Source of the DNA: Cyanophora paradoxa CCMP329 | Taxonomy: Eukaryota > Plantae > Glaucophyta | NCBI GenBank assembly: GCA_004431415.1 | Contig: QPMI01000233.1 | Coordinates: 99,214 to 163,213 of the forward strand | Length of the DNA: 64,000 nucleotides | Direction: 5' to 3' | Shown here: positions 1-64,000 of the stretch, piece after piece | Layout of the letters: every line of letters starts with the position of its first letter | How positions within the stretch are numbered: position 1 is the stretch's first letter | Program-made: the position numbers and the translations under genes | Notes under the pieces: generated by a model | The model's input: the letters and a program-made list of their open reading frames with translations, nothing else | Databases searched by the model: none | Told to the model about the DNA's origin: nothing

Positions 1-3000
1 GGCCGGTCGGTCGCGATTGCCGCCGATTTTCTCCCCGTCGAGACCCTGGGCGCCGCGTTTAGCCAGATGCAGGTGCGGCCGCCGGCCGCCGGCCGCCCTG
101 CGTTCTTTCGTCGCCTTAACATCGTTCGTTCGCGCAGATGGACCGCGTTCTCTTCCGCTCCGCGCACTCGCTCTTCGCCATCAAGAAGATGGTGTGGAGC
201 TTCATCAACGGCCTCCTGGCTCGCTACGGGGAGCTCGCGGCGCGTCCGCAGCCCGCCGAGAACGAGGCCGCCGAGCGCGCCGAGCTGCTCTACCGCTGCC
301 GCCACGCGCGCTCCGTCCTCAGCCAGATCATCGCTGAAGAAGGTCCGCGCGGCCCCTCCCTTCTCTTTCCTCTCTTCTTCTCCTTTTCTCCGCTGACGGC
401 CCTGCAGGCGAGGCGGGCGCGTACCTCATCCCGGACTGGGAGAGGCACGTCGAGACGCTCGAGCGGCGGCTCGCGGGCGGAGAGGCGCCGTCCGAGGCCG
501 GGCCCTCGTCGTCCCACGGCGGCCCTTCGTCGATGATGATGAGCCGGGCGGTCCGTGAGGACACGGACGGCGAGCGCCTGCTCTGCAACGTCTGCGAGAC
601 CGAGATCTTCAACTGCCACGTCCACTGCCTCGACTGCGACGAGGAGAGCGCCGCCGGCGCCGGCGGCAGCCGCGCAAGGCCCTCCGCCCGGCGGCAGCTC
701 GCCGCCTCGCACTCCGCGGCCACCCCGGCGCTCGTCGTCCAGCCCGCCGACCCTGCGGATGCCGGCGCCGAGGCCCCCGCGCCGGGCCCGGACCCCGTCC
801 CGTCGCCCGCCAAGACCGAGCCGGAGGCGCCGGGCCCCGACCCGACGCCCTCGAAGCCGCCGCCGCCGGCGCCCTTCACCGACGCCGCTTCGATGGATCT
901 CGGCCAGCCGCAGCCTCTGCCGCAGCCGCAGCCGCTCCCGATGCCGCCGCTTGACGCGGCCCAGGCCCCTGACTCCATCATGCCGCCCCTGCCGGCGCCA
1001 GCGCCCGCGCCGGTGCCGGCGCCGGACGCGGCGCGCGTGGCGACGGCGGCGGCGAGCGAGCCGCCGGTGGACCGCATGGAGTGGGAGCCGGAGTGCGCCC
1101 GGGCGCCCGAGCACGACGCGGAGGAGGCGCCGGGCGCGGACCGCGCCGGCGACGAGGAGGAGGAGCGGACCTCCTGGCGGGGCGCCGAGCCCGTCGACAT
1201 GTGCCTGCAGTGCTACCGCTGCCAGGAGGTCCCCGAGGTCCGGGATCGAATCCCGGCGTGCCACGCCCCGCACCACCGGCCCGTCTTCCGCGCCCGCATG
1301 CCCGCCTCCCGCCTCCTGTCGACCGCCTCCGCCCTCGCCGCCGCCACGTCCTCCCTCGAGCACGCCGGCCCCGCGGGGCCCCTCCCGCCCCTCCCCGCCG
1401 GCTGCGAGGAGACCCGCCCCTGGGTCAAGTACCCCGGCGCCCGGGACGAGGCGGAGCTGACGCGGGCGCTGCTGGAGGCGGCCGGCCCGCTCCCGGCGCC
1501 GCAGCCGCGCGAGGGCGGCGAGTTCAAGGTCCGGCGGGGCCGCCGCGGGGCCGAGGAGCCGCTCGAGGAGGAGGACGGCCGCCTGGAGGCGCTCGGCGAG
1601 GGCCTCTCGCAGCTGGACCCGGCCTCCCTCCGCGCCGCCCTCCGCGACGTCCCCGACGAGACCCTCTCTCGTCTCCGGCCCGTGCGTCGCCCTCGGCCCT
1701 CCTGAGCCCTCCCACCCGCCCGCCCGCCTGCTCGCTCGGCTGAGCCAGCCTCCGTTCGCAGAGGCAGCTGTGCCGGATCCTGTACGTGCTGACGCGCCGG
1801 GACTACGCGTCGGCGCGCATGGCGACCTCCCGCCTCACCTCCCGCATCCGCGACGTCGTCGGCCGCCTGCGCCGCGTCAAGCCCCGTGCGCTGCGCCTCG
1901 CCTTCCCTAAGCAGAGGCGCGCGCCCCGCTCACTCGCGCCCGCCCCTTTCTTTAGCGGCGTCCCCGAGCCACGCGGCGGCGCCCACGCACTCGCCGCGGG
2001 CGCCGCGCCCCGACGCGTACCGGAGCGGCCTGCTCCCCATCTGTGCGCCCCTCGCCCCTCGCCGGCCCGCCCCGGGCGCCCCTCACGCGGCCGCAGCGGA
2101 TCTCTCGCGGACCAACTCTGGGGACGACGAGTCGGCGCCGCGCGGCGAGGGCCGCAAGCGGAAGCACGCCGGCGACTCGGACGGGGGGTCGAGGCTGCCC
2201 GGCCAGCGGCGGCGGCCCGACGGGCGCGAGGACGACCTCGAGTGGGTCCCCGGCCGCTCGAACTCGCCCTCGGGCGCCGCCGCCGTCGCCAACCGCGCCC
2301 GCCGCCAAGGTCCGCCCGCCCGCCCCTCGGCGCCCTCCTCCGGCCGCGCGGCTGACCCGGCGCGCAGCGGGCGCGGGGCGGCCCGGGAGCGCGGGGGCGG
2401 CGGCGGCGGACGCGGCGAGCGAGGCGCAGAGCGTGCGGATGTACGACAAGCGCGGCGAGCTCCTGGCGGCCATCCACGCCTCCCCGGAGTTCGTCGCCCG
2501 CCCCCACATCTACCTCCGCGGCAAGAGTGCGCCCCCTTCTCCTACCCGCTCGCCTCCTCTGCCATTCTGACGCGGCGGCCGGCAGACAACCTGACGAACT
2601 GCACCTTCTCGCACCTGGCGGAGCTTGCCTACGCGCTGGGCATCGAGCTGGAGGTCGTCTGGCCGTCCCTCGCCCAGCGCTTCCCGCGCTCCATCTTCGG
2701 CTCGGCGGTCTTCGATGGCTCTCCGGCGCCGGCGCCGCACGCGCGCCGCGGGAACACCTCCCGGGGCCGGCCCGCCAACGGCGGCGGCAGCGGCGGCTCG
2801 GACCGCAACAACGGGTGGCTGGACGGGCCCTCGCGCGGCGGCGACGGCGACGCCGACGACGACGGCGCCGGCACCGAGGACCTCGAGGACCTCGCGGTAC
2901 CCCCCGCCCCGCCCCTGCTTCTTCGTTCGCGTACCCCGGAGGCCTGACTTCGAGGGGGGCAGGACCTGGGCGGGGACGACGACGACGACGGGGGCGAGAT

Positions 3001-6000
3001 CGAGGAGCTGGTGGCCGACGGCGAGGTGACGGACGAGGAGGGGCCCGGCGCAGGCGCCGCCGGCGCCGGCGCCGCCAACGAGGAGGACGAGGAGCCGGCG
3101 CCCCTCGCCGACGAGGTGGCCGCCCGCGTCGCGCCGCCCCGCGCCGAGGGTCGCCGCGCCCCGCCGGCGCGCTCCGCCGTCCCTCCCCGCCGCCGCGCCG
3201 CCACCGCCGAGGAGCGCGTCTTCGACGACGTCAGCTTCCGCAGCGTCGCCGCAATGAAGTCGGTGCGCGCCGCCTGCTCCCGCCCGCCGCCCGCCCGCCG
3301 GTGCTCACCGCCGGCCGCCCCTGCAGGTCATTGCGGCGCTGCGGGCGCACCCGGACTACAAGCCGCGCGAGCGGGAGATCCTCACGTGGGGCGGCCGCGT
3401 CTACTGCGGCGTGGGCAGCCTGCCGCGCGCGCGCGTGCTGGCGGCCGCGGCGCGCCTCGCGATCGACGTGCGGGAGTGGGTCCAGTACGACCCGGCCGTC
3501 ATCCCGCCGGCGCGCCTGGCGGAGCTCACGGCCGCCGTCGCGGGGCTCTCCCGCGGCCCTCCGCCTCCTCCGGCGGCGGCTCGAGCCACAGCCACGGCCA
3601 CAGCCACAGCCACAGCCACAGCCACAGCCAGCACCACGGCCACCCGCCCGCCCCGCCCCGGCCCACTTCGCCGCGCCCGCCCCCGCCGCCCGCCTCCTCA
3701 TCGACGACGACCCGCCCGCCCCGGGCACCGCTGGCGAGGAGTACGCCCCCGGCGCCGACGGCGCCGGCTCGGCGCCCGCCGCCGACGCCCCGGAGGGCTC
3801 GGAGCTCTCCCTTCCCCGGCCAAGCGCCCCAAGCGTGCGTGCCCTCGATCGGGCGCCGCCGCCGCCGCCGCCGCCGCCGCTGATCGCATGTCGTCGTCGC
3901 AGTGCGCGACGGCGGGCTCCTGGTCGAGGTACCCGTCCCCGGCGCCGGCGGCGCGCCCTCCTCCGCGACCGGCGCGGCGGCGCCGTCGCCCGCGGCGCCC
4001 GTGCCGACGCCAGCGCCCCTTCTGTCGCACGGGCTCCTGCCGGGGCAGCCGCCCGCCGCCATCCCGTCGCCCTCGTCCGAGTTCGACGCGGGGCTTCTCT
4101 TCCGTATGGCGGCGGCGGCCGCCGCCGCGCGCTCCCCGTCGGATGATCCCGAGGGCGAGGGCGACCCGGCGGCCGGCGGCCTCCTCGGCGCCGCGGCCCC
4201 CGCCCCGCAGATCTACACCGTCTCGCAGGACCTCGAGCGTGCGTCCGTCGGCCGGCGCTCCGCTCTGAATTCTGAGCGCGCGCTGAGATCGTGTCCTGGC
4301 GCCGCAGGCATGACGGTGGCGGCCCTGCGGAAGAAGCTCGGGGCGCACCCGGAGTGGATTGCGGACCACACGGCGGCGCGCTCGGCGGGCGCGGCGGCGG
4401 TGTACCGCGTGCCGGACTGCCGCGGGCACCCGAACAACCACGCGAAGCTCGAGATCATCGCCGTCATCCGCGCCTACGACGACATCCTCAGGGCCTCGGG
4501 GGCCCCCATCGTGATGGACCCCGAGGAGTTCGGGCGCCCCGCCCCGCCGCCGCCCCCGGAGCGCTTCGCCGCACCCAAGCGCGAGCTCGCCGACAGCGGC
4601 GGCTCCGGCAGCGAGGGCCCCGCCGGCCCCGCCCTCCCCAGCGCCATCGCCCGCTCCCGCTCCAAGGGGGCCGCGGCCGTGGAGGGCGCCTCGCCGCGCC
4701 CGCCGGCGAACCGCACGCCGCGCACCTCCGCCGGCGGCGGCGGGCCCTCCACCTCCTCCACCACCGGCGGCAGCGCGCCCGTCTCGCCCAGCGACGCCCA
4801 CTCGGCCTCGGCGGCCGCCTCCGCAGCGGCGGCGGCGGCAGCAGCAGCGGCGGCGGCGGCGGCCGCCTCGTCGGGCGCGTCGACGCCGGGAGGGTCCGTC
4901 AAGGCGAGCCGCTCGATCCGCTCGCTGGGGCGCAACTCGGCGATGGACGAGGAGGAGAAGTACCTCATCGTCAAGGAGAAGGCCATCGTCATGGTGCGCC
5001 GCCTTCCGCCGCCGCCGCCGCCGCCGCTCCCGCCTCGCCTCGTCTCCTGCTGCGCCTGTCTTGAGCGGTGCGGCGCAGGGCCCGAACCGGATGGACGCGA
5101 CGGAGCTGGGCGAGCTGATCCGCGGCAACCGCGTCTACAAGCTGGACCTGAAGCAGCCGGACGCCGCCTCTCGCCGCTCCCGCCTCGCCGACGTGCGCCC
5201 CGCCCCACCTCGCCCCCACCTCGCCCAGCCAAAGCGGATCCGAAAGGTTTCTGACCTCGCGCTCGCTCGCGCCCGCGCCCCGCAGATGAACGTGGCGAAG
5301 CTGTCGCTGGGCGAGCTGCGGCGCCTCGCGACGGACTTCATGCGGCTCGAGGACGAGCTGGACGCCGAGGTGGCCCGCCTGGAGGCCGCCGCCGCCTCCT
5401 CGGGAGGGTCCCTGGAGACGCCCCGCGGCCCCGCGCCCGAGCAGCCGCAGCCGGGCCCTGCGGAGAGGCTGCAACAGCCGGCGGCGGCGGGGCCGGCAGC
5501 GCCCGCACCGGCACTGGCGCCGGCGCCCGCATCGGCCGCGCCCTCGGAGAACGGCGCGCCGGCCGCGGGGCCGCAGGGGGCGGAGGCGGTGAAGGTAAAG
5601 GAGGAGCCGCTGGCGCCAATGGACATCGACGCGAAGCCGGCGCCGGCGCCGTCCGCCGCGCCGGCGGCACCAGCGGCCGCGGCGTCGTCCGCTGCGGCGC
5701 CGGCGGCAGCAGTGAAGGAGGAGGGCGCGGCGCCGGCGCCGGCGCCGGCGGCAGCGGCGGCTGCAGCAGCTCCTGCGGAGGCGCCGGGAGCGACGGCGAA
5801 CCTGCGGACAGCGCGCGCCAACTCGACGGCCGAGTCGGAGGCGAGCGACGCGGCGACGGCCGGCGCCTCGCCGCTGCCGACCGTGGGGCGGGACCCGCAG
5901 CTCCCGCCGGCGCCGCCCCGCGACGAGAAGCGGCCGGCGGCGGCGAAGGGCCAGAAGGGCGGCCTGCTGGAGCTGGAGACGGAGGGGATCGCCCTCCTCT

Positions 6001-6569
6001 TCTCGCTCAAGACGGGCATGACGAGCCCGTCCTACTCCGCCACCCCCTCGCCCCACACGGGGCCCGCCGCCGCGCCCCTGCCGCCCGCCGCGGCGGATGC
6101 CTGGGGCGGCCTGCCGCCCTCCCGCTTCGCTCCCGGGAGCTCCCCGCTGGCGCGCTCGGCGTCGGGCTCCGGGGCGCGGCAGGGGGCGCCCGAGGTGTAC
6201 GCGATGGAGTCGGGCGAGCGGGCGGCGTACCGGCGGGCGCTGGTGCAGGCGGTCATGGACGAGCCGCGCAACGAGCTGCCCATCGAGCGGCTCAAGAAGA
6301 TGCGCACCGACCTGCTGCGCGACCATGCGGCCTCCCTCGGGATCTCCATCCCCGCACCGCCCGGCCCGCCCTCCGCCTCCGCCACGCCCTCCCCGGCCTT
6401 CAGCCCCTGCCCGTCGCCCCCGCCCCCGCAGCCCCTGCCGGGCTCCGCCGTCCCCGTCCGAGCCGGGGGTCACGAGCGGGCGCGGGACGGGCCGCGGGAC
6501 CTGCTCCTGCCCCTGCCGCCCTCCCACATCCTCCCGCAGGCCTCCCAGTCCCCCCTCCTCGGGCTCTGA
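1..6569 (+). CDS. Multi-exon gene, 5'-partial: probable JmjC-family histone demethylase/chromatin protein (end of JmjC, zinc finger, long Pro/Ala-rich C-terminus)
   Basis: Splicing introns 73-137 and 343-407 (and later ones) gives GRSVAIAADFLPVETL, resembling the last strand of JmjC domains (cf. KDM3 SCIKVAEDFVSPE). This is followed by ERLLCNVCETEIFNCHVHCLDC...DMCLQCY, resembling the KDM3/plant JMJ zinc finger. Stop at 6567-6569. The catalytic core lies outside the window. Apparent frameshifts near 3550-3660. Confidence 0.55.
3584..3635 (+). repeat. (CACAGC)n microsatellite, probably a His-Ser repeat
   Basis: agccacagccacggccacagccacagcc... read directly in the sequence. Confidence 0.85.
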
Positions 6570-7187
6570 CCCGCCCCCCGGCCCCACCCTCCCCTTTCAT
6601 TATTTTCCCGAACCGGCCGCGCGCGCGAGAGCGGTTCTTCTGGCGGCGTAGGCGCGGCCCTCGGCCAGTCCGCAGCCCTCGCGCGCCCTGTTTCCGTCCG
6701 GCGCGGCGGGCCCCCCCCCCCCGCTGGACTTCAAGTTAGATGTACTCTGCATCGTAGGTCTGTATGTAGCGGGTTCGCAAGTGGGTCATCGCGGGTGAAT
6801 ATACGGCTCTTTTAACTAGCAGACCGCGCCCGGCCCTGTGCAAGTGCGGCAAGTGCGGCCGGGCGCCGGCGCGCGAGGCAGCCTGGCAGGCGGGGTGGTG
6901 AGGCGGGTGGCGGCGCACCAGGCGCCGGCGGGCGGGCAGGCGAGCCCGGCGGCCTAGCTATAGGCCTCGCCGACGAATTCGAAGCTGATCATCGGATCAT
7001 GATTTATGAGATGAGACGTCGACCCTGCAGCTGATCATGAGGAACTCGGAAGATCCATATTAGCTTCGGAGTCAAAAGAAGTTCGATTCTGTTCGAACGT
7101 ACCCGGGAAATTTTAAAGCTTCACGCGATTCAACCCTCCTCCATTCCAAGTTCCAACTTTGAACCCGCGCGGTCCCGCGAGAACTTT

Positions 7188-7345
7188 GAAAACACCGTGC
7201 TAAGAGGCTGCCATTGCAGAATTTGTAGCCTGCCAATTTGTGCCAAATTGCCATGCCTGCCATTCGAATTCAAAATCAAATTCGAATTCTCGAGTACCGG
7301 TACCATTTTCTTCCGGTACCGGAAGCCTCTTAGCACTGTGTTTTC
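7188..7345. mobile_element. Small fold-back/MITE-like element
   Basis: GAAAACACCGTGCTAAGAGGCT (7188-7209) matches the reverse complement of 7324-7345 at 21/22 nt; AT-richer interior; no TSD established. Confidence 0.45.
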
Positions 7346-7430
7346 GCGGGGTATCGAATCGTTGCGGGTAGGAATCGAACCGGCAACCCTACCCTCGGGA
7401 CTCGGGAGTCGGGACTCGGGACTCGGGAGT

Positions 7431-7609
7431 CGGGGCCGGGCCGGGCCCGGCCCCGGCGGGCCCGGGCGGGGGCCCGGCCGGCGCCGCCGCGCGGCCCCGG
7501 CGGGCCCGGGCGGCCGCGGCGGCCCGGCCCGGCGGCGGGGGCGGCCGGCGGGGCCCGGGGGCCGGCGGGGCCGGCCGCCGCCGCCCGCCGGGGCCCGGGC
7601 GGCCGGGCC
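7431..7609. repeat. 179-nt tract containing only G and C, preceded by CTCGGGA-type heptamer repeats
   Basis: No A or T from 7431 to 7609. Confidence 0.9.
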
Positions 7610-8244
7610 TCGGCAATGTCGGCATGCGGTGCCATGCGCAGGCTCGGCACTGAGTCGGCACTGACTCGGCAGCCTCGGCGCCGAGTCCGCCGACTCGCCG
7701 CCGAGTCGACGACGACTCGACGTCCCTGCTTTCAAGTTTCTTATGTGAAGTTATAATTACCGGTATGTCTGGGGGTCTGGGCCGTCTGGCCCCCGTCTGG
7801 GGGCTGGCAGTGCCTGGCACTGCGGCACTGCCGCAGTGCGCAGTGCGCACTGCCGCAGTGCAGCACTGCAGCAGCCGCTGAGCAGCCGCCGCTGAGGCTG
7901 CTGAGCCTGCACTGCCCTGCATGCGCAGTGCAGCCCGGCCTTTCGCCGAGTCGCAATAGTACTGCCGGTACTAGGCTTAGTAGGCTAGTGCATGCCATGA
8001 TGCATATCAGCAGCATATGATGCGCATGCGCACGCGCAACTTGGCAATTGCCAAGTTGCAAGTTGCGCCGCTGCTGCCGGGCCGCATTTTGCGCGGAAAT
8101 TGCGCCCCAGCTGCAGGCTGCAGCCTCCAGGGTCCAGGCCTGGCGCCTGACAGCAGCTCCAGCCGTATCATGGCATCGGTACCGGTGTCGGTATCGACGA
8201 TCAGGATGAGAAGCACGTATATCAACAGCGGTCTCCGCCTGCGC

Positions 8245-10798
8245 ATGCAGCTGGCAGCAGCTGCAGCCGCCACGCTGCTTGGCGTCTTGGTTCTGGCTGT
8301 CGTGAATCCGGCGGCCGCGGAGTCATGCGGCGAGACGACGTTTACTCCGACCCAGACATTCCAAGTCGTCTCCGCTGCAGATAATACGAAATGCTGGGAG
8401 GGCGAGAAGCAGAAATACGGCAGCTGGGCGTTTGTAAAGCTCGCCACGTGCAACGCAAGTGCGTGCCCCGCAACGGCGATTTGTATTTACATGTATGCAT
8501 TGCAATGATATCGATCATGACTTCGGCCGCGGCATACGAATTCGAAGGTGTTCCCGCCCAGTTTTTCAACAGTTCCCTCGGCAATGTTTCAAACGGCATT
8601 CAAATGTACACTCTGTACTTTCCATCCGCTGGCGTCCCGTCGCAATATTCCGGCAAGCCCATTTTCTACTCCACTTTCACGGATTCGAACACCCAAGCTG
8701 TTACCGCGGTGGTGCGCACGCTTAAGCTTGCGAAATTGATCACACGACGTCAACTGGAATTTAACGTCGCCATTGACGCGTACGGTATACGTATGTATAC
8801 AGCTCGCGTTCGGCGGAGCGACCGGCGCCGGTTTTGCAGAGCAGGGCGACCAATTCGCGATCAACGTCACGGCGTCCGACACCGTTCGCATATCGTATCA
8901 GGGAACTGCTGCCTTGACAGCAGTCGCTCCAATCGCACCGCACACCTACAGCGGGGGATTAGCGGTCACATACGGTGCCGGTGGTGCAGCTGACAAGATT
9001 TGGTTGAAGGGCCTGGTTGAAAGTGCGTGCCACGGTGCCACGCGTACGGTAGCTATATATAGCTGGCGCTCTATAATATTATACGACGAATGGTCTTGAA
9101 CTGACGCGTGCGCACGTGCTTGAAACCAGCTGACCGCCAGTTCGAGTTCAAGTTCCTCTACAGCGATGGTACAGCGGCGAAGCTCCCAGTCGCTTGTCCG
9201 GTAGACTCTGAGATGTCGCTCCGCGCAAATTAACACTTTATAATAACACGATCACGTGTGAGTCGGACTCACACTTCCGGCGCTCAGACCCCCAGCGCAT
9301 CGCCGAGCCCAAGCCCTAGCCCATCGGCCACTGCTTCACCTAGCCCATCGGCAAATGCTTCACCGAGTCCTTCGCCCAGCCCTAGCCCATCGGAAAATGC
9401 CTCTCCCAGTCCCTCAACCGGCCCAACGGCAATCGCAAGCCCGTCGCCATCGAACAGCCCGTCCCCAAGCCCCGTGCCTCCACTGGTGAGAAAACGTAAA
9501 CGTCTTGGTAATCATCCACTGTCACTGACGTCGACTGGCTAATTAAGCAGCCTGTATCAAACGTAACATTGAATATTGTCGAACTGATTATCGAAGGCAA
9601 ACTGGTGCGAGCACATGCATGCTGTCGCGCAACATATATACTTGACGACGCAATTGCAAATTTGCACAGTATACGTATACGTAGCTGATCATGATTGATC
9701 GTAGTTTGACCTATCCGGAAGCAACGTCGACGTCAAAAGAACGACCGATCCGGTGCCAACGAACATGCATATGTTCCTGCATTCTCGCCCTCTCATCCCC
9801 CCTGGCCTTATATCAGGATGGAGCAAAGCGGATCACTGTAAGCGGTCTTGTTCTGTCGGCCCCTGCGGAGGTATATATCGTGGCATTTCTTGTGTTGATC
9901 ATAATGTTTCCCGGCCCCGAAGCCGTGCAGTGAACGTTTAAATTCGCAAGCAATCAATTATATATATATATATTCCATAACATCCGATGATCGCAGACCG
10001 GGAGCACGGATTTCGTGATCATCAAGGGCTCCAACCTGCCGGTAATGTCCGATTTTAAATTTTCAATGTCCGGCGATTTCTGCTTACGACCATGATCGAC
10101 ATCACTGGCTGTTTTGTTTCCACATGTACATACGACAGGCTAATAAGCCGATCAAGGTGTACGTGGTCGACCCGAGAAACAACAGCAGAAAGATCGAGGC
10201 CCTTGAAGCGTCGGTACCCGACTCAACTACCTTGCGATTCAGTGCGCGCTTGGCAATGTTTTATATATATATTTATAGATATCAATGTCTGCTCAGCGGC
10301 TTGTCAATTCAAATGACAGTCTAGCTGATCTCGCTCCCTCCCAGAGGTCCCTCCACTTCCAAAGAACAACCGGCGCGCTCTCTCGCAGTTTATCACTGGC
10401 TTCTCCGTGCGAACTTTCATAATCTCGAGCTCCATCGCACCTTCGAAGTCTCGAGCCGCGCGCAGTACGATCTGCGAATTGAGTCTGCGTCGGCCACACC
10501 AGAGTTTGCTCCCTTCGTCCTTGCGGAGGTCTGATTATGAAATCGAATTCGAAGTTTCTCAGACATGCATATGAGATCTAATTAAATAAATTATTTATAA
10601 TCCGCGGCCGACCGGCAGGTTTTCCGCTGGGTCCCGAGGCCGGCGGCGGGTTCCGCGAGTGTCCCCTACTGTGCGTGGCGTTGGTTCTGGCCATGGGTCT
10701 CGAAAGTCCCATGATAAGCATCCGTTCGCGACGCTGATCGATGCATTGTGTCTTATTCAACAGGGGCATCATCTGCTACCCCACTGTCGAGCTTCTCA
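8245..10798 (+). CDS. Secreted/surface protein: signal peptide, ricin-B-like lectin segment, Ser-Pro stalk, IPT/TIG-like domain; 3' end not found (possibly truncated)
   Basis: Signal peptide MQLAAAAAATLLGVLVLAVVNPAAAESC; KCWE...KLATCNASVPAQFF after splicing; (SP)n at ~9290-9480; spliced VIIKGSNLP...DSTTLRFKVPPLP...VFRWVP is IPT/TIG-like. In-frame upstream ATGs exist (e.g. 8170). Confidence 0.6.
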
Positions 10799-11771
10799 GT
10801 GAGTCTCTCTCGCATTTCCGGCGCTTTCCGCTACATAGGTCTTCTCTTGAAAGCTTCTGCTGATCTCTCTGCACACTGCATGCGCAGCTCGATCTCCTGC
10901 TGGCGTTCCTTGCGGGCGGCATTGCCCTTGCCCTGCGAGCTGGCACCCGCCTGTAGCTCCTCGGGCCCGGTGCCTCCGGATCCGGCTACCAGCTGCAAGC
11001 TACGGATCCGGGCCCGGGATCTGTAGCTACCAGCTGCAGGCTATATATATACGGCACCGAAAAAAAGCGCTGAAGCTTCGGCTCGATTTCGGTACCGACA
11101 ATAAGAAATCCGCAATATCAAATGATAGAAATCAATTGCAAACTTGCGATCAAACGCCGATCGCGAAAAGAAAGGAAAGATACGCTTCAAGGATCAAGTA
11201 CCGTTCAATGATTGCAATTGAACAAGTAAGCGGGGCACAGATCTAGATCTAGATCTAGGTCTAGATCGATATCGAGACCAGAGATTTCAAAACACAGACG
11301 TCAACAAATAAAACCCTTAGCCGACAACAAATCTAAAGAACGCACTTGGATACGCAAGATAATAGAATGACACTGTGACAGAGAACGTCGACAGGAAGTG
11401 ATCATGAGAATAGGGAGTCGAATCGAACTGTCTGATAAAGTGAGACGGCCATCAGGCGGGGACCGGCCCGGCGGCGCGGCGATGGACGGGTTAGCCCGCG
11501 GGGTGGGGGGTGGGGCGGGGCCCTCCTGCTGCTGTACGGCTCCTTAAGCTTCGAACCTCCTCCTCTCCTTCAATTCCCTCTCCGCTCCTTCAGCTTCGAA
11601 CCTTAATATAAGTGGGACGACGGATCGGGAGGCCAGATCCTCCTCTTCTGCGAGAGCCACCGCGCCCAACCGATTCGTCACCGCGGCTGCCCTACAAGCT
11701 CATGCTGAAGCCCGGATCCGGAGGGGTAATTATACATATCCGGCCCGCCCCGAGCCCGCCCCGAGACCGCC

Positions 11772-11897
11772 GCCCCCCCCCCCCCCCCCCCCCCGCCACC
11801 CCTTCCCCCCCCCCCCCGCCTCTGCCGAGTACACCTCGAGTCGACGTCCGGCCGGCGGCCGTGGCCAGCTGGGGGGGGGGGGGGGGAGGGGGGGGGC
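11772..11897. repeat. Long poly-C tracts followed by long poly-G tracts
   Basis: Read directly; the tracts are self-complementary. Confidence 0.8.
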
Positions 11898-12296
11898 CGG
11901 GCCGGGGTTGTCAATTGCAAAAAAAAAAAATTTTGCTCCCCTTAGGGGTTCTCGGGCCGGGCCGTACTGGGGCGATTGGGGTTGTCAATTGCAAGGATCC
12001 CCGGGGGCCCTAGGCCTGAGGAGTACAGCGAATCCACACCTAAAAAATATACAGATATAATTCCGCTGTCATTTCATCAAGCGAAACCCTTTTACAGAAT
12101 GAAAAAGAAAAAGCTGATCTGCTGCCTTAGAGCACTAATGATTCGATTAAAATTCGATCATGATCACATCATTACATGTTTTTCGACAAAGAAACCCTAC
12201 GTCGAGAAAGATTACCTCTAACACTACTAGCGCGTTTCCGATAACGAAATATTAATGACAAAATTGGAATATATATATAGCCGAGCCGAGCTAGAG

Positions 12297-15200
12297 TCAG
12301 GGGAGCAACGCGGGCTCGGGGAGCGGGGGCCGAGGGCTCGGGCCCCCCCGCGCCGATTGCGGCGCGGCGCTAGCATCCGCGCCCTCCACGGCGGGCGGCT
12401 GCAGCGCCGGCCCCGCGGCCGGTCCAGGTGCAGGCCCCGGAACCGCCTCCACGGCCACAGCGATTTCCGCCGGCGGCTCGGGCGGGGCGCGGGCCCGCTG
12501 GATCTGCTCCAGCGTCGCCCGGATCTCCCTATCGACATCGGTCCGTTAGACATCTCCAAGCGCACAGCCGCGCGGTTCGAAGGTTCGAAGCCTCAATATA
12601 AGGGGCCGCCCCGCAGCAGCAGAGGCGCGCCCCGCCCCCCGGCCCCGAACGAAGCCTAAGGGGCCGCCCCCGTTAGGTTTGGCGTGCGCACACGAAGGAG
12701 GGGCGCTTGTGGGGCTTCTTCTCGAGGCACGAGGCGACGACTCCCCTCAGCGAGGCCGGCAGCGACGCGATCACGCCTGGATCGAAGTCAGCAGATCCGG
12801 AGCACAGGCGGCGCGGATTTCGCTGCGTTCGCTGCGGGCGTCGGGGTGCGGACTCTTTGGGAAGGGGTGCCCCTTGACCACCTCCTCGGGCGCCACCAGC
12901 TGGCCCCCGTGCGGCCTCGCCCCTGCGATTTGCAACGCGAACCGATCAACGCGCGTTACTCAAGCTATAGGATAGCTTTCTTGATTCTAAGAGGATGCTG
13001 CGCACCGGTGAGCATTTCGGTCAGGACGATGCCGAAGGCCCACACCTGCGAGACGGTCGCTCGAGTGTTAGGAGTGTGGGATTTGGAGTCATTTTGCGAT
13101 TTAGAGCTTCTTAAAGAAATTCGACAGTCGCTTCCGCTGAGTGCTCACGTCGGTCTTCGTCGGCACGACGTCCTTCCCGTACGTCTCTGCAGGAGCGAAA
13201 AGTAAGAAGCGTTCGAATTCACTGCTTTCGGGAGGCGCTGTGATTCTGGCCCGCGTCCGCACCAGGTGGCATGTACAATCTGCGGTGGGAAAGTGGGGCG
13301 GATTTACATCAGCACGCTTGAAATATCGCGCAAGCAATCAAATTCACAGCGCACAGGGTTCCGCGGAGAGATTTGGCTGTGTCGACGTGCCGCGAAATAC
13401 CTGCACAAAGAGACGCGCGTGGTCAGCGTATATCCCGGGGGTCCGTACGTCGCAGTCCAAGCAATGCTGGAGATATCGATGGGAGGGCGCTTGGGTTTGA
13501 ACAGATGCCACCCGCACCGAAGTCGCAGACGCGCAGCGTGTAGCCGCTGAGGGAGCTCTGCGAGATTGAAGGTAAGGAAAATCGCAAACATATTTATTCA
13601 GTTCGAAGGACGCACGTCGCTCTTGCGGTTGAGGAGGATGTTTTGGGGTTTCTGAGGCCGGACGCGGCGTGAGCTTCGCGCGCCGAGGGCCGCAGCGCAC
13701 AGATTCTTAAAATTAAAAAAGCACACCAGGTCGCGGTGGGCGACGGGCTGCGGCAGCTCGTGGTGGAGGTACGCCAGGCCTAAAACGAATCCGCGTGAAT
13801 CCGCGGTCCCACATTGGGCCCTCGCGATCGGGCGGGCGCACCGGAGGCGATCTGGAGGGCGAAGTCTAGGGCGAGGGACTCGGGGAGGACGGGGTGGCTC
13901 GCCAGCAGCGCCGAGAGCGACATGTCCGCCAGCGGCAGCACTGCGGCCGGCCGCGGGCCGGGCCGTCAGCGATCGGCACCGGCACCGGGCCCGCCTGCTC
14001 TAGTTGCAATGCTAGCCGCCTGCTAGGCGCCGGCTGCTCTAGAGAGCGCGGGCCGCGATGGCTAGCTGTAACCGCTCACCGATGTAGAGCTTGAAGCGGT
14101 CGCGGAAGATGATCTCGACGGGCAGCACGTTCGGGTGGCGGCATGCCTGTTCGAGATCGTGAGCAACGCAGTCGTGTGCGAACTCGTATAGAAACGCGTG
14201 AAAAGATTGCGCCATCTATACACTAACTAGAGATTGCGTGAAAGAAAGATGGAAACGCGTAAAGAAACGTTAAGGAAAGATTCACTGACCATTTGGATGG
14301 AGGCGCCGTGGATCTCGCGCGCGGCGACGGCGGCGTCGCCGAGGGCGACCTCTTTCACCGCCCGCCGGACGACCAGCGCCCCCGCCTCGCGCTCCGCCGC
14401 CGGCACCCACGCCGCCTTCCCCGCCGGGATCGCCACCGCGTACACTGCGCGCGATCGCCGCGCCCGTGAGCGCAAGCGAGAGCGGCTATCAACGTTACGA
14501 TGCGCTAAAAGACTCTTTCGGCCATTGAATTCGCGTCGATCTCTGTAAATTTAAGCATGAACAGCGCACCGCGTCCAAAGGCGCCCTCGCCGAGGAGCCC
14601 GAGCGGCTCGCGGACCGCCGCCAGGAGCGCCTCGGGCGGGGCCGGGATGTGCCGCACCGCCCGCGCGGCGCCCGGCGAGAGGCCGTCGCCGTTGCCGGTC
14701 TTGCCGGGGGCTTTTGCGCCCGACTGGCCCTCGCCGGCGCCGGCCAGCAGGTCGACGTCGACTTGCGTCAACGGCGGGTACTCCATGTCGATCTGCGCCG
14801 GCACCAGTGAGAACGCCGCCATCATATCGCACGAATACGATCCAATGGCCAGTGAGGAAGGCGAATTCTGCTACGAGCACGAAAGCAAAGTGAGCGCACC
14901 CAGACGGTCGTGGCGCCGTGCGAGCCCGTGCCGCCCGACGCAGAAGTCGACTGCAAAAGGGATCCTCCGGTAAACCCGCTGTTCGATCCCGAACCCGAAT
15001 CCGAGGAGCCGACTCCGAGGCCCGCCTGCCCGAGCGACACGGGCTCTGAGGCGCCGCGCGCCCGCCTCTTCCGCCGCACGTACACGAACAGCAGCACCGC
15101 GGCGAGCAGAGCCGCCACGCCTGCGGCCGCCCCGCCCGCCGCGACGCCCGCGGCCGACGCCGACCCGGACCCGGAGCTCGAGGCGCCGCCGCCCGCCGCC

Positions 15201-18200
15201 GCGCCTCCGGTTTCGCTCGGCGGCGGCGTTGGCGCGGCCCGCGAGGGCGGGGCGGGCTCGTTGGAGGAGGAGACGGGAACGATGGCGGCGCCCTCGGCCA
15301 GCTGCCACTCGACGTCGCCGGCGGGCGGGCGGCCGACGAAGGAAACGTTGGCGAGCGACTCGACGGTCCGGTCCTCCAGGCCCGGCAGGATCAGGGCCGA
15401 GGCGCGCGTGAGGTTCACCAGCGCGGCCAGCGCCGTCGACGCTGCGGCCGGCGCCGCCGGGTCGGCCACGAGGGAAAGGCGGAAGAGGATGGACCCGCAG
15501 CGGATCTCGTCGACGCGGACGCGGGCGGACGATGAGGCGGGAAGGCCGCTCCGCTCGAGGAAGCGGTAAACGAGGGCGTCGAGGGCGCGCGAGACGTCGT
15601 CGGCGCGCGTGGCGCGCAGGTACGCCTCGCACTCGGCGCGCGTGGCGGGGACGGAGAGGACGAGGGTGATCGTGGCGGCCGCGGCCGCGGGCGAGGGCGA
15701 GGGCGTGGGCGAGGGCAAGGACGGGGGCGCGGGCGTGGAGGATGGGAACGGAGTCGAGTTGGGAGGTAGAGCTGGAGGGGACGGAGATGGCGTGGTAGGG
15801 GGCGTAGCCGACGGCGTCGCGGTCGACGCGGTGCGCGGGGGGAAGGAGAGGGTCTGGGCCCGGCGCTCGCCATCGGCAGGGTACGAGCAGTTGCCCGATA
15901 CGAGCGGGATGGCGCCTGAGGAGCGGGCACGAGTGGCGCCCCCGCATCAGACGGCTCGGATCAATTTCACAGGATGCGAGCAACTGCGCTGACGCACCGA
16001 CAAGGCGGACGAAGCGCGACGGCGTCCCGGCTCCAGACGAAATCATCCTGACCGGAAATGTTAACAGAAATCCGGCGAGAAACCAATGAATTCTCGCATC
16101 CACGCACGTTGTGCAGGTGCCGCAGTCGGAGTCGTGCGCAGCATCGTCGAGCCCCACGCTGGCGTCGAGCGAGTACGGCGGGGCGGCAGCGATTTCGACG
16201 GCGCCTCCGACGGCCACCTCGAGCAGAGAGGCCGGGCCGCCCTCCTCGACGGCGAGGAGCGCCCCGTGGCAGCTGCCAAGGACGAGGCGCCGATTCTCGG
16301 TGGCGGCGATCTGCGCCCTTGGAAATCGTGCCACCCGCCGGAACCCCAGGGTAGGCGCCGCGAGATCAACCTCGCTGTCGGATCACGAAGATGTCAGAAT
16401 TTGTGCGGGAATTCGCGCGTTTTTATGCGTTGCGCACTACACGTCGACGGTGCTCGTGGAGGTAGGCGGGTCGGCGTTCGCGGAGTACCAGCGGCTCCCA
16501 ACCCGCGCGCACGCTGCGCTGGAGAGCACCGGGGCGCCGCCCTGGCCGTCGGGGACCACCGTCGACCAGGCGCGGTCCTCGCTCGAGAACCTGGCGCGAA
16601 AGTCGAGTGAGCTTTCGGTCCATGTAGTGTATTATTGCAAAGTTCTCAGATCTAGACTTCTTTGTAGATTCTTTACGGATTTGTGATTTATGCTATCATT
16701 GCGCACGCGATCAGGTCGCTCTTGCCTCCGACGCCGATTGTCCCCGCCATGACCCACACGCGGCCATCGTACACGGTGACACCTGCAGTCCATTTAAGGC
16801 CGGGGCATGTTTTGTGAAAGATTAAATTAAAGCAGCTCACAGTGTCCGGTTCTCGGATTCGGAAGCGCGGGAAGCTCGACCCAGGCGTCGAAATCGGTGG
16901 AAAACGCCCAGAACGACGACGAGAGCGCCGCGCCCCCGTCCTTGTAGCCGCCTGCAGAGCCCTCAGCTCGTGCTCGCGTGTGAAACACCGGATCTGCAAC
17001 CCGGTGCAGCGCACCAGCGCAGTAGACCGCGCGCTCGCGGTCCCACGTGCACCGCGTGCCGCGGCCCAGGATCGGTTGCTGCACGATTGCTTGTGTCCAT
17101 GCCCCCGAGTCTGTCGACATCACTCAGAAAGAGAACATGGAAGGGATACGTTTGATTCATGATGTCTTACCGACATCAAGGACATACACATCGCCGAGAA
17201 GATCGGAGCCGGCTTGCACAACGCCCGTGCCGTCCAGAGCGAACGAGCCTCCCAGCACTGTGAACATCAGGCGGCCCGCAGGGCTCCGGAAGAGGACGCC
17301 GCTGCCGACGAACTGCCGCCGGACGCTTGCCGGAGCTGGAACGTCTTGGAGGGTCAGATGATACACGCCTGCGCGGAATGCGTGAGACATTCGCTCGCAA
17401 ACTGCAACCGACTTCTCGAATAACGTTATATTAAAAACGAACCTGGAACGACAAGCGGACCCAAGGAGGTTGTCTGCGACACGGCCAGCGACGAGCGCGC
17501 CGCTACCCCGCAGCTCAGAACGTAGCTGCCAGCCCGCGATATTTGGACCGCCACGGAGACGTTGACGTTAACCGTTGCAGGCCCGGCGGCCACCTGAGGC
17601 AACTCTGTGCTGACTCTGTACGGGCCGCCGGATCCGGTGCAGCTCGTGTCGACGGCGACAACGCTCTGTCCAGTCCAGATACCCACTTCGAGTTCCACGA
17701 GAGACGCGTTGAAAGCACGTTGCACGTAAACGGCCGGGGCCCATGGCGAGGCTGCGCATAGTATTTAAATACTGGAAAAAATCGAGGAGCAATCGAAATC
17801 CTGCAGAACGCACCGACAGGGACGGTAACGTTTGATCGAACGGGCGGAGAAAACAGATCGATAGACGATCGGACACGAGTGGAGCAGGCCAGCGTGTACG
17901 AAGCATTGTATGACGATAAGACAGAGATGGAAAGGGTCTTCGAAAAGACAAAATCTCCGGAGACGCTCGCATCAAGCGCGTAGGGGCCGCCAAAGCCGTC
18001 ACAGGTGGTGATGACAGAAACTATGCTCTGCCCGGCACCGAAGACTGCGTTAGCGCTTATGAGAGTGCTGTTCTGAGCCACAAAGTTTGCCGATGGCGCC
18101 GCGGGAACAGCTTGAAAGAAATGTAAGCATCAGTTCAGTGCGTGGGATGGACGAAACATAAGTATCGGCGCACCAGCAGGGACCCACACATATCCAGACG

Positions 18201-21200
18201 GCACAGCCAGCTCCGACGGAAGGCCCGTCGACCCCCTCACCAGCGCCGCGCACGCCAGCGTGTAGTTCCCGCTGTACTTGGGCGCCACCGTCAGTGCCAC
18301 GCTCGCCTCCGCCGCCGCCCCGTCGCTCGCGTTGACGGAAGCAAATGCAGCGTACGGGCCGCCGTGGCCCGAGCAGTTCAGCTCCGCTCTTGCGACGCTC
18401 TGGCCCGGCGTGAAGTGCACTGCGGCTGTTACGCGTGTCGCGTTGTTCACGACCACCACGACATCCGACGGGGCCCAGGGCGTCGCTGCACGAGCGCAGC
18501 TGATAAGAAACGTGGCATCCTGTCTGCTCCTGGCAGCGCATGCGAACCTGCAGGCACATCAACCGCAAACGACGACGTTTCCGACGCCAGGCCTGTTGAT
18601 GCTCGCGCGAGGGTCGAGCACGCCAGTCTGTAGCCTCCCGTGTACGACAGCGCAATGGCGAGCTCCACTGCCGTCCCGGAAGCGCCGGCGTCGGTGACCG
18701 CGACGCTCCTTGCGTACGGGCCGCTGAAGCCCTCGCACGCCAGCTCCAGCGCCGCTACGCTCTGGCCGGCGGTGAACTTGAAGAGAAACGCGACACGCGT
18801 CGCGTTTGTGGCCGCGGCCGACTCGACGGACGGCCGCCAAGGAGACGCTGTGTGAAAGCGCCGCAGAGTCAGCGAACGATGGCAAGCTCGCGGTTAACCT
18901 TGAGCAGACGTCGCAAACTCAACCGCTACTCGGAGGGCGCTCACCGGGAGGAACGGTGGCGATCTCTGCGAACGCGACAGATGCCGACGGCAGTCCCGCG
19001 GACGCCCGGACCAGTGCTGTGCACGCCAGCGTGTAGTTCCCGAAGTACTTCGGCGCCACCGTGAGCGACACGTTGGCTACGGCCACCGCTCCATCGTTCG
19101 CGTTGACTAAAGCGGATGCATAGTACGGGCCGCCATGGCCCGAGCAGTTCAGCTCCGCCCTCGCGACGCTCTGGCCCGGCGTGAACCGCAGCACGGCCGT
19201 CACGCGGGTCGCGTTCTCCACAGACACAGCGACGCCCGACGGGGCCGAAGGCGCCGCTGCGCGCGCGCAGAGCGCCGTCGGTTGATTCGCAACGTAATGC
19301 ATCCTGTGAACGGGGCGGCGGGGCAGCGCGTGCGAACCTGCAGGCACGTCGACTGCGAATGCCGACGCTTCCGACGCCAGGCCTGTTGACGCTCGCGCGA
19401 GGGCTGAGCACGCCAGCCTGTAGCCTCCCGTGTACGATGGCGCGACGGCGAGCTCTACAGCCGTCCCGGAAGCGCCAGTGTCGGAGACCGGTACAGGCTT
19501 TCCGTACGGTCCGCCGAAGCCCTCGCACGCCAGCTCCAGCGCCGCTACACTCTGGCCCGCTGTGAAGTTCAGGAGAACTGAAATGCGTGTCGCGTTTGTT
19601 GCCGCGGCCGACTTGATGAATGGCCGCCAAGGAGACGCTGCGCGAAGGTGCGACAGAGTCAGCGGATTCCGGCGAGCTCACGACCACCCCTCAAAAAAAG
19701 TCGCTCACCGGGAGGAATCGTGGCGATGTCTGAATACGTGACAGCTGCCGACTGTAGTCCCGTGGACGCCCTCACGAGCGTTGTGCACGTGAGGCTGTAG
19801 TTTCCGCTGTACTTCGGCTCCACCGTCAGCGACACGTTGGCCCCCGCCACCGCCCCATCGCTGGCGTTGACGGCGGCAGCCACCGAGTAGAGCCGTCCGT
19901 CGCCGGAGCAGTTCACCTCCGCCCATGCGACGCTCTGGCCTGGCGTAAAGCGCAGGACGGCCGTTGCGCGAGTCGCGTTCTCCACAGACACCGCAAGCTC
20001 CAACGGGTCCCAGGGCGAAGCTGCCGAACACATCAAAGTCAGCGGTCGTGGGCAGCAAGCCGACATGAGTCTCCAGCTGCAAGCTTCGGCCCTGGCCTTG
20101 CGAACTATTTTGCGTCAAATCGTTCCAATCCTACTATCCCTCCCGTCTAGCTAAATAGAGACACTCATTCTCGCCCTTATGATCGGTCCCAACGCTAACG
20201 AACAACGCACCAGCCGGAACCCACACTGAGCTCGACGGCACAGCCAGCGCCGACGGAAGGCCCGTCGACCCCCTCACCAGCGCCGTGCACGCCAGCGTGT
20301 AGTTCCCGCTGTACTTCGACGCCACCGTCAGTGCCACGCTCGCCTCCGCCGCCGCCCCGTCGCTCCCGTTGACGAAAGCGAATGCGGCGTACGGGCCGCC
20401 ATGGCCCGAGCAGTTCAGCTCCGCCCTCGCGACGCTCTGCCCCGGCGTGAACCGCAGCAAGGCCGTCACGCGGGTCGCGTTCTCCACAAACACAGCGACG
20501 CTCGACGGGCCCGAAGGCGCCGCTGCGCGCGCGCAGAGCGCCGTCGGTTGATTCGCAACGTAATGCATCCTGTAAACGGGGCGGCGGGGCAGCGCGTGCG
20601 AACCTGCGGGCACGTCGACTGCGAACGCCGACGCTTCCGACGCCAGGCCTGTTGACGCTCGCGCGAGGGCTGAGCACGCCAGCCTGTAGCCTCCCGTGTA
20701 CAATGGCGCGACGGCGAGCTCCACTGACGTCCCGGAAGCGCCAGTGTCGGAGACCGGTACAGGCTTTTCGTACGGTCCGCCGAAGCCCTCGCACGCCAGC
20801 TCCAGCGCCGCTACGCTCTGGCCCGCTGTGAAGTTCAGGAGGACAGAAATGCGTGTCGCGTTTGTTGCCGCGGCCGACTTGATGAATGGCCGCCAAGGAG
20901 ACGCTGCGCGAAGGTGCGACAGAGTCAGCGGATTCTGGCGAGCTCACGACCACCGGTACCCCTCAAAAGAAGTCGCTCACCGGGAGGAATCGTGGCGATA
21001 TCTGAATACGTGACAGCTGCCGACTGTAGTCCCGTGGACGCCCTCACGAGCGCTGTGCACGTGAGGCTGTAGTTTCCGCTGTACTTCGGCTCCACCGTCA
21101 GCGACACGTTGGCCCCCGCCACCGCCCCATCGCTGGCGTTGACGGCGGCAGCCACCGAGTAGAGCCGTCCGTCGCCGGAGCAGTTCACCTCCGCCCATGC

Positions 21201-24200
21201 GACGCTCTGGCCTGGCGTAAAGCGCAGGACGGCCGTTGCGCGAGTCGCGTTCTCCACAGACACCGCAAGCTCCAACGGGTCCCAGGGCGAAGCTGCCGAA
21301 CACATCAAAGTCAGCGGCCGTGGGCAGCAAGCCGACATGAGTCTCCAGCTGCAAGCTTCGGCCCTGGCCTTGCGAACTATTTTGCGTCAAATCGTTCCAA
21401 TCCTACTATCCCTCCCGTCTAGCTAAATAGAGACACTCATTCTCGCCCTTATGATCGGTCCCAACGCTAACGAACAACGCACCAGCCGGAACCCACACTG
21501 AGCTCGACGGCACAGCCAGCGCCGACGGAAGGCCCGTCGACCCCCTCACCAGCGCCGTGCACGCCAGCGTGTAGTTCCCGCTGTACTTCGGCGCCACCGT
21601 CAGTGCCACGCTCGCCTCCGCCGCCGCCCCGTCGCTCCCGTTGACGAAAGCGAATGCAGCGTACGGGCCGCCATGGCCCGAGCAGTTCAGTTCCACCCTC
21701 GCGACGCTCTGGCCCGGCGTGAACCGCAGCACGGCCGTCACGCGGGTCGCGTTCTCCACAAACACAGCGACGCCCGACGGGGCCGAAGGCGCCGCTGCGC
21801 GCGCGCAGAGCGCCGTCGGTTGATTCGCAACGTAATGCATCCTGTGAACGGGGCGGCGGGGCAGCGCGTGCGAACCTGCGGGCACGTCGACTGCGAACGC
21901 CGACGCTTCCGACGCCAGGCCTGTTGACGCTCGCGCGAGGGCCGAGCACGCCAGCCTGTAGCCTCCCGTGTACGACGGCGCGACGGCGAGCTCCACCTCC
22001 GTCCCGGAAGCGCCAGTGTCGGAGACCGGTACAGGCTTTCCGTACGGTCCGCCGAAGCCCTCGCACGCCAGCTCCAGCGCCGCTACACTCTGGCCCGCTG
22101 TGAAGTTCAGGAGAACTGAAATGCGTGTCGCGTTTGTTGCCGCGGCCGACTTGATGAATGGCCGCCAAGGAGACGCTGCGCGAAGGTGCGACAGAGTCAG
22201 CGGATTCCGGCGAGCTCACGACCACCCCTCAAAAGAAGTCGCTCACCGGGAGGAATCGTGGCGATATCTGAATACGTGACAGCTGCCGACTGTAGTCCCG
22301 TGGACGCCCTCACGAGCGCTGTGCACGTGAGGCTGTAGTTTCCGCTGTACTTCGGCTCCACCGTCAGCGACACGTTGGCCCCCGCCACCGCCCCATCGCT
22401 GGCGTTGACGGCGGCAGCCACCGAGTAGAGCCGTCCGTCGCCGGAGCAGTTCACCTCCGCCCATGCGACGCTCTGGCCTGGCGTAAAGCGCAGGACGGCC
22501 GTTGCGCGAGTCGCGTTCTCCACAGACACCGCAAGCTCCAACGGGTCCCAGGGCGAAGCTGCCGAACACATCGAAGTCAGCGGTCGTGGGCAGCAAGCCG
22601 ACATGAGTCTCCAGCTGCAAGCTTCGGCCCTGGCCTTGCGAACTATTTTGCGTCAAATCATTCCAATCCTACTATCCCTCCCGTCTAGCTAAATAGAGAC
22701 ACTCATTCTCGCCCTTATGATCGGTCCCAACGCTAACGAACAACGCACCAGCCGGAACCCACACTGAGCTCGACGGCACAGCCAGCGCCGACGGAAGGCC
22801 CGTCGACCCCCTCACCAGCGCCGTGCACGCCAGCGTGTAGTTCCCGCTGTACTTCGGCGCCACCGTCAGTGCCACGCTCGCCTCCGCCGCCGCCCCGTCG
22901 CTCCCGTTGACGAAAGCGAATGCGGCGTACGGGCCGCCATGGCCCGAGCAGTTCAGCTCCGCCCTCGCGACGCTCTGCCCCGGCGTGAACCGCAGCAAGG
23001 CCGTCACGCGGGTCGCGTTCTCCACAGACACAGCGACGCTCGACGGGGCCGAAGGCGCCGCTGCGCGCGCAGAGCGCCGTCGGTTGATTCGCAACGCAAT
23101 GCATCCTGTGAACGGGGCGGCGGGGCAGCGCGTGCGAACCTGCGGGCACGTCGACTGCGAACGCCGACGCTTCCGACGCCAGGCCCGTTGACGCTCGCGC
23201 GAGGGCCGAGCACGCCAGCCTGTAGCCTCCCGTGTACAATGGCGCGACGGCGAGCTCCACTGACGTCCCGGAAGCGCCAGTGTCGGAGACCGGTACAGGC
23301 TTTCCGTACGGTCCGCTGAAGCCCTCGCACGCCAGCTCCAGCGCCGCTACGCTCTGGCCCGCTGTGAAGTTCAGGAGGACAGAAATGCGTGTCGCGTTTG
23401 TTGCCGCGGCCGACTTGATGAATGGCCGCCAAGGAGACGCTGCGCGAAGGTGCGACAGAGTCAGCGGATTCTGGCGAGCTCACGACCACCGGTACCCCTC
23501 AAAAGAAGTCGCTCACCGGGAGGAATCGTGGCGATATCTGAATACGTGACAGCTGCCGACTGTAGTCCCGTGGACGCCCTCACGAGCGCTGTGCACGTGA
23601 GGCTGTAGTTTCCGCTGTACTTCGGCTCCACCGTCAGCGACACGTTGGCCCCCGCCACCGCCCCATAGCTGGCGTTGACGGCGGCAGCCACCGAGTAGAG
23701 CCGTCCGTCGCCGGAGCAGTTCACCTCCGCCCATGCGACGCTCTGGCCTGGCGTAAAGCGCAGGACGGCCGTTGCGCGAGTCGCGTTCTCCACAGACACC
23801 GCAAGCTCCAACGGGTCCCAGGGCGAAGCTGCCGAACACATCGAAGTCAGCGGTCGTGGGCAGCAAGCCGACATGAGTCTCCAGCTGCAAGCTTCGGCCC
23901 TGGCCTTGCGAACTATTTTGCGTCAAATCGTTCCAATCCTACTATCCCTCCCGTCTAGCTAAATAGAGACACTCATTCTCGCCCTTATGATCGGTCCCAA
24001 CGCTAACGAACAACGCACCAGCCGGAACCCACACTGAGCTCGACGGCACAGCCAGCGCCGACGGAAGGCCCGTCGACCCCCTCACCAGCGCCGTGCACGC
24101 CAGCGTGTAGTTCCCGCTGTACTTCGGCGCCACCGTCAGTGCCACGCTCGCCTCCGCCGCCGCCCCGTCGCTCGCGTTGACGGAAGCGAATGCGGCGTAC

Positions 24201-27200
24201 GGGCCGCCATGGCCTGAGCAGTTCAGCTCCGCCCTCGCGACGCTCTGCCCCGGCGTGAACCGCAGCAAGGCCGTCACGCGGGTCGCGTTCTCCACAGACA
24301 CAGCGACGCCCGACGGGGCCGAAGGCGCCGCTGCGCGCGCGCATAGCGCCGTCGGTTGATTCGCAACGTAATGCATCCTGTGAACGGGGCGGCGGGGCAG
24401 CGCGTGCGAACCTGCGGGCACGTCGACTGCGAACGCCGACGCTTCCGACGCCAGGCCTATTGACGCTCGCGCGAGGGCCGAGCACGCCAGCCTGTAGCCT
24501 CCCGTGTACAATGGCGCGACGGCGAGCTCCACCGCCGTCCCGGAAGCGCCAGTGTCGGAGACCGGTACAGGCTTTCCGTACGGTCCGCCGAAGCCCTCGC
24601 ACGCCAGCTCCAGCGCCGCTACGCTCTGGCCCGCTGTGAAGTTCAGGAGAACTGAAATGCGTGTCGCGTTTGTTGCCGCGGCCGACTTGATGAATGGCCG
24701 CCAAGGAGACGCTGCGCGAAGGTGCGACAGAGTCAGCGGATTCTGGCGAGCTCACGACCACCCCTCGAAAGAAGTCGCTCACCGGGAGGAATCGTGGCGA
24801 TGTCGGAATACGTGACAGCTGCCGACTGTAGTCCCGTGGACGCCCTCACGAGCGCTGTGCACGTGAGGCTGTAGTTTCCGCTGTACTTCGGCTCCACCGT
24901 CAGCGACACGTTGGCCCCCGCCACCGCCCCATCGCTGGCGTTGACGGCGGCAGCCACCGAGTAGAGCCGTCCGTTGCCGGAGCAGTTCACCTCCGCCCAT
25001 GCGACGCTCTGGCCTGGCGTAAAGCGCAGGACGGCCGTTGCGCGAGTTGCGTTCTCCACAGACACCGCAAGCTCCAACGGGTCCCAGGGCGAAGCTGCCG
25101 AACACATCGAAGTCAGCGGTCGTGGGCAGCAAGCCGACATGAGTCTCCAGCTGCAAGCTTCGGCCCTGGCCTTGCGAACTATTTTGCGTCAAATCGTTCC
25201 AATCCTACTATCCCTCCCGTCTAGCTAAATAGAGACACTCATTCTCGCCCTTATGATCGGTCCCAACGCTAACGAACAACGCACCAGCCGGAACCCACAC
25301 TGAGCTCGACGGCACAGCCAGCGCCGACGGAAGGCCCGTCGACCCCCTCACCAGCGCCGTGCACGCCAGCGTGTAGTTCCCGCTGTACTTCGGCGCCACC
25401 GTCAGTGCCACGCTCGCCTCCGCCGCCGCCCCGTCGCTCGCGTTGACGGAAGCGAATGCGGCGTACGGGCCGCCATGGCCCGAGCAGTTCAGCTCCGCCC
25501 TCGCGACGCTCTGCCCCGGCGTGAACCGCAGCAAGGCCGTCACGCGGGTCGCGTTCTCCACAGACACAGCGACGCTCGACGGGGCCGAAGGCGCCGCTGC
25601 GCGCGCGCATAGCGCCGTCAGTCGATTCGCAACGTAACGCACACTATGAACGGGGCGGCGGGGCAGCGAGTGCGAACCTGCGGGCACGTCGACTGCGAAC
25701 GCCGACGCTTCCGACGCCAGGCCTGTTGACGCTCGCGCGAGGGCCGAGCACGCCAGCCTGTAGCCTCCCGTGTACAATGGCGCGACGGCGAGCTCCACCG
25801 ACGTCCCGGAAGCGCCAGTGTCGGAGACCGGTACAGGCTTTTCGTACGGTCCGCCGAAGCCCTCGCACGCCAGCTCCAGCGCCGCTACGCTCTGGCCCGC
25901 TGTCAAGTTCAGGAGGACAGAAATGCGTGTCGCGTTTGTTGCCGCGGCCGACTTGATGAATGGCCGCCAAGGAGACGCTGCGCGAAGGTGCGACAGAGTC
26001 AGCGGATTCCGGCGAGCTCACGACCACCCCTCGAAAGAAGTCGCTCACCGGGAGGAATCGTGGCGATGTCGGAATACGTGACAGCTGCCGACTGTAGTCC
26101 CGTGGACGCCCTCACGAGCGCTGTGCACGTGAGGCTGTAGTTTCCGCTGTACTTCGGCTCCACCGTCAGCGACACGTTGGCCCCCGCCACCGCCCCATCG
26201 CTGGCGTTGACGGCGGCAGCCACCGAGTAGAGCCGTCCATCGCCGGAGCAGTTCACCTCCGCCCATGCGACGCTCTGGCCTGGCATAAAACGCAGGACGG
26301 CCGTTGCGCGAGTCGCGTTCTCCACAGACACCGCAAGCTGTAACGGGCCCCAGGGCGAAGCTGCCGAACACATCGAAGTCAGCGGTCGTGGGCAGCAAAC
26401 TGACATGGGTCTCCGGCTGCGCATGCAAGCTTCGGCCCTGGCCTTGCGAACTATTTTGCGTCAAATCGTTCCAATCCTACTATCCCGTCTAGCTAAATAG
26501 AGACACTCATGCTCGCCCTTATGATCGGTCCCAACGCTAACGAACAACGCACCAGCCGGAACCCACACTGAGCTCGACGGCACAGCCAGCGCCGACGGAA
26601 GGCCCGTCGACCCCCTCACCAGCGCCGTGCACGCCAGCGTGTAGTTCCCGTTGTACTTCGGCGCCACCGTCAGTGCCACGCTCGCCTCCGCCGCCGCCCC
26701 GTCGCTCGCGTTGACGGAAGCGAATGCAGAGTGCGGGCCGCCATGGCCCGAGCAGTTCAGTTCCGCCCTCGCGACGCTCTGGCCCGGCATGAACTGCAGC
26801 GAAGCCGTCACGCGAGTCGCGTTCTCCACAGACACAGCGACGCTCGACGGGGCCGAAGGCGCCGCTGCGCGCGCGCAGAGCGCCGTCAGTCGATTCGCAA
26901 CGTATTGCATCCTGTGAACGGGGCGGCGGGGCAGCGCGTGCGAACCTGCGGGCACGTCGACTGCGAACGCCGACGCTTCCGACGCCAGGCCCGTTGACGC
27001 TCGCGCGAGGGCCGAGCACGCCAGCCTGTAGCCTCCCGTGTACGATGGCGCGACGGCGAGCTCCACCGACGTCCCGGAAACTCCTTCGTCGGAGACCGGT
27101 ACAGGCTTTCCGTACGGTCCGCCGAAGCCCTCGCACGCCAGTTCCAGCGCCGCTACGCTCTGGCCCGCTGTGAAGTTCAGGAGAACTGAAATGCGTGTCG

Positions 27201-30200
27201 CGTTTGTTGCCGCGGCCGACTTGATGAATGGCCGCCAAGGAGACGCTGCGCGAAGGTGCGACAGAGTCAGCGGATTCTGGCGAGCTCACGACCACCCCTC
27301 GAAAGAAGTCGCTCACCGGGAGGAATCGTGGCGATGTCGGAATACGTGACAGCTGCCGACTGTAGTCCCGTGGACGCCCTCACGAGCGCTGTGCACGTGA
27401 GGCTGTAGTTTCCGCTGTACTTCGGCTCCACCGTCAGCGACACGTTGGCCCCCGCCACCGCCCCATCGCTGGCATTGACGGCGGCAGCCAACGAGTAGAG
27501 CCGTCCGTCGCCGGAGCAGTTCACCTCCGCCCATGCGACGCTCTGGCCTGGCGTAAAGCTCAGGACGGCCGTTGCGCGAGTCGCGTTCTCCACAGACACC
27601 GCAAGCTGTAACGGGCCCCAGGGCGAAGCTGCCGAACACATCGAAGTCAGCGGTCGTGGGCAGCAAGCCGACATGGGTCTCCAGCTGCAAGCTACGGCCC
27701 TGGCGGGGTCTTGCGAACTATTTTGCGTCAAATCGTTTCAATCCTATCCCGTCTAGAGACATCCATGCTCGCCCTTACGAGCAGTTACAACGCTCGTGAT
27801 CAACTGCAACGCACCCGCAGGGACCCACACTGCGCCGGACGGCACAGCCAGCGCCGACGGAAGGCCCGTCGACCCCCTCACCAGCGCCGTGCACGCCAGC
27901 GTGTAGTTCCCGCTGTATTTCGGCGCCACTGTCAGTGCCACGCTCGCCTCCGCCGCCGCCCCGTCGCTCGCGTTGACGGAAGCGAATGCGGCGTACGGGC
28001 CGCCGTGGCCCGAGCAGTTCAGCTCCGCCCTCGCGACGCTCTGGCCCGGCGTGAACCGCAGCACGGCAGTCACGCGGGTCGCGTTCTCCACAGACACAGC
28101 GACGCTCGACGGGGCCGAAGGCGCCGCTGCGCGCGCGCATAGCGCCGTCAGTCGATTCGCAACGTAACGCACACTATGAACGGGGCGGCGGGGCAGCGCA
28201 TGTGAACCTGCAGGCACGTCGACTGCGAACGCCGACGCTTCCGACGCCAGGCCCGTTGACGCTCGCGCGAGGGCTGAGCACGCCAGCCTGTAGCCTCCCG
28301 TGTACGACGGCGCGACGGCGAGCTCCAGCGCCGTCCCGGAAGCACCTGCATCGGAGACCTCGAAGGTCTCTGCGTACGGTCCGCCGAAGCCCTCGCACGC
28401 CAGCTCCAGCGCCGCTACGCTCTGGCCCGCTGTGAAGTTCAGAAGGACCGAAATGCGTGTCGCGTTTGGAAAAGCCGTTGAATATAAGGACGGACTCCAT
28501 GGGCGCGCTGCATTGCAATCCGCATTAATATTGAAGATTTGTCAATGACGACAATGCAAGCATGGCATACCCGCTTGCACGTTCTGGGAGCCAAGAGACA
28601 CTGACGCTACAACCGCCTGATCGGAAGACACCGCGAAGCAGGTGCAGTTGATGCTGTACGGTCCAGCATATCGCGGCGGAAGCGTTACTTGTATGACGGT
28701 TCGTCTCGCGTCCGTTTCGTATGCCGGTTTCTTCTCGGAGAACGGCCGCATGTCGCTGTCTGCAGTGCAATTCACTTCGAGGATGCTTATTCCACGATTC
28801 GCTGAGAATGATGCGACGACGTCCAGGCTCGTTGCAGATACGCTTGAGCTCACTATCGACGCGAGTAGGAGGGAAGGGGACCCGTCGTCCGCGAGCACGA
28901 CGATGTACGGGGTGAGCGAGTGCGTCCCAAGGTCGGCGTTGCCGGCGTCTGCGATGCGGATGACGTAGTCGCCTGGCCACGTCGCGTTCGGCAGGAGGAA
29001 GGTGCGGTTGCCGCCGCCGCTGCCGCCCTCGACGTAGAAGCTGTCGATCTTGTCGCCCGTCCATGACTGAACCAGCACCATTAAAGGAAACCGCAGAAGA
29101 GCGAGTGCCGGGGGCCGAACGCACCAGAACCTTGTCTTTGGCGCTGGGAAGCAGGTACACGTCCGCGTGGAAAGGCCACGCCGCCGACGTCCACGAGACG
29201 GTAACAGAGCCGTTGGCGAAGAGCTCGAGGCCGTCGACCTGCGGGGCGAGCTCGAGCAGGCGCCCTGGAAAGCAATATTGAGCAATGACGAAAAGCAAGA
29301 CTGAGCGATGATCGAACGCACAGGACTCGACAGCGAATGTCGGCGTGTCGAGCGAGCCGCCGTCGGCGTCCGCCATGGAGAAGTGGAAGAAGTACTGGCC
29401 GCCGTTGACCGCCGCGGGGAGCTGGACCGAGAGGGTCCCGCCAGCAGAGTACAGGATGACGCCAGAGAGCAGCTGGTACTGCGAAGAATGCTCAGTGCCA
29501 GCGCAAATTCTACCAGAGCTTGTTCTACAAAGGAGGACTCGACATCAAAGGAGGAAGCTTAAGTTCAGTTCTTCAAATTTATAATTAGAGGAGGAAGCTT
29601 AAGCTGGCACAAGCTTATGTTAATTAGGCAAACCTGCACGGGGGCGAGCTGGGCGCTGGACGAGACAAGGTACAGGACGGCGGGGCCGAACGCCCGGCTG
29701 AGCGCGGAGTGGCTGACGTTGACGGAAGCGCCCCGCAGAACCGACGAGCTCCCGCCCGGAGCAGGCTGGGTCCAGCTCGCGGTCAGCGGCGCCAGCGTGC
29801 CTGCCGTCCGGATCCGTTGGAGTCGACGTCTTATTATCATGAGCAGTGGAAATCAAATCATGGAACGCACCCTGAAACTTGAACGTTCTCGAGGAGCCGT
29901 CGGCACCAATAGAGCCGCACGATACGAATCTACTTGAGCATTAGAGACGATCAAGCACGTGTGTCGACTCGACGATGCGGGGGGTACGCACAGGGTACAT
30001 GTGGATCCGAATCCAGCCCATCCCGTGTTGTAGATTGGAAAAGAGGCGATATACAAAGGCGTAGTAGAAACGAACTCTTCCTTGCCGTCTTCAATGATTT
30101 GAAGCGGTCAGCTTCAATATACACTCATGTACCTGCCTAGGACGCACCTGCAGGATTGAGCAATATCCTCACAGCGGAAGCCGAGACGGTCCGGACGATC

Positions 30201-32120
30201 AGAAATAGCCCGTTGCATAATGCCAGACCCCTCAGGGCTGAACCGTAACCTGCGTTGATGCTTCCTGCCGCTCGCCACGTCTTCGGGCCCCCGCCCGCCA
30301 GGTCGAGCTCCAGAATTTCGGAAGGATAAACTGCTCGAAACCCCGCGTCAGCCTCTCTTGACATACGTAGATCTACGGCCAAAGGAGATGCTTTTGAAAA
30401 CTGAAAATTCGAAAACCAAAACCAATTTCGAAACGAAAACGTTTTTTAAAAGATCATAGACTGTGCAAGAAGCTCGCTCAGCAGAGTCCAACAATATTCA
30501 CCCGTTGAGCCATTTTCTTTTCTCTGCCCCTCTGCAAAATAGTAATCATGAACAAGTGTTAGAAGCTCGATATCGATTCATACGTATACTAAAACGTTTG
30601 CACCGAAGAGATACCACCTACTCCCTGCAAGGAAGGTGAGACACGCAGGCACTTGAATCTAAATAGGATAAGCACCGACAAGCAAAGATTTGTGCACGGC
30701 CCGCCCCCGCCAAGGGGAAGGCCCCACCGGCGTCACGGTGGCCCAAGTCCGGCTGCTCAACGAGTAGCTGCAACGCAGCTGTCAGCAACACGCGCTCGTT
30801 TCGGTGGGGTACAGAGTACATCTCTGTTAAGGTTAATAGAGATTTAATATAGATAGCAGCGTATCTATGTAGCTAACATGTATGTAGTAAGGGGGGGTCT
30901 CTGTTCTTACCGGTAAATGAGGTCGCTGATGTAAACCACGCCGCCACTCCAGAACTGCCCGCCTGCCACCTAGAAAGGGCAAGCTAGACTGTAAGAGGAC
31001 AGTTTCGCACAAACTAGACTATGATTGAGGGGACTAGCCCGCCCGCAATCTTGAAAAGCCGGCGGGCGAAAGGTTTTGGCTGTTTCGTAGCTCAAACTAA
31101 ATTTAAAGCTTATGCCGCCGAGCTTCAGTTACGAACCCAGATGCTTCCGTTGAAGAAGGTCATGGCTGGAGGGCTTTCAGCAGGCACGGTGGCCGCAGAG
31201 ACACGCGGTCAGATAGCAGCTCTTACCGTGGTACTCCAATCCATTAGGAGCAGGGAACGGCTGCGTGTAGCTCGTGAAATTCGTGTCGAAGCTCCAGATA
31301 CTCCCTGCGGCCGTGCAGTATATGGTCTGCTCCAAGTCCCAAACGCAAGAGACTTGGTTGTACTTAGGAGATCCCACAGGGGCTTGAGTCCACTGAGCTG
31401 TCTCTGCTCTCGGCGTGCCTCAGCTCGAGCTCGATCGAGAGATGTAATTAGTCATGAGGTTTGGAAAGAAGCTCGCACCTACGTCCATTATCCACACTTC
31501 GTAGTAATAGTTCGGATACCCATTGGACCCGCCGACGACGGCGATTTTCGGCCGCTGGTCGGGGGCGCGATACGAGACGACGCCGTGATTGTAGCGCCCC
31601 GCGAAGGGGCCCGCCGTGGTCTCCGCGAAGGACACCCCGTAGCCTGCGCCGGACAGGGCGCGAGGTCAGCGGCGCGTCAGTCGAACGCGCACGGAGCACA
31701 GAGCTGGGAGATGGCCTCAGGTAGCGCACCTTGGCCGAGGGCGCCCGGGAGGAGCCCGCACAGGAGCAGCAGCGCGAGCAGCGCCCGCCGCGCGGGGCCC
31801 GCGAGCGGGGCCGGGTCTCGGCGGCCCAGGCCGAGGCCGAGGCTGGCCCTGGGGCCATGGCCGAGGACAGGGCCCGCGAGGGACGCAGTCGCCGCGTGGG
31901 TTCGAGGCCGCGGCCGGCCGGAGGCGGCTGCGGTAGCTGGCGTCTCCGACCATATGCATGGGCCTCGGTAGCTGGTAGCTGGCGTTTCCGACCCTCGGCC
32001 TCGGCCGGTCCCCCACTGGGCGGGCCCGGGCGCTCCACAAAAAGCACCGGCCGCGGGCGGCAGAGCTAGAGGCCCAGGCCTAGCTGTCGGCCTTTCTTGC
32101 TCTAACGCGTGTAGCTGCAT
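12297..32120 (-). CDS. Giant single-pass receptor-like Ser/Thr kinase: SP - kelch propeller - 2 Kre9/Knh1-like beta domains - ~28 Ig-like repeats - kelch propeller - Ser/Pro stalk - SEA-like - TM - kinase
   Basis: Signal peptide ALLALLLLCGLLPGALGQ (~31730-31790). TM VAALLAAVLLFVYV-RRKRR (~15060-15150). Spliced kinase exons at ~12700-14600 give GEGAFGRVY, RAVKE, CRHPNVL, GLAYLHH..VAHRDLKPQNILL, VCDFGISR, RGTLLYMPPE, DVWAFGIVLTEMLTG, CLEKKPHKRPSF. Stop at 12297-12299. Start codon uncertain (nearest in-frame ATG at 32120). Confidence 0.85.
18170..28510 (-). repeat. Intragenic tandem array, ~1,266-1,272-bp unit made of three ~100-codon exons (B-A-C) plus their introns
   Basis: Marker CGAACTATTTTGCGTCAAATC at ~20101, 21373, 22639, 23909, 25175, 26447 and 27714; near-identical ORFs recur in the ORF track. 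Confidence 0.97.
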
Positions 32121-33376
32121 GCGCACTGAGATACTGCGGCGGATCAGCTATAGCTAGCGGTGCTGCCTGCAGCGCCGGAGGGTCGCCGGCCGATGGTGGG
32201 TGGCTGACACTGGCTGTCTGGCTCTGCCTAGCTATGAACGCTGCGTACGCTTGGCTGATAGCTGATGTGCTCAAAGCTGTAAATGCGCGTCGTTAGCTAG
32301 CTAAACCGCTGGAGCCGCGGCGCTGCACACATATGCATGTCTGTGGCACCCAGGCCTAGGCGACCTAATCAGCGCGCCGTTAGCCGCATATGTATATATA
32401 CGCGTGCCGCGCCGCTGCGGGTGCGCGGGCCGGGGTGCAAAGCCTCACCGCACACGTCCAAAACGCATCCACACGCATATATACGCATATGCATAACACG
32501 AGGAAGCGGCGCGCCCGGCTCGGCGCCACCCGCGCCTGAAGGCCGCGCCGCTTTGAACATGATCACTGGCATCGCGATCGAATCATGATGAAGACCGTCG
32601 GACTCCCGGGCCCCGGCGTTCCATCCGCGTCGCGAGGAATCTTCGCGCGAGCTTCGAGCTGCCTGCCAGGCAGCGGGCCTCAGGGCCTGCGGCGCGGACC
32701 GGATGTCAGCGGATGATCGATATCAGCGGAAGATCCGATGATCAGCCGCTGAGCCACCGCGCGCCGGCACGTCTCACCGTGGCACCGCTGGCGGCGTACG
32801 GCGTACGCGCAGCGGCGGTGGCGCACTGCGGGCCTCTGCGCCGTGCGGCACTGCGGCAGCTCACTGTCACCGTGGCACTGAGTCCGACGGTCAGCAGCGC
32901 CGGGCCGCAGGCCCGCACTGCGGCAGCGCTGCGGGAGCGCTAGCCATGCGGCGTACGCGTGGGCCCGGGGGGGTAGACTGTACTAGACCGCAATTGCAAT
33001 CAGCCATTCGGTGCACCGAATCCACCGATCGCGAAGCCCCCTTACTAATCTACTAAATTTTGGGCGATCTACAGTCATCTACTAATTATATAAATATTTC
33101 CCGCCTGCTGAAGCCGGGATTTCTTAGGGGTAGCCCCGGCCGTCTTCGCCATACAAAGGTTCTGCTAATTATACTGACACACATCATCTTAGATTCATCT
33201 AGATCTAATGAAGTTTGACCAGCTGCTAAAGTGGCAGTTTTGGCGAAGTACTAATTATTTTCCCGTACAAAATTAGCTAGTTCTAGACCACTGAGGCCAT
33301 TCATTAGCAAATCATGAATCGACTGGTCGCCGAAAAAAGTAACGGCAGATCAAGCCCAGACAAGCCGAGGGCTAGA

Positions 33377-34372
33377 ATGTTGGGCTTCAGGCTTGCTTTG
33401 GGGTACTACAGTGCGACTGGCCGGGTACTTGTACGATGCTGCGGTTCGCCCCCGCCTCGCTCCGCAGGGCCGCCTCTGACGGGCGCGCGAGCTCAGAAGG
33501 ACGATTGGGATCGCCTGCCGAGCGGGCCGGGGCAGCGTCTGGCGCGCGGCCGACGCAGCCCGCGCGTCCGCCGCCGCGACGGCGCCGCGTGCTCACATCT
33601 TCACCGCATCGATGGCGAGGGTGCATCTGCGTGCAGGCTCCACCCCTGCGACGCTGATCGCGCTGCTGGCAGTTCGCCGACGCTAGGCAACCCACGAGCC
33701 CCGGAGGCGAGGCGGAGGGCGCCGTCAGCGATCCGTGGCCGGCGGACGCCATAGACTCGTGGCCTGCGGGCTCCGCCACGTGAGCCCGCCGCCCGCCGTG
33801 CCATCGCCGCCTGCTCATTTGCGCAGCTCGCCGCTCGAGGCCGATGGCACCGGCGGCCTGAGCTTCGGGGACATGGACAGCGGTGGCTTCGGGGCCATGG
33901 ACAGCGGTGTCGACCCTCTTCTCGACTCGCCACAGCCGCTTCGTCAGCGGCGCGTCGCGGCCGAGCCCACGCTCCCGCTCCCTGGGAACCCGGGCAAGGA
34001 CTACGACTGCGAGTTCGGTGCGGCCCGCCGCGCTCGCCTTGCCCCTTCCGCAGTGTGAGCCTTAGATTCTCGCCCGCGCAGACGAGCTGCGGGACACGTG
34101 CAACTTCCATACGGAGTGGGAGGACTTGCTGAAGCCCAGCGACTACATTTACAAGGCGCGGCCGTCCGCGCCGCGCCGCGCCACGCCGCGCACTGCGGCA
34201 GCGCCGCGCTGCCGCTGACGCCTTCGTGCAGGAGATGAAGATCAAGAGCCTGCGCAGCACGCCGCTGGACGCCCCGACGCTGAGCAAGGACCCCAAGAAG
34301 TCGAAGCAGATCATGCAGGCGTGGCTTGCGGAGATGGAGAAGCAGGGCTTCATAGAGAAGGTCGAGAACTAG
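33377..34372 (+). CDS. Hypothetical protein with organellar (mitochondrial-like) transit peptide
   Basis: Spliced MLGFRLALGRTIGIACRAGRGSVWRAADAARASAAA... (Arg/Ala-rich N-terminus) through DELRDTCNFHTEWEDLLKPSDYIYK|EMKIKS...GFIEKVEN*; one GC-AG intron (34156-34231). Confidence 0.6.
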
Positions 34373-34739
34373 CCGAATTCTCTCTAAGTTCTGGTATTTC
34401 TGAGTGCATTCGAGTTTCGGATCCGCATTGGACGCGTGCGCTGCCACCGGCGCCCTACTCCTGGGAGTCCCGGGGTAGCCCTTTGCGGCCCAAAAGCTAT
34501 ACGATTAGAGCCCGCACCGCCCAGCCCGCGCAGCTTCGCGCCGCGCGGAGGAAAAGCTCGAATCAAAGCAATTGCAAGATCCTAACAATGACAGAGACAG
34601 ACGGGGCCTAGACGTGGTTGGATGTGCATATGCACGCAAAGGGCGTCGTGAACGAGGAGCGGATGCCCTTGAACCACGAGGCGAAGGCGTGCAGCACGGG
34701 AGACTGCACCTCCTGCACCTGCGATCGAATTCCGTTGGA

Positions 34740-36144
34740 TCAAATCGCAACTCGGTCCGCTGGGATTCGAACCTCGCCCTCCTCGCGGACCGCCGTGAGG
34801 TAGAAGACGCGACCTACGCCCGCGGCGCCGCGCATGGGTACGGGCGCCGTCCACCGCCTGCGCCGCCGCCGCCCCGGCCCCGATCAAATTCCGCGGATCG
34901 AATTGGCGCCCCGGCGGCCGTACCCGTAGGAGGCGTCGGCCTCGCCCGGTGACGTCACGCAGAGGACCTCCCAGGGTCCCCCCGCCCGCTCCAGAAGCGT
35001 CTCGGGGTCGTCGTCGCCCGAGCGCCACTGGGACATGATGGAGGAGGGGTCGGCGGCCGTCGCGCGCTTCCAGCTCGCCTCGTTCACGAGGCTCGCCCCG
35101 AGGAACGACGAGGGCGCCGCGAGGCGCGAGACGCCGTTCAGGAGCGCCAGGACCTCTTCAGGCGAGAGGTACATGAGGAGGCCCTCCAGGACCCAGACGG
35201 AGGGGTTCGCCGGGCTGAACCCCGCCGAGACGAGCGCCGTGCTCCAAGACGGCTGCGAAAGGTCCGCCGTGACCGCCTGGTAGGACCTGCACGCGAGCGG
35301 CTCCCCCCGCATTTTCCCCTCCTTGTACTCAAGCACGGCCTCCTGGTCCACCTCGTACACGGTCGTGTTCTCGGGCCACTGCAGTCGCCACGCCCTCGTG
35401 TCCATGCCTGTGTGTGTGCGAGCGCGTGTGAAAGCACGTCAGGCGGGTCGCCGCGTGCGGCGCCAGTCGCCCGCCGGTGCGGCGCGGCCTCCGCACCTGC
35501 GCCGAGAAGCACGACCTGCACGAGTCCGCCGCCGGATGCGGAGCTGAGCGCCTGGGCGGACTGCTGTGCGAAGTCGTCGAAGTATCTGCGCGGCGCCGGC
35601 GCGGACGTTCGGGTCGCGGTTGCGACGCGCGGCTAGGCTGCGGCTGCGGTCGTGTGCACCTTGTCCTGATTGCTATCCGCGGCCTTCGCGCGGGTGTCAC
35701 GTCGAAGAGAACGCTTGGGCAAAACGACGAAAGCGCCGCACCTGGTCTCGTCCTCGTCGGCCTGTCGGCGGTCGGCGGGTGGTGCGTCGGGCGCTTGCGC
35801 CCGTGCTCGTCGCCTTGCATCCCTGAATTCGAACGCCTCGGGTCCTGCCAGACGCTCCGCAAACGGATCATTAAAGAGTCTGTCATCACGGCGGCTCTCC
35901 TGCGGCGGCGTTGGTACGGACGGCGCCGTGGCTCGTAGCATGCCGACGCACGATAGCACGCGAAGCTGCAATGATGCGGGCGGAGAATACGACGAGTTCT
36001 TTGGGGTCTGTGGGGGCGCCGGCCGCGAGGGCAGCGGCTTGGTTCGCAAGCGACAGCTTGACCTGCGGGCGACGTTACCAGGCGCTCGCTCCAGCCGCCG
36101 CCGACGTAAAATACCTGCGGGGACGACGGCGTCGCCAGCGCCAT
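34740..36144 (-). CDS. SAM-dependent methyltransferase, LCM/YktD-like family
   Basis: Spliced AASRAI|ESRRDDRLFNDPFAERLAG...IAIRTRYFDD...QVVLLGAGMDTRAWRL...VYEVD...WVLEGLLMYL; exact 3' end uncertain (~34600-34740). Confidence 0.88.
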
Positions 36145-36204
36145 GCCTGGTTGCAGTCTTTGGGGGTACGGGTTCGTGCAGGCCGCCGTGTACCCCGCAG
36201 GCGG

Positions 36205-36216
36205 CAACGGTAACGG
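36205..36216 (+). promoter_or_regulatory. Tandem MSA/MYB-like motifs (CAACGG TAACGG) directly upstream of TPX2
   Basis: Two AACGG cores within ~17 nt upstream of the ATG of a mitotic gene, inside a 77-bp bidirectional spacer. Confidence 0.4.
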
Positions 36217-36221
36217 AAAGA

Positions 36222-39200
36222 ATGCAGCCGAGCAGCGCCAGCTCGGCGCTCGATGATGTTCTAGAGAGCATCAACGCCCCCAACTTCGTAGATTTCAACG
36301 GGGAGGCAACCTGGACCGGCGATCGGTGGTTCGGTGCGCGCTGCGAGTCCTTTGCGCCCTCGGGGCCTCCCCTGACGAGCCGCATGCGCTGATGCAGACA
36401 TGCACGGCGCGTACACGCCGTCGGGGCTCGCCCGGTCTCGTCCCTTCGTCCCCCAGACACCCGAGCTGAACAAAGAGAACCCCGGCGTCCTCAGCAGCCC
36501 GGCTCAGCAGACGCCCGTGTCGGCCAGGAAGACTCCGATCTCATCTAGAAAGACGCCAGCAGTGCAGCCGTGCCGCACGCCACTCCGAGTCGTGCAGGCG
36601 ACCGAGCAAGGCACTGTCGACAAGCAGCGCCTCTATCCGACCCCGGAAAAGCCTTCCGGCGGTGCGCAGCCACCTGATGATTTTGCAGAGGGATGTGGGA
36701 CTCACGCGAGCTGCCCGCAGGCGCTGGAACAGAGCAAGCGAAGAGTGACAGGACGGAGGGCGGGGCGGACGCGCCGGAGGCAGATTCGTTCGACGTGATT
36801 GAGATCGACTTCGGAGACGGCTCCGAGCACGTGGACGAGGCGGCGGGCGGCGAGGCGCCCCCCGCGGTCGCCGCGCTCATGCAGGACGACGGCACCGCGG
36901 TGCAGGCCGCGCAGCCGCAGGAAGAGGGCCGGCCCTCGCACGAAGGCCCGATCCCGGCCTGGCTCGTGGTCGAAGACGCGGAGGAGGCCGGAGAGAAGCG
37001 CGAGGAGGCGCCCGCCGCGCCCCGCCCGGCGCCCGCCGCACCCGTGCCCGCGCCCGCCCCCGGCAACCTCCGCTCTGTCCCGTGGTGCGCCGACCTGCCC
37101 CGCCCGATTGCGAGGCGCCCTCCGATTTTCGCTGGGACGCAGGGCCACCACGATAGACGTGGCGCCGGCGGCCAAGAAGCAGGCCCCGGTGCTCCGCCCG
37201 CGCCCCTCGTCGGCGCGCGCCCCGGCGGCCCCAACCGCGGCGAGCAAGGCCCGCGCGGCCCGCGCGAGCGTCGCGGTCCAGCCGAAGGCTGCGGCGGCGA
37301 AGGCGCCGGCGCAAAGGGCGCGGCCCAGCACGGCGCCGGCGGCCGCCCGCGCGCCCGCGCGCCTCGGAGCGGCCCAGCAGCGCCGGGCGCCGGGCGGTGA
37401 GCGTCCTCCGCGGCCGCGCAAGCCGCGTGGAGGAGCCGGCGGCCCGTCGCCGCGCGGCGTCGCTCTCGCCGCTGCGGGAGGAGGGCGAGGATGCGGGGCT
37501 CGCGCGGGCGGGCCCCCCGACCCTGCGGACGACCTCGCGGCTGCGCGGGAAGCGCGAGGCGAGCACGGAGGAGCGCGAGATGGAGGTCTCGCGCAAGGGG
37601 CGCGAGTTCGCCGCGTCCCTCAAGGAGCTTAACCGCCGCATGATGGAGAAGGTGCGACGAGATTCGAATTCGAACTCGAGATTTGATCCGGAATTTGATC
37701 CCGGATTCGATCCAGGCGCTGGTGGGCGACGGCCTCCGCCCGAACCTCCACTCGACCAAGGAGCTCACGCGCCCGCACGAGCCGCGCCTCCGCACCGCCG
37801 AGCGCACCACGCTGGTGCGCCCGGTCCGGCGCGCCGCGGCCGGCCGGCTGACGCGCGCCGCGCCGGGCGGGTTCGGGCAGTCCGGGGACGGCCGCAGCAC
37901 GTCGGCGGGCCGGAGCCGCTCGGCGACTCGGCGCGAGACGGAGACGCCCCGCGGGGATTACATCCCGCTTGCCCAGGTCCAACCGCCCCGCCCCCGCCCC
38001 GCCCCCGCCCCGCCCCCGCCCCGCCCAGCGTGCGCCCCGCTCGGCTGAGACCGCCCCCGCCCGCCCGCCTCCGCGCAGTCGGTCGAGCGGTTCCTGACGA
38101 AGACGCCGACGCGCTTCCACAGCAAGCCGCGGGCGCAGGACAAGCCCTCGCCCCCGCCCAAGGCGGTCCCGCACTCGACGGTGCCCGTGGCCCCCGCGCT
38201 GGCGACCGACACGCGCGTGGGGCGCAAGCCGGCGCCCCCGCGCACGAGCGACGTCGAGGCGGAGGAGGCGCGGCGCCTGGCGGGGAGCTTCAAGGCCCGC
38301 CCCCTGGACCGCCGCGTCCTGGAAAGCCGCGGCGACCTCGGCGTGCCTCGCGTCCCCAAGAAGCCCACGACGGAGGCGCACGAGCCTCAGCTGCGGACGG
38401 CGCAGCGGGCGACGGCGCAGCTGAACGCGTCGGCGCTCAGCGAGGCGGCCGAGCTCGAGCGCTCCTTCAAGGCCCGGCCCTACAACGCCAAGCGCATGGC
38501 CGCCGCCGAGATGCCGCCGCCGCCCCCGCGGGCGCCCCTCACCGAGCCCCAGTCGCCGGCCCTCGCCACCCGCCAGCGCGCCAGCGTCCGCCCCAAGGCC
38601 GAGGCGCCCGCCCCGCCGCCGGCCTTCCGCGCCCGCCCCATGCCGGTGCCCGAGCCGCCCCGCCCGGAGGCGCGCCCGGCGCCCAAGGCGCCCACCTCGC
38701 CCGAGCCCTTCCGCCTCGCGACGGAGGAGCGCGGGGCGGCGCGCCGCGCCGAGTGGCTCGCCGCCGTCGAGACGGAGATGCGGCAGGAGGCGGCCGCGCG
38801 CGAGTTCCGCGCCCGCGAGATGCCCGTCGGGAGCCCCATGCGCGTCGTCTACCCGGAGCACGCCATCGAGGTGCGCGCCCGGCCCTCGCCCTCGCGCGAT
38901 TTTCCTCCCCGCCGACGCGCCCGCCCCGAACCCGCCCCGGCAGGTGAAACCCTTCAGCGTCTCGCTGGAGCGCGTGGAGCTGGCCAAGGCCCGCATGGCG
39001 GCGCTGATCGCCGAGAAGGCGCGGCGCATCCAGGAGGAGGCGGAGTTCCACGCGCGCGCCTGGGACCGCGACCGGGCGGAGGACTACTGGACGCCGCACC
39101 TCGACAACCGGCCGCCCGTGCAGCCCGAGGAGCCGGGCCTGCACTCCTCCGAGCGCGCCGAGCGGCGCCGCCAGTTCGACGCCGTCATGGCCGCCAAGGA

Positions 39201-39574
39201 GGCCGAGATCGCCGCCGCCCGCTCCGAGCTCCTCGCCGCCAAGGAGGCGCGCCCGCCCGCCCCCTCGCCCTCAGTGACTCGATTTCGAATCTAAATTTTC
39301 CCTCCGCGCACGCGCGCGCAGGAGGAGGAGCGGCGCGAGGTCGCCGAGATGCGCCGCTCGATGGTGCACCACGCGGAGCCGATCCGCCGGTCAGCGGCGC
39401 CCCTTCCATAGATTATTCCCGCCCTCCTCTGACGCCAGGGCGCGCAGGTACAAGCCGACGGCGATCACGCGCTCGACGGCGCCGCTGACCGAGCCCAAGA
39501 CGCCGACGCTGGAGACGACCCGCCGCACCCGCTCCCGCACCAACGGCGCCGACGAAAGCTTCGCCCTCGCGTGA
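36222..39574 (+). CDS. TPX2: TPX2-like spindle assembly factor
   Basis: N-terminal INAPNFVDF...DRWF resembles the Aurora-A-binding motif; repeated FKARP and T.P..P.L.T motifs; C-terminal EVAEMRRSMVHHAEPIRRYKP...PLTEPKTP TPX2 domain. Confidence 0.88.
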
Positions 39575-40138
39575 GCTTGCTCGCCCCCCGCGCGGCGGGG
39601 GCGCCGCCCCTTGCAATTGTATCCTTCGAGATTCGTGCTTGAGCTTCGGCACCCGGCCCCCTCTCGCCGTCTTTTGGCTGGACCGGAACGAGTGCCTGTA
39701 GAACGATCAGATCTAGGGTAGATGTATCTATAAAGTGCGATGCAGCTGTGCAAACCCTCAACCGGTCATTGACCATGGCGCCGGCTCGGTGGGTGCCACG
39801 GTGTGGGCAACGCGGGGCGAGGGCGGATCGGAGAGATGGGGGCCTAGGACCCTCGAGCTCAGCTGCAGATCCCGGGCAAAGGGAGTCCTAGGCCCAGCTG
39901 AGCAATTGCAAGGACCTGCGCATGCGAGGATGGCACTCCGAACAGCAACGCGTCAATTTTACAAAACTACCGACAGCTGCCTGGCCAGCCAAGGCAAAGA
40001 GGAAGGACGGGGGGTGTGAGGAAGGGCAAGGGGCAGGTGCAGCAGGGACAGGGGCGGGAGCTTGAGCCGGGTTTTGGGGGAGCGCAGGCGCGACGAGCAC
40101 AGGGTGGCCCCTAGCGCGCGCGTGGAGGAGTGACAGCA

Positions 40139-41224
<1,086 letters not shown>

Positions 41225-41325
41225 GGCGTCTGTGCGAGCACCTTCTGCTCTGAGGGGGGGCGAGAAGGGGGGGACCACAAATCGTCCGGCCCCCCTTCGT
41301 GGCTGGAGCTCTTCTTTTGAAGCGC

Positions 41326-42599
41326 ATGGGCGATCGCGGAGGGCGCGGAAGGGTCCGAGGAGGAGGCGGTGTCAAGCGACCGCGCGCAAGTGGTCCCGGC
41401 GAGGGTCCGAGCGGGCTGGCGGCGCAGGGCCCGAAGGACGAGGGCCTGCGGTCCGCCTTCGCCGCGTACGGGCGGACGCTCGACGAGCACGTGCGTCGCA
41501 GCGCCGCGACGCGCGCCCGTCTCGCTGTGTGAGCCTGTGTCAACCTTATCGGCAGTACGATCGGCGAGAGCGAATCATCAAGGCGAGCAGAGACATAACG
41601 GCGGAGTCGAAGAAGGCCATCTTCCTCCTACATCGCGAGGGCGCCACTGCCGGGTCCGAGCAAGCGCTGCGGGCGGTCGCAGCTCAGATCGCCGACCGCG
41701 TCGCGTCCGAGTGCGTACGCGCGGGGCTGTGAGATGCGGCGGCCGCTGAGCGATGATTGATTGCAGGCTGCGCGGCAACCACTACTGGCGCTACGCCCGC
41801 CAGTTCAGCCCAGGGCTCCAGGAATTCCTCGAGGCGTCCCTCTTCTTTGTCTACCTGCGGGACGGCCGCCTCGCGACTCTGGAGGAGCTCAACGAGAAGC
41901 TCGCCTCCGTGCAGAGCGAGCTCGCCGAGACGCGGAGGCGGGAACGGGAGCAGGCGGCGATGGAGGGCGACGCCAGCGCGCCGGTGCGCGGCGCCCGGCG
42001 CCTTTGGGGGCGCTGCGCTGAATCGTACCGCAGGGAGCGGCGCCGGGGCCCCCGGAGGACGACGTACCCCCCTTCCGAGTCGAGATCAGCGACTACCTGC
42101 TGGGCGTCGGCGACCTGACGGGAGAAGTGAGTGGTACCCCGTCCTTCGCGGCTCCAGTACCCCTGACCGGCGATCCTCGCCCGCAGCTGATGAGGCGAGC
42201 CGTGAACGCCGTCGGAATGGGCGACCAGGAGACTCCCTTTGTGGTCCGCGACTTCATGCGATCCGTCTCCGAGGGTACGAGATTTTCCAAGCGAAGCTAA
42301 GCTAGCTAGCTAGCTAAGTGTGGCTTCAGGCTTGAAGATGATGGGGGCGGGGGCCTGGCGAGACAAGTACGCCTCCGACAAGATGGAGGCCCTGAGCCAG
42401 AGCCTCGAGAAGGTCGAGCGGAGTGCGCGTACCCCTCCCTCGCTCCCTCACTCCCCCCGGATGACGACGTACCCCAGCGTGCTACGGGATCCACGTGCGG
42501 GGATCGGAGTACCCCAAGGAGATGCTCGCGGCGATGCTGGAGGGGGGGGGAGGGGGGGAACGGGGCGGGGGGGAGGAGACGGGGGCCGGGGCCGAGTAG
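41326..42599 (+). CDS. TSNAX: Translin-associated factor X (TRAX)
   Basis: [77 protein letters not shown]. Confidence 0.92.
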
Positions 42600-43353
42600 C
42601 CTGTGGGCCTGCGGCTCCGGGTCCCCCTCAAGAGGCGGGCGAAGGGGGCGAACGCGAACGGCTTCGTCGCCCGAGCCGCTCCACTGCGTTTCCGCCCCGG
42701 CGGCCCCGGGTTCTGTGGGCGGCGGCACTGCCTCCCGCTCCTCCCGGCAAGGTTCTGTGTCGCCCGAGCCGCTCGGCTGCGTTTCCGAAGACCCCCCGAT
42801 CCGCCTCGGCCGCCCCCAGGCAGCCTGGGGTTCCGGGGGCGCCGGCAATCCTCCCTCTCCCTTACCCCCTCCCTTCCCCCTCCCCCTCTCCCCCTCCCCT
42901 CTTCGAATTCCCGGTCTAGGCCGCCGGCCTCCGGCCGCCCCGCCCCCGCCCCCGCCCCCCTCGTCTTCGAGCCTCTCGCCGGCTGCGACCGTGGGTCTTA
43001 AGCTTCCCGCCCCCGGCCCCCGGGCCCCTCGAGCGTCGGCCACAGTGGTGCCCCGCCTCCCGGAGTCCGCCCCATCCCGGAGGCTGAGGGGTGTATACGT
43101 CAAACGATATCAAACGATATCTCCGAATTCAACGCATTCAAATTCCGTGCTCGTTCTGTTCAAACTATATATAGACCTGTAAGCTCCTAGCCATACACTG
43201 GCCTGACTAGCCCCTAGCTCGACTGAACCGAACCTGGGCCTGGCCTGCTCGAGCTCTGCTCTGCTGCCTGCTACCCCAAGCTGTCCTGTCCTGTCTCGAT
43301 CTACCTTGATCATCTCTAGATCTTCTGTCACTGTAGTAGCTCTAGATCTGCGC

Positions 43354-44785
43354 CTACAGCCCCGGGGTGGGGCACGGGGACGGAGTCGGGTCCGAGGGCC
43401 CCAGGTTCGGCTTGCCCTGGTACCTCGCCGAGTCGTACAGCTTCTTCTGCGGCGGGACTCGAACCCGCGACGGCGACGGGAAGGGGTTCGAATCCGGCCG
43501 CGCACCTTCAGCGCGTCGATCTCTCGTTCGGCGTCTATCCTTTTGTACTCGGGGTACAGCTTATACAGCTCCTCGCAAATCTCTCCGATCTGCGGGGCGA
43601 CGGTTGTCAGGGGCGCAAGAGCCGGGAAGGGGGGGGGGGGGGGGGGGGGGGGGGGGCGAGGGGTTACGCGAACCGTCTTCAGGTCAACCTGAAGCTCTGA
43701 GAACCAGGGCGTGGGGTCTACCTTGACTTGGTGGGCCTGCGTGGCGACTAAGACAGGAAGCGAGAGAGAAAGGCGCAGCGCGGGATTCGATCCGGCGGGC
43801 CTCGTCGCAGCATCCGGCCATGAAGACGGCCGCGAGGGCGATCATGTAGGGGGGGTACAGGAGGCACAGGTCCGTGAGGTACGAATCGTTCACGATGGTC
43901 CTGCGCACGCGGGCCGCCGCCGGCCTCTCAGGGCGGGGAAGGGCAGAGCGGGACGAAGCGGGGCTACAGCTTGAGCGCACCAGGCCATCTTGAAGAGGCC
44001 TCGGACCTCGTTCGGGGCGTTGCCTTCGCTCAGGAGCCTGCGGCGCGCGGTGCGGCGTCGGGAGGCGCGCGGCGGGCGAAGGGCGGGGCTTCTCCCGGCG
44101 CACTGCGTGAGCGGGCGGTACGGGTGGTAGACTATGAGGTAGAAATTCAGCTCCTCCAGTACGAAGAACTCGCATTCCAGCACGTCCGCGACGCCGTAGT
44201 TGAAAGCGGGGTCTGCGAGGCGGGGCGAGGGTCCTCGCTCGGCACGGCGACGCGAGGCTTTCGCGAAGGGAGCGGGGGCGCGGAGCGCACCAACTGTTCT
44301 TACTTTCACGCAGAGAAGCTTCGCCTGCAACGGGCACTCCTCCACCTTCGATGCGACGTACAGGGAGGTCGCCGCTATCAACCGCGGGTCGTAGCTAAGC
44401 AGGCTGTTCCTGCGCGGCGCGGCGATGTTCAGCGGCGCCGGAGGCGGCGGGGCACGAGCGCACTTGATGTAAAAGCGCTTGAAGTACACCATTGCCGTCG
44501 CGATGAGCCTCTGCCGCAGCTTGAGCAGCTTCCCAGCTGCCTGGATTACTGCGCCCAGGTGAGCGAGGCGAAGGCGCGGGCTGAGCGCGCCCTCACGTGT
44601 CGCAAAGTGCATATGTAGCTTGCGGATCTCACTCTCGTGCAGCACATCCCGGTCCCGTGCGTAGGAGAGCCGCACCCGATTCCGGTCCAGCAGCCAGTGA
44701 TTGCTGGGAGGGCTCAGCGGCTAGGCGCCGTGAGCGCAAGCGAGGCCCCTCACCAGTGCGAGGACGGCCAGAAGTTGGCCGCCAT
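43354..44785 (-). CDS. CCNC: Cyclin C
   Basis: MAANFWPSSH; LRQRLIATAMVYFKRFY; LYVASKVEECP; ECEFFVLEELNFYLIVYHPYRPL; IVNDSYLTDLCLLYPPYMIALAA. Confidence 0.95.
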
Positions 44786-45369
44786 TCCTCAGCGCCGACC
44801 TCGTTACGAACTAGACCTGCGAACGAAGTCTTCCCCAGAACCATAATACGTACCCAGGCTAGCTGGCGGCTAGGCTGGACTAGCCAACAACTTGACAACA
44901 AGCCCCAGGCGACGCAGGAGCGGCGCCGGCGGCCCGGCGGCGGGGCCAATATCGATATTGCGGATTCATGCGTTCGCGAAAAGGCCGGTACCGGTCTACC
45001 GGACCGGTCATGGAATTATTTTAGATCAATTTAATTACCGTAAAACACAATATTAATTCGCACGATAGTAGTTCGTTCTTAAAACAAGATCCGTGCTCCT
45101 GCGGAGCACTAAGTACGGCGAAGCCTCGCGGACGCCCTCGCGGCTGTCACAGTAGGCCTATAGCCTATAGGGCACTAGCTGGCCAGCGGCCTGGCCGATC
45201 GCGAACAGCCTTCTGGCTGGAAGCTGGCTGGCTGACGGCCAGTCCAGCTAGGGCTGGCCGGCTAGAGGATCGAATATTAATGTACTGAGGAAATAAAGGG
45301 TGGAGCAGATCTAGATTGAGAGGAGTTTATTTTTATAATATTGTTGGGAAGGAGGCCCGGGAGGGGCGA

Positions 45370-45768
45370 GGTTCTCGCGGCCAGGCGCATGCACAGAGCT
45401 TGCGAATCGCTTAAACAGAATCTCGAATGCATATAGCATCGATGTGCGGGGCTGCGGAGGCGAGGGCGCGCGGAAAGATGTGCAGGCGTGGCCAGGATCG
45501 AATTTTTGCGTCGGCTGGGTTGCCGCGCCCTGTCGCGTCCGCAGAGCTTGCGAAAGGCTTTTAAAAGAGCTTAGATGAATATTGTAGCGATGCGCATGCG
45601 TGAGGATGCGAGGGCGCGCGGAAAGATGTTCAGGCCCTGAGGTCCGTCAAGGATCGAATTTTCGGGGTCGGCTGGGTCCTCGCGGCCCGGCGCATACGCA
45701 AAGCATGCGGAAGGCTTTGCGTACATCCCAAATGCTTATACTATTGTTCCGTGCATGCGCCGCGGCGT
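45370..45768. repeat. ~148-bp diverged tandem repeat, left part (interrupted by the LINE)
   Basis: GGGCGCGCGGAAAG at 45464 and 45612; continues at 57356, 57504 and 57653. Confidence 0.85.
45749..45768. repeat. Left target-site duplication of the LINE
   Basis: CCGTGCATGCGCCGCGGCGT identical to 57336-57355. Confidence 0.92.
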
Positions 45769-46500
45769 TTTTTTTTTTTTTGCAAAAATGGACGTCGCAT
45801 TGATACACCACGGCACATGTATCAATGTTCTACGTGACGTGCCCTTCCGACCGGTCATCTATCTAGCCGAAGATGCTAGCTAGGTGCCGGCCATGGGTCG
45901 CTCAATATGGGAGGTTCGCCTGAGTGGGGGAGCCATGGTTTTCGGTGATAGCCGTAACCAGACCCGCGCGCCCACCCCTTGATCAACTCCTCCATCCCTC
46001 ATGAGCCCTGGAAGTGAAATGTCTCGCAGTCCGCCGCCCGCCCTTGCCGCCGCTCCGTCACCCCGCCTCCTCCTCACTCCGCCACCTCCCTCCTCCTCAC
46101 CTGCGCCCCAGGACCCCGATTAATCGGTGTCCCGTTGTGTCGAGGTGAAGAAGGTGGTAGGAGGAGGATATGAGGAAGGAGAGGGAGTGGGCGGAGGCAG
46201 CGGTAGGGGGTGGGCAGCGGATGCGGGGCAGGGCGGGGAGAGGTGCCGGGACGGCAGAGTGGAGAGAGCGTGGGCATTGACAGGTGGCGCAGAGAGCTGG
46301 GAGTGCGGAGGCGAGGCGGGCCGCGAGGGGTCGGGAGGGGTCGGCCGGAGTAGGGGGTGTGGCCGAAGCCAGGGGGGTGTCCGAGGCCGATAGGGTGGCC
46401 GCGCTGGAGGCGCCGGCGTTGGTGGGGCCAGCACTAGCGTGGGCGCCAGTGCTAGCTGAGTAACTAGCTATAGTGCGGCTATTCAAGCACTCGCGGATTA

Positions 46501-49500
46501 GGGTGGCGACTCCGCAAGGCTGCCCCAAACCTGGATGCCATAGCTACGAAATTCGAGGACATTGAAAACGGCGCCTGGTTGGGCAGATTTTGGAAACGCC
46601 AGTACCGACCCCTTTCCCACTTCACCCCCGCCGTCTGGGACGGGCTAATGGCCATGCCAGAGGACCCCGAACTCGATCGCCTCATCTCGTCCCTGTCCAA
46701 TGGCGCTGGCGGTCCCTCCGGCCTCACGAACGGAATGCTTAAAATGCTCTGGTCCCCCCTCCGCCTCTCCAAGACGGAACGCCAGGCCTTAGCCGCCTCA
46801 CACTCTACAGACGAGATAAACAGCTTCGAGTCCGCCGGGCACTGGACCACCTCGCGCGACGCCATCCGAGCCCTAGTTCAATCCACTCTTCTCGGCCACG
46901 TGCCCGACCACGCACTTCGCGGTCAAGTCTACGCTATCCCGAAACGAGATAATTCAGCAGATCTCGCCGATCTCCGCCCCATCACCCTTCAAGAAGTCAC
47001 CTGGAAGCTGGTCACGGGCCTCCTGACCCACCGCATGGAAGACCGCATTGATACACATAACATTCTACGCGGCCGCAATTATGGTTTCTGTCGCCGCGAA
47101 TCTACCGACCCTGTCCTCTACGCCCTCCGATCCTCCCTCGAGGACGCGCACCAGTTCAAAAAGCCAATCTTTGGCGGCCTGGGGGATATTGCCAGCGCCT
47201 ACGACAGTGTCTCCTGGCATAGCCAAGAGCTCAGCCTTAATCGTATCCAACTCCACCTCCATCCTGAAGGGAAACGATATATAGCCCTCCACAAAAAAGC
47301 AGCTCAACACCGCACGGCGTGCATCCTTACCCCCCACGGCCGCACTGAATATTTTCAAGTCCCCTGTGGCCTCCCCCAAGGAGGCATCGAAGCCCCTCTC
47401 CACTGGCGCATTTTCTTCGACGCCGCTCTCACCGCCATTGAAGAACGAGCGACTCAGTCCAATTTCGGCTACCAGCTCGGGCCGCACCGATCTGATCCGA
47501 CCCGCCCCCGTTCCCCCCGCCCACCATGCCCTGGCGAACCCCTCTACTTCCCCGCCGGTCCCTGCCCCAAAGTCTCTGTGCTCGCATACGCCGATGACAC
47601 CACCATGCTTGCCAGCTCGGCTCAGGGTCTCCAACATATGCTTGACTGGCTGTCCGAATTTCTCCATATCCATGGCATGAACTTGAACGCCAAAAAAACG
47701 GAAATTTTCCACTGGAAACCCCCCCGATCCGAAGAGCCGGTCAAGAGCACATACTATGTTGGAGTTGGCGATTCCAGAGCTGAGGTTGGCCACATCCTCT
47801 CCCCCACAACGCCCTTCCGCGTCCTTGGCGTCCAGTTTACTGCGAACCTGTCCTGGACTCACCAAGTCCGCCTACTCAAATCCCAGCTCCAATCTGCAAT
47901 CTCGATCCTCGCCACAAAAAAGATTACCACTCACGAGTTCCAAGTGATCTTACACCGGGTTCTTTTCCCTAAATTGTCATACCCCCTCCGCATCATGACC
48001 TTAACGCCATCCCAATGCCAGTCCATAGACGCCGTCTGGCTCACCGCGGCCAAACACACTGCCAACCTGGCCCAGTCCGTCTCCACGGCTGCATTCTCTT
48101 CCATCTATCGCCTTCCCTCAATAGCAGTCATCCAACGCCAACAGCAGTGCGTCGACGAGCGCCTCCGCCAGGAACTAGCCTCCCACACATCATCACTCTA
48201 CGGCCAAATATACCGACAACGTGTCCTCGACACCCAGGCCCGATACGGGCTTCCCCTTCTCCCACACGAATATCCGAACCTCCCCTCGGGGCCCCTCACA
48301 CTACAGAAAAATATTACGCTTGCCATCACGGCAGACCTGACCTCCACCTCCCATCACATCCTCACAACGTGCAACTCCTGGACACATGGCCTCCCCTCCC
48401 GCCGGTCCCATCTTCGACGAGAATATATTATATTTTATATCAACGCAATTGTCGCCCCTCACCCTCCAACAAGCCGGTCAGCGACTCTATCGCTGCGGCC
48501 TCCTCACAATCCGTGACATTACGGCCCCTGACGGCTCCCTTGCTGACTGGTCCCTCCTCTGGAGTCACGGCCGTGTCCCGGCATACTACAAACGTGCCCC
48601 CTCCTGGTGGGACGCTGTCCGCGAAGAACTCTCTCTCTCCCACCCTTCCATTCGGTCCCCTTTCCTCCCCCGCTACCCTATGCCCCCGCCGCCCTCTATC
48701 CCAGACATTCGTCGCTCTCTCCAAGCCAATGCCGTCCTTGCGGGACTCAACATTGGTGACTTTGTCTGGACATCCCAAGGCCTTGTCGGCCGCGTCGTTG
48801 GGAAACCCCCTATCCCGGACGAAAACCCGGACGAACTGGCTTCGGAGGACTCCGACGCGGATCCTAACTGCCCCCGAGATTCAGAGTATAACTATGGGGT
48901 GGAACTAGTCCATTACTGCCTCACCCCGTACGATGGATTTTCCACGCGCGACCCCGGTCTATCGGCTCTTGAACTCGACCCCGCCTGGCGTGAACGCAAA
49001 CTGGAATTCCAATTCTGTCCTCACCCAAAGTATTGCGGCTCTGAACAGCTTCATCGCGAGCTGGGCCTCTCCACGACTGCTTGCAGATGGGTCGAGTACG
49101 CATCTCACGTTCGGCGAATCCCGGGGGGCTCCTCGTGCGAATCGAAGGGCTGGTCTCCGAGCCTCTCCCACCTAAATAGGCCGGCTCCCACCCGCTCCCG
49201 GCAACTGCCCGACTCCGCCTCCGCTTTCACATGTTCCCACTCCAGAGGGCAGCAGACCACACGTGCTCAGCCCACACGAGCAGCTAAAAAGGCCCGCCTT
49301 GATCCCTCCTCCGACGCCTCCGCGGCCCAATATGACCTCGAAATTCCCCCTCCCAACCTCCCCCGTGAAATCACACATATTGGTTTCATCGATCTCTGGC
49401 TCCGGGAAACTGCCTGGTGGGACTCTTTCCGCGCGGAGGCCCAGGCCACCAATGTTGCCCTTGAGCGACGCCCACGCCCGATGACCCCTGCCTCACAAGC

Positions 49501-52500
49501 CGACCATGAATTCTATGAATCCTCGGCCGGGCTCGATTTCGTCTTCGCCACCTCTCGAGCTCTCTTTGCCGAGCTCTGCCCGACGCTCTGTGCCCTAAAC
49601 TCCCCGCCCCCTCCCCTCGGCCCTACTCCCCGGGTAATATACACGGACGCCAGCACACAAAAACAGGGCTCTGCCTCTGTCCGAACCACCTACGCCGGCC
49701 TTGCACCTCTCGAAAATAATCCCGACCTACCTGACAAAATCGAGTTCGCCCGCCGCCTCCCTGGCGTCCAGCACAACGTGAACCTGGGAGAGCTAGCAGG
49801 CGCGATCTCCGCAGCATTCACGTACTTCGGGCCCACGGGCGGGAAAATTATCACGGACAGCCAGAACACTATCCGAGCCCTGACAGCCTTCGCCTTTCGA
49901 GACCCTTCATCTTTCTCCCATCCCATCAATTTCCGCACCCTGCTCCGCCGAGAAGACGGGGCCCTTCTCCTCAACGCTCGAACGCAATACGCCATCCGTA
50001 TCGCCCAAGACCCGAATTTCCAAGTCACGCTACAGTGGGTCCCCTCTCACCAACCAAAGACCATTCCGCGGCCAACTCCAACGGCTCAGACCCCAACGGC
50101 GACCCGCCGCCTGGCCCCCTCCTCCCCCCGCCGACCCCGTGTCCCCCTCAGCGGACCAGCTGCCCCCCTACCTACCGCCCCGCAGACATTCCCTGCCTCG
50201 GCTCCCTACCACTATATTGGTGGAATGGACATCCCGGATGCCCGACTGCTTTTTTCGGACGACTCCTCCCTGCCCCTCCCCCCGTCACTATTCTCGTCCC
50301 TCTTCCCGCCTCGCCGGCACACCCGCACATATATTCTAGCTGACAGCCCCGCCGACTACAATTTCCTCCGATGCCAAGCGGACCTCGTTGACTATGTTGA
50401 TGCCTCCGAGACTACCAACACCCACCTGGTCCTTGACCTCGTCCCCCTCGCGTCCGCCCGACTTGAACGCGCCTTCACGGCGGCGGAAACCGTCATCTGG
50501 AACCGCTGCATCCGACTTCCCAAAGATCATACTCTTTTTCTCTCCGACGAACACCTGACCATTGTCTCGGACTGCGACATCCTCCGCGCCTACTCCGCTT
50601 TCCTTGAAGCCTTAGGACGCAGAGACATCACCCACAACATCTCCTTCCAGTGCTGCTCCCCTCCCAACCCAATCTTCCTCCAACCACTCCCCGAGGACGC
50701 CCCTGACGCTGACTACCCTGATCCCGGGCCTACAAGGAAACTCGCCCTCGACTACTACTTGGCCCATCCTAGGGCTTCCGGTTCCACCTGGCATTTCCAC
50801 CAAACTTCCCTCTGCAAACCCGCTGTCCCCGCCGACCGTGACACGCCTCTTCCCGCCTGGTACTGGGACGAGGATCTCACACTCGCCCCCACCCCCCAGA
50901 CTGAGGCTGGCACCCCTCTAATCGCGTACCACCGTTGCGACCCTGGCATGTGGGGCATCCCTATTTCCTCCCTGATCGCAGAACAATGGGCACGGGGACC
51001 CGCCCTGTCCTGCCCGCACTGCCACCCCACCCCCGCTCCGCCTGGCCCCCCACCCACGTTCCCTCTCCGCGACCAAACCGGCGCCCTTCCTGTTTTATTC
51101 GAACGCTATGGACGCCGAGCCATCCCCTACTCAGCTGCCATCGATCCTGACGGCCCCCGGTATGATCGCCGAGTACATCCCCTCCTTGCCGGCATAACAT
51201 CTCGCCTGGCTGCCCTTAAAGCGGCCCCCCTCTCCCTCATCGACCCCAACCCTCGATCTGGGGCCCACCTGGCCACACCCATTCTCCTCGCACAACCCAT
51301 ACCTGCAGAACCCGTCGACGCTTTCTTCAGGCTCCTTCAAAACCGACAAGTCTCCTTCCGCCTGCATGCCCCAACCACCCCCAAGTGCCTCTTTCTCTCG
51401 TCCTCCCAAGCAACCTCGATCCTAATGGGCACAGCCCCCACTGCCCTCTCGCTCAAAGCCCGTGCAGGCCAGCCGCAAATGGACCGACCCTACGTCCCGC
51501 ACCCTTTCTCCCCAACAGAATACGATTATATTCTCCTTCCCCTACCCCCCTCTGGGTCCCGACCCTGGCGACTAGCAATTATCTCGGCCCGCCTCCGCGA
51601 AATCCGCATCCTGGACGTCACCCGCAAACCCACCTCCGACGTCACGGTCCCTCTTAAAGACTGGGTTATCAACTGGTGGACGGCGACTCTCCGCCCCGGC
51701 GACCCCTCCCCACGCTCGGCCTGGAAGTACGACACCAGCACCTTTCCCACACAAGCCTGGAAAAACGTTCACACGGGTGAAGACGCTCTCTTCGTCATGA
51801 CCGCCGCTGAGTTCATTGGCCGTGGTGAGGAAGTCCACCTGTATGGCAAAGGACGGGGCCGCCCCATCCCCTTCCACGCCCCCATTTACCGGGAGCGTTG
51901 GGCGGCCGCTCTCCTTCTCCGGGACCCTGAGGTCCTCCTGGGGACAGTCCAGGCCAACGACCCAGCATTCACAATAAAACGGCAGCGCACGACCCCGCGC
52001 ACCAGCTCCCGCACTTCCCAGCACACGGCAGCCAAAGCCCGCCGTCTAGTCAGACGCAAACGCGACTCCACCCCTCCCCCCTTCCGTCCTCACCCTTCCC
52101 CCCCGCCCCTTACACCGGCACCCCCCCGGTCTCCCACTTCCCCTCCCTCCTCCCCGCAGCCCCCCACCCCCCCCACCCTGCTCTTCCCCACCCCCACGCC
52201 CCCCGGCACCCGAGGTCCGACCAACTGCTTCCCCAGGCCGAACCCCCGCTCACCCGACTGAATTTCCCCTCCCCCGCCCTCTGACGCTGGCGGAGAAAAG
52301 CTGGCTGGGGAATGCCTTCCGGTTTGCAGACAATGATTACTGCGCGGAGCAAACTCTCATGTCGAAACCCCCCCTCCCACCCGCCCCCCGACCCGACCCT
52401 CATCGTCACTCACTTATTCGACGAGGCGACCTTATCCACCTCCGGCCGAATGCCGCCCTCAGCCTCCCCCTCGTGGAAGCCTTTCTTGACCTGCTCTCTT

Positions 52501-55028
52501 CCCGGGAAGCCGCCCTGGCCTCGCCCCACCCTGCCTACTTCCTGTCGTCCAGCTCCTACCCCGCTAGCGCAACCTCCCAATTCGACTCTCGGGGCTCTGC
52601 CCTCCTCCCCCTACACCGATACCTTCCCCACGGACGACTCCTCGATGCCCGCCTTGTTCTTGTCCCCATCCTTACCTATCGCCCAACTCAACAGAACCCA
52701 CCAGCCCCCTCGCCGACCCCTCCTTCCGGCATATCACGGCACCCTCAAGGCCCCCCGGGACACTGGCATCTACTTGTTCTATTCCCTCAGTCGCGCTCTT
52801 TCTACTTCCACAATGGCTCCCTCGACGTCCCTGATCACCTCGTCTCCTTTGCGCAAGACTTGGCGGCCACTTGGAGTCAGCGCGACTCTGGATCTCTTCT
52901 TCCCCCCACTCAGTTCTGCAGATGGACCCACCTACGCCCGGAAACATCCCTCTCCGTTCTCCAGCCCCCAAACAGCACGGCCTGCGGCCCACTCCTTCTC
53001 CTCACAGCTGACCTACTCAGTCGCTCCTCGGCACTTGCCCCGTCGGACTTGCCCCGCCCCCCAGCCTACATTCAGGTCGACAATGCAGCGCTCCGCAGAT
53101 ACCGTGAATATATTGCCCTCAGCCTCTGCTACGGGTCCGTCACCCTTGACCCTATATGCTGCGGTCCTGCCCTCCCAGCCCTCAGGCCCCCACCAACCTT
53201 CCCTGGGCGTACCCAACCGCCACGCCGCCCCCCAGTCTCCACCGGCGGCACTCTGCCCCCCCTCGACTCCCCCCCACCCTCTCCCATCCACCCAGCCCTC
53301 CCGCACTCCCCAACTGTGCTTGCGTCCCCCCCGCCTCACCCTGAAGGGCCCGCCACCCCCCTCCCTCCCGGTGCCCGCTACGCCCAAGAACTCGCCTCTC
53401 AGCTCGCTGACCTGGCCCGCAACGAAGCTTCCGCAACAGCGCGCTGTCTCTTCCGGCCGTCCCACGTGACCCCACTCGAGGCGACTACCATCCTAGCTGA
53501 AGCCGCTCATCGCGACGCCGCCCAGCCGCCACCACGGTCCGCCAAAACATCTAAAACAGCCGCAAAGAAAGAGGCAGCTCGGACCCCGGCCACGAACCGT
53601 ATCCCGAACCCAGCCTATACTCCTGACAACTGCCACAATGATGCCGCTGACAAACTTGCCAAAACGGCCCCCGACGCCCCCCTCTCAGCCCTTCTCTTCA
53701 TTCCCCACAGCTTCAAATGCTTCCTCATCCGCGTCGGCCTTCCGCCCCCACTATCCCACGGCCCAGTCCCCGGAGCCGAGCCCTACCGAGGCAGCCTCCA
53801 CGCGTACCGTGTCGAGGGGGACCCCCGCTCCCACTTCCTAGCCGAAGCCTCCCTCTCCCAATACCTCGACTGGCGCCAACTTCGTAATGCAGGGGCCGTC
53901 CTCAGCAATCCTCACGTTACCCTCGCCCCAGCCCTCTCCCTCGTGTCAGACAAGCCCCCGGACCGCCGTACCCCCACCGGCGATCACCTCCGCAAAGTCA
54001 GATTCCAGTGTATTCTTGGAGGCCTTCCCTCCCTCACCGTCCGCCTCCTCCATGACCTCGACCTATACGGCCCTCTCTTTCCGGACGGTATTGCTCACTG
54101 CCCCTTCTGCCACCTCCCTCCTACCCCTGCCCCTTCCCCTGAGGACGCTGCTTCCCCACCCCCACCCTCCCCACCCCCTGCCACGTGCACCCCCCCGGAC
54201 TCCCCCTCGAGCTCGCCCTTTTCAACCCACCCCCCCGAAGACTTCATTCACATATTTACTTGCCCCGCCGCTCGCCTCCTCCTCCAAGCTTTCCAGGACG
54301 CACTCGTGACCTTCCTCCGCGCCCGGGTTCTCCGCCACTCGCCCACACCCTTAGGACACGACGATACTATTTTTCAACTCTTTCCCTTCCTCCGCCTCGT
54401 CTCCCCTGACCCCGCCTCTCCCCTCCACTCCGCCCTCCTCTCCCCCACCGCAAATCCGGCCCTCTTCCGCCCCCCAGGTCTCACCGATACCCTATGGAAA
54501 AAGCTTAGCCCGGCCCTGGCTGACATGCTCCCCTTCCCCGCCCCTGCCCTCCTGCGCCTAGGTACCCCGGCAGGATTGCCCGCCCTCTGCACAGCCCTGG
54601 GCATCAACAAGACCACCACAATGTCAATCCAAAAAGATCTAGCGCTACTCCTCGACCAACACCTCCGTGCGATCTGGAGGGACCGCTGCGCCCGCAACCA
54701 CGCCTGGGAGCTCCGCCACGGCATCACTGACAGAACCAAACGTCGATACCGCAAACATGCAGACACCAAACCCTCCCGCTCGCCGCCAGTACAGCCGCCT
54801 GGTCCCCCCCTCCCCCCCGCCCCCCCCGCCCCTCCCTCCATGATACCATCTCCATCACTGACTTCTGCTGCGGATTGGACTCGGAAGGTCAACCATGGGT
54901 TCTCCTGGAAAATTTCCGCCAAGCAATCGCACGACTCCCTGCCGCCCCCTCACCCCAGGGCGCCCCCCCCCCCAGGCCCCCCCCTCCCTCCAGCCGCCCG
55001 ATGCCGGACCCGTCGCCATGACATCTGA
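46501..55028 (+). CDS. LINE polyprotein, central/C-terminal part: RT - Cys-rich linker - RNase H (split) - unknown domain - 2x Ulp1/C48-like - zf-RVT-like; two frameshifts (~48400, ~52200-52270)
   Basis: GAGGPSGLT, LRPITL, NYGF, DIASAYDSV, GLPQGG, LAYADD, LNAKKT, FRVLGV (RT); IYTDAS, LGELAG, ITDSQ, QWVPSH...NDAADKLAK (RNase H); GHWHLL...NSTACG (Ulp1); LPSL...CPFC...EDFIHIFTC, IWRDRC...WE...GIT. Frame is open from 46501 with no start codon. Confidence 0.9.
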
Positions 55029-57335
55029 CTTCTCTTGCACCTGCGGCATTCGACTTGCCTCCGCAGCTGCCCTCCAGGCCCACTCCGACGCCAGACGGGG
55101 AAAGTGCGCCGCTCGCCCTGAGCCCATTTCATGCTCTGCCTCCCAACCTGCTGCACCCCCAACGCAACCATCACACAAGAACCCCGACACCGGTACCCTG
55201 CCCGCTTCGCCTGCAGGCCCTACGTCCACTACTCAACCTTCCAAGCGCCCCGCTCCGGTGCCCCCCCTGGCCCCTCCCCCGAAACGCACACGCCCGTCGC
55301 CTGCCTCGCGCACACGCCCGTCGCCTGCCTCGGTCTCCGCAAATTGGACCCCAATCCGCGAGTGCTTGAATAGCCGCACTATAGCTAGTTGCTCAGCTAG
55401 CACTGGCGCCCACGCTAGTGCTGGCCCCACCAACGCCGGCGCCTCCAGCTCGGACGCTGCGCTGCATGACGCCGAGAGTTGTCGTACGAACCACGCGTAC
55501 GGATCCGGACGCGTACTAGCCATGCGTACGGCCGCGTATACGTACCTCGCAGTTAGCCCCCGCGCTAGCGCCCACGTGCACGCCAGCGCTGGCCCCGCCG
55601 ACGCCGGCGTCACGGACGCTGCGCCGCATGACGCCGGTCTCGTACTCCTGGGCCGGCCTGCACGCCGCGCCCCACAAGTCCAACAGTCCTTCAGCCGCCC
55701 GGCCCCTCTCCCCGCGCGCCTCCTCCTCTGTGTTCTCCTTGCCGCCCTTGTCCCCGCCGCTCTTGCGGACATCGAGCCCAGCACAGCAACGGCCGCTGCA
55801 GTCGCTACCGCCGCCGCTGCCCTCTCCTCTCCGACACTAGTCACGGCGGCCTCGTCCCTTCTAATGTTATACCCTCCCTCTCTTTACACCGCTGACCGTA
55901 TTGACGCTCGCCGCCATCGTGATGTGCTCCAGATCCCTGTCCTAGCACACCCCCCGGACGCGGCTAATGCGAAGCTGAACCTCCGCGCCCTCATGTGGAA
56001 TATTCGCCGCTTGGAGGGGAAGGCGAGCGGCAACAATATTGCAACTAAATTTATCAGCGCAATCGACTATGGCCGCCGTGACTGGGACTGTCACTTCGTT
56101 GCTCTTCAAGAGGTCGACATGGTCCCCGTCGACCGCCCCCCCTCGAAGCCCTTTCCGCCCAATATCCGCGATCACCTGATTAAGACAGCAGTCCGCCGCC
56201 ATAAATCTAGCTACCTTGTCTACTCCCCTCCATCCGCGGCCCGCCCTGGCACCGCCGGCTCCGCGCTGTGGATCTCAGCAAGCTATGCAGCGCACCGCCA
56301 GGCGGATTATGCGTTTGATGGCCGAGTAGCCGGCACTCGGTTTGACTTCCCGTGCACGCGCGAGCGCCTCATTGTCCTTTCCCTCTATGTGCCGGACTGT
56401 GGGCACGACAATTTGCAAAAAGAGCTCCACGACCTCACCGAATACCTGATCGCGAAGGTCGCACCCGACATCCACGAACCTGACTGGCAGACACATCTCC
56501 TGGTACTTGGCGATATGAATAGCACCTACTCTCCGTGCAACGACCGGATCACCGGGGGCAACCCGCGCACTGAAACTACCCCCCCGAACTCCTACGCGGA
56601 AATCTGGACCCTCCTTCGAGCGACCTGGGGCCTCAGCGACACCGGTACCCCCGGCGATTTCACGCACATCTCACACCGCGCGGACTTCATCGATGAGCGA
56701 GGCCACCGCCCTCTCCTGGATGCCGCCCGCCTCGACTATGCCCTTGCCTCCCCCACCCTAGCGGCCCGATCGCTAGGCACTCGTACACTGGCTGTCCCTG
56801 GACGACCTTCTCCCCTGCTCTCAGCTGACCACTTCCCAGTACTTGCTACTTTCACAACCGAAGGAGTGCTCTCCGCCCCCCCGACCGAACCCCGCCAGCC
56901 CCGACCCCAGCCTCTCCCTCCTCTCTTCAACTATGCCGCCCAGCCTGCACCCATCCGGCTTGCTTTCAAGCTCGCTGTCGAAGCTTTTCTCAATAAACAC
57001 GGCCAGCGGTATATCCAGCTCCTTCTCGCTCCCGAGAGCAGCCCCGAATACGCCCACTGCGCCACGAAATCCCACCGCTCCCTCCTCTGCGCAATCGCCC
57101 AAAGTATCAAATCCGTCGCTCACGCTCAAGAATTCTCTACCGCAAAAGTCCTCCAACACCGAGTAGCTGCCCAGGGAGATATGGCTAAATTCAACCACCT
57201 ATCTGCACTGGACGCTGACGACGAACAACTCGTTGGCCGCGTTGGACAGGCCCTAAACGACTGGGCGCACCAAGGCTCCACAGACCACCCGCCTGACGAA
57301 AATCTGCGGGCTCGGACACCACACTGGCATTCTGC
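55018..57335 (+). CDS. LINE polyprotein, N-terminal part: zinc-finger-like motif, hydrophobic segment, AP-like endonuclease (APE), linker cut by the TSD
   Basis: gccATG at 55018; CTCG...AH..C; WNIRRL, ALQEVD, LSLYVP, LGDMNS, FTH, RLDYAL, SADHFPV; ORF runs into the flanking satellite. Confidence 0.9.
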
Positions 57336-57710
57336 CCGTGCATGCGCCGCGGCGTGGGCGCGCGGAAAGCTGTCCGGGCCTGTCCAGGATCGAATTTTCA
57401 GGGTCGGCTGGATTCTCGCGCCTTGTCGGTCGTCGGAGCTCGCGAAAAGCTTTAATAAAATCTCAAATGAATAATGTAGCGATGCGCATGCGCGAGAATG
57501 CGAGGGCGCGCGGAAAGATGTTCAGGTCCGTCCAGGATCGAATTTTCGGGGTCGGCTGGGTCCTCGCGGCCCGGCGCATCTGTAAAGCGTGCGGAATGCT
57601 TCCTCTACATCTTAAATGCTTATGCTATTGTTCCGCGCATGCGCCGCGGCGCGGGCGCGCGGAAAGATGCTCGGGCCTGTTCAGGATCGAATTTTTGCCG
57701 TCGGGTACCT
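57336..57710. repeat. Right TSD (57336-57355) and right part of the ~148-bp tandem repeat
   Basis: Unit markers at 57356, 57504 and 57653. Confidence 0.87.
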
Positions 57711-59175
57711 TCCTGCGCTATTCCGGCTCCGAAAAGCGGATTTCTGGGGTGCGCAGGCCCTGCTATGTCTATGCGCGCCAGTACGCATCGATTGCGCGCG
57801 TCGCGGGACCGGGCGGGACCGGCCGGATCAAATTTCGGCCGACTCTTCGCAGTGGAGCGTCGGCGGCGCCCGAAATCGAGCTTGCGGCGATGCGCTCGCG
57901 CTCGCGCGTCATTCTGTATCGTTCTGGGGCGTTTCTGGCGCGATTTCGTCGCGGGATTGGGCGTGACCGGGTCCCACCTTCCGACCTGGATCCCCCGGAC
58001 TGCATTTAATTTCTCGGAGGTTAAGTACCGGAATTGATCCATGAGGGAAATTCGATTTTCGCGCGACGCCGACGGAAGAGCGGTCGTCTTAGGGGAGCCA
58101 GGACGCTAAAAATGGATCTAGAGAGGTCTGTGGGGGTTAGGGTAGGTGAGTCATTTGTGTGTGATGGGGGAAGCGTCACGTCCGTGTCGAGGAAAAATTA
58201 TTAATTTTTCATGAGGAGGCTGGACAGGGAAATTATTTACAGGTGAGATGAAAAATTTCGGGTTCGAATCCGATCGGAATTAGGAGCGTCGGTGACCGGG
58301 TCTGAGAAAGAGGCTTCGCCTGATTAGACCCGGACCCCGACCATAGTAATTAGTTCGGTCTCAAATTATAGTGCGTTTATTCGTTTCCAGTGTACCAGTG
58401 TTACGGGCGTACTTGCGGGGCGGGGCGTACTTGCTGTACCCCTACAGCATTTTCTTAGCGTCCTGTAATTAGTGCGGTCTCAAATTAGTGCGTTTTCATG
58501 GCCGGCAAAAAACGCACTAATTTGCATGGTACCGAACTAATTAATATTATGCGCGAGATAATTAATATTCTGTCTTACACGGTACGGGTTTTTAGTTAGA
58601 CGTTTGCCCACCCACGTGCACTGGGCGCCATATGCATGCATGCATGCAGGTACGAATTTATATATTTAATTATAATTAGGCGACGGCCGCCAGAAGTATA
58701 CGGCCCGTACCGTCCCGTACGCTGGCAGCTCCATAGTAGAGTCCATACAGCCTGGCAGGCGGTATTATTGTATACGTCCCGTACGCTGGCAGCTCCTTTA
58801 AGCAGGCTGCAGCCTGGCTGAGCCTGCAACCTGCAGGCTGCAGGCTGCAGCACACTGAGCACAGTGCCACAGACTGCAGTGCACCGTGGCACAGTCACTG
58901 AGTGACAGCCGGCGTGTCAGTGGTGTCACTGTGTCAGCCGCTGGGTTTTCACGCACCGTGGGTCCGTGACGCACGCCGCGGCCCGGCGGCTCCGGAGTCC
59001 GGCCCCGGCGGCCGCGGGCCCGCGGCCCGGCGACGGCGCCGGCCCGCCGACCGTCGGACGGGCCGCTCCGGCGGCGGCAACTTCCGGCAAGCCGCGCAAC
59101 TTCTTGCGTGACTTGGCATGCAAATGATTGAAGATGATTGAACTTGGCAATCGCGCATACTATGAGTCTATGATA

Positions 59176-59620
59176 TTTTTGTTTTTGGTGAATTACCGGC
59201 CACAGTCTCTAGACACCAGCACGATTTTTTTTTTGGTGAATTACCGGCCACAGTCTCTAGACACCAGCACTGCGGGGGCTGCCCAGGGGGCATAAAGACA
59301 AAAAAGCAAAATAACTAAGACAAGAGCACGAAGAAAGATAAGACAAAGAGCCAAAATCGACAATAAAAAAGGAAAGACACAGAGCTCGAGACAGATCGAT
59401 AGCGAGAAGAGACGATAAATCGAGCAGATCTAGGGACAGAGGATAACTGACACGAAGAAGAGCCAGAGCTAGAGATACCATCAATATCAGAAGGAATTAC
59501 AGCACTAAGAAGCGGGGGACAAAATTGAGAAAGATAAATAACAGGAAGAAGACAAGTAAGAGGAACAACAAGACGACATGGAGGCGGAGGTGAAGCAGGA
59601 CGATGCGAAAGGGCAGAGCT
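59176..59620 (-). mobile_element. Probable 3' remnant of a second poly(A) retroelement with a tandemly duplicated terminus
   Basis: T-tract plus the 36-mer GGTGAATTACCGGCCACAGTCTCTAGACACCAGCAC occurs twice (59187-59222, 59235-59270), followed by a strongly purine-skewed tract. Confidence 0.45.
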
Positions 59621-60457
59621 ACAGCACGATACTGTACTAGCTATAGTCCGCTGCATATATATATTCATAGCCTGGCGGTCAGTGGCGGCCGCGGCCGGGC
59701 CTGCAAACGCACACGCATATTACGCAACCGTATATACATTACGTACGAGCGCCAGCGCACGTATACGTATATATGTCTTTGCGGCGGCCGCGCCGGGCGA
59801 TCGCTGATCGATATCGACGCCGTGCACGTGACGGTCGTCAGTGACTCGTCACATTTGGGTCCGGACCGTCGGACTCCGGACTAGTACTCCGGAGTCCGCC
59901 GGACCACGGCGCCGGCGCCGGCGTGCATTTGAGAGGCTAGGACGCGATAAGATACATACATAGCAATTGTGCCACGGAACCACGGTGAGCTGGCGCCTTG
60001 GAGGAGTCCGAAGCCGCTTTTGCGACCGCATTCGAGCTCCGGGAGTTCCATGCATACGCATACGCGTGTGCATATGTATGCATCAGCTACGTATCCGTAC
60101 ACCTGTCGCGATCGCAGCTGGCCCTCGACGAGCGGGAGAGGCCACGTCGTAGGCCTAGGCCTAGGGCCGGAGACACTAGCTGCGTTGACGTCCGTCCGGC
60201 CTATGTATATGCGAAACGCAGGCCTAGGCCACGACCATCGCTGCGACCCGCCCCCGTCCGGAGGCGGAGGCCCATATGCATGGTCGTGGACGCGAGCTAT
60301 AGCTACCGCCCCTGGCCGGCCGCGGCCATGCAGCCTCGCGGCGACTGCGCGAGCGTCCGTCCCGGGCCCTGTCCGGATCCTCGGCCATTCGGCCGGCCTC
60401 GGCCTCGGCCGCCGATCGCGAGACGCGACTCCTCCAGGGCGCTGGCGGGCGCTGCGC

Positions 60458-63400
60458 ATGAACGCGACTGCGCTGCTGCTCCTGTACATGTGCGGGCTCC
60501 TCCCCTGCGCCCTCGGCCAAGGTGCGCTATATAGCTACCTCCCAAGCTGAAGGCATGCTCTGCGCTTCGAGCCTTCCTTCCGCTCGCGATCGACTTCGTG
60601 TGGCGTTCTTTGGACGGATGCCTGCCAGGCTGATCTGTTCCTATGCCTGATGCGCCCGGCGCCGCGCGCCGCTGATCCGCCGCTGACCTCGCGCCCTGTC
60701 CGGCGCAGGCTACGGGGTATCCTTCGCGGAGCTGGCACCGGCACCGTATGCGGGGCGCTACAATCACGGCGCCGTCTCGTACCGCGCCCCCGACCAGCGG
60801 CTGAAGATCGCCGTCATGGGCGGCTACACGGGGCAATATCCAGGCGATTTGTACGACACGTGGATCATGGACGTTGGTTCGAGCTCCTTTCCGAATCAAT
60901 TGCAGTGCTGCAGTGCAGTTGCTGAATGAGCGTTCAATTCCCGCGAGCAGAAACGACACAATGGACGCCAGGGTCAGCGGGAAGCCCTGTCGCCTCGCAC
61001 ATTTCGTGCGAGTGGGACTTTGCGGAAACCATACACTGCATGGGGCGGGCTGCGCAAGCCGGTTTGTATTTGACCGCTCTAAATTTTGAATAATATTCCC
61101 GCTCCGAGGGTTCATTCGTATATGTATCGATGTGCTGCATACGCAGGGAATCCGTGGTATGTTTGGAGCTACGATACGAACTTCACGAGCTACACGGCTC
61201 CGATCGCTGCACCCAGTGGCGTCCTCTACCCGGGTAAAGCTCTCCGCATCTTGTATATCTTCCATCTGGCGCGGAACCGATCGCGAATGACCGAATGGTG
61301 CAGTCATGACCTTTTACAACGGAAGCATCTGGGTGCATGCGTCTTTGATTCCTCTAGAACTATCTCATTGCAGCTATCTATAACGACATCATCTGAAACT
61401 TGTTCGGCCTGGTTTTAGGTGGCGGGTGGGTTCTTTATGATCGGTAGCGTGCGATACAGCAGCGACCTCCTTTACCGGTGAGGGCGCGCGGCACAAATAA
61501 GCTCGCGTGCTCTGCCACTCAACTTCGACCGACCGCGCGACCCTGCAGATACTCGGTCACCGCCCGGACCTGGACCAGCGAGACGCCCGCGGGACCGTCC
61601 CCCTGGCGCGGGCGCTCCAGCGGCCAAGCCACGCTCGCAGGTGCTGCAATGTTTCGTTTTTATTGTTTTCTCTTTTTCAATTCGTTTCCGCCTGCTGAAA
61701 CAATTGCGCGTGCGTTCTCTTCCTGAGTGCAGGGAGTAGATGGTATTTTGTCGGTGCGCACTGCGCGGCAATTCGTCTTCCGCAACATTTCAGACACTGG
61801 CTCACTCTCGCTCTTCGAAGGGGGAGGTACATACGACAATGGCACTTACGGTGAGAATAATATTCAAAGAAGAGAACTAGCTTGCAGAAGGCCATCGCCT
61901 CTCTAATCTGAGACGTGCTTTTTCCTTGCGCAGTGTATCCCCCCGAGGTCCTGGAGCTCGACCTGGCGGGCGGAGGCCCGAAGGCGTGGCGAGTGGCGGG
62001 GTACAATTACAAAAACGACAGGGCGGGCTCGGACGTAAAGGGCATCGCGCCGTGCAACGGGCTCCTCATTTTTATCCGCGGCGACCCGTCTCCGGTCCTG
62101 TTCAACCCTGCGGGTGCGCCGATCCAGGCCCAGCGCCGGATCTCCCATCGATAATATAACTAGTACACTTAAAGCTTGCCGGGAATTAAAATGCTCGCCA
62201 ACTAACTCTTTATGTACTTATTTTGCAGACGGCAAGCATGAGTACACCTTGTGGCCGGGGGGCAGCGGTTGGGTGCAGAAGTATTCAGGGCAATACGCTG
62301 TTCCTGGGAACGCGTTTCCGCTCTCGATGCCGGCGTGGGCGGGGTTCGGGTCCACCTGCACGCTGTGCGCGCCGGCGCCCCCCAAAGCCGTGTGCCCTCA
62401 CCGGAATCGGCGCTCACGCGGCCGCCCCGCGAAAACAGGCTCGTTTCGGGCGGGTCCGACTGGACTACAAGCGCGCCCTCGTCGAGGACCTACCGCTTCA
62501 TAGGTGCACGGGCGCCCTGACAATGTCCCGTGAACCGTCGAATCTATCAAGCTTTGACACAACGAAACAGGGACGCTGGCGCCGCTGACCGCCAGCTGGA
62601 CCCAGCCTGCTCCGGGCGGGAGCTTGTCGGTCCCGCGGGGCGCTTCCGTCAACGTCAGCCACTCCGCGCTCAGCCGGGCGTTTGGCCCCGCTGTCCTGTA
62701 CCTCGTCTCGTCTGGCGCCCAGATGGCCCCTGTGCAGGTTTGTTCGAATTTAAAACCAGCTTCCTCCTGCTTGTGGCTGTTGTGGAATCTCAATCATGCC
62801 CGTGATCTCCATTCTTCGCAGTACCGGCTGCTCTCTGGCGTCATCCTCAGCTCTGCGGGGGGCAACCTCTCGGTCCAGCTCCCCGCGGCGGTCAACGGCG
62901 GCCAGTACTTCTTCCGCTTCTCCATGGTGGACGTCGACGGCGGCGCGCTCGACACGCCGACGTTCGCTGTCGAGTCGTGTGCGCCACTCGAGCCTCCGAC
63001 TCTGTATTCTTTGTCTGACACAAATTGCTTTCCAGGGCGCCTGCTCGACCTGGCCCCGCAGGTCGACGGCCTCGAGCTCTTCGCCAACGGCTCGGTCGCC
63101 GTCGCGTGGACGTCGGCGGCCTGGCCTTTCCACGCGGACGTCTACCTGCTGCCGAGCATCGGAAACCATGTCCTGGTGCGCGCTATCCGCCGCATCGTGT
63201 TTGTGACTTTTGAAAGGGAATGAGGTGATCGATATACTGTTTATGCTCTTTTCGTAGTCGTGGACGGGCGTCAAGATCGATAGCTTCTACATCGAGGGCG
63301 GCGGCGGCGCCGGCGGCGGCAATCGGACCTTCCTCCTGCCGAAACCCTACGTGGCCAGGCGGCTACGTCATCCGCATCGCAGACGCCGGCAACGCCGACC

Positions 63401-64000
63401 TGGGGACGCACTCACTCACGCAGTACATCGTCGTGCTCGCGGACCCGGGGACCGTTTCTCCGTCCCTCCTCGTCGCGTCGACAGTGAGCTCAAGCCTGAC
63501 CGCGACCAGCCTGAACGTCGCCGCCTCCTTCATGACGAACCGGGGAATAAGCATCCTCGAAGTCAACTGCACGGCTGATAGTGGCGTGCGAGCGGCAACG
63601 GGGAGGCGAGCAGTGAGCGATGCGGACGCAGGAGGAACGATGGTACCAATCACAATCATTCCACGCTACGCGGGGTCATTCAGCATTGACTGCACGTGCT
63701 CCGCGCTCTCATCGGATTCACTGCTCCTGTCATCCGTGCCTCTGGGCACTCAGATCGTCTTAGCTGGTGCGGCTTGACTTGTGACCCTTACAGCTATATA
63801 TTCTTCTCCACTCGGCCATTTATTCAGCTTTCTCGCGCAGCGCGCCCTGGGAGCCCCTCCATCGCGTCGGCCGCGGCGACGAACGCAACACGCGTCGCGA
63901 TTCTCCTCAAGTTCACCGCCGGTCAGAGCGTGGTGGCGTTGGAGCTGGCGTGCGCGGGCTTCGGCGGCCCGTACGCAAAGAGCGTCGCGGTCACCGACGC
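60458..64000 (+). CDS. 5' part of a paralog of the giant kelch/Ig-like-repeat receptor kinase (runs off the window; apparent +1 frameshift at ~63342)
   Basis: Same exon series as 28200-31800(-): CGLLPCALGQ|GYGVSFAE...AGRYNHG.VSYRAPDQR, ELDLAGGGPK.WR, GTLAPLTASWTQPAPGG, LELFANGSV, NATRV...FTAGQSV. Start codon uncertain; kinase not within the window. Confidence 0.85.

Follow-up and report, generated by a model that had tools for sequence, protein, structure and literature searches.

A candidate receptor kinase of Cyanophora paradoxa with two kelch propellers held apart by a stalk of 28 domains

A single gene of ~60 exons occupies the minus strand between about 32100 and 12297 of the window (the whole 64,000-nucleotide stretch of Cyanophora paradoxa DNA that was analysed). 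Its full organization is best explained by one expressed gene whose product is a type I membrane protein crossing the membrane once, a TKL-type Ser/Thr kinase that carries a very long outer part built of modules, a reading to which we assign a probability of about three in four. Starting at its distal end, the protein would be composed of propeller 1, two Kre9/KNH-like beta domains, a rod of 28 domains and propeller 2, then a Ser/Pro mucin-like linker, an SEA-like alpha/beta domain, one membrane helix and a kinase with complete catalytic motifs (Table 1). An earlier note had assembled this gene and domain order by manual splicing and estimated more than 4,000 aa in total. Both proposals agree with a single public gene model, tig00001001_g6212.t1 (P0001; 4,478 aa), and the domain order also with an RNA contig covering the 3′ third.

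Table 1. Features of the candidate receptor kinase gene and its neighbouring paralog (window positions; residue numbers refer to P0001)
Feature	Position	Strand	Basis or remark
Signal-peptide-like hydrophobic segment RRALLALLLLCGLLPGALGQ	31730..31790	-	end of putative exon 1; splice-site scan and paralog conservation
Kelch propeller 1 (membrane-distal)	29921..31643	-	residues ~56-346; ~9 exons; public model and splice-site scan
Two Kre9/KNH-like beta domains	28881..29800	-	residues ~356-590
Stalk, 28 domains of ~100 aa, each with 2 Cys and N-x-S/T sites	17443..28880	-	exon list and hmmsearch
Six tandem DNA units of 1,264-1,272 bp, each with 3 stalk exons (types A, B, C) and introns	19638..27245	-	pairwise identity
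Kelch propeller 2 (membrane-proximal)	15998..17368	-	residues 3446-3735; 7 exons; in RNA contig
Ser/Thr/Pro-rich mucin-like linker	15689..15844	-	translation of RNA-supported exon 15915-14900
SEA-like juxtamembrane domain	15296..15673	-	predicted fold
Predicted transmembrane helix, then RRKRR	15074..15148	-	residues 3997-4021; RNA-supported exon
Protein kinase domain, 14 exons including a 17-nt exon (13279-13263)	12515..14610	-	RNA contigs
Stop codon (12299-12297) and 3′ UTR	11972..12299	-	translation ends ...PEPALLP*; RNA contig extends 278 nt past 12250
5′ part of paralogous gene, divergent (head-to-head), running off the window	60267..64000	+	72-93% nucleotide identity in exon blocks; exon-wise protein matches

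Expression was documented by spliced contigs of 4.0–4.2 kb, found in three RNA runs from two studies (X1, X4, X5). The contig joins the last two to three stalk exons, propeller 2, the exon carrying the linker, SEA-like domain and membrane helix, and the 14 kinase exons; it spans from the stalk exon at 18110 to beyond the stop codon, and its upstream limit is 68 nt of one further stalk exon. All of its joints are GT..AG, no exon-exon joint of the RNA contigs was found in the DNA run X12, and the joined exons form one open frame terminating at 12297. The idea of a single transcript therefore holds for the 3′ third, while the 5′ two thirds lie outside read support: propeller 1 and most stalk exons were taken from the public model, a splice-site scan and exon analysis. 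The last 754 aa of P0001 match the RNA-supported translation exactly. From residue ~685 onward P0001 is identical to the exon-derived translation, with the exception of 23 codons which the public model leaves out of the first array exon.

The kinase domain gave a strong match to Pfam Pkinase (residues 4145–4405, 124.2 bits for a cut-off of 31.7, E 8e-36). Its 13 introns were all observed as GT..AG joints in the RNA contigs, in a continuous frame, and the supported translation contains GEGAFG, AVK, REIH (with the alphaC Glu), HRDLKPQN, DFG and PPE. The kinase is thus motif-complete, as had been claimed, with G-loop, Lys, alphaC Glu, HRD, DFG and PPE all present. It had also been described as invisible in the open reading frame track; its division into 14 exons, one of them only 17 nt long, explains this absence.

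Between propeller 2 and the kinase, the Ser/Pro stalk and membrane helix of the earlier proposal are both encoded in one RNA-supported exon. The helix (residues 3997–4021) is the sole 19-residue window with a mean Kyte-Doolittle hydropathy above 2.0 in the 4,478 aa scanned. N-terminal to it lie 104 N-x-S/T sites, and the kinase lies C-terminal; the topology of P0001 is most simply taken as type I.

The juxtamembrane domain was modelled with a pLDDT of 81.5 as an alpha/beta sandwich with the order beta-alpha-alpha-beta-beta-alpha-beta. A Cys-Gly-Ser triplet (15499–15491), invariant in six paralogs, is placed by the model in the beta2-beta3 turn, between strands 60–68 and 72–80. SEA domains self-cleave at Gly-Ser (G/SVVV) in this same turn. 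With VIA-align, Z was 8.0 for TROP-2, 7.6 for the MUC16 SEA domain (112/132 residues), 6.7–6.8 for PCDH15 MAD12 and 6.0 for TMPRSS6, values which are in the range of a common fold since RAMP/Cas6 and generic ferredoxin-like folds reach equal Z. The predicted fold is compatible with the SEA-like domain proposed earlier, but the Pfam SEA profile did not match P0001 even at E up to 1. In animal SEA proteins (MUC1, MUC16, TROP-2/EpCAM, TMPRSS6, dystroglycan, PCDH15 MAD12), a similar alpha/beta sandwich stands by the membrane under a long glycosylated stalk. In its model, the Cyanophora domain has in common with them the Gly-Ser in the beta2-beta3 turn and a structural Z of 5.6–8.0, a range that unrelated ferredoxin-like folds reach as well; it differs in having no sequence-level SEA match and in being joined to a kinase, which the animal proteins do not carry.

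Both regions flanking the stalk are, by sequence, predicted kelch propellers. Pfam Kelch_KLHDC2_KLHL20_DRC7 (cut-off 50) was passed at each stalk end, with 73.7 bits in propeller 1 (residues 65–236) and 60.4 bits in propeller 2 (residues 3474–3638), so that the description of two propellers separated by a stalk stands. Propeller 1 also matches Kelch_1, Kelch_4 and Kelch_6, propeller 2 matches Kelch_1 at 8e-13, and in P0001 Kelch_1, Kelch_3, Kelch_4 and Kelch_6 all exceed their own cut-offs. The exons of propeller 1 are kept in the paralog; for propeller 2, we had to choose a solution for 436 nt of exon sequence, and our choice is that of the public model. The two propellers align over ~290 aa with 28% identity (E 5e-25). 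The motif pairs on which their homology had been suggested, GSTCTL and CGTCTT among them, fall in register in all three cases, which bears this suggestion out. An extracellular kelch propeller is also found in attractin/MEGF8, and Beta-prop_ATRN-LZTR1 reached 40.8 and 29.1 bits, under its cut-off of 50. Membership of this family was rejected: CUB, EGF and plexin modules are absent and the overall architecture is different.

Upstream of propeller 1, the signal peptide of the earlier note was recovered in part. The hydrophobic segment keeps its frame in the paralog, where an ATG lies immediately upstream (MNATALLLLYMCGLLPCALGQGAL), and its ALG/QG is conserved there. In addition, the best donor/acceptor pair (31730/31643, phase 1) is compatible with this frame alone. 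On the other side, the annotated N-terminus of P0001 uses another frame, devoid of a signal peptide, and the nearest in-frame ATG, also the most upstream one of the gene, is at 32120, 110 codons away. The two Kre9/Knh1-like domains are in a similar situation: the Kre9_KNH profile gave 15.3 bits (E 0.035) on P0001, under the cut-off of 24.6, but the homologous region of the related protein P0003 (37% identity, E 1e-60) passes it with 25.8 bits.

The stalk was found, as announced, to contain 28 two-cysteine, N-glycosylation-rich repeats of ~100 aa, a count obtained both from the exon list and by hmmsearch on P0001. Twenty-seven of these are single phase-1 exons of 297–312 nt (28507 down to 17443), all open, without stop and with good splice sites; the final two (18110–17814 and 17751–17443) are within the RNA contig. 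The remaining domain lies upstream of the array, at about 28880–28572. Cys37 and Cys78 of the alignment are invariant. An AlphaFold model of the domain (pLDDT 78.7) is a seven-strand sandwich resembling FN3, with a TM of 0.55–0.65 in the PDB and 0.66–0.74 in the Atlas, at modest Foldseek E-values (~1e-3 to 1e-2). Pfam searches of single stalk exons and of the P0001 stalk retrieved no family, fn3 and Ig included, and when 1.84 billion proteins were searched, all strong relatives whose source was looked up were from Cyanophora. According to the model, the stalk domain is an FN3/Ig-like sandwich belonging to a sequence family of its own. Its fold recalls the FN3 of LAR, neogenin, DCC and integrin beta4; compared with LAR-type phosphatases, DCC/neogenin and titin-like rods, however, the Cyanophora stalk has no Pfam fn3/Ig match, has its own conserved Cys pair and is a far longer array.

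At the DNA level, the six tandem units are 95–99% identical to each other (on average 97.7% in exons and 95.5% in introns), and a seventh unit (28507–27246) is 90–92% like the six. The stalk would have grown by tandem duplication of this 1.27-kb, three-exon unit, and since all unit exons are in phase 1, gain or loss of a unit leaves the reading frame intact. The repeat number depends on a single long-read assembly across units that are almost identical, and could be wrong.

At least eight related gene models were found in C. paradoxa, with 6 to 28 stalk domains. They share a module made of kelch, SEA-like domain, membrane helix and kinase, the latter conserved throughout; their main difference is the stalk-domain count. 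P0003, whose gene lies on a different contig, repeats the domain order of P0001 with a stalk of 13 domains, and P0005, P0007 and P0002 each combine a stalk with kelch, SEA-like domain and kinase. Comparison with the neighbouring paralog gave dN/dS of 0.20–0.45 (six blocks), indicating that both copies are under purifying selection. Protein searches returned family members from C. paradoxa only, and the family is most likely restricted to Cyanophora. A literature search found no paper describing a Cyanophora transmembrane protein with kelch and kinase, and the words kelch and receptor do not occur in the C. paradoxa genome paper. The claim that no receptor family of this architecture has been described is thus in line with the literature searched; it needs the qualification that the protein was already in the public proteome, as one of these models. 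Kelch repeats or fibronectin-type ectodomains are reported in chlorophyte receptor-like kinases (PMC12757656, PMC10868138). Clusters combining kelch and kinase, from sponges and ciliates, are present in the ESM Atlas and are taken here as a lead only.

The general layout of ectodomain, single membrane helix and inner Ser/Thr kinase is that of the RLK/Pelle (IRAK) receptors of plants and green algae, and seven RLKs are given for C. paradoxa in reviews, after Dievart 2020 and Gong and Han 2021. We nevertheless consider it quite improbable that the present protein is one of these seven and a member of that lineage. When placed by its best matches to solved structures, the kinase was nearest to MLK4 (107 bits, 8.9e-30), MLK1, CTR1 (2e-22), DLK and TAK1 (1e-19), and the best 60 matches (all ≥68.7 bits) comprised no IRAK, BRI1, BAK1 or Pto-type chain. 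In sequence, it leans towards MLK/CTR1/TAK1 (TKL group) and away from IRAK and plant receptor kinases. The two propellers, the lineage-specific 28-domain stalk and the SEA-like module further separate it from RLK/Pelle, as does size, plant and algal RLKs having ~600–1,200 aa compared to ~4,500 aa here. The likeness to MLK/CTR1/TAK1 MAP3 kinases concerns the kinase sequence and the HRDLKPQN-type catalytic loop; to our knowledge these kinases are cytosolic, without ectodomain or membrane helix. The architecture could also be partly an artefact, either because two neighbouring genes, one for a secreted protein of kelch plus stalk and one for a receptor of kelch and kinase, were fused in the model or because the array was mis-assembled. 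The restriction of RNA contig support to the 3′ third, the 5′ errors of the public model (missing signal peptide, skipped codons) and the difficulty of assembling units 95–99% alike would all fit. We regard this as very improbable, because the RNA contig links stalk exons with propeller 2 and the kinase and continues into the next stalk exon, 27 of 27 array exons are open, in phase 1 and well bordered, and the paralogous models reproduce the order in full (P0003) or in its stalk-to-kinase part.

If the gene indeed encodes a single TKL-type receptor, its anatomy makes a long-reach surface sensor, as first proposed in the earlier note, a reasonable view. The distal propeller would bind an external partner ~100 nm from the membrane, and the rod would transmit binding or pulling to the SEA-like module, altering kinase clustering or activity; reach, ligand binding and force transmission are all deduced from the domain layout. 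Alternatively, the protein might mainly be a fibre at the cell surface with a structural or adhesive role (part of the glycocalyx, a hair-like filament, or an adhesin for cell-cell, cell-prey or mating contacts); the kinase would then report attachment and no more, and the protein would not sense a ligand as receptors usually do. It has what adhesins and mucins typically have, a mucin-like linker and a rod of beta-sandwich domains that are near-identical and glycosylatable (28 here); tandem units that vary in copy number are typical of adhesin genes, and in the genome paper the plasma membrane is described as 'knobbly' at its surface and the flagella as bearing hairs of two kinds, unknown in composition. 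We hold such a fibre to be unlikely, though worth keeping in mind: all catalytic motifs are present in the kinase and conserved family-wide, the presence of two conserved propellers points to specific binding sites, and adhesion and sensing are compatible with each other.

Receptor kinases are central to sensing in plants and animals, how they arose in the plant supergroup is a matter of debate, and glaucophytes are the least studied branch of this supergroup. The glaucophyte receptor kinase proposed here would be assembled from different components: a TKL/MLK-like kinase, kelch propellers, a beta-sandwich bead of its own and an SEA-like module. At ~4,500 aa, and with a reach estimated at roughly 100 nm, its size would be unusual for any receptor kinase. 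The graded stalk lengths and near-identical three-exon units offer a natural experiment on the evolution of receptor length, and the invariant Cys-Gly-Ser turn a testable idea of self-cleavage or force sensing. One may speculate, with a low expectation of being right, that these are glaucophyte 'ruler' receptor kinases, invented independently of those of plants and animals, in which unequal crossing-over between phase-1 exon cassettes sets the reach (6–28 beads) and a self-cleaving SEA-like module reads a pull on the distal propeller. This way of sensing force, known until now from mucins of animals, from Notch and from adhesion receptors, would then be coupled directly to a TKL kinase.

As a separate observation, the public annotation of the Cyanophora family genes is faulty at their 5′ ends, which is relevant to any count of receptor kinases in the C. 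paradoxa genome.

The giant receptor kinase with two kelch propellers that the earlier note had assembled by manual splicing is real: its architecture is borne out by contigs of RNA origin, by Pfam matches on the corresponding Cyanophora paradoxa gene model, P0001, and by that model itself. P0001 (4,478 aa; EukProt EP00741_Cyanophora_paradoxa_P006410, gene model tig00001001_g6212.t1) was retrieved with a profile of the stalk domain from a library of 1.84 billion representative proteins, and the window exons, read from the minus strand of a GC-rich, eukaryotic DNA, match it at 100% identity. The protein is therefore already in a public proteome. It belongs to a known kind, the receptor-like kinases (RLKs), and no published description of a two-propeller kinase was found in the literature searched. 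Its anatomy would suit a long-reach or adhesion-coupled sensor. Base composition varies along the window, G+C being very high at 1-8000 (70-80%) compared with 53-67% across most of the window.

Of the words sampled from 12250-18150, 52% were present in seven runs (two studies) and 38-94% in four others. Contigs were compared from three runs of RNA type and one of DNA type. Each RNA-type run yielded one contig of 4.0-4.2 kb, from 18111 down past 12250, and the RNA contig extends 68 nt beyond 18111 into the adjoining stalk exon. Fifteen of the 25 contig skips were itemised and, after allowed shifts, all 15 introns had GT..AG borders on the gene strand (CT..AC when read on the plus strand). None of the RNA-contig joints was present in the DNA-type run. 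Sixteen extra letters in the RNA contig are explained by a 17-nt exon (see table). The spliced exons form a single open frame comprising the end of propeller 2, the Ser/Pro linker, the SEA-like region, the membrane helix and RRKRR, followed by a juxtamembrane part, the kinase, a Pro/Ala-rich tail and a stop at 12299-12297. The RNA-derived translation is identical to P0001 over the final 754 residues. In the propeller-2 exons, 436 nt were not itemised in the contig layout; frame compatibility alone left thousands of solutions for them and singled out none, and the solution picked by kelch-like peptides is that of P0001. The proposed single transcript is thus supported by the RNA contigs from the last three stalk exons to the kinase, in the frame ending at 12297; for the remaining stalk and the 5′ part, it is predicted from open phase-1 exons, the public model and paralogs. 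At 15183-15716, a Ser/Pro- and Gly/Ala-rich stretch, contigs of both RNA and DNA ended loosely in many places and formed many joints containing foreign letters (one links 15201 to 15684 through 40 such letters); these irregularities are probably cross-matches of paralog transcripts or assembly breaks in low-complexity sequence.

The signal peptide of the earlier note was recovered only in part. The N-terminus of public P0001 (MAPGPASASAW...) is without one, and a conserved hydrophobic segment lies in a different frame. The segment is conserved in a paralogous gene of the window, where an ATG immediately precedes it. Compared with this paralog, the receptor-kinase gene is devoid of seven codons, including the start ATG, ahead of the segment, and its only ATG in frame with the segment is at 32120. 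The top-scoring splice pair, 31730 / 31643, is compatible solely with the frame of the hydrophobic segment.

Features of the window and domain architecture of the receptor-kinase family models of C. paradoxa
Feature	Position	Strand	Description
17-nt micro-exon	13279-13263	-	RNA contigs, three runs; inside kinase domain, codes LYMPP (APE-type motif)
(GGGCGA)n tract	15689-15739		
Conserved hydrophobic segment RRALLALLLLCGLLPGALGQG	within 31630-32160	-	Frame other than that of the public N-terminus
Paralogous gene	60267 to window end (64000)	+	Head to head, ~28 kb away
P0001			Propeller, Kre9-like, 28 stalk domains, propeller, SEA-like, helix, kinase
P0002			18 stalk domains; Pfam kelch ahead of SEA-like domain
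P0003			Order of P0001, 13 stalk domains
P0004			12 stalk domains; model without kinase end
P0005			9 stalk domains; model N-terminally cut
P0006			8 stalk domains; model without kinase end
P0007			7 stalk domains; model N-terminally cut
P0008			Distal propeller, 6 stalk domains, SEA-like, helix, kinase; without proximal propeller

Pfam searches on single exons were near blank (one Kelch_3 match and a faint kinase tail) because the exons are too short, and P0001 was searched instead. Kelch families were found at residues 65-256 and 3474-3638, both over the curated cut-off. The two propellers align over ~290 residues with 28% identity (E 5e-25), all three motif pairs quoted for their homology being in register, which confirms that earlier proposal. 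As for the two Kre9/Knh1-like domains, the match falls under the cut-off on P0001 (15.3 bits) and over it on the paralog P0003 (25.8 bits), whose corresponding region is homologous (37% identity, E 1e-60); the P0001 domains may thus tentatively be called Kre9/KNH-like. The part carrying 104 N-x-S/T sites is set apart from the kinase by a single hydrophobic helix (3997-4021); Pfam detects the kinase as Pkinase at 4145-4405 (8e-36). The catalytic loop, HRDLKPQN, is of Ser/Thr type. The closest solved kinases were MLK4 (8.9e-30), MLK1, CTR1, DLK and TAK1, with no IRAK or plant receptor kinase within the best 60 solved-structure matches; the kinase domain leans towards TKL, outside RLK/Pelle.

The C. 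paradoxa genome paper is silent on kelch and on receptors, and a review lists seven RLKs for this species after two earlier papers. Kelch repeats and fibronectin-type domains were reported for the ectodomains of chlorophyte RLKs in a 2026 study. Kelch-plus-kinase clusters of sponges and ciliates in the ESM Atlas amount to no more than a lead.

A repeat search of the window DNA revealed a 300-nt unit in 16 copies with spacing alternating between 764 and 502 nt; Tandem Repeats Finder missed the array because its period exceeds 500. Reading of one 1.27-kb unit gave three exons (types A, B and C), each in phase 1, with AG before and GT after it. A length-maximising exon chain ran on into introns and was dropped for a motif-bounded scan, which gave 26 stalk exons, each 297-312 nt long, between 28507 and 17814. 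Exon 17751-17443 brings the array to 27, and one further domain lies inside the exon preceding it; hmmsearch found 28 stalk stretches in P0001. Within the first array exon (28208-28507, minus strand), tig00001001_g6212.t1 omits 23 codons (SPSLYSTAFPNATRISVLLNFTA), the full-length exon being open and in agreement with the other type-A exons. Six DNA units are 95-99% identical, and their introns (95.5%) are almost as similar as their exons (97.7%), a sign that the units were recently duplicated or homogenised as DNA.

The aligned stalk domains share two invariant Cys, a near-invariant N-A-T and a G-x-Y-x-L-x-C motif. Pfam has no family for this domain. Its model is a seven-strand sandwich (pLDDT 78.7), closest to the FN3 domains of LAR, neogenin, DCC and integrin beta4 (TM 0.55-0.65, Foldseek E ~1e-3 to 1e-2), and reaches TM 0.74 with Atlas clusters annotated FN3. 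Among the 1.84 billion representatives, only 25 proteins matched the stalk profile at E 0.001. The source was looked up for 18 Cyanophora matches, among them all those with more than two repeats, and was C. paradoxa each time; three bacterial matches looked up were weak and concerned Ig-like or PKD-type proteins. One Cyanophora giant protein, P0011 (tig00020552_g10476.t1), carries a single stalk domain alongside a Laminin_G_3 domain and numerous repeats of the Ephrin_rec_like, NCD3G and TNFR-like Cys-rich types, so other surface proteins use this bead too.

Six family members share a conserved stretch lying between Ser/Pro linker and helix, in which Cys-Gly-Ser is invariant. Its model (pLDDT 81.5) has the order beta-alpha-alpha-beta-beta-alpha-beta and places C-G-S in the turn joining strands 2 and 3. 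Foldseek returned only generic ferredoxin-like matches. A wide VIA structural search retrieved TROP-2 (Z 8.0), the MUC16 SEA domain (Z 7.6, 112/132 residues), PCDH15 MAD12 (6.7-6.8), TMPRSS6 (6.0) and dystroglycan (5.6), the SEA-type matches standing at middling Z, interspersed with unrelated ferredoxin-like folds of equal Z. Because of these shared scores, the term 'SEA-like' used previously is a fair description of predicted fold and juxtamembrane position, not of family membership. SEA domains are cleaved at G/SVVV in the beta2-beta3 turn; by analogy, self-cleavage at C-G-S is an idea to consider.

Family architectures (see table) were established with local profiles for the stalk, SEA-like domain, propeller, Kre9-like pair and kinase. 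Residues 1-90 of P0002 (tig00001413_g8636.t1) include a subtilisin-like motif, VVDTGV...H, at the model start, although no protease family was among the Pfam matches down to the E 0.001 limit; the motif may belong to a genuine additional domain or to an adjacent protease gene that the annotation has fused to this one. Between the receptor-kinase gene and its window paralog, dN/dS was 0.20-0.45 in six exon blocks, with no positive selection on propeller 1 at block level (0.28-0.45). The dS was very uneven: the linker and the first Kre9-like exons had values of 0.16-0.20, against 0.8-1.1 in the rest, a pattern suggestive of patchy gene conversion between these genes.

Follow-up and report, generated by a model that had tools for sequence, protein, structure and literature searches.

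How did a LINE come to lie in the genome of the glaucophyte Cyanophora paradoxa with its reverse transcriptase ahead of its APE endonuclease on one strand and its poly(A) tail on the other? The question is posed by 64,000 nucleotides of contig QPMI01000233.1 from strain CCMP329 (the window), in which an insert of 11,567 bp (~11.6 kb), bounded by an exact 20-bp TSD, sits inside a satellite. A first-pass annotation, made from the letters of the window, had read it as about one complete LINE copy, circularly permuted and inverted. The copy is dead, scrambled and without evident function. We consider it probable that it stems from one retrotransposition of a giant APE-RT-RNase H LINE, in which twin priming was combined with template switching on one RNA. 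The structure is what we observe, the order of events is what we infer from it.

The insert and its target site

The insert and its surroundings consist of the following parts (window positions; strand where one applies).

45370-45768: satellite target, left part, ~149-bp unit (297-bp two-unit)
45749-45768: left TSD copy, 20 bp, identical to 57336-57355
45769-45782, minus: poly(A) tail, 14 nt (poly(T) on the plus strand)
45783-46402, minus: segment C, 620 nt, putative first cDNA, with ORF tail (last codon at 46100) and 3' UTR
46403-46499, minus: piece r, 97 nt, a copy of A 55353-55449 with 1 difference
46500-55316, plus: segment B, 8,817 nt, in opposite orientation to C, from the end of the linker to the C-terminal tail
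55285-55334, plus: true B/A junction, a perfect 24-nt tandem repeat (55285-55308 / 55309-55332), then 2 nt
55335-57312, plus: segment A, 1,978 nt, in opposite orientation to C, with APE, the region before it and the linker start
57313-57337, plus: piece a', 25 nt, the last 2 common to the TSD; putative start of the second cDNA
57336-57355: right TSD copy, identical to 45749-45768
57356-57704: satellite, right part

A single TSD pair encloses the whole insert, exact over 20 bp as first reported. 20-mers common to both satellite flanks are frequent, so the identity of the two copies is by itself weak proof. When the insert and one TSD copy are deleted in silico, the empty site rebuilds the ~149/297-bp satellite with anchor spacings of 148, 157, 148 and 149; the 8 extra nt sit, by eye, within a unit and away from the junction. 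Further, the two copies have two variants in common which are absent in the intact neighbouring unit at 57633. Because the array is restored and the variants are shared, the 20-bp repeat is a real TSD.

The native order of the element

Metagenome contig L001 encodes an intact relative of 3,720 aa, P0012, against which the segments can be ordered. The protein pieces were searched one by one, and no read-through or joined sequence was used. The match of C is from tblastn.

55957-57315, plus: P0012 aa 2-453 (APE)
46504-48432, plus: P0012 aa 594-1238
48431-52018, plus: P0012 aa 1236-2409
52428-54779, plus: P0012 aa 2541-3317
46378-46118, minus: P0012 aa 3628-3716 (C), 44%

Altogether A spans aa 2-478, B aa 594-3317 and onward, and C aa 3628-3716. 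Judged by this alignment, the native order is A-B-C, as the first-pass annotation had supposed, and the window copy is rearranged; an order with RT before APE as the native one is ruled out. The three segments tile the ORF in native order without overlap. Lost are ~345 nt of linker between A and B (P0012 aa 478-593) and, from P0012 and the contig overhang, about 370-490 nt of tail between B and C. By an estimate from L001, ~94% of the span from APE to poly(A) is present. The copy can hence not be called complete: besides the linker and tail stretches, the 5' region and 52 nt at 57312/57313 are missing.

Written in the orientation of the element, the insert is TSD-inv(A)-inv(B)-r-C-poly(A)-TSD. 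The pieces keep their native order, two of them are inverted where they stand, and the 5' end is missing. A circular permutation is formally true for B followed by A on the plus strand, yet two in-place inversions in native order describe the sequence more simply.

RT and APE searches matched gene models of Cyanophora paradoxa, one of them 92% identical to the window APE; outside Cyanophora and P0012 the matches were at most 26% identical. P0012 was the sole match in a full-length homologue search, and a scan of JGI metagenomes returned one distant match (21%).

Coding content

The recognizable domains, all on the plus strand, are as follows.

46936-47835: reverse transcriptase (PF00078, E 5e-20)
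49634-50053: RNase H, N-terminal part to the WVPSH motif (PF00075, E 7e-4, below cutoff)
52428-53150: Ulp1/C48-like protease domain within the RNase H loop, from the alignment to P0012
53634-53663: last acidic motif of RNase H, ~1,200 codons after the His motif
54099-54263: CCHC zinc knuckle
55030-55083: C2H2-like finger, native to the B tail (weak Pfam match; contig continuous over 54223-55316)
55996-56793: APE endonuclease (PF03372, at cutoff)

Segment B begins just before the RT and runs through RNase H to the knuckle, in agreement with the earlier description and with P0012. Its full content is the end of the linker, RT, a split RNase H, the Ulp1-like domain, the CCHC knuckle and a C-terminal tail with the C2H2 finger; frameshifts occur at about 48433, 52166 and 54950-55000. 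The APE follows B on the plus strand, again as first described. RNase H of P0012 is split likewise (aa 1753 and 2929), and since the motifs are kept in both the window copy and P0012 an RNase H activity is plausible. The protease domain keeps its HW and Q..C motifs; PF02902 on P0012 stays below cutoff (E 0.0034) and a PDB search with this domain gave no match. A homologue search with the zinc-finger region, in a restricted length window, found nothing. The features of APE-type LINEs are present, viz. the order APE-linker-RT, a CCHC knuckle, poly(A) and a short TSD. No restriction-like endonuclease motif was seen by eye after the CCHC knuckle in the window or in P0012, nor was there a Pfam match.

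The joints

Over 51800-57700 (5,901 letters) we aligned contigs from four runs, three presumed to be of DNA and one of RNA, and the native sequence was taken from contigs about 5-8% diverged from the window copy. The B/A junction had initially been placed at 55018, with an ATG and a zinc finger as the start of A. This placement has to be abandoned. Contigs from all three DNA runs cross 55018, as do DNA contigs with the family allele at 54989, and one family contig, of 4,301 nt, is continuous through this point to 55316; it aligns over 52168-54146 and 54223-55316 and goes on for 1,108 nt which are unlike the window. By this continuity the ATG and finger belong to the native C-terminal part of B and are out of frame with it only through an indel in a poly-C run. 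The true junction lies at 55316-55335, and its 24-nt tandem repeat consists of 16 nt re-copied over a native 8-nt repeat.

At the start of A, a family contig joins the window sequence at 55335 and is preceded there by at least 255 (probably about 400) letters of different sequence. From this, A begins mid-element, which contradicts the suggestion that copying had reached the 5' end of the RNA. Structure at the start of A was not significant (z = -1.4). At the other end of A, 36 additional letters follow 57312 in the family contigs before these meet the window sequence again in a 16-nt imperfect repeat; the window copy has thus lost 52 nt. Translated by eye, the letters after 57312 match P0012 aa 453-486 gap-free, and the count of 52 nt agrees with P0012 aa 453-478. 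The native sequence continues past 57337 in family contigs (runs X2, X3 and X15), and the last 2 nt of the A side are common to the TSD, a 2-nt microhomology. None of the short-read contigs listed from the four runs crosses the window copy's own junctions within 51800-57700, probably because the sublineage is low in copy number.

Segment C was correctly recognized at the outset as a minus-strand ORF tail with 3' UTR and poly(A): it matches the C-terminal residues of P0012, and the poly(T) stands next to the TSD. The 3' UTR forms a long stem-loop (fold z = -4.4); an Rfam search gave chance matches only. C does not start next to the end of B, however, as had been assumed, for the 97-nt piece r, overlooked on the first pass, intervenes. 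Piece r is not inverted; it comes from far away in the element and lies at the inversion junction, and imperfect matches of 4/5 and 3/4 nt extend beyond its ends. It differs from A at 1 of 97 nt and, like A, carries C at 55446, where most family contigs have G; both points indicate that r and A derive from one donor.

Two other origins of r were considered. The first, that the element natively carries r at its two ends, finds no support: L001 has no such repeat in the part covered, which includes only 296 nt upstream of APE, and the family contig running 1,108 nt past 55316 holds no piece matching 55348-55453, although the window's own sublineage may differ. The second, a plain twin-priming overlap with B continuing to 55453, is rejected, since contigs leave at 55316 and others cross 55388-55505 as A.

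Age of the copy

Divergence of the window copy from the common family sequence is about 5-8%. Among the 39 best-supported differences 25 fall on third codon positions and 24 are synonymous, and premature stops are absent apart from the three frameshifts. The mostly synonymous differences mark it as a young copy of a separate low-copy sublineage. The best runs contain only 22-26% of the words of the window stretch, a low share which such a sublineage would explain.

A probable single insertion with two primers

Staggered cuts 20 bp apart in one satellite unit, as the TSD records, would have opened the target. One target end would have been primed on the poly(A) and have copied only C, the 620 nt that are seen. 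The other would have annealed by the 2 nt of microhomology in the APE-RT linker. This second cDNA may have slipped past 52 nt after its first 25 nt and then copied A for 2 kb toward the 5' end. It would have left the RNA mid-element at 55335 and re-engaged uncopied RNA ~0.4-0.5 kb upstream of the stop of the first cDNA. There, after a stutter at 24 nt, it would have gone on along B for 8.8 kb and stopped with ~345 nt left to its own priming site. A slip after 24-25 nt follows each of the two starts of this cDNA. Piece r would have been added before the two cDNA ends joined, either by the first cDNA switching to the RNA (3' switching) or by the second cDNA snapping back on itself; with an imperfect match of 3-4 nt at each end of r the sequence fits both routes and does not decide between them.

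The case for a single event comes from the inversion, which begins exactly at the TSD edge with microhomology, and from the family contigs, which natively continue past 57312, 57337 and 55316 and upstream of 55335. That A, B and C do not overlap and stand in ORF order, with gaps of ~345 and 370-490 nt, argues for one template. Two proposals of the first-pass annotation are upheld. A second primer starting in the APE-RT linker is supported by native sequence beyond 57337 and by the microhomology to the TSD, and a jump of the second cDNA to uncopied RNA near the 3' end by the position of B between A and C in P0012. Its landing on an end made by RNase H just upstream of the first cDNA finds no support: an end of that kind would be expected right beside C, barring some trimming of the first cDNA, and ~370-490 nt separate the end of B from the start of C. 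Several points tell against the scheme as a whole: no contig listed crosses the copy's own junctions, the internally primed arm is far longer than in human tumours, r was copied a second time, and the contigs that supply the native sequence are diverged from this copy.

Unlikely, yet deserving mention, is a coupled swap in which two RTs at the two target ends traded places on one looped RNA. The first cDNA would have exchanged the 3' tail for the 5' region, where it landed at 55449, and the second would have gone the opposite way, from 55335 in the same 5' region to the 3' tail. The points at which the cDNAs leave the 5' region, 55353 and 55335, are 18 nt apart. If true, twin priming would involve two linked RT sites able to swap template, and this would hold in a non-L1, RNase H-bearing LINE far from mammals.

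Other explanations

The B-to-A junction might have pre-existed in the template, as a tandem-duplicated donor or as a circle or concatemer transcript, with ordinary twin priming to follow. We regard this as improbable, even though a continuous cDNA from 57337 to 46500 would then require no jump, and B/A and r/C are roughly reciprocal joins of 5' region and 3' tail, as the excision of a circle would give. Among the contigs listed from the four runs no joint or contig spans 55316-55335, where contigs can show presence only; contigs of the presumed RNA run depart from the window sequence at 55316 and join it at 55335. A tandem donor would further demand that copying stopped by chance just 345 nt before one full period, for which we infer odds of a few percent. 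The head-to-tail dimer transcript that had been offered as an alternative fails, because the ends that meet, of B at 55316 and of A at 55335, are both internal to the element, and no tail, poly(A) or 5' UTR stands at the junction. Back-splicing is rejected for want of GT/AG: the native letters after 55316 begin with GA (after 55308, with CG) and those before 55335 end with GC, in a sublineage ~7% diverged.

An assembly artefact, in which long reads of different copies were merged or inverted, is quite improbable in our judgement. The flanks are a high-copy satellite, the rearrangement is known here from the assembly, and the low share of words in the best runs could be taken in its favor; the latter equally fits a low-copy sublineage. 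Against it stand the exact TSD, whose copies have private variants and whose empty site can be rebuilt, the tiling of one ORF without overlap, and the microhomology, 52-nt slip, 24-nt stutter and 97-nt templated piece located precisely at the joints. Two RNAs of the same donor, one giving A and the other B (or r), would account for the second copying of r, an awkward step on an RNA template should the element's RNase H act promptly, and two-transcript insertions are known for L1. Random overlap of A, B and C would then be expected, and there is none apart from r; this origin is very unlikely. We give hardly any credence to a normal 5'-truncated copy later scrambled by two DNA-level inversions through repair or replication template switching. 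These would indeed yield two in-place inversions in native order, and templated insertions are typical of end-joining, but one breakpoint coincides exactly with the TSD edge while both TSD copies are intact, the breakpoints lack inverted repeats, and the flanks are not rearranged.

Comparison with known systems

Dualen is characterized by an ORF of great length in which RNase H and a cysteine protease are encoded. The Cyanophora element, too, is an algal LINE with APE and with an ORF of this kind. It differs from Dualen/RandI in that no restriction-like endonuclease motif was seen by eye after its CCHC knuckle, in its C48-like protease inside RNase H, and in a TSD of 20 bp and not of hundreds of bp. 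Dualen/RandI LINEs of Chlamydomonas are algal LINEs with APE (PMC9977147).

Canonical twin priming (Ostertag and Kazazian 2001, summarized in PMC2912911) comprises internal priming by microhomology, a head-to-head cDNA join and a discrete TSD. All three are found here. In contrast, the inverted arm of the Cyanophora copy is non-colinear and its second primer site lies >9 kb from the end of the first cDNA. By the text and legends of the human reports, the pattern matches twin priming with 5' switching, a copying error that is known but rare, to which a piece from 3' switching or snap-back has been added. What the first-pass annotation took to be a step not normally ascribed to LINEs is in fact published for human L1 under that name (10.1101/2024.08.27.596794, 20 cases; PMC11702581, Fig. 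3A), and twin priming with switching has, by these accounts, been inferred from a few dozen human L1 insertions. A limited literature search covering few subscription papers found no report of it outside mammals. New here are the length of the switched segment (8.8 kb), the presence of both extra pieces in a single insert, and the glaucophyte host. The case suggests that switching is a general side reaction of APE-type LINEs and that an internally primed cDNA may extend for 8.8 kb after a jump. For annotation the lesson is that such copies can mimic an RT-before-APE order or a false 5' end.

The closest parallels are human. In tumours 20 of about 3,600 solo L1s were assigned to twin priming and 5' switching, and 3, in which a distant piece is not inverted, to twin priming and 3' switching; the internally primed arm was short (median 0.54 kb, below the poly(A) arm) (Zumalave et al., 10.1101/2024.08.27.596794). 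The 5'-switching L1s share with our copy the TSD, a 5' inversion, an extra internal inversion at the breakpoint, a forward 3' part with poly(A) and an internally primed cDNA that moves to not-yet-copied RNA. They differ in host, in the LINE, which here has its own RNase H, and in the 8.8 kb of the switched segment; the Cyanophora inverted arm measures 10.8 kb against 0.6 kb forward, ~17 times longer, and the copy is fixed in a genome assembly, not somatic, with a second extra piece present. That piece, r, resembles the short non-inverted distant piece at the inversion junction in 3' switching and in the cDNA snap-back documented for R2 (R2 PRINT, PMC11371274); in Cyanophora it occurs together with the 5' switch. 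Finally, a three-part GREM1 retrocopy made by L1 was explained by a template switch of the second RT (Mendez-Dorantes et al. 2024, PMC11702581, Fig. 3A). It likewise has three adjacent non-overlapping pieces, of which the 5' and middle ones are parallel and inverted against the 3' piece; it differs in its origin from the 3' UTR of a host mRNA, in engineered human cells, with no piece like r.

Surroundings of the insertion

The ~149/297-bp satellite on either side of the LINE copy (45370-45768 and 57356-57704) has a very high contig depth and is, therefore, abundant elsewhere. Distant from the insertion, large paralogous regions in inverted orientation are positioned on either side of it (28300-32000 and 60200-64000).

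Irregularities within the copy

Segment B, which lies on the plus strand, carries three frameshifts.

Frameshifts in segment B
48433-48439, plus strand: frameshift 1, a 7-nt AT-rich near-duplication
52166, plus strand: frameshift 2, two C fewer than in some contigs
about 54950-55000, plus strand: frameshift 3, an indel within a poly-C run

The second and third may be assembly errors. The two slips of the second cDNA, i.e., the 24-nt stutter at the B/A junction (55285-55332) and the 52-nt skip at 57312/57313 (57297-57337), are each located 24-25 nt past its start or restart. With n = 2, this spacing may be the mark of an unstable initiation phase.

Comparison with an intact relative

Upstream of the APE domain a diverged, ~165-nt internal repeat is present (55396-55474 vs 55564-55636, about 80%). 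On visual comparison, a short motif around 55645-55665 is similar to positions 180-200 of L001, the metagenome contig which encodes the intact 3,720-aa relative P0012; in L001 this motif is directly downstream of the end of an upstream ORF. At the other end of the element, the pyrimidine-rich ORF tail base-pairs with the purine-rich 3' UTR and forms a very long stem-loop (45960-46330, minus strand; folding z = -4.4). Because L001 carries corresponding inverted repeats at 10736-11551, the stem-loop may be conserved. In this LINE family, the C-terminal tail has a C2H2-like finger downstream of the CCHC knuckle (55030-55083); none was seen in P0012.

The RNase H domain is split: its His motif and its last Asp motif are about 1,200 codons apart (50036-53663), and a C48-like protease sits within the split. 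P0012, a 40% identical relative, possesses a matching split RNase H with an internal C48-like protease (aa 1753-2929).

What the first reader, a model, noticed from the sequence alone, without database searches (positions are those of the whole stretch)
60700..63100. Hypervariable kelch loops versus near-identical stalk exons between the two receptor paralogs
Framework is conserved but loops are replaced, with indels and Y/W/G/N/S richness: GGSNGYPNYYYEVW vs GGYTGQYPGDLYDTW; GGQFWSGGVVYISD vs GGFFMIGSVRYSSD; WRAAGSINAGYGSALRG vs WRVAGYNYKNDRAGSDVKG; DGKEEFVSTTPLYIASFPIYNTGWAGFGSTC vs DGKHEYTLWPGGSGWVQKYSGQYAVPGNAFPLSMPAWAGFGSTC. A nearby downstream stalk exon is 52/56 aa identical. Inference: diversifying selection on a distal ligand-binding face, as in immune, allorecognition or mating receptors. 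This could be an undescribed protist recognition-receptor family.
Basis: partly seen in the sequence, partly recalled or inferred. Interest (0 to 1): 0.78.

Follow-up and report, generated by a model that had tools for sequence, protein, structure and literature searches.

The report
Giant algal receptors with hypervariable tips
The single-celled alga Cyanophora has about eight giant receptor-kinase genes whose outermost propeller domain varies on just one face, which is likely the site that recognises foreign surfaces, while the nearly identical stalk piece that first drew attention is likely a patch copied between two neighbouring genes and does not show selection on its own.

Summary
The quoted peptides and the 52/56 stalk exon are real. 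They belong to gene B (60458 to the window end) and its head-to-head paralog A (31781 to 12297, minus strand), a spliced receptor of about 4,470 aa: kelch propeller, Ig domains, 28 stalk repeats, second propeller, SEA-like domain, transmembrane helix, kinase. All close relatives found are Cyanophora paradoxa models from 8 loci.

Synonymous divergence is also high in the kelch (dS 0.94) and the distal stalk (1.16), and low (0.20) only at 62573-63448, which is best read as a conversion tract. dN/dS in the top loops is 0.73 (CI 0.49-1.08), so positive selection is not shown.

The face test supports them. Top-face loops are 41-44% identical and hold most indels; bottom loops are 79-82% identical with none. 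Across the family the distal propeller's top loops hold eight times more Tyr/Trp than the proximal propeller's and diverge faster in most pairs.

B carries a real frameshift and is probably a young pseudogene. Verdict: a probably undescribed family of variable recognition receptors with an unknown ligand.

The parts
60458..60521 (+). Gene B exon 1, signal-peptide-like hydrophobic leader (the ATG lies in a 12-nt stretch that A lacks; the frame is open upstream to 59951)
60267..60830 (+). 5' A/B homology tract (leader, intron 1 ends, first half of exon 2); 41-nt exact match at 60678-60718 across the intron-exon border; limits approximate
60709..62503 (+). Gene B distal kelch propeller, exons 2-12; variable BC and DA (top-face) loops, conserved AB and CD loops
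   Evidence: exons 3-7 and 9 are modelled from GT-AG, frame and homology to A (annotated model P0001 skips them)
61062..61146 (+). Intron inside loop BC2, present in B and absent in A
61821..61850 (+). 30-nt mini-exon encoding most of loop BC4 (3/10 identical to A)
   Evidence: the A counterpart is spliced in RNA contigs
62573..63448 (+). Low-divergence tract in the Ig-like stalk domains (exon 13 to mid exon 16), dS 0.20; likely gene conversion
63342..63344 (+). One extra base relative to A, shifting the frame of B; first stop after 608 codons
   Evidence: DNA contigs of runs X8 and X10 match the window here with 0 differences and 0 gaps
63450..64000 (+). Gene B distal stalk repeats; first unit 58% identical to A with dS 1.16; exon 17 best matches A exon 39 (137/160 nt); gene runs off the window
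31730..31781 (-). Gene A signal-peptide-like segment; start codon unresolved (nearest in-frame ATG near 32120)
29871..31643 (-). Gene A distal kelch propeller, exons 2-11; GC3 0.65
28883..29800 (-). Gene A Ig-like domains, partner of the low-divergence tract
   Evidence: Kre9/KNH-like Ig hit in relatives P0003 and P0004
17443..28882 (-). Gene A stalk: 28 units of about 100 aa, one per exon; three-exon blocks 96-99% identical including introns; FN3-like (lead only)
15998..17368 (-). Gene A membrane-proximal second kelch propeller (internal control)
14900..15915 (-). Gene A exon with Pro-rich linker, SEA-like domain (CGS-I/V-L turn motif) and transmembrane helix
12297..14792 (-). Gene A protein kinase exons with intact GxGxxG, VAVK-type lysine, HRD, DFG and PPE motifs; GC3 0.91

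Best explanation
The region is the outer kelch propeller of one of about eight paralogous giant receptor-kinase genes of Cyanophora, whose variable Tyr/Trp-rich top-face loops likely bind different foreign surfaces and would signal through a long stalk to the kinase, while the near-identical stalk segment is likely a gene-conversion patch between the two neighbouring copies. Shown: the domain order, splicing of gene A, the one-face polarity, the synonymous-divergence mosaic and the frameshift in B. Predicted: the six-bladed fold and loop positions (pLDDT 61). Inferred: (1) the top face binds ligand, by analogy with solved kelch domains; (2) paralogs were retained with different specificities, with conversion tolerated in the stalk but blocked or purged in the head; (3) a 28-unit stalk would hold the head on the order of 100 nm from the membrane (domain length recalled); (4) a SEA-like domain may be self-cleaved, letting binding or pulling activate the kinase; (5) the ligands are more likely microbes, viruses or other cells than mating partners, because diversity lies among paralogs in a probably haploid genome; (6) B is likely a recently inactivated copy.
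For: Architecture; 11 spliced joints in RNA-type contigs. Family: 8 of 8 hits among 1.84 billion representatives and 5 of the 8 hits of the C-terminal search are Cyanophora models; by contig name they pair into 8 loci on 7 contigs. Face polarity, A vs B: top loops 44/100 and 51/123 identical with 17 and 25 gap columns, bottom loops 37/45 and 38/48 with 0 gaps, p 2e-5 and 8e-6 under two strand definitions. Internal control: in the same gene pairs the distal propeller's top loops are less conserved than the proximal propeller's in 6 of 6 pairs, p<0.05 in 4 of 6. Tyr/Trp 67/743 vs 7/611. Conversion: synonymous differences at identical residues 29/185 in the tract vs 57/123 in the kelch and 32/60 in the distal stalk, and 35/85 using kelch framework only; the best low segment 62573-63448 was reached by 0 of 200 permutations. 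Four-fold distances are 0.24 vs 1.12 and 1.96, relative depth 0.10 vs 0.36 and 0.37. The border lies inside one exon; exact matches cross intron borders; introns 1, 2, 13 and 14 keep similarity. Kelch top face as binding site: PMC3597819 (passages).
Against: dN/dS in top loops is 0.73 (CI 0.49-1.08), so near-neutral drift is not excluded. With loop classes taken from the second model (blades 3-5 only), the distal-versus-proximal top-loop difference is significant in only 1 of 6 pairs and absent in the 3 pairs with A. Strands of the distal propeller also diverge faster (5 of 6 pairs p<0.05), so part of the effect is domain-wide. The pairs and residues are related, so p-values overstate support. 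Intron 15, inside the tract, shows no A/B similarity (z 1.0) and intron 13 only weak similarity (z 2.2). The tract's GC3 (0.89) equals the kinase baseline (0.91) and is not raised above it; among G/C-only sites the contrast shrinks to about twofold (12/107 vs 8/37 and 6/17). Loop residues have pLDDT below 50 in many places. No ligand, localisation or kinase activity was tested.
Confidence: 0.62

Rival explanations
1. Relaxed constraint: the long top loops of the outer propeller drift nearly neutrally, and the proteins are adhesion or mechanosensing receptors whose paralogs do not differ in selected specificity; the tract is still a conversion patch.
For: dN/dS of top loops 0.73 with a CI that includes 1; BC loops vary in length in ordinary kelch proteins too (PMC3597819, passages); stricter control significant in 1 of 6 pairs; B is frameshifted, so some of its changes may be unselected.
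Against: The proximal propeller of the same proteins has top loops about as conserved as its bottom loops and almost no Tyr/Trp there (7/611 vs 67/743). Loop indels in B all keep the frame. The intact gene A has the longer kelch branch (0.53 vs 0.36).
Confidence: 0.2
2. One reading: A and B split once and recently; the stalk shows their true age and positive selection drove the kelch apart, dragging synonymous sites and GC3 along, with no conversion.
For: GC3 of the distal kelch (0.65) is the outlier against kinase 0.91 and tract 0.89; most kelch synonymous differences involve A/T; intron 15 in the tract is not homogenised.
Against: The distal stalk unit has the same high dS (1.16) and the same relative depth (0.37) as the kelch (0.36). 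Kelch framework codons alone are still 35/85 different against 29/185. The border falls within exon 16. Kelch introns 4-12 have lost A/B similarity (z -0.6 to 2.0) while introns 1 and 14 keep it (z 8.8, 3.8).
Confidence: 0.1
3. Head swapping: B is a silent spare head. A and B lie head to head 28.7 kb apart and the kelch core is flanked on both sides by homology tracts, so conversion, or a crossover in the 3' tract upstream of B's frameshift that inverts about 33 kb, would put B's propeller on A's intact stalk and kinase.
For: Layout shown directly: inverted genes, homology on both sides of the variable core, exact runs up to 50 nt, B's kelch exons free of stops, frameshift near the distal end of the tract.
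Against: The flanks are only about 75-93% identical with diverged introns, unlike an actively used cassette. RNA contigs that span A's kelch-stalk junction carry only A letters. No chimeric contig was listed in the DNA runs laid (tables were cut and contigs drop rare variants).
Confidence: 0.06

Closest known systems
Lineage-specific transmembrane Ser/Thr/Tyr kinases of protists (survey PMC10463195, passages; Entamoeba TMKs, search listing only)
   Same: Single-pass receptor with large ectodomain and cytoplasmic kinase, expanded within one lineage.
   Different: The words kelch, propeller, Cyanophora and glaucophyte do not occur in that survey's main text (supplements not read). Two propellers separated by up to 28 repeats is not described there.
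Plant RLK/Pelle receptor-like kinases (review PMC10868138, passages)
   Same: Ectodomain-TM-kinase layout. The review's Table 1 lists 7 RLKs for C. paradoxa, the same number as the kinase-bearing models found here, so these kinases may already have been counted.
   Different: No kelch ectodomain is mentioned in the review (0 occurrences). Best solved-structure matches of the kinase are MLK, CTR1/Raf-like and TAK1, with no Pelle/IRAK among the 60 rows shown. The two primary papers were not read.
Podospora HNWD / het-d, het-e WD-propeller non-self receptors (PMC1805685, passages)
   Same: Beta-propeller with diversified residues on the top interaction surface, a gene family with pseudogenes, and exchange of sequence between loci.
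   Different: Those are cytoplasmic NLRs whose propeller repeats are themselves homogenised and have four sites with proven positive selection. Here the propeller is extracellular, its blades are not alike, homogenisation is in the stalk, and positive selection is unproven.
Clustered protocadherins (PMC1852091, passages)
   Same: Distal ectodomains stay divergent while more proximal ones are homogenised by regional gene conversion with a sharp border and higher GC3.
   Different: Cadherin domains, dozens of tandem genes and near-100% identity in converted regions; here dS is 0.20, introns are mostly not homogenised and there is a kinase.
Attractin / MEGF8 / LZTR1-type and KLHDC kelch propellers
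   Same: Pfam PF24681 and PF24981 hits; top fold match KLHDC3, TM 0.53. Attractin and MEGF8 as extracellular kelch membrane proteins is recalled.
   Different: No CUB, PSI or EGF domains were hit; these proteins have a kinase and a long repeat stalk.

Membership tests
Kelch beta-propeller | Six four-stranded blades with kelch repeat motifs | tested here: met
   Pfam Kelch_1 60.7 bits (cut-off 20.1) and PF24681 101 bits (cut-off 50) for the whole protein; 24 strands in the model; Foldseek top hit KLHDC3, E 2e-9
Receptor (transmembrane) kinase | Single transmembrane helix between ectodomain and kinase | tested here: met
   Hydrophobic 21-mer followed by a basic cluster in 5 of 7 kinase-bearing models; P0010 has a shorter one; P0003's model has none
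Receptor (transmembrane) kinase | Intact catalytic motifs | tested here: met
   GxGxxG, HRDLKPQN, DFG and PPE in 7 of 7, RAVKE in 6 of 7; activity not assayed
Receptor (transmembrane) kinase | Signal peptide at the N-terminus | tested here: inconclusive
   Hydrophobic leader in A and B by eye; no predictor run; A's start codon unresolved
Plant RLK/Pelle family | Kinase groups with Pelle/IRAK in a kinase phylogeny | tested here: inconclusive
   Best PDB sequence matches are MLK/Raf-like; the tree had no Pelle rows and only three long-branched outgroups
SEA domain (autoproteolytic type) | Ferredoxin-like fold with a G-S-hydrophobic turn motif | tested here: inconclusive
   Strand-helix-strand-strand-helix-strand topology at pLDDT mostly 70-84 with the motif at the hairpin; motif found in 6 of 7 models by the script and read by eye in the seventh; no Pfam SEA hit; fold search filled by kinases. 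The SEA motif itself is recalled.
Immune / allorecognition receptors under diversifying selection | Variable residues concentrated on one binding surface | tested here: met
   (on a predicted model, pLDDT 61)
Immune / allorecognition receptors under diversifying selection | dN/dS above 1 at binding residues | tested here: inconclusive
   0.73, CI 0.49-1.08, from one saturating pair; no DNA for other paralogs
Immune / allorecognition receptors under diversifying selection | High allelic polymorphism among individuals | not testable with these tools
   The DNA runs laid (X7, X8, X10) match the window without differences in the kelch regions shown and may all be one strain
Immune / allorecognition receptors under diversifying selection | Ligand-specific response shown | not testable with these tools
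   needs bench work

The most novel reading that the evidence does not exclude
A unicellular alga keeps a repertoire of antibody-like kelch heads on receptor kinases about 100 nm tall and can exchange them: frameshifted gene B is a stored head that recombination through the flanking homology tracts, or inversion of the 33-kb segment between the two genes, places on gene A's intact signalling body, giving a glaucophyte a switchable non-self receptor.
Probability: 0.06. Interest if true: 0.88.

Novelty: new variant of a known kind. Interest (0 to 1): 0.5.

Why it matters
Glaucophytes are one of the three primary-plastid lineages, and how they sense microbes, viruses or each other is not known to me from any paper found here. 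A small family of receptors with one variable, aromatic-rich face and a built-in conserved twin domain as control is a concrete set of candidates to test for recognition outside animals, plants and fungi. It suggests variable receptor kinases arose on a kelch scaffold independently of LRR and Ig receptors. It is also a clear example of why 'variable head, identical stalk' between two paralogs cannot be read as selection without checking synonymous sites.

Tried and rejected
No whole genome was held, so other paralogs were available only as annotated proteins, several split or missing exons; site-wise dN/dS across the family could not be run. Pfam scans of 12 single exons found nothing. The region search for kelch relatives returned only B among 7,991 candidates. 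The C-terminal search (proteins up to 2,461 aa) returned no model for the 3' half of B; this is no proof that it is absent. Expression of B: no RNA holder was listed, and RNA contigs of X21 and X24 laid on B carried A's letters only. These are contigs at low depth and A's own exons 1-4 were also uncovered, so this is not counted as evidence. No third copy at 80% or more identity was listed in X8 or X10 (tables cut). Rejected: assembly error as the cause of B's frameshift (two DNA runs agree with the window). Rejected: loop misalignment as the cause of high kelch dS (framework-only count). Not supported: faster amino-acid change on B's branch in the tract (10 vs 5 polarised changes, 10 unpolarised, p 0.30). 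GC3 as proof of conversion was dropped because the tract equals the kinase baseline. The fold search for the SEA-like domain listed only kinases. Atlas hits for P0004 were all below 0.9 and the FN3 hit for a stalk repeat was 0.90 with low recognition: leads only. Literature searches for Cyanophora + receptor kinase + kelch (0 papers), Cyanophora + kelch (11 listed, none on this by title or abstract start), Cyanophora + Pelle (1), glaucophyte RLKs (6) and extracellular kelch + protist kinases ('extracellular kelch' occurred 0 times in the 20 listed) found no description. The genome paper's main text has 0 occurrences of 'receptor' (supplements not read). Subscription papers and supplements may list these genes. 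Three further look-ups in the scan's notes (near, by sequence, by words) were empty.

Full report
What is in the window. The finding's interval covers exons 2-15 of a plus-strand gene (B, ATG 60458, running off the window). Its paralog A lies on the minus strand, from 31781 to a stop at 12297, head to head with B and 28.7 kb away. All four quoted peptide pairs and the 52/56 exon are present. My 64-exon model of A gives 4,462 residues without an internal stop (the 3' exons were fitted to the database model P0002, the 5' ones built before it was found and matching it in the kelch). The order is: hydrophobic leader, kelch propeller, about three Ig-like domains, 28 units of about 100 residues, a second kelch propeller, a Pro-rich linker, a SEA-like domain, a transmembrane helix and a kinase with intact motifs. 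Contigs from three RNA-type runs skip 11 of A's first 15 introns at GT-AG borders; introns 1-4 were not covered.

Family and organism. A search of 1.84 billion representatives with the annotated B model gave 8 hits, all EukProt Cyanophora paradoxa models. A search with A's C-terminal part added three more models with the same contig-style names, plus three unrelated kinases at 28-31%. By contig name these pair into 8 loci on 7 contigs, 7 with a kinase. Kinases are 56-81% identical and form one group against three distant outgroups. The best solved-structure matches are MLK and Raf-like kinases. The genome paper calls the alga more likely haploid (PMC6704402, passages), so A and B are paralogs.

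Test 1, synonymous divergence. Kelch exons 3-12 have dS 0.94, dN 0.38. Exons 13-15 have dS 0.20, dN 0.07, and the 5' part of exon 16 the same. The 3' part of exon 16, also stalk, has dS 1.16 and 58% identity. At identical residues, synonymous differences are 57/123, 29/185 and 32/60, and 35/85 for kelch strands and bottom loops alone. A free scan places the low segment at 62573-63448, and 0 of 200 permutations reach it. Composition-corrected four-fold distances are 1.12, 0.24 and 1.96. Against four outgroup paralogs the A-B split has relative depth 0.36 in the kelch, 0.10 in the tract and 0.37 in the distal stalk (P0004 has no row for the last). A second, weaker low-divergence patch covers the leader and first half of exon 2 (11/50; 41-nt exact match across the intron 1 border). 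Of 15 intron pairs, 1, 2, 13, 14 and weakly 8 beat shuffles. So the tract is the outlier, and conversion between inverted neighbours is the simplest cause. Against this: intron 15 is not homogenised, tract GC3 (0.89) only equals the kinase baseline (0.91), and G/C-only sites differ just twofold. Several short exon-bound conversions fit better than one long one. The pattern resembles protocadherin clusters (PMC1852091, passages).

Test 2, one face. A model of A's residues 57-468 (6-row alignment, pLDDT 61, pTM 0.67) is a six-bladed propeller followed by an Ig-like domain; its top fold match is KLHDC3. I had strand limits, not coordinates, so faces were assigned by loop type: BC and DA loops form the binding face in solved kelch domains (PMC3597819, passages). 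Top loops are 44/100 or 51/123 identical with 17 or 25 gap columns; bottom loops are 37/45 or 38/48 with none (model-based and hand-set strand limits). dN/dS is 0.73 (0.49-1.08) in top loops, 0.28 in strands and 0.14 in bottom loops. Positive selection is neither shown nor excluded.

Test 3, internal control. The proximal propeller is a duplicate of the distal one (28% identity). In six gene pairs compared over the same columns, distal top loops are less conserved than proximal ones in all six (p<0.05 in 4), strands also (p<0.05 in 5), while bottom loops are more conserved in the distal propeller in 3 of 6. With classes from a second model covering blades 3-5 only, no column swapped between top and bottom, but the top-loop difference was significant in 1 of 6 pairs and absent in the three pairs with A. 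Tyr/Trp make up 67/743 top-loop residues in six distal propellers and 7/611 in five proximal ones (rows are related).

Gene B. It has one extra base at 63342-63344, giving a stop after 608 codons. DNA contigs of two runs match the window there exactly. B is therefore either a young pseudogene or a short secreted propeller-Ig protein; I favour the first, because an early stop with introns downstream usually triggers decay (general knowledge).

How it likely works. An N-glycosylated stalk (104 sequons) of variable repeat number holds the distal propeller away from the cell; its aromatic top loops bind a surface ligand that differs between paralogs; binding, clustering or pull, possibly with release at the SEA-like site, switches the kinase. 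Ligand binding, cleavage and signalling are inferred, none tested. Non-self sensing is my pick over mating because diversity lies among paralogs; allelic data are lacking. Other notes in this scan report many integrated viruses in this genome; I did not check them and use them only as a lead for candidate ligands.

Comparison and novelty. It works like fungal HNWD propeller receptors in having a variable top surface (PMC1805685, passages) and like protocadherins in its conversion pattern, but it is a member of neither. It is a transmembrane kinase with a domain order I did not find described. A review counts 7 RLKs in this alga (PMC10868138, passages); these may be the same kinases, and the primary papers and supplements were not seen. 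Verdict: observation partly confirmed, interpretation partly supported, new variant of a known kind, interest 0.5.

Noticed in passing
window 45370-57704 (+): Retroelement-like block between the two genes: reverse transcriptase (46474-48516), weak RNase H (48341-52261), an unmatched long ORF (52050-55028) and an AP-type endonuclease (54862-57474) downstream of the RT. It has 310-bp direct repeats at the ends (84%, built of ~149-bp units) and a 106-bp inverted repeat at 97% (46399-46504 / 55348-55453). The order is unusual for a single LINE.
   Followed up: partly
window 30811-30905 (intron 5 of gene A): Short piece that is multi-copy in a DNA run and also occurs in an RNA-type run (depth up to 188 vs 41, loose ends); no second copy in the window. 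Likely a small mobile insertion.
   Followed up: partly
window 61062-61146 vs 31227-31403: B has an intron in loop BC2 that A lacks; A's shorter loop reads like the remnant of the intron's 3' end, so intron loss may have remodelled a variable loop. A's second propeller has an intron in the same loop.
   Followed up: partly
window 31781-32150 (-) and 59951-60457 (+): A has no ATG just upstream of its hydrophobic leader; the frame is open to an ATG near 32120. B's frame is also open upstream and the two 5' regions align at about 72% with indels that mostly sum to multiples of three, so both genes may have a long N-terminal leader. The database model of A uses another frame and has no leader.
   Followed up: partly
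window 19638-27245 (-): Six three-exon stalk blocks of about 1,268 bp are 96-99% identical including introns: ongoing concerted evolution or recent expansion within gene A.
   Followed up: partly
window 63841-64000 (+): B's first repeat exon matches A's exon 39, near the far end of the stalk (137/160), better than the positional match, exon 16 (119/160); B may have a short stalk or be a mosaic.
   Followed up: partly
window 60709-62503: Several kelch exons are symmetric phase-1 exons with lengths divisible by three (111, 87, 21, 30, 180 nt) and could be skipped in frame; the RNA contigs of A show one splice form only.
   Followed up: no
window 1-6700 and 32400-45000: GC-rich regions with long ORFs on both strands (other genes, presumably); not examined.
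   Followed up: no
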